DNA of 54,324 nt from Nocardioidaceae bacterium. GTDB lineage: Bacteria > Actinomycetota > Actinomycetes > Propionibacteriales > Nocardioidaceae. Under the pieces are notes generated by a model. The model did not search any database. It saw only the letters and a list, made by a program, of their open reading frames with translations, and was not told the DNA's origin. This document shows positions 1 to 54,324 of this stretch, piece after piece (within the stretch, counting starts at the first letter, position 1; every line of letters starts with the position of its first letter). A program made the position numbers and the translations under genes. The stretch lies in assembly GCA_033854915.1 (NCBI GenBank), contig JAWWPM010000053.1, positions 1-54,324 on the forward strand, written 5' to 3'.

Positions 1-2
1 TC

Positions 3-146
3 GAGGAGACGCTGTTCAGCGAGCCCGTCGACGAGATCCTGCTCGACGTGCCGCCGCACCACCTCTCGTCCTGGCTGCACCAGGACCTCGAGCACCGGCT
101 CAAGCACTTCCAGATCCCGGTGACCACCATCCGCCACGACGCCTGA
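3..146 (+). CDS. 3' end of a gene truncated by the window edge; possibly a universal-stress-like small protein
   Basis: Open frame EETLFSEPVDEILLDVPPHHLSSWLHQDLEHRLKHFQIPVTTIRHDA* with GC-rich third positions. Confidence 0.55.
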   Translation, partial: EETLFSEPVDEILLDVPPHHLSSWLHQDLEHRLKHFQIPVTTIRHDA

Positions 147-192
147 CCGTCGCGCCCTGTCGACTCCGCACCCCCGGTCCTACGCTGGAGTG

Positions 193-939
193 ATGAGCGT
201 GCTGGTGCAGGTGTACGGAGCTGTGACGACGGTCGTCATCGACCGGCCGCAGGCTCGCAACGCCGTCGATCGCGCGACGGCCGACGAGCTCGTGGCCGCG
301 TTCACGGCGTACGACGCCGACGACAGCCAAGCGGTGGCCGTGCTGACGGGTGCGGGCGGCACGTTCTGTGCGGGCGCCGACCTCAAGGCGTGGGACAACC
401 GGGTCGAGCCGGACGGTGACGGCCCGATGGGTCCGACCCGGCTGCGGCTCGGCAAGCCCGTGATCGCGGCGGTCGAGGGGTATGCCGTCGCCGGCGGCCT
501 CGAGCTGGCACTGTGGTGCGACCTGCGGGTGGCCGCCGAGGACGCGACGTTCGGCGTCTTCTGCAGGCGCTGGGGCGTGCCGCTGATGGACGGCGGCACG
601 GTGCGGCTGCCGCGGCTGGTCGGCACCGGCCGCGCGCTCGACCTGATCCTCACCGGGCGGGCGGTCAGCGCCGACGAGGCCGAGCGGATCGGCCTGGTCG
701 ACCGTGTCGTCCCGTCCGGCACCGCCCGCACCCACGCCGAGGCTCTCGCGGCCGAGCTGGCGGCCTTCCCCCAGGCCTGACTGCGCAACGACCGGCTCTC
801 CGCCCTCGAGCAGTACGGCCTCGAGGAGGGTGCGGCGATGGCCCGCGAGCTGGGGTACGGCGTTCGGTCGCTCGAGGCGGGCGGTGCCGAGGGTGCCCGC
901 CGCTTCGTCGGCGGCGAGGGTCGGCACGGGGCGTTCTGA
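193..939 (+). pseudogene. Crotonase/enoyl-CoA hydratase family protein with an in-frame TGA at 778-780
   Basis: Motifs RPQARNA, FCAGADL, KPVIAAVEGYAVAGGLELAL. The frame continues after TGA with family-like C-terminus LRNDR...GARRFVGGEGRHGAF* (stop 937-939). Confidence 0.85.
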
Positions 940-962
940 CGCGTGACTCCTATGCTCGTGGG

Positions 963-1829
963 GTGAGCTCCGCCTGGTTCTCCTCACCCGCCGATGCCCG
1001 CGAGCGACTGGCCGCGCAGGGCTATCTCGCGGACGCCGCCACCGCAACGACCTCGTTCCTGGCGGGGGCGCTCGACAAGCCGCTGCTGGTCGAGGGGCCG
1101 GCCGGTGTCGGCAAGACCGAGCTCGCCAAGGCCGTGGCCGCCGCGACCGGCGCGGGGCTGGTGCGGCTCCAGTGCTACGAGGGTCTCGACGAGGCGCGGG
1201 CGCTCTACGAGTGGAACTACAAGAAGCAGCTGCTCCGGATCCAGGCCGCAGGCGACCAGGCCTGGGAGGAGACCCACGACGACATCTTCACCGACGAGTT
1301 CCTGCAGACACGCCCCCTGCTGACCGCGATCCGGCGCGACGAGCCGACCGTGCTGCTGATCGACGAGGTCGACAAGACCGACGTCGAGGTCGAGGGCCTG
1401 CTGTTGGAGATCCTCAGCGACTTCCAGGTCACCATCCCCGAGCTCGGCACCCTGGTCGCCGTCCGCAAGCCCTACGTCGTCCTCACCTCGAACGCGAGCC
1501 GCGAGCTCTCCGAGGCCCTCAAGCGCCGCTGTCTGTACCTCCATCTCGACTACCCCGACGCCGAGCGGGAGCGCGAGATCGTGCGCGGCCAGGTGCCCGA
1601 CCTCGACGAGCGGATCGCTCGGCAGGTCGTCGACACGGTCGGCCGGCTGCGCGACCTCGAGCTGAAGAAGGCACCGTCGATCGCGGAGTCCGTCGACTGG
1701 GCGCGCACGTTGGTGGCTCTCGAGATCGGCGACCTCGACGAGCGCGCCGTGGCCGACACGCTCGGCGTCGTTCTCAAGCACGCCTCCGACCAGGAGCGGG
1801 CGGTCAAGGAGCTCAGGCTCCCGCGATGA
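963..1829 (+). CDS. MoxR/CoxD-family AAA+ ATPase
   Basis: Walker A GPAGVGKT, RLQCYEGLD, Walker B LLIDEVDK, LSEALKRRC; GTG start inferred. Confidence 0.9.
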   Translation: MSSAWFSSPADARERLAAQGYLADAATATTSFLAGALDKPLLVEGPAGVGKTELAKAVAAATGAGLVRLQCYEGLDEARALYEWNYKKQLLRIQAAGDQAWEETHDDIFTDEFLQTRPLLTAIRRDEPTVLLIDEVDKTDVEVEGLLLEILSDFQVTIPELGTLVAVRKPYVVLTSNASRELSEALKRRCLYLHLDYPDAEREREIVRGQVPDLDERIARQVVDTVGRLRDLELKKAPSIAESVDWARTLVALEIGDLDERAVADTLGVVLKHASDQERAVKELRLPR

Positions 1830-3238
1830 GCGGGCACGAGAGCGGGCTGCTCCGCACGCACATCGCCTTCCTCGAGGCGCTGCGCGGGGCGGGGGTCCCG
1901 GTGTCGCTGGCCGAGGACCTCGACGCGATCGCCGCGTTCAGCGTGCTCGACTGGGGCGACCGGGAGGCGATCCGGCAGGGTTACGCCGCCACGCTGGTCA
2001 AGCGGCCGGCGCAGCGGCCGACCTTCGAGTCGCTCTTCGACCTCTACTTCCCGCGCCTGGTCGGTGGGGGCGTCGGCGACCTCGGCGCGGACGGTGGCGC
2101 GGACAGCGCCGAGGGCCAGGGGGCCGGGCCGGAGCAGGGTCGCGACAGCGGCCCGGCCCTCGACGCGTTGCGTGCCGACCTGGTCGACGCGCTCGTCGCC
2201 GGCAACGACGCGATGCTGCAGCGGCTCGCGACCGAAGCGGTCGGCCGGTTCGGCGCGATGCGCGGGCGCGGACCGGGGCTGTCCAGCTGGTCGGCGTACA
2301 CCACGCTCCAGCGGGTCGCGCCGCAGACCCTGGTCGACCAGGTGGTGGCCGCGCTGGTGGGCATCGGGCGCCTCGACGACGAGGCGCGCCGGCGCGCCGA
2401 CCGCCGGGTCGGCGTCTTCACCGCGCTCGTCGAGGCCGAGGCCCGGCGCCGGATCGCGGAGGAGAAGGGCCCCGATCACGTGGCCCAGGTCGCCGTACGC
2501 CCCAGCCTCGACCGCCTCGACTTCACTGCCGCACGCAAGACCGATCTGGTCGAGATGCGCCGCGAGATCTACCCCCTGGCCCGTCGGCTGGCGACCCGAC
2601 TGGCCCGCGAGCGCCACTCCCGGCGCCGCGGGCCGCTCGACTTCCGGCGTACTGTCCGCGCCTCGGTCTCCACGGGCGGTGTACCCCTCACCACCCACCA
2701 CAAGCCGAAGCGGCCGCACCGCACCGAGCTCGTCGTGCTGTGCGACGTGAGCGGCTCGGTCGCGAACTTCGCGCAGTTCACGCTGATGCTCGTCTATGCC
2801 CTGAGCGAGCAGTTCGGGAAGGTGCGGGCCTTCACGTTCGTCGACCAGGTGCACGAGGTGACCGACGTGTTCCGCCCCGGCGCCGACCCGGCGGAGGTGC
2901 TGGCCGACCTCGCCGCACGCACCGGGCAGGCCGCGCTGTGGGGGCGCACCAACTACGGCCGGGCCTTCACGTCGTTCGCCGCGGAGCACGCCGACGCCCT
3001 CGGCCCGAAGTCCTCGTTGCTGATCCTGGGCGATGCGCGCTCCAACTACAGCGACCTGAGCGTGCCGGTGCTCCGCGAGCTGGCAGGCCGGGCCCGGCAT
3101 GCCTACTGGCTCAACCCCGAGCACCCCCGGCACTGGGACACCGGTGACTCGGCGGCCACGGCCTATGCCGACGTCGTAACGATGGTGGAGTGCCGCAACC
3201 TGACCCAGCTCGGGGAGTTCGTGCACGACCTGGCCTGA
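1826..3238 (+). CDS. VWA-domain CoxE-like protein
   Basis: ATGA overlap with the ATPase; MIDAS-like CDVSGSV, LDFRRTVRAS, LGDARSNY, WLNPE. Confidence 0.9.
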   Translation: MSGHESGLLRTHIAFLEALRGAGVPVSLAEDLDAIAAFSVLDWGDREAIRQGYAATLVKRPAQRPTFESLFDLYFPRLVGGGVGDLGADGGADSAEGQGAGPEQGRDSGPALDALRADLVDALVAGNDAMLQRLATEAVGRFGAMRGRGPGLSSWSAYTTLQRVAPQTLVDQVVAALVGIGRLDDEARRRADRRVGVFTALVEAEARRRIAEEKGPDHVAQVAVRPSLDRLDFTAARKTDLVEMRREIYPLARRLATRLARERHSRRRGPLDFRRTVRASVSTGGVPLTTHHKPKRPHRTELVVLCDVSGSVANFAQFTLMLVYALSEQFGKVRAFTFVDQVHEVTDVFRPGADPAEVLADLAARTGQAALWGRTNYGRAFTSFAAEHADALGPKSSLLILGDARSNYSDLSVPVLRELAGRARHAYWLNPEHPRHWDTGDSAATAYADVVTMVECRNLTQLGEFVHDLA

Positions 3239-3252
3239 GCCGAGCCGGGGGT

Positions 3253-4554
3253 TCAGCCGGCGAGGTAGCCGAGCTCCACGAGGCGGTCGAGCTCGGCACG
3301 CAGCTCGGGGTGGGCGGCCTGGTCGGCGGCCCGGGCGCCGGCCAGGTAGGGATCCGCCACGTCGGTCTGACCGCCTTCGAAGACCACGGTCAGGCGGTTG
3401 GTCGCCTCGGCGTTCATCAGGGAGCCGAGCAGGGCGACCGGGTCGGTGCGGTCCTCGAGCGAGAGCATCCGGACGCCTTCGGGCAGTCGCGGCGCCTGCG
3501 CACTCGGAGAGCCGGCGGTCACGACCTGCTCGATCGTGAAGCGGGTCTCTGGCCGGCCAGCAGCGAGCTCCGCGGCCACCAGGCCACCGGGTCCGCTGCC
3601 CACCAGCATCACCCGTGCGTCGGGCTCGGTGATCACGCGGTCGAGGGTCTCGCGCACCTTCCGGGAGTACGACGAGAGGTCTCCGCCGACGAGCCGTAGC
3701 CGGGCCGATCGGCCACCGTCGGGGCCGGGCAGGTAGGCGATGTAGCGGTTGTCCGAGATCCGGTGGACACCGACCCCTCTGGCGGTGGCACCGAGGTTGG
3801 TGAGCAGGCCCGCCAGCCCCTGCGGCAGCGCGCCCGACAGCTCGGTCGGCGCCTCAGGCATGGCGCGCTCGGGCTGCACGAAGCCACCCGCGATGTCGCG
3901 GACGGCGGCCGCGGTGTCGTCCGGGAACGGCTCGATGCCCGCGCCCCGGAGGCCGCCGGCCGCGGCCAGCAGGCCGGTCTCGCCGCCGAGCACGCCGGCG
4001 GTCAGCATCGAGCGCAGCTGGAGGCTCTCCACGAGCCCTCCGCCGCCGGCCGTGATGTGGTCGAGGAGGTCGGGGTTGTTCTCGGCGAGGTCGCTGAGGT
4101 AGGACGCGACGCCGTCGCGCTCGACCGCGTCGGTCTCGATCAGGCCGGCGGAGACGATCGCCCCACCCAGGGCCACCTCGGGCGCGAGGTAGCCGATCGC
4201 GCGACCGGCGATCGAGCCGAGCGTGCGGTAGGCGGCGTTCTGGAGCTCGTCGATCCAGCGGTAGGTGAGCACCGTGGCGCGCACCACCAGCGCATCGGCA
4301 TCGAGCTCGATCGAGCGGGTGAGCACGCCGTGCCTGCCGCTGGTTGCCGCGCGGATGTCGTCGGCGGCCGTCGCGTACGTCGCCCGCGAGAGCGCCTCGG
4401 AGTCGGAGACGTCATCGTCGCCCAGCACCTCGACACCCAGCCGGGCCCGGGCCCGGAGATCCTCGGCGGTCGTCTCGAACAGGTCGGCGAGCCGCAGCAT
4501 CTCGTCGTAGCGGTCGGGGCTCACCGAGGCCTCGGTGCTCGTGCGGTCGCTCAT
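3253..4554 (-). CDS. Putative T7SS substrate: N-terminal helical domain (YRWID) + alpha/beta-hydrolase fold lacking catalytic Ser/His
   Basis: Paralog of 5974-7368 (shared ALxVRATV, YxxYLPG, QVVTAGxP, LSLE..D.V); VGSGPGG replaces AGHSQGG. Confidence 0.7.
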   Translation of the reverse strand: MSDRTSTEASVSPDRYDEMLRLADLFETTAEDLRARARLGVEVLGDDDVSDSEALSRATYATAADDIRAATSGRHGVLTRSIELDADALVVRATVLTYRWIDELQNAAYRTLGSIAGRAIGYLAPEVALGGAIVSAGLIETDAVERDGVASYLSDLAENNPDLLDHITAGGGGLVESLQLRSMLTAGVLGGETGLLAAAGGLRGAGIEPFPDDTAAAVRDIAGGFVQPERAMPEAPTELSGALPQGLAGLLTNLGATARGVGVHRISDNRYIAYLPGPDGGRSARLRLVGGDLSSYSRKVRETLDRVITEPDARVMLVGSGPGGLVAAELAAGRPETRFTIEQVVTAGSPSAQAPRLPEGVRMLSLEDRTDPVALLGSLMNAEATNRLTVVFEGGQTDVADPYLAGARAADQAAHPELRAELDRLVELGYLAG

Positions 4555-5480
4555 CCTGCGACCACCTCCGCCAGCACGAAGGCCAGGTCGCCGGCGAGAT
4601 CGGTCGGCTCGACCCGCCGTACCTCGACGCGGTGGTCGTCGCCCGTACGTCGCGGCCGAAACGCGCGCCACCCGTCGGCGAGCAGCACCCACGACACCAC
4701 CCCGACGACGGTGGTCTCGTGGCCCGACACGTCGGCTCCGAGCGCACGCAGTCGCCCGCGGGTGTCGATGATCAGGGCCGTGAGCATGGAGGTGAGCTCG
4801 ACGTCGCTGATCGGGCGCCCGTCGGCGTCGACCGACGAGCCGGAGTGCCGGGCCGCCAGCACGGGCAGCAGGTCGGACCTCGAGCTGCGGACGGCCTCGC
4901 TGGCGGCGTCGAGCAGCTCGAAGGGCACGTCGATCACGTCTGGCAGAGCGGTGCCGCGCAGGGACCGGTCGCTGGGCAGCATCGCCGTTCGGGCGAGCTC
5001 GTCGGCCCAGGAGGAGGCGGCGAACCACGCCAGCTCGAAGACCACTCCGTCGAGGGTGGCCAGCGTTGCCACCGCGCCGTCGGCCTCGCGGTGCCAGGCA
5101 TGGGCGTGGGCACCGTCGACCGCAACGTCGAGGTCGACGGCGACGCGGGGCGTGGCGAGCAGGCCGAGCGCCCCGGCCAGGCCGTCATCCAGGGCGTCAC
5201 CGGAGAGCAGGCCGCGCCGACGCAGCGTGTCAGCGGGATCGTTCAGCGCCGCCAGGGTCGTGGCGTACGCCTGGTCCTGGGCGGAGGTCCGGCTCACCCC
5301 GAGCCGCCATTCGAGCGCGCCGGTCTGGGCCGGTTCGCTGACCACGAAGGGCAGCGGCGCACCGCCGGCCCGCTCGGCGGCCAGCTGCAGCTCAGGCAAC
5401 GTCAGTGCCACGCGGCGGGGCAGGGCATCGAGGAGGTCCGCCGCGGGCGGCGGCGGGTTTCCGAGGTCGATGGTGGCCAT
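4551..5480 (-). CDS. EspG-like ESX chaperone (309 aa)
   Basis: N-terminal LTLPEL...PLPF, LRRRGLL, LGLLATP pattern and W..DGW near the C-terminus resemble EspG; lies between a WxG gene and a substrate gene. Confidence 0.55.
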   Translation of the reverse strand: MATIDLGNPPPPAADLLDALPRRVALTLPELQLAAERAGGAPLPFVVSEPAQTGALEWRLGVSRTSAQDQAYATTLAALNDPADTLRRRGLLSGDALDDGLAGALGLLATPRVAVDLDVAVDGAHAHAWHREADGAVATLATLDGVVFELAWFAASSWADELARTAMLPSDRSLRGTALPDVIDVPFELLDAASEAVRSSRSDLLPVLAARHSGSSVDADGRPISDVELTSMLTALIIDTRGRLRALGADVSGHETTVVGVVSWVLLADGWRAFRPRRTGDDHRVEVRRVEPTDLAGDLAFVLAEVVAG

Positions 5481-5482
5481 CG

Positions 5483-5917
5483 TCAGCGCCCTGGGAGCTC
5501 GAGGGTCAGCCAGTGCGCGTGACCGGTCGGCGGGGGCTCCACGGCGGCCAGCATCCGGTCGCGGTCCGTGACGGGGTCGTCCTCGGCGTGGCCGTCGTCC
5601 TCCGCCTCGAGCCGGGACCGGGCCTCGGCCAGGTCGTGGGAGAGCCGGCGCTCGGTCTCGCCGATCGACTCCTTGAGCAGGTCGACCTCGGCGAGGTGGC
5701 GTTCGAGCGAGTCGGCGGCGGTGTCGTGGGCGTAGGCCGCGGCGCGCAGGTGGTGGGCGCGCTCCTTGACCCGCTCGCGCATGGCGTCGGCGGCCCGGCC
5801 GCGCCACGCGATGGCCTCGCTGCGCGCGACCAGCTGGTCGGCGGTGGCCCGGATGTCGGCGCCCTGCTCGCGTAGCTGGCCCGCACGCTTGCGCATGACC
5901 AGGGTGTCGCCGTACAT
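5483..5917 (-). CDS. WXG100-like helical protein (144 aa)
   Basis: Helix-WRG-helix (AWRGRAADAM); RBS gaaggag upstream; paralog of 7979-8413. Confidence 0.75.
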   Translation of the reverse strand: MYGDTLVMRKRAGQLREQGADIRATADQLVARSEAIAWRGRAADAMRERVKERAHHLRAAAYAHDTAADSLERHLAEVDLLKESIGETERRLSHDLAEARSRLEAEDDGHAEDDPVTDRDRMLAAVEPPPTGHAHWLTLELPGR

Positions 5918-5945
5918 GCATGCTCCTTCGGGGGGTGTGGGGTCC

Positions 5946-5970
5946 CTACCCCAGGGTCAGTGTGCCAAAC
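5946..5970 (-). promoter_or_regulatory. SigF/SigB-type promoter candidate GTTT-N15-GGGTAG
   Basis: Minus strand gttt-ggcacactgaccctg-gggtag, 28 nt upstream of the ATG at 5917. Confidence 0.6.
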
Positions 5971-5973
5971 CCC

Positions 5974-7368
5974 TCAGCGGGTGATCTGGAAGACCTGGCT
6001 CGACGCCGTACCGCCGGAGCCGAGGAAGCCGTGCCCGCGCAGGCTGCCCAGCGCTGCCTGCAGCGACGGGTCGCTCGAGGCGTCGACGGCCGCGGCACCA
6101 CGCACGTAGTGGGCGAGGTCGTGGCTGCCGGCGAGGGAGGCCTCGTGGTCGTCGAACTGCACCGTCACCTGCTGCACCGAGTCGGGGTTGTCGACGCCGT
6201 CGAGCAGGGGTACGACGTCGCCGTGGTTCTCCAGCGAGAGCACGTGACTCCCCGGTGGGAAGCCGTGCACCTGCGCGGTCGGCGCGCCCGCAGTCACCAC
6301 CTGGGTCACGTGGAACGCCGACCCGTTGCCGAGCATCGCGGCCGCCTCCATCCCGCCCTGGCTGTGGCCGGCGAGGAGCACCGGGTCATCGGGCCCGATC
6401 CCGGCCCGGCGCATCGCCTCCTCGATCCCCTGCTGGTAGGTCGTGTCGTGGCCGGCGATCAGGTCGAGGTTGGTGGCGAGGTCGCGCACGTCGCCGTCCT
6501 GATCGAAGGGGGTCGTGGCGAGGTCGTCGGTGCCGGGCAGGTAGACGATGTAGCGGACCTTCCCGTCGGGACCGTGCAGGGTCTGCACCTCGATCGTGCC
6601 CTGGTCACCGGGTCGGTCCGCCGGAGAGAGGTCGCTGGTCTGCCGGAGGTGGCGGACCAGAGCGGCCAGGCTGTCCGGCGGCGTCGTGGCCAGGGGCACC
6701 GACAGGTCGCGACGCCGGTGCACCCGGGCGGGACCCTCGTCGCCGTACAGCGCCGCGAGCGTGGCCGCTGCAGCTCCGGTGGTCGGGTGGAACGCGGCCA
6801 GCCCCAGCACGCCGGCCGGCAGGAAGCCGGCGAGCAGACCGTCGAGCAGGCCGCCGCTCCCGCCGACGAGGTGCTGCACGGCCTCGGGGTGCCCGACGGC
6901 CTCACCCTCGAGCTCGGTGGCGAGTCCGGGGTCGAGGCGGAGCGCGAGCAGCCCGGCGAGCAGGAGGTACGGCGCGGACTCGGCGACCGTGTAGCCGAGC
7001 GCCCGGCCGGTGAGGTAGTCGAGCGTCGCGAAGGACCGGTCCACCAGGCGGTCGCACTCCTCGAACGCGTCGACGGTCGCGCGCACCAGCAGGGCGTCGG
7101 CCTCGTAGACGACCGACTCGACGAGGATGCCGTGGCTGCCCGTGGTGGCCGCGAGCACCTTCTCCTCGGCCGCGGCGAAGGTCACCGGCGAGAGCACCGC
7201 CGACTCCATCAGGTCGGGATCGGCGAGGGTGCGCCCGCCGGTCGCCGCCCAGCCGCGCATCCGGTCGCCGGCCGTGTCGAATCGGTCGGCGAGGGCGCGG
7301 ACGTGGGCATAGCTCGCCGCCAGGCCGCCCACGCCACCCGTGACCTTCGTGATCGGCGCCCTGCTCAT
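5974..7368 (-). CDS. Putative T7SS-secreted alpha/beta-hydrolase (lipase/esterase) with N-terminal helical domain (FEECD)
   Basis: Nucleophile elbow GHSQGG, Asp in ENHGDVVP, His in GSHDLAHY; no Sec signal peptide. Confidence 0.8.
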   Translation of the reverse strand: MSRAPITKVTGGVGGLAASYAHVRALADRFDTAGDRMRGWAATGGRTLADPDLMESAVLSPVTFAAAEEKVLAATTGSHGILVESVVYEADALLVRATVDAFEECDRLVDRSFATLDYLTGRALGYTVAESAPYLLLAGLLALRLDPGLATELEGEAVGHPEAVQHLVGGSGGLLDGLLAGFLPAGVLGLAAFHPTTGAAAATLAALYGDEGPARVHRRRDLSVPLATTPPDSLAALVRHLRQTSDLSPADRPGDQGTIEVQTLHGPDGKVRYIVYLPGTDDLATTPFDQDGDVRDLATNLDLIAGHDTTYQQGIEEAMRRAGIGPDDPVLLAGHSQGGMEAAAMLGNGSAFHVTQVVTAGAPTAQVHGFPPGSHVLSLENHGDVVPLLDGVDNPDSVQQVTVQFDDHEASLAGSHDLAHYVRGAAAVDASSDPSLQAALGSLRGHGFLGSGGTASSQVFQITR

Positions 7369-7982
7369 GCCCGCACCTCGACGGCCCAGCGGGCGACCAG
7401 CGCGGCCAGGTCCGCAGGTCGTCGGGACTCGACCCGGACCATGGCCCTCGGGCGACCGAGCGCGGACCGCCCAGCGTAGGGAGCGAGCTCGCGCCACCCG
7501 TCGCCGAAGAGCAGCCACGAGGCCAAGCCGACCCGCAAGCGGCCGCGCCGGCCGCCCGAGCCCACGGCCTGCAGGCGGGCCTGCACACCGTGGTGGAGGC
7601 GCCGCAGTTGCTGGTGGGTCGCGCCCAGGTCGAGCACCGTGCCGTCGGCCCGCACTGCCCCGGCGTCGCGCGCCACGAGCTCGTCGTACACCTCGGGCCG
7701 CCGGCCGGACAGCGCCGCTGCGGTGCCGACCAACAGGTCCCACGGCAGCTCGAGGAGGCACGCCGGCGCGGGCCGCACCCGGGCCGGGGCCGGCAGCCTC
7801 AGACGGCCCTCCAGCTCGCGCCGCCACTGGCCGACCTCGAGGCTCAGCACCTCGACCCGCCCGGTCCCGTGCACGACGACGCCCGCGACGCGCGACCCGC
7901 TCAGGGCGTACCCGACATGCACCCGCGCGCTCGCCGACGGGTCGGTGGTCGCCAGATCGAGGTCGACCCGGAGGGTGGTCAC
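7365..7982 (-). CDS. Shorter EspG-like paralog (205 aa)
   Basis: GTGA and ATGA overlaps on both sides; shares (V/A)SW(V/L)L..DGWR and VEVRRVEPTDLA/VRVESRRPADLA with 4551-5480. Confidence 0.55.
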   Translation of the reverse strand: MTTLRVDLDLATTDPSASARVHVGYALSGSRVAGVVVHGTGRVEVLSLEVGQWRRELEGRLRLPAPARVRPAPACLLELPWDLLVGTAAALSGRRPEVYDELVARDAGAVRADGTVLDLGATHQQLRRLHHGVQARLQAVGSGGRRGRLRVGLASWLLFGDGWRELAPYAGRSALGRPRAMVRVESRRPADLAALVARWAVEVRA

Positions 7983-8413
7983 GACGCACCCGGAACGTGG
8001 ACGTCGAGCCACTCCATGCTCCCGTGCGGCGGCGCGACGAAATGGCGCGCCCAGTGCTCCAGTGGGTCGGGTACGACGTGGGAGAGGGCGTGGGCGAGCC
8101 CGCCTAGGGCGTGCCCGGCACTGCGGAGCAAGGCACTGGCGCGACGCTCGATGTCCGCGATCAACTCCTCGATGCGGTCGACCTCGCGGGCGTGCCGCTC
8201 GAGGGCCTCGGCGGCATCCGCGTGCCGGACCGCGCACTGCCGCAGGTCACCGGCGTGGGCGTGGGCCAGGCCACGCATCGCATCGGCGGCCAGGCCCGAC
8301 CACGCGACGGACTCGGCGTGCGCGGCCAGGGACTCGGCCTCGGCCCGGATGTCCGCCCCCTGGTCGCGCAGCCGCCGGGCCAGGCCACGGATCACCGTCG
8401 TGTCGCCGTACAT
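7979..8413 (-). CDS. WXG100-like helical protein (144 aa)
   Basis: MYGDT start, AWSGLAADAM, RBS ggagg; paralog of 5483-5917. Confidence 0.75.
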   Translation of the reverse strand: MYGDTTVIRGLARRLRDQGADIRAEAESLAAHAESVAWSGLAADAMRGLAHAHAGDLRQCAVRHADAAEALERHAREVDRIEELIADIERRASALLRSAGHALGGLAHALSHVVPDPLEHWARHFVAPPHGSMEWLDVHVPGAS

Positions 8414-8491
8414 CGCATCCTCCCGAGTTCGCGCCGGCCCGGGCGTGGAGCCCTGCGCAGGACGCGGCCCGCCCCGTCGCCGGGGCAAAAC

Positions 8492-8531
8492 CTGACGGTT
8501 CCCGCCTGTGGAGAGAGGCGGGAACCGTCAG
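8492..8531 (-). terminator. Intrinsic terminator after the sigma/anti-sigma operon
   Basis: 16-bp perfect stem ctgacggttcccgcct/aggcgggaaccgtcag, followed by gtttt on the minus strand. Confidence 0.8.
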
Positions 8532-8539
8532 CCCCGATG

Positions 8540-9373
8540 TCAGCCGGAAGGCCAGGAGAGCCCGCGGACCACCGTCTGGTTGTGGGTCAGGGCCCGGGTG
8601 TCGTGGCCGAACGCCCACGACCACACCACGGCGGTGCCGGAGACCGGCAGGTCGAACGCGGTGTACTCGGCGGTCATGTCGCCCCAGATGCCGGTGACCG
8701 CGCCGTCCTGGAAGGTGACCGGATGACAGGGCTGACCCGACGGCGAGGTCGCGCACCTGCCGGGGCCATGGCCGTGGTGCGGTCTCACGGCCACCCGGAC
8801 CTGCCAGGCAGGGCGCCCGTCGATCGTCGTACGACGCAGCGACGTGGCCCGCAGGTAAGGCCGGGCCGCCAGCCAGTGGATGAAGCCGCCGGGGGTGGCA
8901 GGGACGCCGGGCGCCGCGAGGGATGCGGGTGAGGCCGCCACCACACCCTCCAGCACGGAAACACCGGCGGATCCGCTGTGCGCATAGCTCTCGGCCAAGT
9001 GGACGGTCGCGCCGGCGCCGGAGTTCACGCCGTACCCACGCGGGATGTGCCAGGTGACCGGGGTCTGGAGGGCGAAGTCGTAGGTGCGGTGGCCGTCGCA
9101 GGTCACCATCGGATCGGAGCAGACGGGTTGCTGAAGACCCGGTGTCGGGCGGGGGGGCGCCGGGTCGGGCGTGGTGTCGTGGTGACCGAAGCCGGCGCCG
9201 CCCCACCAGGCCGCCGCGGCAACCGCGGCGACGACGAGTGCGGCCGTCGCGCGCGAGCGGCGCTGCCGCCGCGTGTGCGCGACGTGCAAAGCGCCCAGGC
9301 CCGCGTCGACATCGGCCGCGGTGTGGGAGCGGAGGTCCTCGGACGCGGCCCGGGCGAGGTCGTGGATGCTCAT
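8540..9373 (-). CDS. Single-TM membrane protein, probable anti-sigma factor
   Basis: Overlaps the sigma stop; short cytoplasmic N-terminus, RRQRRSR + TM helix, Pro-rich linker, extracytoplasmic domain with Cys pairs. Confidence 0.65.
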   Translation of the reverse strand: MSIHDLARAASEDLRSHTAADVDAGLGALHVAHTRRQRRSRATAALVVAAVAAAAWWGGAGFGHHDTTPDPAPPRPTPGLQQPVCSDPMVTCDGHRTYDFALQTPVTWHIPRGYGVNSGAGATVHLAESYAHSGSAGVSVLEGVVAASPASLAAPGVPATPGGFIHWLAARPYLRATSLRRTTIDGRPAWQVRVAVRPHHGHGPGRCATSPSGQPCHPVTFQDGAVTGIWGDMTAEYTAFDLPVSGTAVVWSWAFGHDTRALTHNQTVVRGLSWPSG

Positions 9374-9951
9374 GCGGGCTCCTCCGTGTCGGCCAGGCGA
9401 GCTGCGAGCGCGGCGCGGGCCCGGGAGAGATGGGTCTTCACGCTCCCTTCGGCACAGCCCAGGGTCGTCGCGATCTCGGCCACCGGCAGGTCGAGCGCGT
9501 AGTAGAGGACGGTGGCCTGCGCCTGGCGGCGCGGGAGTCGACGCACCTCGGCCCAGTAGCGCTCGGTGTCCGGGTCCAGGTCGTCGAGCCGCGCCACCGG
9601 CCGTACGGCGTACCGCTGCACGGCACGACCCTCGGCCAGCAGCCGCCGGGTCGTTGACCGTCCCTTGTGCAGGCAGATCCCACGGACGTAACCGGCCGGG
9701 CTGTCCAGCACCGCGATCTGGGACCAGCGCCGGTAGGCCACCAGCATCGACTCCTGGGCGATGTCCTCGGCGGCCGCCGATCCGGAGAGCGCCCGCGCCA
9801 GCACCAGGAGGCGCGGGTACTCGCGGCGGTAGAAGGCCTCGAACGGCTCCGCCGACGGGACGGGCTCGGTGGCGGGCGCGACCACGACGCCCGGCGGTTC
9901 GTCGACGAGGTCGAGCACGGCCGGTGCTCGCCTCCGGAAGGTCTTGGCCAT
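9370..9951 (-). CDS. ECF RNA polymerase sigma factor
   Basis: Region 2 AEDIAQE..LVAYRRW; region 4 LPRRQ...EIATTLGCAEGSVKTHLSRAR; start uncertain. Confidence 0.9.
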   Translation of the reverse strand: MAKTFRRRAPAVLDLVDEPPGVVVAPATEPVPSAEPFEAFYRREYPRLLVLARALSGSAAAEDIAQESMLVAYRRWSQIAVLDSPAGYVRGICLHKGRSTTRRLLAEGRAVQRYAVRPVARLDDLDPDTERYWAEVRRLPRRQAQATVLYYALDLPVAEIATTLGCAEGSVKTHLSRARAALAARLADTEEPA

Positions 9952-10079
9952 GTCAGGTGATCGCTTGAGAGGAGGCTCCCGGTTTACCACCCACGCCGAC
10001 TTTCTGGCGAGACCGGCGCAGCGACCCGGCCGGTAGGCTGGGGCCTCGCCGCCCCTGCTCTACAGCGAGGTGACACCCC

Positions 10080-11570
10080 GTGACGTTCGACGTCCATCAG
10101 CTCGACACGTTCCTGCTGATCGGGGCGGGAGTCACCCTTCTGGCGATACTGGCCGTCCGGGTCTCCACCCGGGCCGGCCTGCCCAGCCTGCTGCTCTACC
10201 TGCTGATGGGGGTCGCTCTCGGCGAGTCCGGGCTGGGGATCCGCTTCGAGAACGCCGAGCTGGCCCATGCCCTCGGCTTCGCGGCCCTGGCTGTGATCCT
10301 GGCCGAGGGCGGTCTGACCACGAGCTGGCGCGAGGTGAGACCGTCGCTGCCCCTGGGGCTCTCCCTGGCGACGGTGGGGGTCGCGGTCTCGGTCGTCATC
10401 GTCGCGCTCGCCGCTCACTTCGTGCTCGGGCTCCCGTGGCAGCTCTCGGTGCTGTTGGGCGCGGTCACCTCGCCGACGGACGCGGCGGCGGTCTTCTCGG
10501 TACTGCGTGGGCTGCCGGTCTCTCCGCGCCTGGTCGGCGTGCTCGAGTCGGAGTCCGGGCTGAACGACGCCCCGACGGTCGTCCTGGTCACCCTGATCTC
10601 GACCGGCTCGGTGGCCGCGCACGGGGCCCTGGCGACGGTGGGCGTGGTCGTCTTCGAGCTCGCCGCGGGTGTGCTGATCGGGTTGGCGGTCGGCATCGGC
10701 GGGGCCTGGCTGATGCGGCGTGCGGCCCTGCCGTCGTCCGGCCTCTACCCGCTCTCGGTGCTGTGCCTGGCCCTGTTCGCGTACGCCGCGGCCGCCACCG
10801 CCCATGCCTCCGGCTTCGCCGCGATCTACCTCGCTGCCCTGGTGCTCGGCAACTCCGACCTCCCGCACCGTACGGCCACCCGGTCGTTCGCCGAGGGCCT
10901 GGCCTGGCTGGCCCAGATCGGGTTGTTCGTGATGCTCGGGCTGCTCCTCTCGCCGGGCCGGATCTCGCTCGGGACGGTCGGCCTGGCCCTCGTCGGCGGG
11001 ATGGTGCTGACCTTCGTGGCCCGGCCGCTCTCGGTGCTGGTCAGCTCCGTCGTGCAGCCGATGCCCTGGCGCGACCTGGCCTTCGTGTCGTGGGGCGGCC
11101 TGCGCGGCGCGGTGCCGATCGTGCTCGCGACGATCCCGCTCGCGGAGCACGTGACCGACTCCGCGCGGCTGTTCGACATCGTCTTCGTGATGGTCGTGAT
11201 CTACACGCTGCTGACCGGACCGACGCTCCCGCTGGTCGCCCACCGCCTCCGCGTGACCCGGCGCTCCGAGCCGCGCTCGCTGGACCTCGAGGTGGCGCCG
11301 CTGGAGCGGGTCGCGGCCGACATGCTGCAGGTGACGATCAGCCCGGTGTCACGGATGCACGGCGTCGAGGTCGGCGAGCTGCGGCTCCCCGAGGGCGCGT
11401 CGGTGTCGATGGTGGTGCGCGACGGCCGGGCGATGGTGCCCGAGCGGCGTACCGTCCTGCGGCGCGGTGACGACGTCCTGATCGTGACCCCGCGCGGCCT
11501 GCGCGAGGGCACGGTGCAGCGGTTGCGCACGGTGTCCGCGCACGGCCGGCTGGGCCGCTGGCTCGACTGA
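10080..11570 (+). CDS. K+/H+ antiporter (CPA1, NhaP2/CvrA type) with TrkA-C domain
   Basis: SPTDAAAVFSVL, ESESGLNDA, WGGLRGAVPIVLA. Confidence 0.9.
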   Translation: MTFDVHQLDTFLLIGAGVTLLAILAVRVSTRAGLPSLLLYLLMGVALGESGLGIRFENAELAHALGFAALAVILAEGGLTTSWREVRPSLPLGLSLATVGVAVSVVIVALAAHFVLGLPWQLSVLLGAVTSPTDAAAVFSVLRGLPVSPRLVGVLESESGLNDAPTVVLVTLISTGSVAAHGALATVGVVVFELAAGVLIGLAVGIGGAWLMRRAALPSSGLYPLSVLCLALFAYAAAATAHASGFAAIYLAALVLGNSDLPHRTATRSFAEGLAWLAQIGLFVMLGLLLSPGRISLGTVGLALVGGMVLTFVARPLSVLVSSVVQPMPWRDLAFVSWGGLRGAVPIVLATIPLAEHVTDSARLFDIVFVMVVIYTLLTGPTLPLVAHRLRVTRRSEPRSLDLEVAPLERVAADMLQVTISPVSRMHGVEVGELRLPEGASVSMVVRDGRAMVPERRTVLRRGDDVLIVTPRGLREGTVQRLRTVSAHGRLGRWLD

Positions 11571-11590
11571 GGACGTTCCGACCCGGCGGA

Positions 11591-11689
11591 GCCGGGGCGG
11601 AACGTACGAGGGAGCGCCGCGCCCGCTCGCGGGCAAGGCGGTGGACCCGCGCCGGGGCGGAACGTGCGAGGGAGCGCCGCGCCCGCTCG
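11591..11689. repeat. Two 39-bp direct repeats (1 mismatch), 60-bp period, REP-like
   Basis: gccggggcggaacgt(a/g)cgagggagcgccgcgcccgctcg at 11591-11629 and 11651-11689, between convergent genes. Confidence 0.85.
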
Positions 11690-11693
11690 AGCC

Positions 11694-12206
11694 TCAGCCG
11701 GTCGGCGGCGAGCAGACCGTGGTCGGCTGGACGACCTTGACCGACGACAGGCCGGGGACCAGCTTCTGGAACCTCGTGCCGACGACCACGATGATCCCCG
11801 GGCCGCTGTGGGTCTTCTTGATGACGTGGGCGAGCTTGCCGAGGCGGCTGACCACGAGCCGGACCGCGGGGTCGTTGGGGTTCTTGCTCCAGACCTGGGC
11901 GAACGCGACCGCGGTGCCCTTGGGGGCGTTGCCGACGCTGCCGGGTCCGAAGCCCTGGTCCTCGAACTCCGACATGGTGCGCTCGGCCAGCCCGACCCGG
12001 TCGCTGGCGTTGAAGACGCTGACGACCACCTTGGGTGCCGAGACCCGGTCCCCGGGCTGGAGGGTGGTGGTGGCGCACGGCCCCTGCGAGGCGGTGTGCG
12101 GGAACGGCGAGGTCAGCGACGACCAGCCCCAGGTGACCCCGATCAGCACGAGCACCGCGAGGACGGCGAGGGTGAGCAGCGTCTTCACGTGCTGGGTGAA
12201 GTTCAC
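11694..12206 (-). CDS. LytR C-terminal domain membrane protein
   Basis: N-terminal TM; VSVFNASDRVGLA..GF...VGNA and IIVVVG motifs; GTGA overlap. Confidence 0.8.
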   Translation of the reverse strand: MNFTQHVKTLLTLAVLAVLVLIGVTWGWSSLTSPFPHTASQGPCATTTLQPGDRVSAPKVVVSVFNASDRVGLAERTMSEFEDQGFGPGSVGNAPKGTAVAFAQVWSKNPNDPAVRLVVSRLGKLAHVIKKTHSGPGIIVVVGTRFQKLVPGLSSVKVVQPTTVCSPPTG

Positions 12207-12502
12207 GCCTCCACCACCTCGTGCACGCGGGCGTGCAGCACCTGCCGCTGCTGGAGGGCTGCGCGCAGGGCCCGGTGCAGGCCGTCCTCGAGGTAGAGCT
12301 CCCCGTGCCACCGGACGACGTGGGCGAACAGGTCGCCGTAGAACGTCGAGTCGTCGTCGAGCAGGGCGTCGAGCCGGAGCGTGTCCTTGGTGGTGATCAG
12401 CTCGTCGAGGCGGATCTGGCGCGGCGGGAGCGCGGCCCACGCACTGGACGTCAGCTCGTGGGGTGGGTACGGACGATCGTCCCCGACCCGCTTGAAGATC
12501 AC
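12203..12502 (-). CDS. Conserved small actinobacterial protein with a ParB/Srx-like DGxHR motif
   Basis: MIFKRVGDDRPYP...LYLEDGLHRALRAA. Confidence 0.75.
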   Translation of the reverse strand: MIFKRVGDDRPYPPHELTSSAWAALPPRQIRLDELITTKDTLRLDALLDDDSTFYGDLFAHVVRWHGELYLEDGLHRALRAALQQRQVLHARVHEVVEA

Positions 12503-12553
12503 GCGCGGAGTCTACTGAGCACACCTGTGCGTCCCTCCGTCTACGCTGCCCCC

Positions 12554-14092
12554 ATGACCGAGAGCCCCCTGGCCGAGGCCGTCGCGGCCGGCTACCGGTT
12601 CGAGGGCGCCGCCCTCGAGCTCGGCGGGCTGATGCTCGACGCGACCGAGCTGTCCGACGTCCACATCCGCATCCCGCTGGGCATGCTGAACCGGCACGGG
12701 CTGGTCGCCGGCGCCACCGGCACCGGCAAGACCAAGACCCTGCAGCTGCTGGCCGAGCAGCTGTCCGCGAGCGGCGTACCCGTCTTCGCCGCCGACATCA
12801 AGGGCGACCTGTCCGGCATGAGTACGCCGGGTAGCGAGGACGACAAGATCAAGGCCCGGGCCGGGTCGGTCGGTCAGACCTGGCAGGCCACCGGCTTCCC
12901 GGTCACCTACTACGCGCTCGGCGGCCAGGGCACCGGCATCCCGCTGCGGGTGACCATGACGTCCTTCGGCCCCCTGTTGCTGAGCAAGGTGCTCGGCCTC
13001 AACGAGACGCAGGAGTCCAGCCTCGGCATGGTCTTCCACTACGCCGACCAGGCCGGCCTGCCGTTGCTCGACCTCGAGGACCTCCGCGCCGTCGTCCACT
13101 TCCTCAACAGCGACGAGGGCAAGCCCGACCTGAAGGAGCTGGGCGGTCTGTCCGGGGCGACGGCCGGCGTGATCCTGCGCGAGCTGATCGCGTTCGAGGC
13201 CCAGGGTGCCGATACGTTCTTCGGGGAGCCGGAGTTCGAGTCGTCCGACCTGCTCCAGGTCGCCCCCGACGGTCGCGGCATGGTGTCGATGGTCGAGCTG
13301 CCCAACCTCCAGGACCGGCCGGCGCTGTTCTCGACGTTCCTGATGTGGCTGCTCGCCGATCTCTTCCACGACCTGCCCGAGGTCGGCGACGTCGACAAGC
13401 CCAAGCTGGTCTTCTTCTTCGACGAGGCGCACCTGCTGTTCAACGACGCCTCCAAGGCGTTCCTCGACCAGATCGCCCAGACCGTGCGGTTGATCCGGTC
13501 CAAGGGCGTCGGGGTGTTCTTCGTGACCCAGAGCCCGACCGACGTACCCGACGCGGTGCTCGCCCAGCTCGGCTCCCGCGTCCAGCACCAGCTCCGTGCC
13601 GCGACGCCCAACGACGCCAAGGCGCTCAAGCAGACGGTGAACACCTACCCCACCTCGTCCTACGACGATCTCGGCAAGGTGATCTTGTCGCTCGGCATCG
13701 GCGAGGCGATCGTGACCGTGATGAACGAGCGCGGTGCTCCGACGCCCGTGGCCTGGACCCGTCTGCGCGCGCCGGAGTCGCTGATGGGCCCGGCCGACGC
13801 TGCCGCGATGGACGCGTCGGTGAAGGCCGGCCCCGGCTATGCGCGCTACTCCCAGCCGATCGACCGTGAGTCGGCCAGCGAGAAGCTGGCGGCGCGGATG
13901 TCGGCCGGTGCCGAGAAGCAGGCCCAGGAGCAGGCGGCCAAGGACACCGCGAAGCCGGCCCCGAAGCCCAGGGCTGCCAAGCCCCAGGACAGCACGTTCG
14001 AGAAGGTCGTGAAGTCCAGCACCTTCCAGTACGCCGTGAAGTACGCCGCCCGCGAGGCCGTGCGCGGCATGTTCGGCATCGGCCGCCGCTGA
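12554..14092 (+). CDS. HerA-like P-loop ATPase (DUF853/YjgR family)
   Basis: NRHGLVAGATGTGKTKTLQ, ADIKGDLSG, FFFDEAHLLF, IRSKGVGVFFVTQ. Confidence 0.9.
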   Translation: MTESPLAEAVAAGYRFEGAALELGGLMLDATELSDVHIRIPLGMLNRHGLVAGATGTGKTKTLQLLAEQLSASGVPVFAADIKGDLSGMSTPGSEDDKIKARAGSVGQTWQATGFPVTYYALGGQGTGIPLRVTMTSFGPLLLSKVLGLNETQESSLGMVFHYADQAGLPLLDLEDLRAVVHFLNSDEGKPDLKELGGLSGATAGVILRELIAFEAQGADTFFGEPEFESSDLLQVAPDGRGMVSMVELPNLQDRPALFSTFLMWLLADLFHDLPEVGDVDKPKLVFFFDEAHLLFNDASKAFLDQIAQTVRLIRSKGVGVFFVTQSPTDVPDAVLAQLGSRVQHQLRAATPNDAKALKQTVNTYPTSSYDDLGKVILSLGIGEAIVTVMNERGAPTPVAWTRLRAPESLMGPADAAAMDASVKAGPGYARYSQPIDRESASEKLAARMSAGAEKQAQEQAAKDTAKPAPKPRAAKPQDSTFEKVVKSSTFQYAVKYAAREAVRGMFGIGRR

Positions 14093-14170
14093 TCGTCGGT
14101 CACCCCGGCTGTCCCCCCCTTGCCGTCTCAGCTGTGACGCGGCTTGTTACAAGGTGGGCCGGCGGGCGAC

Positions 14171-14761
14171 TCAGCGCAGCCGCACCGACGCCAGCACCGA
14201 CGCGACCAGCCGCTCCCGCTCCAGGCGGGGTACGGCGGTCTTGAAGCCGAGCTGGACCAGCCGGCCGCCGACGGGGTGTCCGTAGACCTCGTACCAGCGG
14301 CCTTGACCGGCCGGGCCGAGCAGGTGGAAGAACGGCGTCCCGTCGATGGTGACGTTTCCGCCGATTCTCGGGGAGCCGGTCCAGTCGTCGTTGCGGGCGA
14401 CGATCCGCTCGGCGCGGCCCAGCGAAGTGCCTGGGTAGATCGAGGTGTCGCTGTAGCTGAGCTCGTTGACGAAGTGCCGGTCGGAGGCGAACACGATCTC
14501 CTTGCCGAAGCTGTGGTCGAGCCGCCAACCGGCCGGGGCCCGGGCGGTGAACCGGGCCAGCCCGACCTTCGGTCCCGTCGCCGCGGGAGCAGAAGGCGCC
14601 GTCGGGGACGGCGAACCCGAGGTCGCGGAGGGCGAGCCGGGGGGAGTCGACGGCGGCTCGGCGGTGCCCGATGGGGAGCCGCCGCAGCCGGAGCCGACGA
14701 GCGCGAGCGCGGCGACCACGCCCGCCCACGTCGTACGACGTGCGGGGGACGAGAGCGTCAC
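14171..14761 (-). CDS. Probable lipoprotein, possibly PsbP/LpqN-like fold, translationally coupled to eccC
   Basis: GTGA overlap with the eccC stop; signal ending LVGSG-C, Ser/Pro linker, APAGW, C-terminal VASVLASVRLR. Confidence 0.65.
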   Translation of the reverse strand: MTLSSPARRTTWAGVVAALALVGSGCGGSPSGTAEPPSTPPGSPSATSGSPSPTAPSAPAATGPKVGLARFTARAPAGWRLDHSFGKEIVFASDRHFVNELSYSDTSIYPGTSLGRAERIVARNDDWTGSPRIGGNVTIDGTPFFHLLGPAGQGRWYEVYGHPVGGRLVQLGFKTAVPRLERERLVASVLASVRLR

Positions 14762-17700
14762 AGGCTGGGCTCCCGCCACGCCAGCTGGACCACCTCGACC
14801 CCGCGGTCGCGGGTCACCAGCCGCCCGCGCCCCGCCGGCGCGGGCATCGGGCGGACGTTGCCGATCAGGTTGCCCTCGTCGGGGCTGCCGGAGAGCACGA
14901 GTCCGGGCATGGCGAGGTCGCGCAGGGCCTGGATCACGGGCTCGTAGAGCGCCCGCGACGCCCCGCCCGACCGACGTGCGACCGCGAGGTGGAGCCCCAC
15001 GTCGCGCGCCTGCGCGAGCAGCGGCTGGAGCACCTGGACCGGCGAGCTCTGCTGGGTGGCCACCAGGTCGTAGTCGTCGACGACGATGAAGACCTCGGCA
15101 CCGGTCCACCACGACCTGTTGCGCAGCTGGTCGGGGGTCACGTCGGGTCCGGGGATGCGGTTCTCGAGGTACGACGCGAGGTCGGCCAGCGTGGGCGTGG
15201 CCTGCGCCGCCGAGGTCAGGTAGTTGAGCAGGTAGTCGTCGGGGACCTCGCCGAGCAGTGAGCGGCGGTAGTCGACGACGACGATCTGCGCCTCCTTCGA
15301 GGTGCGGGTGCGCATCACCTCGTGGACGTAGGCGCGCAGCGCGGCGCTCTTGCCGGACTGACCGTCGCCGAAGATCAGCCAGTGCGGCTCGGCGTCGGCG
15401 TCGAGCCCGATCGGCGCGAGCTCCTTCTCGTTGACGCCGAGCAGCAGCCGCCGACCGGCCAGCGCCTCCTCACCGGACTGGCCGAGGAGGTCGGGCACGG
15501 TGAGCTTCTCGGGCAGGAGCCGCAGCTTGGGACCGGTCGGCCCGCGCCACGCCTCGGTGACCCGGGCGACGAGGTCCTCCACGCCGTCGCCAAGGGAGGT
15601 GACGTCGGGCTCGCCGTCCACCCGCGGCAGGGCCGCCAGGAAGTGCAGCTTGCCCGGCACCAGGCCCCGCCCCGGCCGGCCCGGTGGCACCAAGATGGCC
15701 AGCTTGCGGTCGATCTCGGAGTCCATCGGGTCACCGAGCTTGAGCTCGAGCCGGGTCCCGAACAGGTCGCGGATCGCCGCGCGGTAGTCGGCCCAGCGCG
15801 ACGACGCGGTGACCACGTGGAAGCCGAAGGTGAGGCCACGCGACGCGAGCTGCTGGAGGTCGAGCTCGAGGTCGTCGAAGTCGGCGCGAAGCGTGCTCCA
15901 GCCGTCGACCACGAGGAACACGTCGCCGTACCCGTCGTCGGCGCGGCCCTGGGCCCGGCGGCTGCGGTAGGTCTCGATCGAGTCGATCCCGTTGGCGCGG
16001 AAGTAGGCCTCACGTCGGTCGACGATGCCGGTCACCTCCGCGAGGATCCGGCGTACGACGTCGGGCTCGGACCGCGTGCCGAGCCCGGCCAGGTGCGGCA
16101 GCGACCCCAGCCCCGCGAACGTGCCGCCCCCGAAGTCGAGCACGAAGAACTGTGACTCCAGCGGCGTCGTCGTCAGCGACAGGCTGGCCACCAGAGTGCG
16201 CAGCAGGGTGCTCTTGCCGGTCCGCGGGCCGCCGACCACCGCGACGTGGCCGCTGGCTCCGGACAGGTTGACGGTCAGGGTGTCGCGGCGCTGCTCGCGC
16301 GGCCGGTCGACGGTGCCGAGCGGCACCGTCAGCCCGCCGAGGGCCCGCCACTGGTGCGAGACCAGGCCCAGCTCGGGGTCGTCGGACAGGTCGGCCATCA
16401 GCTCGTCGAGGGTGTCGGGCACGTCGAGCGGTGGCAGCCACACCTGGTGGGCGGCCGGGCCGGTACCGTCCATCCGCCCGACCGCGACGTCGAGCAGCGT
16501 CTCCTGCTCACCGGTCGACGCGGGCCGCGGCTCCGGTCCGGTGTCGACGACGACGTCGGCCTCGGGCTGCTCGGGCAGCCGCACCTCGGTGATGGTCCAG
16601 GGCAGGATCCCCTGCACGACGCCGGCGTCGTCGCGCACCACCGACCGGGTGCGCCCGGCCGGCGGCCCCGACACGTAGGCACCCTTGAAGCGCAGCAGCG
16701 TCGACTGGTCGGGCTTGAGGAAGCCCAGACCGGGCATGGGCGGAAGCTCGTAGGCATCGGGTACGCCGAGCACCGTGCGGGACTCCTGGGCGGAGAAGGT
16801 CCGCAGGCCGACGCGGTAGGACAGGTGCGACTCGAGACCGCGCAGGCGGCCCTCCTCGAGCCGCTGCGAGGCGAGCAGCAGGTGCAGTCCGAGCGACCGC
16901 CCGAGCCGGCCGATGGCGACGAAGAGGTCGATGAACTCCGGCTTGGCCGACAGCATCTCGGAGAACTCGTCGACCACGATGAACAGCGACGGCAGCGGCG
17001 CGAGGTCCTCGCCCGCGGCCCGGGCGCGCTCGTAGTCGCGCACCGACGCGTAGTTGCCGGCGTCGCGGAGCAGCTCCTGGCGGCGCACCATCTCGCCGGA
17101 CAGGGCGTCCTGCATGCGGTCGACCAGGGTGAGCTCGTTGGCCAGGTTGGTGATCACGGCTGAGACATGGGGCATCGCGGACATCCCGGCGAAGGTCGCG
17201 CCGCCCTTGAAGTCGACCAGCACCATGTTCAGCTGCTCGGGTGAGTGGGTCAGCGCCAGGCCGAGCACCAGGGTGCGCAGGAACTCCGACTTGCCCGAGC
17301 CGGTCGCGCCGATGACCAGTCCGTGCGGGCCCATGCCCTGCTGGGCGGACTCCTTGATGTCGAGGTGGATCATCCCCCCGCCGTCACCCAGCCCGATCGG
17401 GACCCGCAGCCGGTCGCGGGCCGGGCGCTGCCGCCAGGCCGACGAGGGGTCGTAGCGGCGGACGTCGCCCAGGCCGAGCAGGTCCATGAAGTCCGACGGG
17501 CCCTTGATCTCGCCGGCCCCTGCCGGCTCGGCCTCGACGCCCGCGGTGACGACGTGCAGCGGGGCCAGGCGACGGGCCAGGGCCTCGGCCGTAGCCAGGT
17601 CGCACTGGTCTGCCGCAGCCCGGACCGGCGCCGCGCGCAACCGCAGCGCAGTGACCGGGAGCCGGCCGTCGGCGAGCTCGGCGCGGTCCTCGAAGAGCAG

Positions 17701-18777
17701 GCGCAGCCGGGAGCTGTCCTCGAGCTCGTCCCACCGGCTCGGCAGGTCGAGCACGGTGACGCCGTGCAGTCCGTCGGGCGGGATCACGTGGTTGCCGGGA
17801 GGGAGGACGCCGCCGTCGACCACGAAGAGGATGTGCGGGTTGGGAGGCCGCTCGTCGGCGCCGAAGCGCGGCCGCTCGGCGAGGTCGGGCGGCAGCAGGG
17901 CAGCCAGGTCGGTGAGGTTGGTCGAGACCATCCGCCGGGGTCCGACCGCGTCGGAGCCGTGCGCCGAGAGCGCGTGCGGCAGCCACTTCACCCAGTCCCA
18001 CTGGGCCAGCGTGTGCTCGGAGGCGAGCACCGCGATGGCGAGGTTCTCCGGCGACTGGAACGCCGCGGCCGAGCAGATCATCGCCCGGGCCAGCGATCGC
18101 GCCTCGTCCTCGTCGCCGCACAGCTCGATGCGGTCGAAGGCGCGCAGGTCGACCGAGGCCGGAAGGTTCGGCTGCACCCGGTGTACGGCGAGCAGACGGT
18201 GCAGCGCGGACGCGGCGGCCGGGTCGACCTGCTCGATGGGGGCCGAGTCGGGTGGCACGAGCTCGAGCGACAGCGGCTGGCTGCACACGCCGTACCGCAC
18301 CTGGAGGAACTGCGCGTCCGCGGCGCCGTTCTCCCACACCCGCGACCTCTCGTCGGCGAGGGCCGGCAGGGCGGAGGGGTCGGGGTGCAGCCAGAGCAGC
18401 GCGGCCCGCTGCTGGGCGGCGGCGTCGCGAGCGATCTTGCGCACCGTCCCGAGGTAGCGGAGGTACTCGGTGCGGGTGCCCGTGACCGTCTGCGCGCGCT
18501 GCTTCCGCTGCCGGTCGAGCTGCACGACGATGAAGCCGAGCGTGGCGAACAGGAACATCCCGGCCGCCAGGAAGCTGCGCCCCTGCCCACCGGGCACTGA
18601 GCTGCCCATGGTGGCCACCAGCACGATCGAGCCGAGGCTGCCCAGCATCGGGATGGCGTTCATCAGGACGCCGCTGGCGCCCTCCGCCTCCTCGATCTCG
18701 GGGGGTGCCTGGAGCACGATCTCACCGGTGGGCAGCTCGGGCTGCTCGGCCCGGCTGCCACGCAGGGTGGTGCTCAA
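14758..18777 (-). CDS. eccC: Type VII secretion FtsK/SpoIIIE ATPase EccC (EccCa+EccCb fused)
   Basis: Two N-terminal TMs; three Walker A motifs GATGSGKS, GGPRTGKS, GDGQSGKS; LDIKESAQQGMGPHG; HQVWLPPL; TTG start with ggag RBS. Confidence 0.95.
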   Translation of the reverse strand: MSTTLRGSRAEQPELPTGEIVLQAPPEIEEAEGASGVLMNAIPMLGSLGSIVLVATMGSSVPGGQGRSFLAAGMFLFATLGFIVVQLDRQRKQRAQTVTGTRTEYLRYLGTVRKIARDAAAQQRAALLWLHPDPSALPALADERSRVWENGAADAQFLQVRYGVCSQPLSLELVPPDSAPIEQVDPAAASALHRLLAVHRVQPNLPASVDLRAFDRIELCGDEDEARSLARAMICSAAAFQSPENLAIAVLASEHTLAQWDWVKWLPHALSAHGSDAVGPRRMVSTNLTDLAALLPPDLAERPRFGADERPPNPHILFVVDGGVLPPGNHVIPPDGLHGVTVLDLPSRWDELEDSSRLRLLFEDRAELADGRLPVTALRLRAAPVRAAADQCDLATAEALARRLAPLHVVTAGVEAEPAGAGEIKGPSDFMDLLGLGDVRRYDPSSAWRQRPARDRLRVPIGLGDGGGMIHLDIKESAQQGMGPHGLVIGATGSGKSEFLRTLVLGLALTHSPEQLNMVLVDFKGGATFAGMSAMPHVSAVITNLANELTLVDRMQDALSGEMVRRQELLRDAGNYASVRDYERARAAGEDLAPLPSLFIVVDEFSEMLSAKPEFIDLFVAIGRLGRSLGLHLLLASQRLEEGRLRGLESHLSYRVGLRTFSAQESRTVLGVPDAYELPPMPGLGFLKPDQSTLLRFKGAYVSGPPAGRTRSVVRDDAGVVQGILPWTITEVRLPEQPEADVVVDTGPEPRPASTGEQETLLDVAVGRMDGTGPAAHQVWLPPLDVPDTLDELMADLSDDPELGLVSHQWRALGGLTVPLGTVDRPREQRRDTLTVNLSGASGHVAVVGGPRTGKSTLLRTLVASLSLTTTPLESQFFVLDFGGGTFAGLGSLPHLAGLGTRSEPDVVRRILAEVTGIVDRREAYFRANGIDSIETYRSRRAQGRADDGYGDVFLVVDGWSTLRADFDDLELDLQQLASRGLTFGFHVVTASSRWADYRAAIRDLFGTRLELKLGDPMDSEIDRKLAILVPPGRPGRGLVPGKLHFLAALPRVDGEPDVTSLGDGVEDLVARVTEAWRGPTGPKLRLLPEKLTVPDLLGQSGEEALAGRRLLLGVNEKELAPIGLDADAEPHWLIFGDGQSGKSAALRAYVHEVMRTRTSKEAQIVVVDYRRSLLGEVPDDYLLNYLTSAAQATPTLADLASYLENRIPGPDVTPDQLRNRSWWTGAEVFIVVDDYDLVATQQSSPVQVLQPLLAQARDVGLHLAVARRSGGASRALYEPVIQALRDLAMPGLVLSGSPDEGNLIGNVRPMPAPAGRGRLVTRDRGVEVVQLAWREPSL

Positions 18778-18833
18778 CGCGTCTCCCAAGAACGATCGTG
18801 CAAGCTGTTGCGGCGATGATAGGCGGGCCTCTC

Positions 18834-18848
18834 GGGTAGGGACTACCC
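18834..18848. promoter_or_regulatory. Inverted repeat GGGTAG-gga-CTACCC in the divergent eccC/eccD-like intergenic region
   Basis: Back-to-back GGGTAG elements; the minus-strand copy has GATT 17 nt upstream. Confidence 0.4.
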
Positions 18849-18901
18849 TGCCGGGATCGGGGCGCAATCGGGGCGTGGCCGGGTACGACGAGGGGACCGC
18901 G

Positions 18902-20278
18902 ATGACGCAGGGACGCGTGCGGATGTCGGCCGACGTCCTGGCCGTCACCGTGCACGGGCCCGTGGGTGCCTTGGACCTGATGGTCCCGTCGGGCTCGGCG
19001 GTGACCGAGGTCGCGCGTGAGTACGCCGCCCAGGCCGGGCTCGCGTCGATCCCGCTGCTCTACACCCGCACCGGAGACCTGCTCCTCGCCTCGGCCACGC
19101 TCGCGGAGGCCGGGGTGCAGACGGGCAGCATCCTGGTGGCGACCACGGGCGTCTCCCGGCCGGCGCGAGCCACCCGTGCCGCACTGGCCGGCCGGAAGCC
19201 GCGGGCAGCCGGTGGCATCGGGCTGGAGCTGTGGTGCAGCCTCGCTGCCGCCACGGCCGTGCTGTCCGGGTGGTGCGCCGCGCACGTGAACGGTCGGGCC
19301 CACGTCGTGGCGGTCGCCGCGCTGTCCGCCACCGCCCTCCTCGGCCTGGTGCCCGCCGACCGCAGGTCCGGTCGCCAGGCGGTGCCCCGGGTGCTCGCCG
19401 CGCCGTGCTTCGCGGGTGCCGCGGGGTTCGCGTGGGCCTGGGACCCCGAGCCTGCCCGGCTGCCGATGGTGCTCGGGGTCGCCGCCGCGGCGACCGCCGC
19501 AGGCGCGGCCCTGGCCCGGGCCGGCGCCGCCCGGGCCGAGGCGCAGCTCCAGGTGGTCGTGATCGCCGGAGCCGTGGTCTTCGTGGTCACCGGTGCCCTG
19601 ACGCTGCTCGGCTGGGCGCCGCGAGCCGACTGGGCGATCCTGCTGGCGCTGGCCCTGTTGGGTGCGCGCTTCGTGCCCGGCCTGGCCGTCGACGTACCCG
19701 ACCAGTACCTCGTCGACTTCGAACGCCTGGCCGTCACGGCGTGGTCGGCGCGCGACCGTGGCCCACGACGCCGGGTCCGGTCGATCGTCCCGATCGTCGC
19801 GGTCGCCGACCTCGCCGACCGGGGCGCCCGGATGGTGGCCGCCTCGTGCGCCGCGATCCTGGTCGTCGCCGCCACGACCGCACCACTGCTGCTCTGGACC
19901 GCCGTGCTCCCGGTCGATCGGGTCGGTGCGCGGCTCGAGGTGCTCCTCGTCGGGGCCGGCCTGCTGCTGGCGGCGCGCAGCTACCGCCAGACCGCGGCCC
20001 GCATCCTGCTCCGCGCGGCGGGGATCGCCTGCTGGCTGAGCCTCGCGGTGTACCTCGCGCCGCGGCTCTCGTCCGGACAGCTGCTTGCCGTGTCGCTGGG
20101 CTCCGTCGCGCTCGGGCTGCTGGTCGTCCTCGCGGCGATGGCGACCGGTCGCGGGTGGAGATCGGCCTGGTGGTCGCGGCGCGCGGAGGTGGCCGAGGCC
20201 CTGTGCGGATCCTCCGCCCTGGCCGTGGTGCTGGTGGCCAGTGGGTTCTTCCGGCACCTGTGGGAATTGACGTCGTGA
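18902..20278 (+). CDS. Divergent EccD-like protein (YukD ubiquitin-like N-terminus + multiple TMs)
   Basis: LAVTVHGPVGALDLMVP...TLAEAGVQTGSIL; many hydrophobic helices; LLLAARSYR and RRAEVAE as in EccD C-termini. Confidence 0.75.
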   Translation: MTQGRVRMSADVLAVTVHGPVGALDLMVPSGSAVTEVAREYAAQAGLASIPLLYTRTGDLLLASATLAEAGVQTGSILVATTGVSRPARATRAALAGRKPRAAGGIGLELWCSLAAATAVLSGWCAAHVNGRAHVVAVAALSATALLGLVPADRRSGRQAVPRVLAAPCFAGAAGFAWAWDPEPARLPMVLGVAAAATAAGAALARAGAARAEAQLQVVVIAGAVVFVVTGALTLLGWAPRADWAILLALALLGARFVPGLAVDVPDQYLVDFERLAVTAWSARDRGPRRRVRSIVPIVAVADLADRGARMVAASCAAILVVAATTAPLLLWTAVLPVDRVGARLEVLLVGAGLLLAARSYRQTAARILLRAAGIACWLSLAVYLAPRLSSGQLLAVSLGSVALGLLVVLAAMATGRGWRSAWWSRRAEVAEALCGSSALAVVLVASGFFRHLWELTS

Positions 20279-20279
20279 T

Positions 20280-20304
20280 GTTTAGCACGGGGGGGTGCGG
20301 GTAG
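20280..20304 (+). promoter_or_regulatory. SigF/SigB-type promoter candidate GTTT-N15-GGGTAG upstream of the esx pair
   Basis: gttt-agcacgggggggtgc-gggtag, 100 nt before the esx ATG. Confidence 0.6.
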
Positions 20305-20403
20305 ACCTGCTCTGTCCGGCTCGGGCCGATCACCCGGAGGGCACCAACCGCACCATCAGCTCACGAGCGGCCGACCGGCCGCGATGAGAAAGGAGACGGC
20401 GAG

Positions 20404-20721
20404 ATGTCGTCCGCAAACGAAATGGGTCAGGGCCAGGGGACACTCTCGGCCGCCGCCGGGATGGTCACAGACGCCAAGCACGACTTCGACCGCCTCAACA
20501 CCGAGCTCGTCCAGCACATCGACGCCGCGAAGGCCAAGTGGTCCGGCCAGGGCGGTACGGCGTTCAACTCGCTGGGCCACGCGTGGTCGGAGAAGCAGCG
20601 CACCATCACCAACGCGCTCAACCAGTTCGAGGCCTCCCTGCGCTCGACCGAGAAGGACAACACCGGCACCGACGACACGCAGTCGTCCGCGTTCACCCGC
20701 AACCAGCAGCGCCTCGGCTGA
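20404..20721 (+). CDS. WXG100 family protein (EsxB/CFP-10-like)
   Basis: 105 aa, central WSG, strong RBS aaggag. Confidence 0.92.
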   Translation: MSSANEMGQGQGTLSAAAGMVTDAKHDFDRLNTELVQHIDAAKAKWSGQGGTAFNSLGHAWSEKQRTITNALNQFEASLRSTEKDNTGTDDTQSSAFTRNQQRLG

Positions 20722-20747
20722 GCGCGCCCGGACGACAGGAGAAGACG

Positions 20748-21044
20748 ATGGAACTCGACGGACTCAAGGTCAACCACGCCGGCCTCGACCAGGCCGCGGA
20801 CGACCTCATGGGCATCGTGAACAAGATCGACGCCCGCATGCAGAACCTCGAGCGTGAGCTCAACCCGCTTCGCGCGAACTGGGTCGGTGATGCCCAGCAG
20901 GCCTACACCGTGGCCAAGGCGCGCTGGGACGGCGCCATCAACGAGATGCGCGACCTCCTGCACAGCACCTCGCAGCAGGTCACGCAGTCGAACGCCGAGT
21001 ACCGCGCCGCCGACGCGCGCGGCGCGCGTTCGTTCGACATCTGA
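20748..21044 (+). CDS. WXG100 family protein (EsxA/ESAT-6-like)
   Basis: 98 aa, WVGDAQQAY, C-terminal YRAAD (YxxxD). Confidence 0.92.
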   Translation: MELDGLKVNHAGLDQAADDLMGIVNKIDARMQNLERELNPLRANWVGDAQQAYTVAKARWDGAINEMRDLLHSTSQQVTQSNAEYRAADARGARSFDI

Positions 21045-21137
21045 CCAGCCCTCGATGTCGGGGATCCAGCGGGGAGCGTGACCGGAGCGGTCGCGTTCCC
21101 CGCTGAGCCGGTGTCGGGGCACTTTTCGGGAGGAACG

Positions 21138-21593
21138 ATGGGCCTTTTCTCGCTCGACCAGATCGCGAACCTGGGGGTGGAGCTCAAGGAGCTCTACGTC
21201 GACGTGGAGCTGATCCACGACATCACCGCCGACCTCACCCACAACGAGGACGCCGTGCACGACTCCGGCTTCCAGAAGTACCACGTGAACCAGGCGGTGT
21301 TCGGTGAGTCGTCGCTGGGTGGCTCCCTCGGCTACCACCACAGCCTGGCCCACGCCAAGGTCTCCGACACCCTCGCCGCGGTGCTCCAGGACCTGCACAC
21401 CTTCCGGCTCGGGCTGCAGACGTTCGCCAAGTCGGTCGACACCGCCGACACCCAGAGCGCCGGCGACCTCGCCCGGCGGCACCAGGCGGTCGAGGAGCTC
21501 TCGCGGGCCGCCGGCTTCGAGCACACCCACCAGCGCAACGACTACTACCACCAGGGCCAGAGCCCGGCTGCGTCGGGAGGGACCCATGCCTAA
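21138..21593 (+). CDS. Small helical T7SS-associated protein (EspC/PE-like partner)
   Basis: 151 aa; helix-FG-helix pattern, VDTAD at the secretion-motif position; overlaps the next gene. Confidence 0.55.
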   Translation: MGLFSLDQIANLGVELKELYVDVELIHDITADLTHNEDAVHDSGFQKYHVNQAVFGESSLGGSLGYHHSLAHAKVSDTLAAVLQDLHTFRLGLQTFAKSVDTADTQSAGDLARRHQAVEELSRAAGFEHTHQRNDYYHQGQSPAASGGTHA

Positions 21594-22839
21594 GGGACCT
21601 CACGAGCTGCGCCTCGACACCTACGTCGCCAACGGCAACGCCGAGAACATCTCGTACTCCGCCCACATGTGGGAGCGGGGCCACACCGTCCTCAACAACC
21701 TCGCGGACGCACTCGAGAGCGCCAAGCCCCATCTGCTGAGCCGGTTCGGCCCGCAGACCGGTCCGGCCGCCGTGGCCGCCTTCGAAACGGTGGCCAAGAA
21801 CGTCCGGGCGCAGGCCGCGGAGATGAAGAAGGCGAGCGGCGCGCTGACCTCGGCCGGCAACGCGCTCGAGGACGCCCAGCACACGCACCGCGCCCTCGGC
21901 AACGCGCCCGCCTCGCCCCCGGCCGACCCGACCCGGAAGACCGGGGAGTCCGCCACCGACTTCCACACCCGCCAGCACTCCGCCAGCCAGGCGCAGTCGG
22001 GCTACGCCGCCGAGTACTCGGCGCGCGAGCGCCAGTCGCAGACCGCGATCACGACCGTGGACACCCACTACACGCAGGCGATCAAGGTGATGGAGAGCAT
22101 CCACGGCCAGCCCCCGTCGCAGACCGGCGGCGGCGGCGCCGGCGGTGGCGGCTCGATCCCGCACGGCTCGATCCCGGCCGGCGGTCACCACACCGCCACC
22201 CCGACCGTCACCGCCGTCGGCTGGGAGACCGGCTCGGGGCACCACCACACCCATGTCGACCCTCCGGTGGTCATCCCGACCGAGACGACGACCGACCCGG
22301 GGAGCGGCGGGGGTCCCGGCGGCGGTCCCGGCGACGGCAGCCCCTGGCCGCCGGACGGGCACCCGGGCCTGCCCCAGGGGCCCGGCGAGTACCCGCCGGG
22401 CGGCTACCCCCCCGGCGGAGGTCCGCCCGGCACCTACCCGCCCGGCGGTGGTCCGGGCGTCCCGCCCGGCGGCGTGCTGCCACCCGGCGCGCCCACCGGC
22501 CCCTCGTCGACGATGGTCGGCGGTCTGATGACCGGCGGACTGGTCGGCGGTGCCTCGGGGCTGAGCAACGCCCTGCGCGGCTCGGTGACGACCGCGGCGC
22601 TGACCGAGGAGGAGCTCCTCGCCTCGCGCAGCGGCGGCACCGGTGCCGGAGCGGCCGGTGCACGCGGCGCCGCGGCCGGGGCGACGGGCACCTCGCGTGG
22701 CAGCGGCGGTCGCGGCACCGGTGCCGGCGGTCGTGGCGACCGCGGCCGCAAGAAGAAGCGCAAGCCCGGCGTGGACGACTTCTATGACAACGACGACTGG
22801 CTCGACGAGGACGAAGCATCGCCGCCGGTCCTGCACTGA
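21586..22839 (+). CDS. EspB/PPE-like T7SS substrate with Pro/Gly-rich tail
   Basis: ~170-aa helical N-terminus, PPGG repeats, basic-then-acidic C-terminus ...DDWLDEDEASPPVLH. Confidence 0.65.
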   Translation: MPKGPHELRLDTYVANGNAENISYSAHMWERGHTVLNNLADALESAKPHLLSRFGPQTGPAAVAAFETVAKNVRAQAAEMKKASGALTSAGNALEDAQHTHRALGNAPASPPADPTRKTGESATDFHTRQHSASQAQSGYAAEYSARERQSQTAITTVDTHYTQAIKVMESIHGQPPSQTGGGGAGGGGSIPHGSIPAGGHHTATPTVTAVGWETGSGHHHTHVDPPVVIPTETTTDPGSGGGPGGGPGDGSPWPPDGHPGLPQGPGEYPPGGYPPGGGPPGTYPPGGGPGVPPGGVLPPGAPTGPSSTMVGGLMTGGLVGGASGLSNALRGSVTTAALTEEELLASRSGGTGAGAAGARGAAAGATGTSRGSGGRGTGAGGRGDRGRKKKRKPGVDDFYDNDDWLDEDEASPPVLH

Positions 22840-22847
22840 CCCCCAGG

Positions 22848-22910
22848 TCGGAGTCGCCCCGGCCGACTCCGAGGCCGCCCGGCCCGGGTCTCGCGACCCG
22901 GGCCGGGCGG
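22848..22910 (+). terminator. Two tandem GC-rich hairpins between substrate genes and eccD
   Basis: tcggagtcg/cgactccga (22848-22872) and 16-bp ccgcccggcccgggtc/gacccgggccgggcgg (22875-22910). Confidence 0.65.
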
Positions 22911-22951
22911 TACCATCTCAGCCGACTGATGACGATTTTCGGGGGTCATGC

Positions 22952-24304
22952 ATGAGCCAGGCGCCGTCCGGTGCATCCGGGCTGGTCCGCGTGACCGTCA
23001 CCTCCGGCACCCGTCGCGTCGACCTGGTCCTGCCCGGCGCGGTCCCGGTGGCCGAGCTGGTCCCCGAGCTCGCCCGCAGCGTCGGCCTTCTCGACGCGGT
23101 CACGGTGTACGGCGGTTACCGCCTCGTCACCCAGGACGGCCGGGCGCTGGCCACCGACTCCGGCCTGACGATCCAAGGGGTCGAGGACGGCGGCGTGATC
23201 ACCGTGGCCGCCGGTGTCGACGACGAGCCACCGCGGGTCTACGACGACGTCGTCGAGGCCATGACCGACGTCGTCGAGCGCGACCTCAGGCCGTGGGACG
23301 CGGCCGCGGGACGCCGTACCGCCCTGTGGGCGGCGGTCGCGCTGCTCGTCCTCGGCGCGGCGTCGCTGCTGATCCAGCACGGGTCCGACATCGCGGCTGC
23401 GGCCACCGTGGTCGTGGCGATCGTGCTGGTGCTCGGGGCGGTGGTCCTCTCGCGCGTGCAAGGGGAGACCGACGCGGCGGTCACCGTGGCCCTGGTCGGC
23501 TGCGGCTACGCCGCGGTGGCCGGGCTGATGCTGGCCTGGGGCACACCCTTCTTCGGTACGCCGGTCGCGGTCGCCGGCGGCGGCGCCCTCGTCGCAGGAC
23601 TCCTCGCCGCGCTCGGGCTCGGCCAAGGCCGCAGCCTGCTGCTGCCACCAGTGGTCGCCGGCGGGGTGTTCCTGGTGACGGGCCTGGTGATGCGCTCCTC
23701 GTCGTACGACGCGGCGGTGGTGCTCACCACCGTGCTCGCGCTCGTCGTCATCGCCGGCAGCGTCTTCCCCTGGCTGGCGCTGGGCGCGACCGGCACCAGT
23801 GTCGACCAGATCTTCTCGACCGCCGACATCACCAACGACCCCGACGAGATCGACCCCGAGCGGATCGGCGCCGACGCGCGGGTCGCCCACGAGATCCTGG
23901 TCGCCGTCTCGGCGACGGTCGGGCTGCTGCTGGTGCTGGTGTCACCGCTCGCGGTGTCGCTTGGGCTGGCCGGCACCATCGTCGCAGTGCTGGCGAGCGT
24001 GGTCGTGATGCTGCGCACGCGGCAGTACCGCACCGGCGCCGAGGTCCTGGTGGGGCTGGTCTCCGGTGTCCTCGGGCTGCTCGCCACCGCGCTCTCGGTG
24101 CTGTGGCTCCACCCGGGCTGGCGGCCCGGCGCGGCGGTCGCGCTGGCGGTGACCGGCGCCGTGCTCCTGGCCCTCACGCTGCTGCCCCAGGGCACCTCGG
24201 TCCGCCGCGGGCGGCTGGGTGACGTGGCCGAGAGCGTGGCACTCCTGGCCCTGCTGCCGGCGCTCGTGATCGCCACCGGTGTCTTCTCGGCCATCTCGGG
24301 CTGA
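22952..24304 (+). CDS. eccD: Type VII secretion membrane protein EccD
   Basis: VRVTVTSGTRRVDLVLP ubiquitin-like domain, PPRVYDDVVEA, ~11 TMs, MLRTRQY. Confidence 0.92.
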   Translation: MSQAPSGASGLVRVTVTSGTRRVDLVLPGAVPVAELVPELARSVGLLDAVTVYGGYRLVTQDGRALATDSGLTIQGVEDGGVITVAAGVDDEPPRVYDDVVEAMTDVVERDLRPWDAAAGRRTALWAAVALLVLGAASLLIQHGSDIAAAATVVVAIVLVLGAVVLSRVQGETDAAVTVALVGCGYAAVAGLMLAWGTPFFGTPVAVAGGGALVAGLLAALGLGQGRSLLLPPVVAGGVFLVTGLVMRSSSYDAAVVLTTVLALVVIAGSVFPWLALGATGTSVDQIFSTADITNDPDEIDPERIGADARVAHEILVAVSATVGLLLVLVSPLAVSLGLAGTIVAVLASVVVMLRTRQYRTGAEVLVGLVSGVLGLLATALSVLWLHPGWRPGAAVALAVTGAVLLALTLLPQGTSVRRGRLGDVAESVALLALLPALVIATGVFSAISG

Positions 24305-24309
24305 TCTCC

Positions 24310-25713
24310 GTGGCCACCAAGCGCGACCTGGTCGAGGCGCACTCCTTCAGCCGCCGGCGGCTCGTCACCGCCTTCGTGTCCGGGGCGCCCGGCGGCCGCG
24401 AGGTGGAGCCGGCTCGTCCGGGACGCACCATCGTCGGCGGCGTCGCGCTCGGGGTGCTGCTGATGGCCGGCGCCGCGGTCAGTGGGGTGCTGGCCGGCCG
24501 CACCGAGGTCGACTGGAACAACCCCGGCCTGATCATCAGCAAGGACAACGGCCAGCCCTACGTCATCACCCGCGCCAGCAGCCACCCCGTGCTCAACCCG
24601 GTCGTCAACATCACCTCGGCCCGGCTGATCATCGGCTCGTCCGCGCAGCCGGTGGTGGTGCCGGAGCAGACGATCCAGGACCAGACCATCGGCTCGGAGA
24701 TCGGCATCCTCGGCGCCCCGGCCACCGTCCCCGACACCGGCGGGCTCGTCGAGACCGGCTGGACCTCGTGCACCGCCGACGGCAAGGGGGTGCGGACCTA
24801 CGTCGCGGCCCAGCCCGAGGCGTCGTACGCCGATGGTGCGGGGTTCGTCGTCGAGTCCGGCGGGAGCCGCTGGTTGGTGGCGACCGCCGGCGGCGTCGGT
24901 GGTGGCTACCGCTACCCCCTGCCGGCGGTGGGGGGCGGCGCCCAGGACCGCTTCCTGCAGGCCGTGGGGCTCGGTGTCGGCAACGAGGCCGTGCGCGTGC
25001 CCGATGCCTGGCTCGGCCTGTGGCCCGCCGGCGGAGACCTGACCTGGCAGAGCTTCGGCATCCCGGCCGGTGCCTATGGCCGCCCGGTGTCCTACGGCCA
25101 GCAGATCCATGTGCCGCAGGCGCAGGTGGGCGATGTCGTCCAGGTCGGTGACACCGGCTACCTGCTCGCGCCCGCCGGCCCGGTCCGGCTGACGCCGTTC
25201 GCCCAGGCGGTCTACGAGGCAGACGGCCCGCCGGGCGGTGCATTCCACACCTGGCACCAGAGCACGATGGACAAGGACGCCGTGGTCAGTCCGTTCGCGG
25301 CGGCCGAGTGGCCGGCGGGGAGCCTGACCCCCGCCACCGGCGAGCTGTGCGCTGTGCTCCAGGCGGGCGCGGGTGCCCGGCCCGCGGTCGCCCTGGCGAC
25401 GGACCCCGGCCCCGAGGCATCGGCGAGCGAGGTCCGAGCCGGCCGGCGCGATGCCGGGGTCGCCCCTCGGGGCGGCGCCTACGTGCTCTCCGCCGACTTC
25501 ACCCAGGCCACGCGCGGGCTGCCGTTCCTGATCGACCTCAAGGGCAGCAGCCACCTGCTCGAGGGGGCGGCCGCCACCAACCTCGGGTACGCCGGTTTCC
25601 CGGCGCCGGTGGTGCCCGACACCTGGGTCAAGCTGTTCCCCACGGGCGCCGTGCTCTCGCCCACCCTGGCCCTGTGCGAGCCGGCGAGGACCACCGCCAA
25701 GGGCTGCCAGTGA
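24310..25713 (+). CDS. eccB: Type VII secretion protein EccB
   Basis: TKRDLVEAHSFSRRRL, single TM, PVVNITSARL, IGILGAP, WTSC. Confidence 0.92.
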   Translation: MATKRDLVEAHSFSRRRLVTAFVSGAPGGREVEPARPGRTIVGGVALGVLLMAGAAVSGVLAGRTEVDWNNPGLIISKDNGQPYVITRASSHPVLNPVVNITSARLIIGSSAQPVVVPEQTIQDQTIGSEIGILGAPATVPDTGGLVETGWTSCTADGKGVRTYVAAQPEASYADGAGFVVESGGSRWLVATAGGVGGGYRYPLPAVGGGAQDRFLQAVGLGVGNEAVRVPDAWLGLWPAGGDLTWQSFGIPAGAYGRPVSYGQQIHVPQAQVGDVVQVGDTGYLLAPAGPVRLTPFAQAVYEADGPPGGAFHTWHQSTMDKDAVVSPFAAAEWPAGSLTPATGELCAVLQAGAGARPAVALATDPGPEASASEVRAGRRDAGVAPRGGAYVLSADFTQATRGLPFLIDLKGSSHLLEGAAATNLGYAGFPAPVVPDTWVKLFPTGAVLSPTLALCEPARTTAKGCQ

Positions 25714-26987
25714 GGTGGTCGGGGCCCGCGCTGCTCGGCGTGCTGCTCGGCTCGGTGCCGCTGTTGGTGACCGGGCCGGCGCGGGCCGCCGGTGTGGGTG
25801 ACTGCACCCAGACCACCGACTCGGTGGTGGCCCAGGTCAGCCACCAGGCCAGTCGACCCCTCGACCAGCTCGCGATCGCGCGGGCCCTGGCCCTGATCGC
25901 CCGGCCGGGCCACCTCCCGGGTGCCGGGGTCACGGTCGCCGTCGTGGACAGCGGCATCGAGCCGGGCGCGCAGATCCCCGTGCGGGCGTCGTACTCCGTC
26001 AACGGCGGGGCCGTGAAGGTCGCCGACTACCACGGCACCGCAGTGGCGGGACTGGTCGCCGGGCGGGCGCGCCCGGGTGGGCTGCCGACCGGGATCGCTC
26101 CGGGCGCGGGGATCGTCGACGTGCAGGTCTTCGGCTGGCCGACGGGAGCCGCCGGCGCGGGTGCCGGCCTCTCGACCGAGCACCTGGTCTCCGGGCTCGA
26201 CTGGCTGGCCGCACACGCCCGCAGCCTGCACGTGCGGGTCGCGGTCGTGGCGCTCGCGGTGACGCCCACGCCCGACCTGGCTGCCGCCGTCCGTGCGGTG
26301 CAGCACCAGGGGGTGCTCGTCGTGGCCGCTTCCGGCAACCGCCCGACCGAGCCGGGCTCGGGCTACCTCAGCGAGTTCGCGACCGATCGGCCGGGACAGG
26401 ACGGCAGGTCGGAGATCGGCCCGGCCCTCGAGCCCGGCGTGCTCACCGCCGGCACCACCGCCGCGGGCAACGATCTCGCGGTCGACCCCGGCTCGATCCC
26501 CAACTCCGCGGTCGACGTCGTGGTCCCGACCGCCGGTGGCATCTCGGTGGCCCTCAACGGCGGTAGCTGTGTGCTCACCGCTCCGGCCACCTCGTGGGCG
26601 GCCGGTGAGGTCGGCGGCATCGCCGCCCTGCTCGTCGACCGCCGCGCCGGCGACTCGCCCGCCCGGATCGCGGCCCGGATCGTCGAGACGGCGAGCGGCA
26701 CGTCACCCGACACCGGAGGTGATCCCAGCCGCTACTTCGGCGCCGGAGTCGTGCAGCCGGTCGACGCGCTGACCCGGCCGCTCACGCCGGGACCCGGAGG
26801 AGCGTTCGCCACCCTGCGGCCGCAACCCGACCGCACCCCGCCGGCCCAGGCTCCGCTGCCCGCGGCCGACGTGCTGCACCAGTCGCGCCACCTCGCGATC
26901 TGGGTCGGCCTCGTCGGCGCCGGGCTGGTCGCGGCCGCGTCGATCCTCCGGCCGCTGTTCGGTCGCCGGTCCGGCCGTGGCGACTGA
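25710..26987 (+). CDS. mycP: Mycosin, S8 serine protease
   Basis: Signal peptide; VAVVDSG, HGTAVAG, AASGN, ATSWAA; C-terminal TM; GTGA overlap with eccB. Confidence 0.88.
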   Translation: MRWSGPALLGVLLGSVPLLVTGPARAAGVGDCTQTTDSVVAQVSHQASRPLDQLAIARALALIARPGHLPGAGVTVAVVDSGIEPGAQIPVRASYSVNGGAVKVADYHGTAVAGLVAGRARPGGLPTGIAPGAGIVDVQVFGWPTGAAGAGAGLSTEHLVSGLDWLAAHARSLHVRVAVVALAVTPTPDLAAAVRAVQHQGVLVVAASGNRPTEPGSGYLSEFATDRPGQDGRSEIGPALEPGVLTAGTTAAGNDLAVDPGSIPNSAVDVVVPTAGGISVALNGGSCVLTAPATSWAAGEVGGIAALLVDRRAGDSPARIAARIVETASGTSPDTGGDPSRYFGAGVVQPVDALTRPLTPGPGGAFATLRPQPDRTPPAQAPLPAADVLHQSRHLAIWVGLVGAGLVAAASILRPLFGRRSGRGD

Positions 26988-27020
26988 CCGCTTTGGGTCT
27001 CCGTGGGTCGTCGCGGGGGC

Positions 27021-27104
27021 TTCATCATGTGATGTAGGTGAACCGGCACTTCCCGCGACGAGTTCACCGTGGGAGGTGAGGGCTCGCCCACTTCACATGA
27101 TGAA
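27021..27104. repeat. 84-nt long imperfect hairpin with 12-bp perfect terminal inverted repeat
   Basis: ttcatcatgtga ... tcacatgatgaa, inner stem cacttcccgcg/cgtgggaggtg. Confidence 0.7.
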
Positions 27105-27187
27105 ACTGGGATCGGTGGGGCTGCAGCTGACGCGGTGGCTCCGGACCACCCCCGGGCCCGGAGCCACCGCATCGCCCACCGGTCGGC

Positions 27188-28030
27188 TCAGGCGCGCCAG
27201 CGGGAGAAGCGCCGCTCGAGGCCGACCAGGCTGTAGTTGACGACCAGCCCGAGCACGGTGGTGGTGAGGATGGCGGCGTACATCTGTGGGATCAGGTAGT
27301 TCATCTGGGCGTAGTTGATGAAGTAGCCCAGCCCCGCGGTCGCGCCGACCATCTCGGCGGCGATCAGCACCAGCACCGAAGTGGCGCCGGCGATCCGGAC
27401 GCCGGTGAAGATCGTCGGCAGGGCCGCCGGGAGCACGACCTTGACGAAGGTCGCGACCGGCGACAGCCCGAGCACCCGCGCCGTGCGCAACAGCTGCTGG
27501 TCGACGTTGCCGACCCCGCTCACGGTGTTGAGCAGGATCGGGAACAGGCAGGCGTAGCAGACGATCGCGATCTTGGAGGTCTCGCCGATCCCGAGCACGA
27601 GCATGAACACCGGCAGGATCGCCAGCGGTGCGGTGTTGCGGAAGATCTCCAGCACGGGCGTGGTCACCTCCCGCACCGAGCGGTACCACGCGATCAGGGC
27701 TCCGAGCGGGACGCCGACCACGATCGCGAGCCCGAAGCCGGCCACGATCCGGACCAGGCTGGCGTGGGTCTGACGCCACATGGAGCCGTCCTTGGCCATC
27801 CCCCACCACGCCCTCAGCACCTCGTGCAGCGGCGAGACGAAGTGCGGGTCGACCAGCCCGGCCCGCGGGGCGAGCTCCCAGACCAGGGCGAGCAGCACGA
27901 CGCCGAGCGCCGTCCGGCCGGCGGTGAAGACGCGGGCCCGGCCGCGCCGCCCCGGCCGTACGCCGGCCGACTGGGCCTGGCGCGGGTTGAGCGTGACCTC
28001 GGTCCGCTCCTCGATCAGCGTGCTAGGCAA
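27188..28030 (-). CDS. ABC transporter permease, SsuC/TauC type
   Basis: SLVRIVAGF, PILLNTVSGV, EAA-like loop, LIAAEMVGA. Confidence 0.9.
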   Translation of the reverse strand: MPSTLIEERTEVTLNPRQAQSAGVRPGRRGRARVFTAGRTALGVVLLALVWELAPRAGLVDPHFVSPLHEVLRAWWGMAKDGSMWRQTHASLVRIVAGFGLAIVVGVPLGALIAWYRSVREVTTPVLEIFRNTAPLAILPVFMLVLGIGETSKIAIVCYACLFPILLNTVSGVGNVDQQLLRTARVLGLSPVATFVKVVLPAALPTIFTGVRIAGATSVLVLIAAEMVGATAGLGYFINYAQMNYLIPQMYAAILTTTVLGLVVNYSLVGLERRFSRWRA

Positions 28031-28856
28031 CCTTCTCGACCTCCTTGACCGCGGCCGTCTGCTCGCGCAGGAGCGTCCAGACCTGGTGGCGGTAGTGAGC
28101 GAACTCGCGGCTCGACCGCACGTCGCTGCCGGCGCTGCGGTCGAGGTCGACCTCGACCACCTAGCGGATCCGACCGGGGCGAGCGCTCATCACGGCCACG
28201 CGCTGACCGAGATAGACCGCCTCCTCGATGTCGTGGGTGATGAACAGGATGGTGGTGCCGGTACGGCGCCAGATCTCGACCAGCTCCTCCTGCATCCGCT
28301 CGCGGGTCTGCGCGTCGAGCGCGCCGTACGGCTCGTCCATCAGCAGCACTTCGGGCTCGTAGGACAGGCTGCGCGCGATCGCCACCCGCTGCTTCATGCC
28401 GCCCGAGAGCTCGTGCGGGTAGCGCCCTGCGAAGTCGGTGAGACCGACCAGGTCGAGGTAGTGCCGCGCCCGCTCTCGTCGCTCGCCGCGCCGGAAGCCG
28501 GCGGACTCCAGTGCGAACTCGATGTTGCCGAGCGCCGTCCGCCAGGGCAGCAGCGTGTACTGCTGGAAGACCACGCCGCGGTCGAGCCCTGGCCCGGTGA
28601 TCTGGTGTCCGTCGAGCTGAACGGTGCCCGCCGTCGGCTGGGACAGACCGGCGACCAGGTCGAGCACCGTGGACTTCCCGCAGCCGCTGGGGCCGACCAG
28701 CGTGACCAGCTCGCCGTCGCCCACCTCGAGGTCGAGGTCGTCGAGGGCCACGAACTGGTGGAGCCCCTTGCCAACGCCGTTGGCGGTCGCGTCACCGGAG
28801 CCGGGGCGCACCCAGAACTCCTGGCGGACCCCGATCAGGGAGATGTGCCCGGCCAT
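28023..28856 (-). pseudogene. ABC ATP-binding protein (SsuB/TauB type) with an in-frame TAG at 28161-28163
   Basis: GPSGCGKST, LSGGMKQRV, LLMDEP, ITHD; the frame continues after TAG (VVEVDL...REFAHYRHQVW) to a stop overlapping the permease start. Confidence 0.85.
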
Positions 28857-28857
28857 G

Positions 28858-29883
28858 TCAGCTGCCCTTCGTTCCGGCGTACGGGTTGTACTCGTTGGTG
28901 TAGAGCGTCGAGACGTCAAGGCTGCTCTTGAGCAGGTCCTTGGACTTCAGCCAGTCGGTCCAGGTCGCGTAGTCCTCGTCCCGGAGCACCCCGCCCTTGG
29001 TGGCGATGCCGGTGCCGACCCAGGTGGCCAGTGCCGTGGCGTCGTCGGACTCGCCGTGGGCGTCGAGGTACTTCGTGTAGACGTCGAGGGTCTGCTGGGT
29101 CGAGTGCGTCTGGATCCAGTGCACCGCCCTGGCCATGCCGGAGACGAACTCCTTGGCGGTGTCGGGATGGTCCTTCAGGTAGGCGTCGGTCATCTCGTAG
29201 GAGCCCCCGTTGTAGGAGCCGAGGAGATCGGTGTCCTTGACCAGCGGAGTGAGGCCCGGGGTCTTCATCGCGTTGGTGAGCAGGCTGCCCTGGAGGTACG
29301 CCGCGTCGACCTGGCCGTTGCGGAGCGCAGCCTCGGCGTTGATGCTCGGCAGCGGCACGAGCGTCACTTGCTTGATCTGGTCGGGGGTCAGCCCGCTCTT
29401 GGCGAACCAGGTGTCAAGCACGGCCTCGAGCTGGGCGCCGAGGGTGTTCACCGCGACCTTCTTGCCGATCAGGTCCTGGGGCTTGGTGATCTTGCTGCCG
29501 TCCTTGGTGAGCAGCTCGCCGTACACGTCCTTGTCCGAGCCGTAGTAGGCGATCACGGCCTTGATCGGGGTGCCGTTCGCGATCACGTTCGCGGCCGCGC
29601 CGACGAACGCGCCGGCCAGGTCGACCTGGCCGGTGGCCAGCGCCTGGAGGGCCTGCGGGCCGCCCTGGACGACGCCGACGTTCTTCAGGGTGATGCCGTC
29701 GAGGTAGCCGAGTGCGTCGGCCATCTCGGCGATGTTGAGGATGCCGGGGCTGGTCTGGTATCGGATGGTCGTGCCGTCGCCGGCGGCGTCGGCGCTGCCG
29801 CCGCAGCCGCTGGCGAGAGCGGCCACCGCGACCAGTGACGTCGCCGTCGCGAGCAGGCGGGTGTGGACAGGTCGAAAACGCAT
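28858..29883 (-). CDS. ABC substrate-binding lipoprotein, SsuA/NMT1 type
   Basis: Lipobox LASG-C; ALATGQVD, DLIGKKVAVN, ALRNGQVDA. Confidence 0.88.
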   Translation of the reverse strand: MRFRPVHTRLLATATSLVAVAALASGCGGSADAAGDGTTIRYQTSPGILNIAEMADALGYLDGITLKNVGVVQGGPQALQALATGQVDLAGAFVGAAANVIANGTPIKAVIAYYGSDKDVYGELLTKDGSKITKPQDLIGKKVAVNTLGAQLEAVLDTWFAKSGLTPDQIKQVTLVPLPSINAEAALRNGQVDAAYLQGSLLTNAMKTPGLTPLVKDTDLLGSYNGGSYEMTDAYLKDHPDTAKEFVSGMARAVHWIQTHSTQQTLDVYTKYLDAHGESDDATALATWVGTGIATKGGVLRDEDYATWTDWLKSKDLLKSSLDVSTLYTNEYNPYAGTKGS

Positions 29884-29921
29884 GGGGTTCCTTCTCGGGG
29901 TGGGGGAGGGTCGCGGGTCGG

Positions 29922-31283
29922 TCACTTGCCGACCGCGTACGGGAGGTCCTGGTCGGCGAAGAGGCTGTCGGGGCGCGGCAGGCCGTAGTGGTCGCGCAGG
30001 GTCGAGCCGTCGTACTCGGTACGGAACAGGCCGCGCTCCTGGAGGATCGGGACGACCTGGGAGGTGAAGGCGTCGAGCAGCGAGGGGTACGACGGCGGCA
30101 TCACGTTGAAGCCGTCGGCGGCACCGTTCTCGAACCAGTCGGTGATGATGTCTGCGACCTGGACCGGCGTACCGTGCACGACGTTGTGGCCTCGGGCGCC
30201 GGCAAGGCGGTGCAGGAGCTCGCGCAGCGTGGGCTGCTCGCGCTCGACGATGTTGGCGACGACCTGCTTGCGGCTGCGGTTGTTGTCGAGCACGTTGCCG
30301 GCCTGGCCGAAGATGCCCAGCGGCACCCGCTCGTCGAGGTCGAGGTCGGCGACCGAGACGCCCACCAGCTTCTCGAGCTGGGCCAGGCCGTACGCCGGCA
30401 CGGTCAGGCTGTTGAAGTAGTGGTACAGCTCCTCGGCCTCCTGCTCGGTCTCGCCGAGGAAGGGGCTGATGCCGGGCAGCACCAGCACGTGCTCGGGCCG
30501 CCGGCCGAAGCCCTGGGCCCGGGTCTTGATGTCGGCGTAGAACGCCTGCGCGTCCTCGATGGTCTGGTGCGCGGTGAAGATCGCCTCGGCGTTGCGGGCC
30601 GCGAACGCCCGGCCGGTGTTGGAGGAGCCGGCCTGCACGTACACCGGACGGCCCTGCGGCGAGCGAGGCGCGGTCAGCGGTCCCTGGACCCGGAAGTAGC
30701 GGCCGGCGTGGTCGATGGCGTGCACCTTGGCCGGGTCGTAGAAGTAGCCCGCCTCGCGGTCGACGAGGAGCGAGTCGTCCTCCCAGCTGTCCCAGAGCTG
30801 GGTGGTCACGTCGACGAACTCCTGGGCGCGGGCGTAGCGCTCGTCGTCGGAGGGCACGTCGTCCAGGCCGAAGTTGCGGGCGGCGGCCTGGTTGTAGGTG
30901 GTCACGATGTTCCAGCCGGCGCGGCCTCCGGAGATGTGGTCGACAGACGAGAAGTAACGGGCGAGGTTGTAGGGCTCGTTGAACGTCGTGGACGCGGTGG
31001 CGATCAGCCCGATCTTCTCGGTGGCGCCGGCGATCGCGGCCAGCAGTGTCAGCGGCTCCAGGCCGTGGCTGGCGCGGTGCGGCGAGTTGGCGATCTGGGC
31101 GGGGATGTCGGCGAAGAAGATCGCGTCGAGCTTGGCGTCCTCCGCCTTGCGGGCGATCTCCTGGTAGAACGACACGTCGAAGGTGCGTTCGGCGCTGCTG
31201 TCCGGGTGCCGCCACGATGCCTCGTGGTGGCCGGTGTCGTGCAGGAACGCGTTGAGGCGCAGGGTGCGGGCTTGCGGAGTCAT
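29922..31283 (-). CDS. LLM-class FMNH2-dependent monooxygenase, NtaA/DszA/SnaA family
   Basis: WRHP, FFAD, EPYNLAR, SGGRAGWNIVT, SPQGRPVYVQAGSS, DGFNV. Confidence 0.92.
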   Translation of the reverse strand: MTPQARTLRLNAFLHDTGHHEASWRHPDSSAERTFDVSFYQEIARKAEDAKLDAIFFADIPAQIANSPHRASHGLEPLTLLAAIAGATEKIGLIATASTTFNEPYNLARYFSSVDHISGGRAGWNIVTTYNQAAARNFGLDDVPSDDERYARAQEFVDVTTQLWDSWEDDSLLVDREAGYFYDPAKVHAIDHAGRYFRVQGPLTAPRSPQGRPVYVQAGSSNTGRAFAARNAEAIFTAHQTIEDAQAFYADIKTRAQGFGRRPEHVLVLPGISPFLGETEQEAEELYHYFNSLTVPAYGLAQLEKLVGVSVADLDLDERVPLGIFGQAGNVLDNNRSRKQVVANIVEREQPTLRELLHRLAGARGHNVVHGTPVQVADIITDWFENGAADGFNVMPPSYPSLLDAFTSQVVPILQERGLFRTEYDGSTLRDHYGLPRPDSLFADQDLPYAVGK

Positions 31284-31314
31284 TGGGGTCCTCCCGGGGA
31301 TGGGTCGCGCGATG

Positions 31315-31350
31315 AAGTCTGGTTAGTCAATCAACCTAGTAGACTTATAT
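31315..31350. promoter_or_regulatory. AT-rich palindromic operator candidate
   Basis: aagtct-ggttagtcaatcaacctagt-agactt upstream of the monooxygenase. Confidence 0.5.
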
Positions 31351-31539
31351 CAGAGGACGACAACAGGACCGCTCATCTCGGCCGGTGATGCGCGACACAT
31401 CGGCCTGGCACCCGGCACCGACGGGATGGTCCGAGACGAAATCGTCGGTCCGGAGGCGACCGACCGACAAGAACGTCTCGGACTATCCGGCGCGGCCCGG
31501 GTCACCGACAGGGCGGGTGGTCCGTGCGAGAGGGACGAC

Positions 31540-31627
31540 TGGCGGAGGATAGGGGATTCGAACCCCTGAGGGCTTGCACCCAACCCGCTTTCCAAGCGAG
31601 CGCCATAGGCCACTAGGCGAATCCTCC
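31540..31627 (-). tRNA. tRNA-Ser(GGA)
   Basis: GGAGGAT acceptor stem, anticodon loop TT-GGA-AA, long variable arm, GGTTCGAATCC, encoded CCA. Confidence 0.97.
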
Positions 31628-31727
31628 GCCGAGGAGGTTACCGGGCAGCGGACGAGGCGACGAAATCGCTCGCGCCCGGGCGGACGCCGACTTCGTACGT
31701 CGTACGGCGGTCGCCTAGACTTCGGGC

Positions 31728-31814
31728 AACCCCCCATGCGGCGGCATCTCGCTGAACTCCCCCAGGGCCGGAAGGCAGCAAGGGCAGGTGAGCTCTGCTG
31801 GGTGCGTGGGGGGC
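31728..31814 (+). ncRNA. ffs: SRP (4.5S) RNA
   Basis: Helix 8 signature CAGGGCCGGAAGGCAGCAAGG, closing cccccc/gggggg stem, TAGACT -10 upstream; ends approximate. Confidence 0.92.
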
Positions 31815-31830
31815 CCAGTCTTGTCCGGGG

Positions 31831-33591
31831 TCATGTCCGGAGCGCCGCGACCGTCTCGAGGAAGGCGCGGCCGATGGCCCGGCGCTCCTCCTTCTCCGGC
31901 GCGCGGGGCACGGGGCCGTAGGGCACGAAGAAGACGTGGTAGCGCGGCCGCATGACCTCGATCGCGGTCAGGGCGAAGGGGAACGGGCTCACCGCGCTCA
32001 GCAGCGCCTCCTCGTGGCCGCGCCACACGGTGGCGAACTCCTCCCGGACGGCGAGGAAGTTCACCCGGGAGATCAGCCAGAATCCCTCCCCACAGCCGTC
32101 GATGCGTGGCCAGTCGGCGGTGAGCCGGCGCTCGACCTCGCGCCGATCGACCCCGGCGAACACGTGGTCGAGGGCATTGTTGAGGCGCGCCGGCAGGTCG
32201 GTGAGCAGGATCCGCGCCGCTTCGCGGGTCGCGTCGCTGGAGAGGTAGTCGGGCGTGCGCGGCGCGGGTGCCGAGTCGACCAGGGCCGCGACCGGGTCGG
32301 GGTTCTGCTCGGCACGTGCCAGGAACTCCTGGTAGTTGCGCCAGGCGGGGATCGGCTCGAGGACGACGTTGTCGCAGATGTCGAGCAGACGGAGCAGCCG
32401 CCGGGCGGGCTCGGCCAGGGGTACGACGTCGGACTGCGCGAGCGCCTTCAGTGGCCGACGGGAGGCGCGGAACCAGGCCAGGAGGTCGGCGTCGTCGCGG
32501 CACTGTCCCGCCGGCGCGCTGTCGACCGCCGCGGCGACGTAGTCGAGGTCCGGGAGCGCCGCCCTCAGGTCGGCCAGGGCGGGGTCGGCGGCCCCCTCGG
32601 GCGGTGCGGTCGCGAGGTCGAAGATGCCTTCGGCACAGCGCGTCAGCGCCGTGTCCGCCGCCACTGCCGCGTGGTGGTGGATGATCCACCGGTAGTGCTG
32701 GGCCCGCTGCACCAGCATCGTCTCGAACGCCGAGATCGCGCGCGCCCCCAGCCCGATCCGCCAGCCGTCCGGCAGCTCGTGGAGCTCGAGGCTCTCCACG
32801 AGCCGTCGTGAGTCGATGCTCCCGAGCTCGGTGCCGGCGCGCAGCCCGTCGCGCATCAGGTAGTCGAGGCGGTCGACGTCGAACTGGCCGTCGATGATGC
32901 CGTGCAGGCAGTGCGCCCAGTCGTTGCCCTCCCGGTCCGACAGGACCAGCCGGACGAACAGGCGCGGCAGGTGGCTGAAGCAGTCGTCGGGCAGGGCGTC
33001 GAAGATCTGGAGACCGGCCCACTCGTGGAACTGCCCGTGCCCGGTGGCCGCGGCGTACTCGGCCTGCTCGCGCGCGGCCGTCGTACCCATCACCTGGGCG
33101 ATCCGGGCCTGGTAGAAGTCCTCGAGCACGTGGGAGTACGGCGGGTGGCCCAGGTCGTGCAGGAGGCCGACGGCGGCCACGACCAGGCCCACGACGCGGG
33201 GGAAGTCGTGCCACAGCGCCGTGTCCTCGACCTCCGTGCCGGACAGCCAGCGCGCGGTGCACGCGTCGTGCTCCGGCGCGGCTCTCAGCTCGCCGATGAT
33301 CTCCCGCGCGAAGCGCGCCCGGACGTCCTCGTCGCAGGTGCGCCAGGCGCTCTGCCACCCCGCGGCCGCCAGGTGCATCACGCCGAGCGCGTGCTCGTAG
33401 CGAGAGCCGGTCAGGGCGGGATAACGCACGCTGGCCATGCCGTTCTGGGACACACCGCGCAGACGCTGGACGGCCGGCGAGCCCACCAGGGCGGCCAGCT
33501 CACCCGGCACCTCGACGTAGTCGTGGACCGGATCGCGGACCACCCGGCGGCGCGGTGGTGCCTCGTGCTCCGCTCCCGCTGCGTGCGCCAT
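31831..33591 (-). CDS. HD-domain phosphohydrolase, SAMHD1/dNTP triphosphohydrolase-like
   Basis: RDPVH, QRLRGVSQ.G, SRYEHALG, LLHDLGHPPYSH, HEW, DVDRLDYLMRD. Confidence 0.88.
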   Translation of the reverse strand: MAHAAGAEHEAPPRRRVVRDPVHDYVEVPGELAALVGSPAVQRLRGVSQNGMASVRYPALTGSRYEHALGVMHLAAAGWQSAWRTCDEDVRARFAREIIGELRAAPEHDACTARWLSGTEVEDTALWHDFPRVVGLVVAAVGLLHDLGHPPYSHVLEDFYQARIAQVMGTTAAREQAEYAAATGHGQFHEWAGLQIFDALPDDCFSHLPRLFVRLVLSDREGNDWAHCLHGIIDGQFDVDRLDYLMRDGLRAGTELGSIDSRRLVESLELHELPDGWRIGLGARAISAFETMLVQRAQHYRWIIHHHAAVAADTALTRCAEGIFDLATAPPEGAADPALADLRAALPDLDYVAAAVDSAPAGQCRDDADLLAWFRASRRPLKALAQSDVVPLAEPARRLLRLLDICDNVVLEPIPAWRNYQEFLARAEQNPDPVAALVDSAPAPRTPDYLSSDATREAARILLTDLPARLNNALDHVFAGVDRREVERRLTADWPRIDGCGEGFWLISRVNFLAVREEFATVWRGHEEALLSAVSPFPFALTAIEVMRPRYHVFFVPYGPVPRAPEKEERRAIGRAFLETVAALRT

Positions 33592-33661
33592 GTCAGCACT
33601 ATGCACGACCAGCCCAGCAAGGGGTATCGGTCGCGGCTGACCCGGGCCTATCGTCCACAGG

Positions 33662-34081
33662 ATGCTGCTCACCATCGAACGCGTCTCTGCCCTGAAGCGG
33701 GTCTCGCTGTTCGAGCGCACCCCCGACCGGGTGCTGGCAGGCATCGCCCACACCCTCGAGGAGCAGACCTTCGCCCCGGGCGAGGACCTGATGACCGAGG
33801 GTGCGGTCGAGGACTGGATGTTCGTGCTGGTCGACGGCACCGTGCGGATCACCCGGTCCGACCGCGCGGTCCAGCTGGGTCCCGGCGAGGTGGTCGGGGA
33901 GCTCGCGGTGCTCGACCCGCAGCCGCGCGCCGGCACGGTGACCGCGCTCACCGAGGTCCTGGCGTTCCGTCTGCGCAAGGTCGACTTCGACGAGGCGCTG
34001 CGCACCCGACCCGAGGTGGCAGCGGGCGTGATCGGCGAGCTGGTGGAGCGGCTGCGCGAGTCGCACGGCACCGGCACATGA
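33662..34081 (+). CDS. Stand-alone cyclic nucleotide-binding domain protein
   Basis: LTIERVSALKRVSLF, GEVVGELAVLDPQPRAGTV phosphate-binding cassette; no HTH. Confidence 0.9.
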   Translation: MLLTIERVSALKRVSLFERTPDRVLAGIAHTLEEQTFAPGEDLMTEGAVEDWMFVLVDGTVRITRSDRAVQLGPGEVVGELAVLDPQPRAGTVTALTEVLAFRLRKVDFDEALRTRPEVAAGVIGELVERLRESHGTGT

Positions 34082-36423
34082 GGTCTCGCGTCCTCCTTCT
34101 CGCCGCCCAGGCCTGCCTGCTCGGGCTCTGCGTGTCATTCCTGGTCGTGCCCGCCAGCGCCCTGTTCCTGGCGAGGTACGGCGCCGAGGGTCTGCCGTTC
34201 GTCTACCTCGCGGTCGCCGTCCTCGGCGTCGCACTGTCCCGCGGGCTGCGCGGTCTCCAGGCCCGGCTCTCGCTCACGGCCGTCGCGGTCTGCTGCATCG
34301 GCGCGTACGTCGTGCTGGTCGCGGCCGGGTGGGCCCTCCTGCGGTTCGGCGACCAGACGTGGGTCTCGGCCGTGCTCGTGGGCCTCTTCCCGCTGGCGAT
34401 CCCGGTCGGATTCGTGCTGGTCGGGACCCAGGCCGGCCGGCTGCTGGACGTCCGGGCCATGAAGCGCTACTTCGCCCGCATCGTCGCCGGGTTCTCCCTG
34501 GGCTTCGCGGTCGGCGGTGCGGGCGCGGCGTTCCTGACGGGTCCGTTGGGCGGGCCCGTGGACCTGCTGCTCGTCGACGCCGTGGTCGGCGTGGCCTTCC
34601 TGGGGGCGGCGGTGGCCGCGGGCCGGACGTTCCCCACGGAGCTGGCCCGGCACCCCGAACCCGTCGTCGAGCATCGCAACCTGAGCAGCGGTCCCGCTCC
34701 GCGCAGCCCCCTGGTGACCGTGCTCTTCGGCTACCAGCTCCTCTCGGCCGCGGTCACCCAGCTGCTCGACTACCTGGTCTGGGAGCGCGCGGCGTACCAC
34801 TTCCCGGACCCCAGCGACCTGGCCCGCTTCCAGGGCTACTTCGGCACGGCGATCAACGTCGTCGCGCTGGCGTTCGTCTTCCTGGTGGCCGGACCGCTGC
34901 TCGTGCGGTCGGGCGAGCGCGGCGGTCTGGCGGCCAACCCGCTCGTGGTCGTGCTCCTGCTCGCGGTGAGCGCCGTGGTCGGGTTGGTGTCGGGTGCGGC
35001 GGCGATGATCTTCTTCGTCGTGCTGGGCGTCCAGCAGGTCGTGCACATCGCGTTGACCGACGGGATGACGCGCAGCGCCATCAACACCTCCTACCAGGCG
35101 CTCGAGGCTCCGGTCCGGCTGCGCGCCCAGACCGTTGTCGAGGCGGCCGGTGTCCCGGTCGCCCTGGGCTTCGTGGGCGTGCTCCTGCTGGTGTTCCGGA
35201 TCGCGCACCTCGACGTCCGCGCGGTGGTCGTGGTGACCCTGGTGCTGTCCTCGGCGTGGCTGGTGCTCGCCGCCGCGTCGTACCGCGGCTACCGGCACGG
35301 GGTGCTCGCCCAGGTCACCGCCCGGCCCTGGGAGCCCGTCGACCTCGTCGAGTCGGACGGCGACGCCGTCGACGCGATGCTCCACAGCGACGACCCTCGC
35401 GACGTCGTCCTGGCGCTGGCCGCGGTCCGTCAGGGAGGGTCGCGGTCCTGCGTCGAGCTGGCGCCGTTGCTCGAGTCTGCCGACCCCTACGTCCGCATGG
35501 TGGCCGTCTGCCGGGCCGTCGGGGAGGGAGGTCCGGCCGCACCGGCCGGGGAGCACACGTGGCTCGCGGCGATGTCGGGAGCCGACCCGGTGGTGCGCGA
35601 CGCCGCCCTGGCCGGCTGCGCCGCGGGCCCCCATCCCTGGTTCGTCACCCGGCTGCTGGACGAGGTCGAGTCGGCCCCGCCGAGCGCAGCCCTGACCGAC
35701 GCCGTCCGGGCCCACGGCCCCGACCTGGCGCCGGTCGCGGTGCAGCGGCTCTCGCTGACCGAGGACCGGCAGGTCCGGCAGCGGCTGACCCGGGCGCTGG
35801 GAGTGGTCCGTGACGACCTGGCCGAGACCCCGGCCGGTCTGCCACCGCTGAGCAGCGAGCTGGACCCCCGGGCCGCCCGGGTCGCCCGCGCGCTGGCCGC
35901 GGCCGACTCCCTGGGCAGCGAGCAGGAGCTCGAGCCCCTGCGGCGCGGCCTCCTGGAGGACGTGACGCGCTCGGCGGACGCCGTGGCGGAGGTGCTGGCG
36001 ATGTACCACGGGCACCGTCGCGTCGAACGCGTCATCGCCGAGCTCGGCGCGACCGTCGGGGACGGTGAGTCGATGGCGGTCGAGCTCCTCGAGGTGCTGG
36101 AGGGCCGGCGCGCGGGAGTCCGTCTCGCCGCCGTGCTCGACCCCGACCTGGAGCCGCACGAGCGGCTGGCGGTCCTCGATGGGACCCACGCTCCCCGGCA
36201 GACCGCGGCCGACTGGGTGGCCGAGCTGGTGACCGACCCCGACGGGCGGTGGTCCGACCCGTGGCTGCGGGCCTGTGCACTGCACGCCGCCCCGACCGTC
36301 CTCGGCACCGCCGCGGCCGACGTCGTACGTCCCTGGTGTGACGACGCGGACCCGGTCGTGGCCGAGACCGCGCAGGCGGCGCTGGGCCGCAGCCGCCCCG
36401 ACGGCGGCCCGGGAACGCCCTAG
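34078..36423 (+). CDS. MFS/Npt(TLC)-like ~12-TM domain fused to HEAT-like repeats
   Basis: ATGA overlap; ALFLARYGAEGLP, LDVRAMKRYF; C-terminal DPYVR, DPVVR, DPWLRACAL, DPVVAETA repeats. Confidence 0.75.
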   Translation: MRSRVLLLAAQACLLGLCVSFLVVPASALFLARYGAEGLPFVYLAVAVLGVALSRGLRGLQARLSLTAVAVCCIGAYVVLVAAGWALLRFGDQTWVSAVLVGLFPLAIPVGFVLVGTQAGRLLDVRAMKRYFARIVAGFSLGFAVGGAGAAFLTGPLGGPVDLLLVDAVVGVAFLGAAVAAGRTFPTELARHPEPVVEHRNLSSGPAPRSPLVTVLFGYQLLSAAVTQLLDYLVWERAAYHFPDPSDLARFQGYFGTAINVVALAFVFLVAGPLLVRSGERGGLAANPLVVVLLLAVSAVVGLVSGAAAMIFFVVLGVQQVVHIALTDGMTRSAINTSYQALEAPVRLRAQTVVEAAGVPVALGFVGVLLLVFRIAHLDVRAVVVVTLVLSSAWLVLAAASYRGYRHGVLAQVTARPWEPVDLVESDGDAVDAMLHSDDPRDVVLALAAVRQGGSRSCVELAPLLESADPYVRMVAVCRAVGEGGPAAPAGEHTWLAAMSGADPVVRDAALAGCAAGPHPWFVTRLLDEVESAPPSAALTDAVRAHGPDLAPVAVQRLSLTEDRQVRQRLTRALGVVRDDLAETPAGLPPLSSELDPRAARVARALAAADSLGSEQELEPLRRGLLEDVTRSADAVAEVLAMYHGHRRVERVIAELGATVGDGESMAVELLEVLEGRRAGVRLAAVLDPDLEPHERLAVLDGTHAPRQTAADWVAELVTDPDGRWSDPWLRACALHAAPTVLGTAAADVVRPWCDDADPVVAETAQAALGRSRPDGGPGTP

Positions 36424-36432
36424 CATCCACTC

Positions 36433-37581
36433 GTGTCGTTCCTCGACCTGGCGATCGTGTGTGCGGTCGCCCTGGCCGGCCCCGTGCTGGCGGCGCCGCT
36501 GCGCTGGCACCTGCCGGTGGTGCTCGGTGAGCTGCTGGTCGGCGTGGTGCTGGGAGTCACCGGCTTCGCGGTCCTGGACGCGAGCGACACCACGTTCACC
36601 TTCCTCGGCAACGCGGGCTTCGTGCTGGTGATGTTCGTGGCCGGCACGCACGTCCCGGTCCGCGACGAGCGGATCCGCGCCGCCCTGCGCACCGGCGTCT
36701 TCCGGGCGGCGCTGGTGGCCGTGGTCGCCGTCCTCCTGGCGTACGGCGTCGCCCGGGTCGTGGGGGTCTCGCACGCGCCGCTCTACGCGGTCCTCATGGC
36801 GTCGTCGTCCGCGGCCCTGGTGCTGCCGACCGTGGCGTCGCTGGGCCTGGCCGGTCCGGCCCTGGTCGACCTGCTCCCGCAGGTCGCCGTGGCGGACGCC
36901 ATGTGCATCGTCCTGCTCCCGCTGGTGATCGACCCGGCCCACGTCGGTCGGGCCGCGCTCGGTGCCGCCGTGGTGCTCCTTGCCGGCGGGGTGTTCTTCC
37001 TGCTGCTGCGCCAGGTGGAGCGGAGCGGGGTCCGCGAACGCGTGCACCGGGTCTCGGAGGACCGGCAGTTCGCGGTCGAGCTCCGGGTCAGCCTGGCCGC
37101 GATGTTCGCCTTCGCCGCGCTCGCGGTCTCGGTGCACGTCTCGCTGATGCTCGCCGGCTTCGTCGCCGGCCTGGCGGTCTCCGCCGTGGGCGAGCCGCGG
37201 CGGGTGGCCAAGCAGCTGTTCGCGGTGACCGAGGGCTTCTTCGGCCCGGTGTTCTTCGTCTGGCTGGGGGCCGGGCTGCAGCTGCGCGACGTGGACCACC
37301 ACCCGTCGATGATCGTCCTGGGGCTGTGTCTCGGGGCCGGGGCGACCCTGGCCCACCTGGCGCCGGTCGCGCTGCGCCAGCCCACGCCGTACGCCCTGCT
37401 CGCGACGGCCCAGCTCGGCGTCCCGGTCGCGGCGACCACCATCGGCACCCAGCTGGGGCTGCTCCGGCCGGGCGAGGGGGCGGCGCTGATCCTCGGCGCC
37501 CTCGTAGCCCTCGCCGTCACCGTCGCCGGCGGATCCCTGGCCGCGCGGACGTCCCCCGGGTCGCCCCCTGTGACCTCGTGA
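36433..37581 (+). CDS. Cation:proton antiporter (CPA2)
   Basis: PVVLGELLVGVVLG, GFVLVMFVAG, FFGPVFFVWLG. Confidence 0.85.
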   Translation: MSFLDLAIVCAVALAGPVLAAPLRWHLPVVLGELLVGVVLGVTGFAVLDASDTTFTFLGNAGFVLVMFVAGTHVPVRDERIRAALRTGVFRAALVAVVAVLLAYGVARVVGVSHAPLYAVLMASSSAALVLPTVASLGLAGPALVDLLPQVAVADAMCIVLLPLVIDPAHVGRAALGAAVVLLAGGVFFLLLRQVERSGVRERVHRVSEDRQFAVELRVSLAAMFAFAALAVSVHVSLMLAGFVAGLAVSAVGEPRRVAKQLFAVTEGFFGPVFFVWLGAGLQLRDVDHHPSMIVLGLCLGAGATLAHLAPVALRQPTPYALLATAQLGVPVAATTIGTQLGLLRPGEGAALILGALVALAVTVAGGSLAARTSPGSPPVTS

Positions 37582-37614
37582 GCGGTTGTCGGCACGGCTG
37601 GTTAGGGTTCAGGA

Positions 37615-39717
37615 GTGGAGTCACCCCTCGCGCTGTATCGGCGCTACCGACCCGAGACCTTTGCCGAGGTCATCGGGCAGGACCACGTGACCGAGCCGCT
37701 GCGCGCCGCTCTCGCCGGCAACCGCGTCAACCACGCCTATCTCTTCTCCGGCCCCCGCGGCTGCGGCAAGACCACCTCGGCGCGCATCCTGGCCCGTGCC
37801 CTCAACTGCGAGCAGGCACCGATCGCGGACCCGTGCGGCGAGTGCGACTCCTGCCAGGACCTCGCCCGCGGCGGCTCGGGGTCGATCGACGTGATCGAGA
37901 TCGACGCAGCCTCCCACGGCGGCGTCGACGACGCCCGCGACCTGCGCGAGAAGGCGTTCTTCGCGCCGGTGCGCAGCCGCTACAAGGTCTACATCATCGA
38001 CGAGGCGCACATGGTCAGCACGCAGGGCTTCAACGCCCTGCTCAAGCTGGTCGAGGAGCCGCCGCCGCACCTGCGCTTCATCTTCGCCACCACCGAGCCG
38101 GAGAAGGTGCTGCCGACGATCCGGTCGCGCACCCACCACTACCCCTTCCGGCTGATCCCGCCGCGCCTGCTCTCGTCCTACCTCTCCGAGCTCTGCGACA
38201 AGGAGGGCGTCGCCATCGAGCCGGCGGCGCTCCCGCTCGTGGTGCGGGCCGGCGGCGGGTCCGCCCGTGACACCCTCTCGGTCCTCGACCAGCTGATGGG
38301 CGGTGCCGGGCCCGCCGGCGTGACCTACACCCTCGCGGCGGGGCTGCTCGGCTACACGCCCGACACCCTGCTCGACGAGGTGGTCGACGCGTTCTCCGCG
38401 GGCGACGGCGCCGCGGTGTTCGGTGTGGTCGACAAGGTGATCGAGACCGGTCAGGACCCTCGTCGCTTCGCCGAGGACCTGCTCCGCCGCCTGCGTGACC
38501 TGGTGATCGTCTCCGCCGTGCCCGACGCACCCGCGACCGGTCTGATCGACATCGCCGAGGATGCCGCCGAGCGCCTTGTCGCCCAGGCCGCCCGCTTCGG
38601 TCCCGCCGAGCTCACCCGCGCCGCGGACCTCGTGGCCACCGGGCTCACCGAGATGCGGGGGGCCACCGCGCCGCGGCTGCTGCTCGAGCTGATCTGCGCC
38701 CGGGTGCTCCTGCCCGGGGCCGACCACTCCACCGAGGGCGTCCAGGCGCGCCTCGACCGGCTCGAGCGCCGGGTCGCCATCTCCGGGGGCGACCCCGGTC
38801 AGCCGGTCCGGCCGCCCGCCGGGGCGACCGCGCCACGGGTCGAGGCACCTGCCCCGACCGCCCAGCCGACCGCCCAGCCGACCGCCCAGCCGCCGGCCGC
38901 CCAGCCGACCGCGCAGCCGCCGCCCGCCCGGCGGGCAGAGGCTCCGGGCCAGGAGCCCACGTCCGCCGAGCCGGCGGCAGCGCCGGGCGAGTCGCCCGCC
39001 TCCCAGTCGAGCGGGCCGGTGGTCGAGGAGAGTCGCGACCCGGAGCCCGTGCCTCCCGTCGCCGAGCCGGTCGCACCACCGGTCGAGCCGGCCAGCACCT
39101 CGTCCGAGCCCGCGACCACCACCGCGGCCGGTTCGCCGCTCAGCCTGGTCGACGTCCGCCGGCTCTGGCCCGACATCGTCGAGGCGACCAAGCAGCGTCG
39201 ACGCGTCACCTGGATCCACCTCACCCAGCAGGCCCAGGTCGTGCAGGTCGACGACAAGACGCTGACCCTCGGCTTCGGCAACGCGGGGGCCCGCGACTCC
39301 TTCGACAACGGCGGCAGTGCCGAGATCGTCCGTCAGGCCGCCATCGACGTGGTGGGCCATGACTGGCGGGTCGAGACCATCGTCGACCCGGGTGCGCAGC
39401 CCGCCGCCGCCCCGCCACCGGCCGCGACCGAGAGCGCCCCGCCGACCCCTGCGACTCCCGACTCCTCGGCCGACCTCGAGCCCGACCCGGGCCCGGACGA
39501 GCCGCCGCCGTGGGTCGAGCCTCCCTCGGCGTCCGCCCGCCAGGCGATCAGCGCGACCCGCACCCAGGAGCAGGCCGCCGCGGAGGCGGCCCCGGCCGAT
39601 GCCGACGGTGGGGCCCGCCACGACGACATCGACGCCGAGACCACCGGCCTCGACGGCGCCCAGCTTCTCCAGGAGGCCCTCGGTGCCGAGGTCATCGAGG
39701 AGATCCCCCACCAGTGA
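37615..39717 (+). CDS. dnaX: DNA polymerase III subunit gamma/tau
   Basis: LYRRYRP, GPRGCGKT, Zn Cys cluster, IIDEAH. Confidence 0.97.
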   Translation: MESPLALYRRYRPETFAEVIGQDHVTEPLRAALAGNRVNHAYLFSGPRGCGKTTSARILARALNCEQAPIADPCGECDSCQDLARGGSGSIDVIEIDAASHGGVDDARDLREKAFFAPVRSRYKVYIIDEAHMVSTQGFNALLKLVEEPPPHLRFIFATTEPEKVLPTIRSRTHHYPFRLIPPRLLSSYLSELCDKEGVAIEPAALPLVVRAGGGSARDTLSVLDQLMGGAGPAGVTYTLAAGLLGYTPDTLLDEVVDAFSAGDGAAVFGVVDKVIETGQDPRRFAEDLLRRLRDLVIVSAVPDAPATGLIDIAEDAAERLVAQAARFGPAELTRAADLVATGLTEMRGATAPRLLLELICARVLLPGADHSTEGVQARLDRLERRVAISGGDPGQPVRPPAGATAPRVEAPAPTAQPTAQPTAQPPAAQPTAQPPPARRAEAPGQEPTSAEPAAAPGESPASQSSGPVVEESRDPEPVPPVAEPVAPPVEPASTSSEPATTTAAGSPLSLVDVRRLWPDIVEATKQRRRVTWIHLTQQAQVVQVDDKTLTLGFGNAGARDSFDNGGSAEIVRQAAIDVVGHDWRVETIVDPGAQPAAAPPPAATESAPPTPATPDSSADLEPDPGPDEPPPWVEPPSASARQAISATRTQEQAAAEAAPADADGGARHDDIDAETTGLDGAQLLQEALGAEVIEEIPHQ
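38854..38917 (+). repeat. 12-bp in-frame tandem repeat (PTAQ)n in the DnaX linker
   Basis: ccgaccgcccag x3 followed by two degenerate copies. Confidence 0.8.
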
Positions 39718-39764
39718 GCAGCGACCGACCGACCCGACGACCCACGAACGACAGGTGACCTGAC

Positions 39765-40139
39765 ATGACCGGCAACCCCTTCGACGCCCTCGGCGGCGAC
39801 CAGCCCGGCGGGTTCGACCTCCAGGGCCTGCTCGCCCAGGCGCAGCAGATGCAGGAGCAGCTCGAGAGCGCCCAGGAGCAGCTGGCCGATGCGCGCGTTG
39901 AGGGCACCGTCGCCGGCGGTGCCGTCACGGTCACCCTGAACGGCATCGGCGAGCTCCAGGCGGTGCAGATCAAGGCCGGCGGCTTCGACGGCACCAGCGA
40001 GGACGACCTGAGCGACCTCGGCGATCTGATCGTGGCCGCCTACCGCGACGCCAAGAGCCGGGCCGACGGGCTGGCCAGCTCGGCGCTCGGCCCGCTCTCC
40101 GGCGGCGGCATGCCCGGTCTACCCGGCATGGGCGGGTAG
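39765..40139 (+). CDS. YbaB/EbfC nucleoid-associated protein
   Basis: QAQQMQ, GTVAGGAVTV, DLIVAA; dnaX-ybaB-recR synteny. Confidence 0.93.
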   Translation: MTGNPFDALGGDQPGGFDLQGLLAQAQQMQEQLESAQEQLADARVEGTVAGGAVTVTLNGIGELQAVQIKAGGFDGTSEDDLSDLGDLIVAAYRDAKSRADGLASSALGPLSGGGMPGLPGMGG

Positions 40140-40148
40140 GCAACTCCT

Positions 40149-40745
40149 TTGTACGAAGGCATCGTCCAGGACCTCATCGACGAGCTCGGGCACCTGCCCG
40201 GCGTCGGTCCCAAGGGCGCGCAGCGGATCGCGTTCCACCTGCTCCAGGCCGAGCCCGCCGACGTACGCCGTCTGGCCGAGGTGCTGCTCGAGGTGAAGAG
40301 CCGGGTGCGCTTCTGTGCGATCTGCTTCAACGTCTCCGAGGACGAGCAGTGCCGGATCTGCCGCGACCCGCGCCGCGACCAGACGGTCCTGTGCGTGGTC
40401 GAGGAATACAAGGACGTCGTCGCCATCGAGCGGACCAAGGAGTTCCGGGGCCGCTACCACGTGCTCGGCGGCGCGATCTCCCCGATCGACGGCATCGGTC
40501 CCGACCAGCTCCACATCACCGAGCTCTTCAAGCGACTCTCCGACGGCGCGATCACCGAGGTCATCCTGGCCACGGACCCCAACCTGGAGGGCGAGGCGAC
40601 CGCCACCTACCTCACCCGTATGCTCAAACCTCTGGAGCTACGCATCACCCGGCTCGCGAGTGGGCTACCGGTCGGTGGCGACCTGGAGTACGCCGACGAG
40701 GTCACTCTCGGGCGGGCCTTTGCAGGGAGGCGAACCGCCGAATGA
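40149..40745 (+). CDS. recR: Recombination protein RecR
   Basis: LPGVGPK, C4 zinc finger, Toprim [18 protein letters not shown]. Confidence 0.97.
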
Positions 40746-41374
40746 CCAACCAGACCACTACCGACGAGCTGATCGCGGCGGCGGCCACGCTGCCGCCCAT
40801 GGAGCCGGCCGACGAGTTCGCCGCGCAGATCGCCGACCAGGTGGAGAGCTTCCTGATCGCCGTGCGCGCGGTGGCCACCGAGGGTGACCTCGGCACCGGC
40901 ATCTCGATCCTGCTGCTCGAGATCAGCCAGGTGCTGCTGGCCGGCGCCCGGCTCGGGGCCCAGGTCGACTTCACCCCCGACGGCGACTACCAGCCCGACG
41001 TCGGGCCCGACGCCGATCTCGACGGGCTGCGGCTGCGCCTGGCGGACCTGTTCGACAACCTCGACACCTACAGCTTCGTCTTCGACCCCTACGACCCCGA
41101 GCAGGTCGAGAGCCAGATCTCCGACGACCTGACCAGCATCGCCGCAGACCTCGAGAACGGCCTGCGCCACTTCCGGCTGGGCAACACCGCCGAGGCCCTG
41201 TGGTGGTGGCAGTTCTCCTACGTCTCGTCGTGGGGCAATCTCGCCGGCGCCCTGCTGAACGCGTTGCTGTCGGTGGTCGCGCACGACCGGCTCGACGTGG
41301 AGTTCACCGGCGAGTCCGACCAGGTCGCCGCGGCGAACGAGATGTTGGAAGCCGCCCCCGAGGGTCCCCGATAG
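40742..41374 (+). CDS. DUF5063-like protein
   Basis: [15 protein letters not shown]; recR-ask position. Confidence 0.8.
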
Positions 41375-41539
41375 CCCGTCACCCCGGCAGCCACCCGCGC
41401 CCGGTGTCGTCCGAGGACGTCCCACAGCGCACCCTGAGATGGATCCCCGACCGGAGGCGGCGCACCGGTAAACTCGACCGGGTCGCAGCGTCGCGCCAAC
41501 CCGTCATCGACCTTCCCCAGGACCCGCAGTGAGCCCTTC

Positions 41540-43887
<2,348 letters not shown>

Positions 43888-43890
43888 GCC

Positions 43891-44763
43891 TCAGCGCACG
43901 CGCTCCCCGGGCTCGACGTACGTCGTGGTCAGCCACCAGGCCGCCGCGTAGGTCGCCATCGCCACCAGTGGGACCACGATCACCATCCACCAGTGGAAGA
44001 TCACCGGCAGCAGCGCGAGCAGGATGACCACCACCAGCAGCCCGACGCCGAGGAAGCTGGTGCTGCCGTGGGCGTCGACGCCGGCAAGGCGCAGCAGCAC
44101 CGAGCCGAGGAACACCATCGCGACGGTGATCACCAGCAGCAGGAGGAAGCCGGGCTTGCCGCACGACGACGTGCCGCGCACCGATGAGCACAGGTGCAGG
44201 CTCGCCGAGGTCAGGCCGACCAGGGCCAGCCCCACCACCGCACCCGTCAGCAGCGCGACCAACGGCCCGGGGAGGTGGAGGCGGGGCAGTGTGCGCCGGG
44301 CCGGCGGCCCAGCGGCCGGCTGCTCGTCGGTCGCAGCCATCACGGCGGCGGGCAGTACGGCGGTCGAGTCGGTCTCCGGCAGCCCGATCGGCCCGGGCGT
44401 CGTCGCCGGGCCCGGAGGCTCGGGCGGAGCCACCATGGTGGGGGCGTCGGATGCTGCGGGCGCGGTCGGTTGCCCGGGCTCCGGGGCCGGAACGGGCTCG
44501 CTGGGCGGAGCCGCCGGAATCGCCGGCTCGACGGGCTGGAGAGGCGCGAGGGGCTCTCCGGGCTCGGGGGGCGTCGCGGGCTCGACGGGCTCGAGAGGGG
44601 CCGTGGTCGCGGTCGGCTCGATCACGTGCGTGTCGTCGGACTTCGTCGGCGGGGACACGGCCTTCTTGTCGCGCTTGCGCCCGAACCGCAGCGCCGACCT
44701 CAGGCTCGGCAGCTCCAGCGAGGGATCGTCGTTCCCGGGATCGGGGCGCTCCTCATCCGCCAT
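43891..44763 (-). CDS. Hypothetical membrane protein with Pro-rich N-terminus
   Basis: PxEP repeats followed by 4 TMs. Confidence 0.7.
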   Translation of the reverse strand: MADEERPDPGNDDPSLELPSLRSALRFGRKRDKKAVSPPTKSDDTHVIEPTATTAPLEPVEPATPPEPGEPLAPLQPVEPAIPAAPPSEPVPAPEPGQPTAPAASDAPTMVAPPEPPGPATTPGPIGLPETDSTAVLPAAVMAATDEQPAAGPPARRTLPRLHLPGPLVALLTGAVVGLALVGLTSASLHLCSSVRGTSSCGKPGFLLLLVITVAMVFLGSVLLRLAGVDAHGSTSFLGVGLLVVVILLALLPVIFHWWMVIVVPLVAMATYAAAWWLTTTYVEPGERVR

Positions 44764-44824
44764 GGGGGCAGTGTGCCACGCGCCGGCGCCTTGTCCGCCC
44801 GTCGTACCCGGGATTCTCCAGCCC

Positions 44825-45754
44825 TCAGTGCCCCGCGTGCTCGGGAGGCTCGGCGTGGATGCGGCGCCCGAGCGAGGAGGCGTCGTAGATGTCGTGGCGG
44901 TGGTCGACCTGCAGCGTGGTGTGGTCGATGGCGAAGCGCTCCAGGATCAGCTCCTCGAGGAACACCCGGCGCTCGTGGCAGTCGGAGCCGGCGGCGACCA
45001 GCACGTGGGCGGAGAGTGCCGGGAAGCCGGAGGTGACCTCCCAGACGTGCAGCTCGTGGACGTCGCTCACGTCGGGGACGGCCCGGATGGCGGCCTCGAT
45101 CGCGGCAGGGTCGAGGTTGCGGGGCGAGGCCTCGAGGAAGATCCGGCCGCTGTCGCGGAGCAGTGCGTACGACGCACGCGCCATCAGGGCGGCCACGACC
45201 AGCGCCGCCACGGCATCGGCCCGGCCCCATCCGGTCGTCAGCACCACGAGGCCGGCGACGAGGGTCGCCACGAAGGCGAAGAGGTCGTTGAGGACGTGCT
45301 GGAAGGCGCCCTCGACGTTGAGGCTGCGACGGTCGGCGCGCCGGATCAGCAGCGTCGCGGCGAGGTTCACCGCGATCCCGACCGCGGCGGTGACCGCGAC
45401 CAGCCCGCCGTGCACGTCGGGCGGGTCGGCGAGTCGCCTGATGGCCTCGTAGGTGAACACGACCACGAGCACCGCCAGGGTCACGCCGTTGAGCTGGGCC
45501 GAGAGGATCTCGACCCGCTTGAGACCGTAGGTGTAGGCGCCCTGCGCGGGCCGCGCCGCCAGCCGGATCGCCACGATCGCCAGCCCCAGGGCCGCGGCGT
45601 CGGTGAGCATGTGCCCGGCATCGGTGACCAGCGCCAGCGAGCCCGCGAGGACGCCGACCACGACCTCGGCCACCATCAGGCCGAGGATCAGCGTCAGGGC
45701 GGCGCCCAGGAGGCGACGGTCGGCATCGGGACTGTGCCCGTGGTCGTGCGCCAT
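44825..45754 (-). CDS. Cation diffusion facilitator (CzcD/ZitB type)
   Basis: DAGHMLTD, HVLND, HELHVW, HTTLQ. Confidence 0.92.
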   Translation of the reverse strand: MAHDHGHSPDADRRLLGAALTLILGLMVAEVVVGVLAGSLALVTDAGHMLTDAAALGLAIVAIRLAARPAQGAYTYGLKRVEILSAQLNGVTLAVLVVVFTYEAIRRLADPPDVHGGLVAVTAAVGIAVNLAATLLIRRADRRSLNVEGAFQHVLNDLFAFVATLVAGLVVLTTGWGRADAVAALVVAALMARASYALLRDSGRIFLEASPRNLDPAAIEAAIRAVPDVSDVHELHVWEVTSGFPALSAHVLVAAGSDCHERRVFLEELILERFAIDHTTLQVDHRHDIYDASSLGRRIHAEPPEHAGH

Positions 45755-45797
45755 GCCGTCCTCCTCAGTCGGTCACGACCCATGATCCCCCACCGCC

Positions 45798-46169
45798 TCA
45801 GGCCGGAGGCTCCTGGCTGACCAGGCCGAGCAGGTTCCCCTCGCTGTCGCGGACGAACGCCTGCCACTCGTCGGTGCCGGCCGGGCCGAGCACGTCGTCC
45901 GCGTGGCTGAAGATCACGTGCGGCTCGGACTCGATCGGCTGGCCGGCCGACCGCAGCCGTTCGACGCTCTCGCGCACGGAGTCGACCCGGAGGTAGAGGA
46001 CGGCGCTCGGCGCCCCGCGCTCCAGGAGCAACCGGGTGCCGGCGAGATCGAAGAAGAGCAGACCGGGCGGGTCGAACCGGCCCGTCGGTGCGGTGCCGAG
46101 CAGCTCGCTGTAGTACGCCGCCGCGCGGTCGAGGTCGTCGGCGTGCTGGGCCACCTGGACGAGCTGCAT
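45798..46169 (-). CDS. VOC/glyoxalase family protein
   Basis: DLDRAAAYY, FVRDSEGNLLGL. Confidence 0.88.
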   Translation of the reverse strand: MQLVQVAQHADDLDRAAAYYSELLGTAPTGRFDPPGLLFFDLAGTRLLLERGAPSAVLYLRVDSVRESVERLRSAGQPIESEPHVIFSHADDVLGPAGTDEWQAFVRDSEGNLLGLVSQEPPA

Positions 46170-46195
46170 CACCTCAGGCTATCCCCCGCGAACGA

Positions 46196-46225
46196 CGAAC
46201 CCCCGACCTGATGGTCGGGGGTTCG
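46196..46225 (-). terminator. Hairpin downstream of tRNA-Pro
   Basis: 13-bp stem cgaacccccgacc/ggtcgggggttcg. Confidence 0.7.
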
Positions 46226-46234
46226 GGGTCCTTC

Positions 46235-46311
46235 TGGTCGGGCTGACAGGATTTGAACCTGCGGCCTCCTCGTCCCGAACGAGGCGCGCTACCAAACTGC
46301 GCCACAGCCCG
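46235..46311 (-). tRNA. tRNA-Pro(CGG)
   Basis: CGGGCTG acceptor stem, anticodon arm CCTCG-TTCGGGA-CGAGG, GGTTCAAATCC, CCA. Confidence 0.97.
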
Positions 46312-46411
46312 ATCGCCGCGTCCGGCGCGAGCCGGCCGACGAGCCTCGGCGAGCATACCGGGTGCTCGGAGGCGCTCCGAATCCCGGTCTCGCGCCGGAA
46401 GACGAGGCCCG

Positions 46412-47326
46412 TCAGGTCAAGGTCAGCAGGGTGGCCTCGGGCCGGCAGGCCATCCGGATCGGTGCGTACGGCGACGTGCCGAGGCCCGCGGAGACGTGCA
46501 GCCAGGCCGAGCCTGGCTCACCGGGCGAGGAGTCGGCGGGGTGGCGGTGCAGGCCCTTGACCCGGGCCGGCTCGAGGTCGCAGTTGGTGACCAGCGCGCC
46601 GTACCCCGGCATGGCGACCTGCCCGCCGTGCGTGTGTCCGGCGAAGACCGCGTCGTAGCCGTCCGCGGCGAACTGGTCGAGCACCCGGAGGTACGGCGCG
46701 TGCGTCACGCCCAGGCGGAGATCGGCCGAGCGGTCGGCCGGGCCGGCGACGGCGGCCAGGTCGTCGTACTCCAGGTGCGGGTCGTCGACACCGGCCCATG
46801 CGATCTGGAGGTCGCCCACGACCGAGGAGTCCCGCCGGTTGGTCAGGTCGAGCCAACCGGCCTTGGTCAGCGAGTCCTTGAGGTCCTGCCACGGCAGCTC
46901 GGGGGCGTCGACGTTGCGGGTGCCGTCGTCGGGCAGGAGGTAGCGCAGCGGGTTGCGCAGCGTCGGTGAGAAGTAGTCGTTCGAGCCCAGCACGAACACC
47001 CCGGGCACGTCGAGCAGCGGGCCGAGCGAGTCGAGCACCGAGGGGAGGGCGTCGACGTGCGCGAGGTTGTCACCGGTGTTGACGACGAGGTCCGGCTCCA
47101 GGTCGGCCAGCGAGCGCAACCACTCCTGCTTGCGCGACTGCCCCGGCGTCATGTGGAGGTCGCTCAGGTGCAGCACCCGCAGCGGGTCGCTCCCCGACGG
47201 CAGGACGGGCATGGTGACGCAGCGCAGCGTGTACGCCCGGGCCTCCCACACGGCGTACGCCGTGGTGGCGGCTCCCGTGGCGGCTCCCAGACCGAGGGTG
47301 CGCAGCAGAAACCGGGCGGGGGTCAC
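46412..47326 (-). CDS. Metallophosphoesterase
   Basis: SDLH, TGD, GSND, THAP, GHTHGGQ. Confidence 0.92.
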   Translation of the reverse strand: MTPARFLLRTLGLGAATGAATTAYAVWEARAYTLRCVTMPVLPSGSDPLRVLHLSDLHMTPGQSRKQEWLRSLADLEPDLVVNTGDNLAHVDALPSVLDSLGPLLDVPGVFVLGSNDYFSPTLRNPLRYLLPDDGTRNVDAPELPWQDLKDSLTKAGWLDLTNRRDSSVVGDLQIAWAGVDDPHLEYDDLAAVAGPADRSADLRLGVTHAPYLRVLDQFAADGYDAVFAGHTHGGQVAMPGYGALVTNCDLEPARVKGLHRHPADSSPGEPGSAWLHVSAGLGTSPYAPIRMACRPEATLLTLT

Positions 47327-47352
47327 GCGGCAAGGCTGCCACAATGCGTTGC

Positions 47353-47811
47353 ATGAGTGCTCTCAAGGACCGGCTGCGCAGCGACCTCGTCACCTCGATC
47401 AAGGCCCGCGACGAGCTCCGCTCCTCCACGATCCGCATGGTGCTCTCGGCCATCACCAATGCCGAGGTCGCCGGCAAGGAGGCTCGCGAGCTCAGCGACA
47501 ACGACGTCATCGGCGTGCTGTCCACCGAGGCGAAGAAGCGCCGCGAGGCCGCCACCGCCTTCGCCGACGCCGGCCGCACCGAGCTGTCGGCCAAGGAGAC
47601 CGCCGAGGCGGCCGTGATCGCGGAGTACCTGCCCGAGCAGCTGGGCGAGGCCGAGATCGCCCAGCTCGTGACCACGGCGATCGCGCAGACCGGCGCGGCC
47701 GGCGAGGGCATGCGCGCCATGGGCAAGGTGATGGGCGTGGTCTCGCCGCAGGTCAAGGGTCGCGCCGACGGCGGCGCGGTGGCCGCGGAGGTACGCCGAC
47801 AGCTGGGCTAG
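47353..47811 (+). CDS. GatB/YqeY domain protein
   Basis: KKRREA, YLPEQL, MGKVMG, GRADG. Confidence 0.92.
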   Translation: MSALKDRLRSDLVTSIKARDELRSSTIRMVLSAITNAEVAGKEARELSDNDVIGVLSTEAKKRREAATAFADAGRTELSAKETAEAAVIAEYLPEQLGEAEIAQLVTTAIAQTGAAGEGMRAMGKVMGVVSPQVKGRADGGAVAAEVRRQLG

Positions 47812-50168
47812 TGGCCGTGCGGGTTGCCGTGCCCGTGGCCGTTGCCCGGGCCCGGGTTGCCACCGCCGCCGTTGGGCGGCTTCGGCGGGACGTACGGCGT
47901 GCCGTCGGAGCGGTAGATCGTGATCGGCGTCCCGCTGGCGACCTGGGTGCCGGCACCGGGGCTGGTGTAGGCGACCGTGTCGACGGCGTAGCCCGAGCTG
48001 CGGTAGCCGCCGTCACTGACCTGGAAGCCGGCCTGCTTCAGCTGGCTCGCCGCCTGGGCGTACGGCATGCCCGTGACGTCGGGCACGGTGGTCTGGATGC
48101 CGCTGATGTCCTGGCCGTTCGGGGGCGTGAAGGTCGCGTCGGGCAGCCAGTTCTGGATCTTGCTCATCGCGTCGTACCACATCGGGCCGGCCGTGGTGGA
48201 GCCGTGGGCCACGTCGGTGAACACCCCGCCGATGGTCTGGCCGTTCAGGGTGATCCAGTGTCCCTGGCTGTTCGCGCCGGCGATCATCGAGGCGGTGGCG
48301 AGGTTGGGCGTGTAGCCCATGAACCACACCGACATGTTGTTGTCGTTGGTGCCGGTCTTGGCCGCCGACTCCTGGCCGAGGATCAGGTTGGCGCCGAAGC
48401 CGGTCGGTGACATGACGCCGCGCAGCACGTCGTTGACGGCGTCGGCGACCGGTGCCGCGATCACCTGCTGGCACTGCGTGGGGTAGGCCTTGAGCTGGTG
48501 CCCGTTGGAGTCGTCGATCGACACCACCGGGCGGGCGTCGCAGTGCAGGCCGCGCGCGGCGAAGGTGGCGTAGGCGCCGGCCAGCTCGAGCGGGCTGACC
48601 GAGGCGACACCGAGGGTGAACGACGGGACCATCTCGGTGGGCGGGTCGTTGAGGGTGATGCCCATCTTCTTGGCGAGGTGATAGGGCGTGCACAGGCCGG
48701 TCTGGAGCTCGAGCTTGGCGAAGAAGGTGTTCACCGACTCCTGGGTGCCGGTGTAGGCGTCCATCGTCCCGGAGATGGTGGAGCTGTGGACCTGCCAGGT
48801 GTCGGTGCTGGCGAACTGCTTGCCGCCGCACACCCGGAACTGGTTCATCGGGATGTTCTCGGCCATCGGCGAGTCGATCGTCTCGCTGAGCGGGATGCCT
48901 TCCTTGATCGCCGCAGCAAGCACGAACGCCTTGAACGTCGAGCCCGGCTGGAAGCCGGCGGAGTCGCCGTACTTCTGCGGGACGACGTAGTTGAGGAAGG
49001 TCTGCCCGTTCTTGGCGTCGCGGCCCATGGGTCGCGACTGGGAGAGGGCCTTCACGTCACCGGTGCCGGGCTGGACCATCGCCAGGGCGCCGATCGCCTG
49101 GTTGGTCGGGTAGACGTGCCTGCTGACCGAGTCGTCGGCGGCGCGCTGGTCGCGCAGGCTGATCGTGGTGTGGATGGTCAGGCCGCCGGTGTAGAGCAGC
49201 TTCTTGCGCGCGGCCGGGGTCTTGCCGAGGGCCGGGTCGTGCTCGAGGTAGTTCACGACGTAGTCGCAGAAGAACGGCGCGCTGGAGTTCACGCAGCCGT
49301 TGGGGGTCTGCACGGGGTGGAGCCCGAGGGGCAGCTTCTTGTTCTTGTCGGCCTGGTGCTGGGAGATCACGTGGAGCTGGGCCATCCGGTCGAGCACGAC
49401 GTTGCGGCGCTGGATGCCGCGGTCGGGGTTGGTGATCGGGTCGTAGCCGGTGGGGTTCTTCACCAGACCGGCCAGCGTCGCCCCCTGCACCAGGGTGAGG
49501 TCCTTGGCGTTGGTGCCGAAGTAGTGCCGGGCCGCCGCCTGCACGCCGTACGCCCCGTCGCCGTAGTAGGCGATGTTGAGGTAGCGCTCGAGGATCCAGT
49601 CCTTGGAGTAGTGCTGCTCGAAGGCGATCGCGTAGCGCAGCTCGGTGAGCTTGCGGGCGTAGGTGTCGGCGGTGGCGGCCTTGCGCTCCTTGGCGGTCTT
49701 CGCCTGGTTGAGCAGCGTCATCTTCACCATCTGCTGGGTGATCGACGAGCCGCCCTGCACGGTGCCGTTGCTGGCCTGGTTGGTGACCAGCGCGCGCAGG
49801 GTGCCCTTCAGATCGAGGGCGCCGTGCTGGTAGAAGCGGTAGTCCTCGATCGCGACGATCGCCTTGGTCATCTTCCGCGAGATCTGGCTCAGCGGGACGT
49901 TGATGCGGTTCTGGTCGTAGAGGCTGGCGATGGTGTTGCCCGCGCCGTCGACGATCGTGGTCTGCTGGGCCAGCGGGTCGGCCTCGAGCTTGGCCGGCAG
50001 GTTGTCCACGGTGTGCGACAACGACTTCGCCCCGATGCCGAGCACGCCGGCGAACGGGATCGCCAGGCCGGCCACGACGACCCCCATCACGGCCGCCACA
50101 ACCGCCATCACGGCCAGATGAGAGGCGACGCGGGAGGCGGGAAGTCGCTCTCCGGGGGGCACTGACAT
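47808..50168 (-). CDS. ponA: Class A penicillin-binding protein with PASTA domain (PonA2-like)
   Basis: EDYRFYQH, GGSSITQQ, STFK, SVN, KTG, C-terminal VPDVTG. Confidence 0.93.
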   Translation of the reverse strand: MSVPPGERLPASRVASHLAVMAVVAAVMGVVVAGLAIPFAGVLGIGAKSLSHTVDNLPAKLEADPLAQQTTIVDGAGNTIASLYDQNRINVPLSQISRKMTKAIVAIEDYRFYQHGALDLKGTLRALVTNQASNGTVQGGSSITQQMVKMTLLNQAKTAKERKAATADTYARKLTELRYAIAFEQHYSKDWILERYLNIAYYGDGAYGVQAAARHYFGTNAKDLTLVQGATLAGLVKNPTGYDPITNPDRGIQRRNVVLDRMAQLHVISQHQADKNKKLPLGLHPVQTPNGCVNSSAPFFCDYVVNYLEHDPALGKTPAARKKLLYTGGLTIHTTISLRDQRAADDSVSRHVYPTNQAIGALAMVQPGTGDVKALSQSRPMGRDAKNGQTFLNYVVPQKYGDSAGFQPGSTFKAFVLAAAIKEGIPLSETIDSPMAENIPMNQFRVCGGKQFASTDTWQVHSSTISGTMDAYTGTQESVNTFFAKLELQTGLCTPYHLAKKMGITLNDPPTEMVPSFTLGVASVSPLELAGAYATFAARGLHCDARPVVSIDDSNGHQLKAYPTQCQQVIAAPVADAVNDVLRGVMSPTGFGANLILGQESAAKTGTNDNNMSVWFMGYTPNLATASMIAGANSQGHWITLNGQTIGGVFTDVAHGSTTAGPMWYDAMSKIQNWLPDATFTPPNGQDISGIQTTVPDVTGMPYAQAASQLKQAGFQVSDGGYRSSGYAVDTVAYTSPGAGTQVASGTPITIYRSDGTPYVPPKPPNGGGGNPGPGNGHGHGNPHGH

Positions 50169-50368
50169 GGGGTCCAGAGTACGTGACGGCTACGAACACT
50201 GCGCATTTCCGGCCCCCTCGGACTAGTCCTTAGGGACTAGGGGAGTCAACCCGGATGAGTCTCCCGCGGGTGGCGGGGGTTCTTTACGTTAGAACACAGA
50301 CTGAGGCACTCGGAAACGGGTGGCGTCATGGGGACGCTTCTCAGCATGGCGACTGTGGGGAAGCCAAA

Positions 50369-50656
50369 ATGTGGAATCAAGACTGGGCAAGCCAGGCCGC
50401 GTGCCAGGCATCATCGCCCGACAAGCTGTTCGTCCGCGGTGCGGAGCAGAACAAGGCCAAGCAGGTTTGCGGTGCGTGCCCTGTACGCACCGAGTGCCTC
50501 GCCGAGGCTCTCGACAACCAGATCGAGTGGGGCGTCTGGGGCGGGATGACCGAACGCGAACGCCGAGCCCTGCTGCGCCGTCGTCCGAACGCATCGTGGC
50601 GGGTCGTTCTCGAGAGTGCCCGCGAACAGCACGCCGGTGTGGTCATCAGCGCCTGA
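50369..50656 (+). CDS. whiB4: WhiB-family Fe-S regulator (WhiB4/WblA)
   Basis: 4 Cys, LFVRGAEQ, GVWGG; ponA-whiB-arsA synteny. Confidence 0.9.
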   Translation: MWNQDWASQAACQASSPDKLFVRGAEQNKAKQVCGACPVRTECLAEALDNQIEWGVWGGMTERERRALLRRRPNASWRVVLESAREQHAGVVISA

Positions 50657-50696
50657 GCCGCGCTGACGAAGACACCGGCACGCACGGAGAACACCG

Positions 50697-51896
50697 TCAG
50701 GTCGGCCGCTCGCCCGCCAGCAGCGTGCCGACCTGACGGAGTCCGTCCAGGTCGTGCACGTCGCCGGCAAGTGCCGGGATCACGGCCGTGGGCACCTGTG
50801 GATGCGCCGCGCCGAAACGGCCACGAAGCATCGCCTCGCGCTCGGTGAGACGCAGCCGGTCGGCGTGCAGCCGCAGCAGCCCGGAGGTCAGTGACTCCGG
50901 GTCCTGCTTGCGCAGCCGCTGCGCCGCCGCCATCGCCTCCTCGGCCGACACCGTCCCCAGCGGCTCCGGGCTCGCCCTGTTGACGACCAGGCCGGCCAGT
51001 GGCATGTCGTCCTCGCTGAGCCGTTCGACGAAGTACGCCGCCTCGCGCAGCGCATCCGGCTCCGGCGCCGCCACGACGAGGAACGCCGTACCGTCGGCCT
51101 GCAGGAGCTCGAACGTCTTCTGGGCGCGCTGCCGGAAGCCGCCGAAGAGCGTGTCGAACGCGGCCACGAAGGTCTGCATGTCGCGCAGCACCTGCGCGCC
51201 GAGCACCTTGGTCAGTGCGTTGGTCACGATGGTGAGGCCCGCGGTCATCAGCCGGGCCGGGCCCCTGGCCGGTGCCAGCAGCAGCTTGATGAACCGGCCG
51301 TCGAGGAAGCTCGACAGGCGTTCCGGAGCGTCGAGGAAGTCCAGGGCCGAACGCGACGGTGGGGTGTCGACGACGATCAGGTCGTAGGTGCCATCACGCT
51401 GGGCGTCGGCGTGGATCTGGCCGAGCTTCTCCATCGCCATGTACTCCTGGGTGCCGGCGAACGAGCTCGACAGCGCGATGTAGAAGGGGTTCTCCAGGAT
51501 CTGCTTCGCCTTCTCCGGGCTGGCCTGCCCTTCGACCACCTCGTCGAAGGTCCGCTTCATGTCCAGCATCATCGCGTCGAGCGCCCCGCCGTCGGGACCG
51601 CCGACGCCCGGCACCGGTCGCGGCGTGTTGTCGAGCGCCTCGATCCCCATCGACTGGGCGAGCCGTCGCGCGGGGTCGATGGTCAGCACCACCACCCGGC
51701 GTCCCCGCTCGGCGGCGCGCAGCGCGAGCGCTGCCGACGTGGTGGTCTTGCCGACGCCACCCGAGCCGCAGCACACGATGATGCCGGTACGCCGGTCGTC
51801 GAGCAGGGCGTCGACGTCGAGGTGACGGCCGCCGGTGACGGTCTGCGGACCGACCCGGGTGCGGCTCCGGCTGGGTTGTCGCTGCTGTGTGGTCAT
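50697..51896 (-). CDS. ArsA/GET3-family ATPase
   Basis: GSGGVGKTT, DPARRLA, DTPP. Confidence 0.92.
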   Translation of the reverse strand: MTTQQRQPSRSRTRVGPQTVTGGRHLDVDALLDDRRTGIIVCCGSGGVGKTTTSAALALRAAERGRRVVVLTIDPARRLAQSMGIEALDNTPRPVPGVGGPDGGALDAMMLDMKRTFDEVVEGQASPEKAKQILENPFYIALSSSFAGTQEYMAMEKLGQIHADAQRDGTYDLIVVDTPPSRSALDFLDAPERLSSFLDGRFIKLLLAPARGPARLMTAGLTIVTNALTKVLGAQVLRDMQTFVAAFDTLFGGFRQRAQKTFELLQADGTAFLVVAAPEPDALREAAYFVERLSEDDMPLAGLVVNRASPEPLGTVSAEEAMAAAQRLRKQDPESLTSGLLRLHADRLRLTEREAMLRGRFGAAHPQVPTAVIPALAGDVHDLDGLRQVGTLLAGERPT

Positions 51897-51903
51897 GCGG
51901 TGG

Positions 51904-52911
51904 TCACGCCATCCCCTGGTCGCGCAGGAGCCGGGCCAGGTCGTAGAGCCCGCCCAGGTCGATGCCACCCACGAGCCGGGGCAGCTCGTAGGTCGGCACG
52001 TCGAGCCGCTCGACGACCGCGCGTTGGCTGTCCTCGAGCGCCCGCCGTTCGGCGTGGTCGCGGCCCTCGGCGAGCAGTCCGTCGACGAGCGTGCCGGTGC
52101 CGCGGAGCCCGGCGATGGACAGCTCCGCGGCCACGCGCTTCTTGGTCACCTTGCCGGCGCGCAGGGCGGTCAGGTCGTCCTCGTCGAGGTCACGCGGGCG
52201 CACCTGGTTCACCACGATCCCGCCGACAGGAATTCGCTGCTTCTTCAGGTCGGCGATGCCGTCGGCGGTCTCCTGCACCGGCATCTCTTCCAGCACGGTG
52301 ACCAGGTGGCAGACCGTGCGGGGGGACCGGAACAACGACGTGATGGCGTCCGCCTGGCTCTTGATCGGTCCCATCCGGGCGAGTCCGGCGAGCTCGTTGT
52401 TGACCCCGAGGAACTGCGCGATCCGCCCGGTCGGCGGCGCGTCGAGCACCACCGCGTCATAGGTGACCGCGTTCTTCTTACGGGCGTTCCGGATGGTCGC
52501 CTCGTAGACCTTGCCGGTCAGCAGCACGTCGCGGACGCCCGGCGCGATGGTGGTGGCGAACTCGACGACGCCGAAGCGGTCGAGGGCCTTCCCAGCCCGG
52601 CCGAGCTTGTAGTACATGGCGAGGTACTCCAGCAGCGCCGACTCGGGGTCGATGTGCAGGGCGTGGACGACACCGCCGCGCTCGCCCTGGGGGCCGACCA
52701 GCCCGGTGGCGACGCGGCGCTCGGCGTACGGCAGCGGCTCGACGTCGAACATCCGGGCGATGCCCTGCCGGCCCTCCACCTCGCACAGCAGCACGTTGCG
52801 ACCGGTCGACGCGAGGGCCAGGGCCAGGGCGGCGGCCACCGTGGACTTCCCGGTGCCGCCCTTGCCGGTGACGATGTGCAGGCGCACCTTCGAGAAGTCG
52901 GGGGTCGCCAC
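51904..52911 (-). CDS. ArsA-related P-loop ATPase
   Basis: GKGGTGKST, DAPPTGR. Confidence 0.92.
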   Translation of the reverse strand: MATPDFSKVRLHIVTGKGGTGKSTVAAALALALASTGRNVLLCEVEGRQGIARMFDVEPLPYAERRVATGLVGPQGERGGVVHALHIDPESALLEYLAMYYKLGRAGKALDRFGVVEFATTIAPGVRDVLLTGKVYEATIRNARKKNAVTYDAVVLDAPPTGRIAQFLGVNNELAGLARMGPIKSQADAITSLFRSPRTVCHLVTVLEEMPVQETADGIADLKKQRIPVGGIVVNQVRPRDLDEDDLTALRAGKVTKKRVAAELSIAGLRGTGTLVDGLLAEGRDHAERRALEDSQRAVVERLDVPTYELPRLVGGIDLGGLYDLARLLRDQGMA

Positions 52912-52994
52912 GGGATGAGCGTAATGGTGAAGCCTTGCCGGACTTCCGTCCGACCGGGGGTCGACGGCGCTACCGTCTTCCGGGGGGAAGCACG

Positions 52995-53996
52995 ATGGAC
53001 TGGACCAGGCTCGACGTCGCCGGACGTGTCACTGCGCTGCGCGGTGACGCCTGCGCGGGAGTCACCGCGGACGGCACCACCTTCGTCGCCCTGCTCGCAG
53101 TCCCCGACCCCGGGGCGACTCTCGTCGAGCCGATCCTGCTCGACTCCTTCGGAGTCGTCGCTGTCTCCGGGGGCGACACCCCCTGGCTGACCGGTCGCGG
53201 CGTCGACGGCCACATGCACCTGTGGCAGGTGGCCGCGCCGCACGTGCTGAGCGAACGCTCCCTCGAGACGATGGGTGCCGCCTGGGCCGCGCCGGCCCTC
53301 GACGGCCGCGCGACGGGGGTGCTGGTCGCCCTGTTCGACCACGGTGGCTGGCGCCTGCAGGCTCGTGGGCTCTCCGACGGTGCGAACGACGGTGAGCCGC
53401 GCGGGCGGGCCCTGCGACTGGGTGGCCCGCCGGACGCGACCCTGTCGTTCGGCTTCCACGCCGACGGTGCGATCACCGTGGCCGGCGCCCTCGGTGACGC
53501 GGAGGACCCGCCGGCGGCGGCCTGGCTGGTCGACACCGCGGCGGACGCCTGGCCGAAGGAGACTGCGGACTGGCGACGGGTGCACCTCTCGCCCGCGCCC
53601 AGCGAGCTTTCGTCGGTCGGCGTCTCGGCCGGGGGACGTCGCACGTGGCTGGCGGGCCGAGTGGACTCCAAGCCGGTCGTCTACGAGATCCTGTCGCTGC
53701 CGTTCCGCGGGCTCGTCCGCACCACCACGCTCACCCTGCCCGTGCTGACCCTGTCCGAGTCGGCGGTCGACGGCCCCGGACGCCCGGTGGTGCTCGTGGA
53801 CGCGACCGAGGGTGACCAGCCGGTGTTCCTGGTCGCCACGGCCGGCGGCAACCGGCTCTGCTGGAACCACGACGGCACCTGGAAGGCCCATCCCGCCCCC
53901 GACGGCCGGCTGCACGCCGCCGCCTGCGCGGGGGGCCGGATCCATGCCCTGATCGATGCCTCCGCCTGGTCGCTGCCCGACCCGACGGGCAGCTGA
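52995..53996 (+). CDS. Hypothetical protein, Trp-rich and beta-strand-rich
   Basis: 333-aa ORF with gene-like codon usage filling the intergenic space. Confidence 0.65.
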   Translation: MDWTRLDVAGRVTALRGDACAGVTADGTTFVALLAVPDPGATLVEPILLDSFGVVAVSGGDTPWLTGRGVDGHMHLWQVAAPHVLSERSLETMGAAWAAPALDGRATGVLVALFDHGGWRLQARGLSDGANDGEPRGRALRLGGPPDATLSFGFHADGAITVAGALGDAEDPPAAAWLVDTAADAWPKETADWRRVHLSPAPSELSSVGVSAGGRRTWLAGRVDSKPVVYEILSLPFRGLVRTTTLTLPVLTLSESAVDGPGRPVVLVDATEGDQPVFLVATAGGNRLCWNHDGTWKAHPAPDGRLHAAACAGGRIHALIDASAWSLPDPTGS

Positions 53997-54059
53997 CCGC
54001 CTGCCCCCACGCCGTACTCCGGGCAGCGGTGGCAGGATCAGCCGTGAGGAGGTACGTGG

Positions 54060-54324
54060 ATGGACAAGGTCGTGGAGAGTGCGGGCGCCGCGGTGGCCGA
54101 CGTTCCGGACGGCTCGACGCTCGCGGTCGGCGGTTTCGGGCTGTGCGGAGTGCCGTCGGTGCTCATCGATGCGCTGCTCGAGGCCGGGGTGGGTGATCTC
54201 GAGGCGGTGTCGAACAACTGCGGCGTCGACGAGTGGGGGCTGGGTCGGCTGCTGATGGCCAAGCGGCTGCGGCGGATGATCTCCTCCTACGTCGGGGAGA
54301 ACAAGGAGTTCGCGCGGCAGTACC
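54060..54324 (+). CDS. scoA: CoA-transferase subunit A (partial)
   Basis: [22 protein letters not shown]; RBS gaggagg. Confidence 0.92.

Follow-up and report, generated by a model that had tools for sequence, protein, structure and literature searches.

Beside an ESX-4-like type VII secretion (T7SS) locus in the Nocardioides genome of a soil actinobacterium lie two cassettes of three genes, each encoding a WxG protein (W), an EspG-like protein (E), and a protein with a hydrolase domain (H). Do they form a non-mycobacterial counterpart of the PE-PPE-EspG system, in which each cassette supplies a carrier, a dedicated chaperone, and an enzyme cargo to the ESX machine, as a sequence-only reading had proposed? 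The explanation we favor, with moderate confidence, is that they are paralogous T7SS substrate cassettes with chaperoned cargo and a toxin–immunity ancestry, of which cassette 1 is non-catalytic.

Two paralogous cassettes beside an ESX-4-like locus

In the window—the whole stretch of 54,324 nucleotides analyzed here—all six cassette genes lie on the minus strand. Cassette 2 comprises W2 (7979–8413; 144 aa), E2 (7365–7982; 205 aa, GTG start), and H2 (5974–7368; 464 aa), and is separated by 56 nt from cassette 1, which comprises W1 (5483–5917; 144 aa), E1 (4551–5480; 309 aa), and H1 (3253–4554; 433 aa). Both W proteins begin with MYGDT, GC3 is 0.90–0.96 in the four ORFs measured, and neighboring genes overlap by 4 bp (W2/E2, E2/H2, and E1/H1) or leave a gap of 2 nt (W1/E1), bearing out the twofold, tightly coupled gene order that had been noticed from the sequence; the same order was seen again in the related loci that we retrieved. 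The impression of two like cassettes was correct in part: all three pairs are paralogous (33% identity and E = 1e-46 for H1 and H2, 30% and 3e-10 for E1 and E2, 46% and 1e-28 for W1 and W2), but they are not equally intact, as E2 is shortened at its N-terminus and H1 has no catalytic residues.

Both cassettes are situated downstream of the ESX-4-like locus, whose T7SSa ATPase gene, eccC (14758–18789, minus strand), encodes the sole EccCa match at E ≤ 1e-50 in the assembly and ends 6.3 kb from the start of W2, close to the roughly 6 kb noted from the sequence. The remainder of the locus (18875–26987, plus strand) holds an eccD-like gene, the esx (WXG100) gene pair (20422–21044, plus strand), two unknown genes, eccD, eccB, and mycP. 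Of the 72 genomes of the genus that have the E1 cassette and eccC on one contig, 70 place the cassette downstream of eccC at a distance of at most 50 kb. Co-occurrence of EccC with the cassettes says little, since EccC is near-universal in the genus (146/150 genomes). The four genus genomes without an EccCa match yielded no E or H match. A SigF-type promoter-like motif, GTTT-N15-GGGTA, occurs twice in the window, upstream of cassette 1 (5947–5970, minus strand) and ahead of the esx pair (20280–20303, plus strand). Among 34 cassette-1 loci, 31 have it in their upstream region, 22 of these regions being the ones from which it was derived, and it also precedes esx genes in the window and in loci L036 and L070. 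This shared motif, together with the linkage, upholds the proposed tie to the ESX machine. A SigM-type reading of the region upstream of W2 was dropped, as only a degenerate GTTT-N17-GGGCC is found there.

The W and H proteins carry the two halves of a composite signal—a WxG motif and, in the partner chain, YxxxD/E (PMC13444075)—that the earlier reading had assigned to them. WxG is present in both window proteins (W38-R-G in W1, W38-S-G in W2) and W38 is invariant among 55 W proteins, 41 of which match T7SS_signal; PF21725 matches W1 (E = 2.5e-5) and W2 (E = 2e-4) under its cut-off. On the H side, the motif near the end of the helical N-terminus was located at residues 98–102 in H1 (YRWID) and 102–106 in H2 (FEECD). 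Its D/E is kept in 97/97 H proteins, in all of which residues 16–102 span 84–87 aa; YRWID recurs in 120/120 H1 homologues and the terminal D in 62/62 H2, while the first motif residue is Y or F in only 29 of 62 H2. The sequences thus show what characterizes a T7SSa heterodimer, namely a helical hairpin bearing WxG and a partner bearing YxxxD/E, and a W–H dimer would serve as the export signal. Residues 13–110 of H1 are modelled as a helical hairpin, and signal peptides were judged to be lacking on the basis of sequence and a hydropathy profile. Pfam and NCBIfam name no family for H1, H2, or E2, and comparison of the H and W profiles with the sequences of solved structures gave only weak lipase and coiled-coil/EsxA rows.

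We consider it very improbable that these are cytoplasmic proteins unrelated to type VII secretion that sit near eccC through conserved gene order only. Such an account could draw on the housekeeping-like genes between the cassettes and eccC (antiporter, HerA-like, LytR-C), which are likewise syntenic, and on the many cassette-2 copies that lie far from eccC, but the EspG fold of E1 (below), WxG, the invariant D of YxxxD, the T7SS_signal matches, and the shared motif all agree in pointing to the T7SS, and the genus genomes without an EccCa match argue the same way.

The EspG-fold chaperone and its predicted contact with cargo

The expectation that the middle protein is EspG-like was confirmed at the level of fold for E1, whose model (pLDDT 84) matches EspG3 in Foldseek (4w4i, E = 2.5e-13) and aligns with it over 248 residues (4w4j; Z 18.9, rmsd 4.0), the next unrelated row standing at Z 5.3; as modelled, E1 has an EspG fold. 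The family profile PF14011 scores E1 under its gathering cut-off (21.2 bits against 27; E = 2.4e-4), gives no match for E2, and matches 26 of 55 E-family members at E ≤ 0.05 (best 7e-10). E2 covers profile positions 112–313, with approximately 105 N-terminal residues absent, and diverges faster than its neighbors (47–49% identity to the orthologue in genome G140, versus 64% for W2 and 67–68% for H2); it belongs to a lineage in the course of losing the chaperone.

Where the chaperone sits is a matter of prediction. In a model of W1, H1 (residues 1–230), and E1, the score, given for E1 alone and possibly helped by resemblance to solved EspG complexes, was 0.83, against 0.01 for the best of three controls and 0.00 when an unrelated chain took the place of H1. 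Of 157 solved complexes, 116 attain the score mark, as do 2 out of 215 mismatched pairs; these counts hold only roughly here because the cargo was truncated, three chains were modelled, and the alignments were our own. Runs agreed in at least 83% of contacts, with partner pLDDT of at least 81, and E1 contacted residues 82–130 and 172–225 of H1 but only residue 41 of W1. The predicted seat of the chaperone is thus the cargo that bears YxxxD and not the WxG protein.

This placement bears on the idea of true PE-PPE-EspG analogues, in which W would correspond to the PPE chain and engage the chaperone through the tip of the bundle, and both cargoes would be active enzymes. Several features recall that system: an EspG-fold chaperone, WxG and YxxxD/E on separate chains as in mycobacterial ESX-1, ESX-3, and ESX-5 substrates, and weak matches to the PPE family in 14 of 55 W proteins (best E = 4e-4). 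H also combines YxxxD with a C-terminal enzyme fold, as PE-hydrolases do. Against it, the geometry is unsupported because the modelled chaperone binds the YxxxD chain, and its score vanishes when that chain is swapped out; the nucleophile is missing from every H1 examined (155/155); W1, W2, H1, and H2 gave no PE or PPE match; and the source genome (G000, incomplete) has none over the cut-off. In addition, the chaperone gene is part of each cassette, whereas the mycobacterial one is in the ESX locus, and the host, unlike mycobacteria, is not known to have a mycomembrane. We regard these analogues as improbable. EspG itself docks at the tip of the PE-PPE bundle (PMC11217815), while modelled E1 lies beside the signal motifs. 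In one evolutionary model, ESX systems acquired espG, pe, and ppe within the mycolic-acid lineage (PMC4791881).

Another likeness is offered by EsaE of the Staphylococcus aureus EsxBCD-EsaE-EsaD-EsaG system, a cassette-encoded chaperone that is predicted to have an EspG fold and binds its toxin at the targeting domain and in the central region (PMC10765036), much as E1 would bind H1. Likened by description, the two differ in that S. aureus uses a T7SSb, three partners, and a nuclease, whereas the cassettes have a T7SSa host, one partner, a hydrolase, and either a lipoprotein or no immunity gene.

Catalytic residues and conservation of H1 and H2

The claim that both cassettes deliver an enzyme fails for H1 and stands, as far as triad residues go, for H2. 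In H1, GSGPGG occupies the place of GHSQGG in H2, with G321 at the nucleophile position, and the aligned catalytic His is absent. All 155 H1 orthologues (35/35 loci and 120/120 homologues) lack the nucleophile Ser and have Ala or Gly instead, even though the domain still folds as an alpha/beta hydrolase (Z 10.5, rmsd 3.9, 156 aligned); Foldseek with full-length H1 returned nothing at E ≤ 0.001. Judged by its sequence, H1 is a pseudo-hydrolase and not an enzyme. Ser320 was ruled out as a shifted nucleophile, that position being variable (S, G, A, R, H, C, and others). The C-terminal loop contains a His at one position or another in 54/120 H1 homologues and 5/35 locus H1 proteins, all of which lack the nucleophile.

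H1 forms one starred clade on an H tree built by a quick method, and a full-length E adjoins 35/35 H1. A cassette with a dead cargo and a full chaperone persists in roughly two thirds of the genus. The most conserved part of H1 is its hydrophobic Gly-rich linker (residues 103–225), which implies a working that is likely non-catalytic. One such working would make cassette 1, instead of an effector, a regulator or decoy that gates EccC, is needed for the secretion of other substrates, or neutralizes H2-type lipases in place of a lipoprotein. H1 is mostly single-copy, adjoins the ESX locus, shares its motif with the esx pair, and has many near-invariant residues in helix 80–104, and ESX-adjacent H2 genes have no lipoprotein gene in 40/40 cases, all of which would suit such a role. 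Yet many H1 loci have no adjoining H2, H2 also occurs without H1, and approximately one third of the genus sample has EccC with no E1 orthologue found, so cassette 1 is not a core part of the machine; we think a regulator or decoy unlikely.

H2, by comparison, retains GHSxG, Asp, and His in 62/62 family members (S336-D384-H416 in the window) and is a candidate lipase/esterase effector. A linker shorter than 100 aa occurs in 11 of 25 H2 without a chaperone gene and in 0 of 37 with one, involving five changes on the tree, although an independent-pairs test of the two losses was not significant (4–5 pairs, p = 1). The hydrolase domain stays conserved after both losses (column identity 0.66 versus 0.63). 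No lipoprotein gene follows H2 in the window, none lies beside the 40 H2 genes of its clade, and no lipoprotein of the candidate immunity family was found in the source genome, which is 85.6% complete; a toxin role for these H2 proteins is weakened as a result. That H2 is here a T7SS-exported nutritional or envelope-remodelling esterase that has lost an antibacterial role is a possibility we take seriously, if only as a minority view. It accords with the absent lipoprotein and the conserved domain, while deeper branches of the family and outside relatives reside in toxin–immunity-like operons, and an immunity gene could lie at an unlinked site or on a contig missing from the assembly. The export steps of our main explanation are compatible with it.

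Ancestry, proposed working, and range

Relatives found in Nocardioides, Aeromicrobium, Cellulomonas, and elsewhere have a lipoprotein gene as a fourth member. A candidate lipoprotein gene stands behind 13 of 29 full-chaperone H2 loci versus 0 of 35 H1 loci, and 17 homologous lipoproteins (probability 97.4) were found in non-Nocardioides loci; immunity lipoproteins beside the toxin gene are absent from the window. These four-gene relatives make it likely that the cassettes descend from a module of lipase toxin and immunity protein, comparable to EatA, TslA, or EsaD/EsaE, and not from a PE–PPE pair.

To call this an undescribed system was an overstatement, as loci with a partner, a helical-domain hydrolase, and a lipoprotein are known in Actinomycetota (PMC13444075, PMC13491425), where alpha/beta hydrolases are among the commonest T7SS payloads, and S. 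aureus EsaE supplies the cassette-encoded EspG-fold chaperone. In Mycobacterium abscessus TapA1/TapA2-EatA-EatI, an ESX-4 substrate with a helical N-terminus has a small partner gene upstream and a lipoprotein immunity gene downstream (PMC13444075). The same layout extends to operon Mab_0251-0253 and related loci; compared by description, the cassettes have one partner, a chaperone, and a dead paralogue, and the available text of that source names no EspG gene. S. aureus TslA-TilA-TlaA1/2 exports a Ser-Asp-His lipase with lipoprotein immunity (PMC10730906), but the domain order of TslA is reversed, the lipase activity of H2 is putative, and H1 is catalytically dead. Finally, the PGT and GHSQG motifs of H2 resemble the G[ST] and GHSxG of the WXG-exported Tox-ABhydrolase3 (PMC3482391). 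The cassettes are a variant of known T7SS effector cassettes, with a conserved, chaperoned pseudo-hydrolase as their unusual part; our literature search found no paper on the W–E–H cassette, and Supplementary Table 3 of PMC13444075 may include such loci.

According to the explanation we favor, both cassettes would supply substrates to the nearby ESX-4-like machine: W would pair with the YxxxD-bearing helical N-terminus of the cargo, the two together making up the export signal, and the hydrophobic linker of the cargo would be clamped by the EspG-fold protein until handover to EccC. Descent was probably from a module of WxG partner, chaperone, lipase-type toxin, and immunity lipoprotein that is intact in other actinomycetes. 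H2 would be an exported lipase or esterase whose chaperone dependence is relaxing, given a kept triad, a shortened E2, and no lipoprotein gene, and H1 an exported membrane- or lipid-binding helper, whose production a SigF-type stress sigma factor would couple to that of the Esx pair. More tentatively, monoderm actinomycetes may possess a separate class of chaperoned ESX-4 substrates, in which an EspG-fold protein grips the cargo at that end of the bundle where the signal lies. Nocardioides may have domesticated one lipase toxin of this class, turning it into a conserved secreted protein that is catalytically dead, induced by stress, and equipped with a membrane-inserting linker; such a protein would be an accessory of the secretion system, derived from a toxin and serving delivery or lipid binding.

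If Nocardioides, Aeromicrobium, Cellulomonas, and relatives do have EspG-fold chaperones matched one-to-one with ESX-4 substrates, dedicated chaperones would be more widely spread than that evolutionary model allows, and one tractable, non-pathogenic host would bridge EspG and EsaE. The natural series of full, truncated, and lost chaperones and shortened linkers would offer a way to probe chaperone dependence of substrates, and the dead toxin paralogue conserved beside the machine may serve the T7SS in a non-catalytic way.

Searching 400 genomes of the phylum with the E profile gave one real outside locus (G647, its W and E broken) and three weak matches (E about 1e-4 to 8e-4) with no cassette gene nearby by local profiles; this search was rejected as a range estimate, as the profile is too insensitive for divergent chaperones found afterwards, and we therefore take no phylogenetic range from it. 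Among outside genomes with H-family loci, EccCa is over the cut-off in only 18 of 50; the others have an EssC-like ATPase under the cut-off, and a WXG100 gene lies within approximately 3 kb in four of the five checked.

Two paralogous cassettes beside an ESX-4-like locus

The six genes that the sequence-only reading grouped into two tightly coupled cassettes were confirmed in position, all on the minus strand—a WxG helical partner, W2 (7979-8413), an EspG-like chaperone, E2 (7365-7982), and a hydrolase-fold cargo, H2 (5974-7368), followed by W1 (5483-5917), E1 (4551-5480), and H1 (3253-4554). Within cassettes there are three 4-bp overlaps and one 2-nt gap, 56 nt separate the cassettes, and pairwise alignment of their proteins shows them to be paralogues. 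This arrangement is real and conserved; close homologues with organism names are exclusively from Nocardioides. Cassette 1 is damaged in two sampled genomes: H1 is frameshifted in G238 (L043/L016), and in G070 (L048/L007) W1 was not found and H1 is N-terminally short.

E1 falls below the Pfam EspG cut-off (PF14011) and is the sole match to that family in the assembly (85.6% complete). Its model (pLDDT 84) bears out the proposed EspG-like fold, matching EspG3, EspG1, and EspG5 in structural alignment (Z 18.9, 16.9, and 15.8, versus only 5.3 for the following row) and EspG structures in Foldseek (E 2.5e-13); one E1 homologue is already annotated as EspG by NCBI. E2 spans profile positions 112-313 only and shares 47-49% identity with its orthologue in genome G140, compared with 64% for W2, 67-68% for H2, 70% for W1, 77% for E1, and 81% for H1.

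Among 150 genomes of the genus, 104 had E1 matches (96 at orthologue level), 125 H-family matches, and 146 matches to EccCa, the T7SSa ATPase; the four without EccCa matched neither E nor H. Elsewhere in the sampled family, E1 had no match in any of the 112 genomes from other genera. E1 and eccC share a contig in 72 of the 96 genomes, the remaining 24 being uninformative, and in 70 of these 72 E1 lies downstream of eccC in the same orientation and at most 50 kb from it (median distance 11.4 kb).

The ESX-4-like locus (14758-26987) comprises eccC, an eccD-like gene, two WXG100 genes (the esx pair), eccD, eccB, and mycP, while eccE, eccA, and espG had no match among the window's ESX-locus proteins scanned. 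One of its two EccD-type genes (18875-20278 and 22991-24304, plus strand) is divergent (Pfam EccD E 8e-8), with transcription directed away from eccC. Directly behind the esx pair, two unnamed plus-strand genes encode proteins of 151 aa (21138-21593) and 417 aa (21586-22839) without Pfam or NCBIfam matches; the Atlas neighbours (0.96) of the latter are WXG100/PPE-like clusters of Actinomycetota, and the two genes are likely a further substrate pair. Immediately upstream of cassette 2, an ECF sigma factor gene (9370-9918, minus strand) and a membrane-anchored putative anti-sigma gene (8540-9373, minus strand), found in locus L036 and absent from most relatives, are probably an unrelated insertion.

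Cargoes and the predicted chaperone complex

The comparison covered 97 H proteins, drawn from the window and from the loci fetched around homologues; a frameshifted H1 and six loci that were partial or cut were set aside. A quick tree, omitting the linker that follows the export motif, separated an H1 clade of 35 (starred) from 62 H2-type proteins. The Ser-Asp-His triad is retained in all 62 H2, whereas the nucleophile Ser occurs in none of the 35 H1 or the 120 best H1 homologues; the notion of an enzyme cargo is not supported for H1. The H1 model nonetheless preserves the alpha/beta-hydrolase fold, behind a helical hairpin (13-110) and a low-confidence linker. Segment 103-160 has a constant length of 58 aa in 35/35 H1, and the hydrophobic, Gly-rich region 103-171 is the most conserved part (column identity 0.84 versus 0.65 for the hydrolase domain). 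The YxxxD-type motif of H1, YRWID (98-102), is conserved in 120/120 homologues; in that of H2 (FEECD, 102-106, in the window's protein), D is invariant, but Y/F occupies the first residue in just 29/62.

A single three-chain prediction of W1, H1(1-230), and E1, in which E1 was scored, reached 0.83 against 0.01 for the best control—a mark attained by 116/157 solved complexes and 2/215 mismatched pairs, though only a rough guide for a three-chain job with custom alignments, and the score may owe something to resemblance to EspG complexes already solved. At least 83% of contacts were shared between runs, and partner pLDDT was at least 81. Modelled E1 contacts H1 at 82-130 and 172-225 and W1 at residue 41 alone, and swapping out H1 gave a score of 0.00; chaperone placement in this prediction does not support the suggested likeness to PE-PPE-EspG. 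Because YxxxD and the WxG loop border the modelled E1 site, the predicted grip is at the signal end, unlike EspG, which sits on the PE-PPE tip (passages of PMC11217815), and like EsaE of S. aureus, placed on the LXG and central region of EsaD (passages of PMC10765036).

Automatic labelling of the 62 H2 loci gave 29 with a full chaperone gene, 8 with a truncated one, and 25 with none (L072 is probably truncated). The linker (103-243) is shorter than 100 aa in 11/25 H2 without a chaperone gene versus 0/37 with a full or truncated one, a pattern that fits the complex model and is suggestive only; an independent-pairs test of chaperone loss against linker shortening (4-5 pairs) was not significant.

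Lipoprotein genes, outside relatives, and proposed roles

A lipoprotein gene, mostly overlapping or abutting H, follows H2 in 13/29 loci with a full chaperone, 0/8 with a truncated one, and 1/25 without one (a weak case), and follows H1 in 0/35. The window's H2 belongs to a 40-member clade with no lipoprotein, in which the chaperone is truncated or lost in 31; no lipoprotein of this family was found in the assembly. Some candidate immunity lipoproteins have a duplicated domain (245-279 aa versus ~150 aa; L066:8431-9252, L067:4054-4893, L059, L061).

With a distant H alignment, we took the best 80 of 492 relatives. Among these, the order W, a 245-283-aa gene, and H, mostly with a lipoprotein, occurs in Aeromicrobium, Cellulomonas, Actinotalea, Cellulosimicrobium, Oryzobacter, and Ornithinibacter, and Kineococcus, Janibacter, Pedococcus, and Demequina loci are mostly W-H alone. 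Nineteen middle proteins, none with a Pfam match, match the E profile (probability 96.9), and 17 lipoproteins match Nocardioides ones (probability 97.4). In 50 genomes chosen from the 80 loci, EccCa exceeded the cut-off in 18 and gave some match in all 50; in 4/5 checked, the weaker match was an ATPase resembling EssC, with a WXG100 gene next to it. L205-L211 (Aeromicrobium, Janibacter, Kineococcus, and others) encode FtsK ATPases of ~1450-1550 aa that match Firmicute EssC from the N-terminus, yet fall below the EccC and EssC cut-offs; with a nearby WXG100 gene in 4/5 checked, they are a possible T7SS variant. In G647, from another family, a W-E-H-lipoprotein locus (L120:5907-8912) has W and E broken and hydrolase and lipoprotein intact, and L199 (Segniliparus, a mycolic-acid-containing genus) has the order E-W-H instead of W-E-H.

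Going by the precedents of PE-PPE, LXG-Lap, and EsaE, an export bundle would most likely form between W and the H hairpin, with E shielding the hydrophobic linker at its predicted contact and passing the complex on to EccC. The four-gene form reads as a putative lipase toxin with lipoprotein immunity, like TslA-TilA (as excerpted from PMC10730906) and EatA-EatI (as excerpted from PMC13444075). Cassette 2 would supply a predicted active enzyme without adjacent immunity, acting as a toxin or nutritionally. Cassette 1 would be a dead paralogue, whose conserved linker points to binding of membranes or lipids; a gatekeeper or decoy function is a less probable alternative. Partner-hydrolase-lipoprotein ESX-4 loci are already published (portions of PMC13444075 and PMC13491425), and the cassettes are a variation on known T7SS effector cassettes; in the main texts of mainly openly readable literature, neither a W-EspG-hydrolase cassette from these genera nor the dead paralogue was found described.

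A SigF-type promoter-like motif

Alignment of cassette upstream regions yielded GTTT-N14-17-GGGWA, which as a sequence pattern fits the SigF consensus GTTT-N14-19-GGGTA (quoted in part of PMC4694148). The window holds two copies versus 0.22 expected (2/100 shuffles attain two), one before W1 and one before the esx pair. The motif precedes cassette 1 in 31/34 loci, a partly circular count (of the other three, two carry GGGCA and one is interrupted where the contig ends), and, in matches that are not circular, also the esx genes in L036 and L070. The window's W2 has a degenerate copy of the GGGCA type; many W genes of cassette 2 are preceded by the variant GTTT-N14-17-GGGCA (L008, L039, L045, L054, L059, L060, L064-L068, L070, L072, L074, L075, and others).
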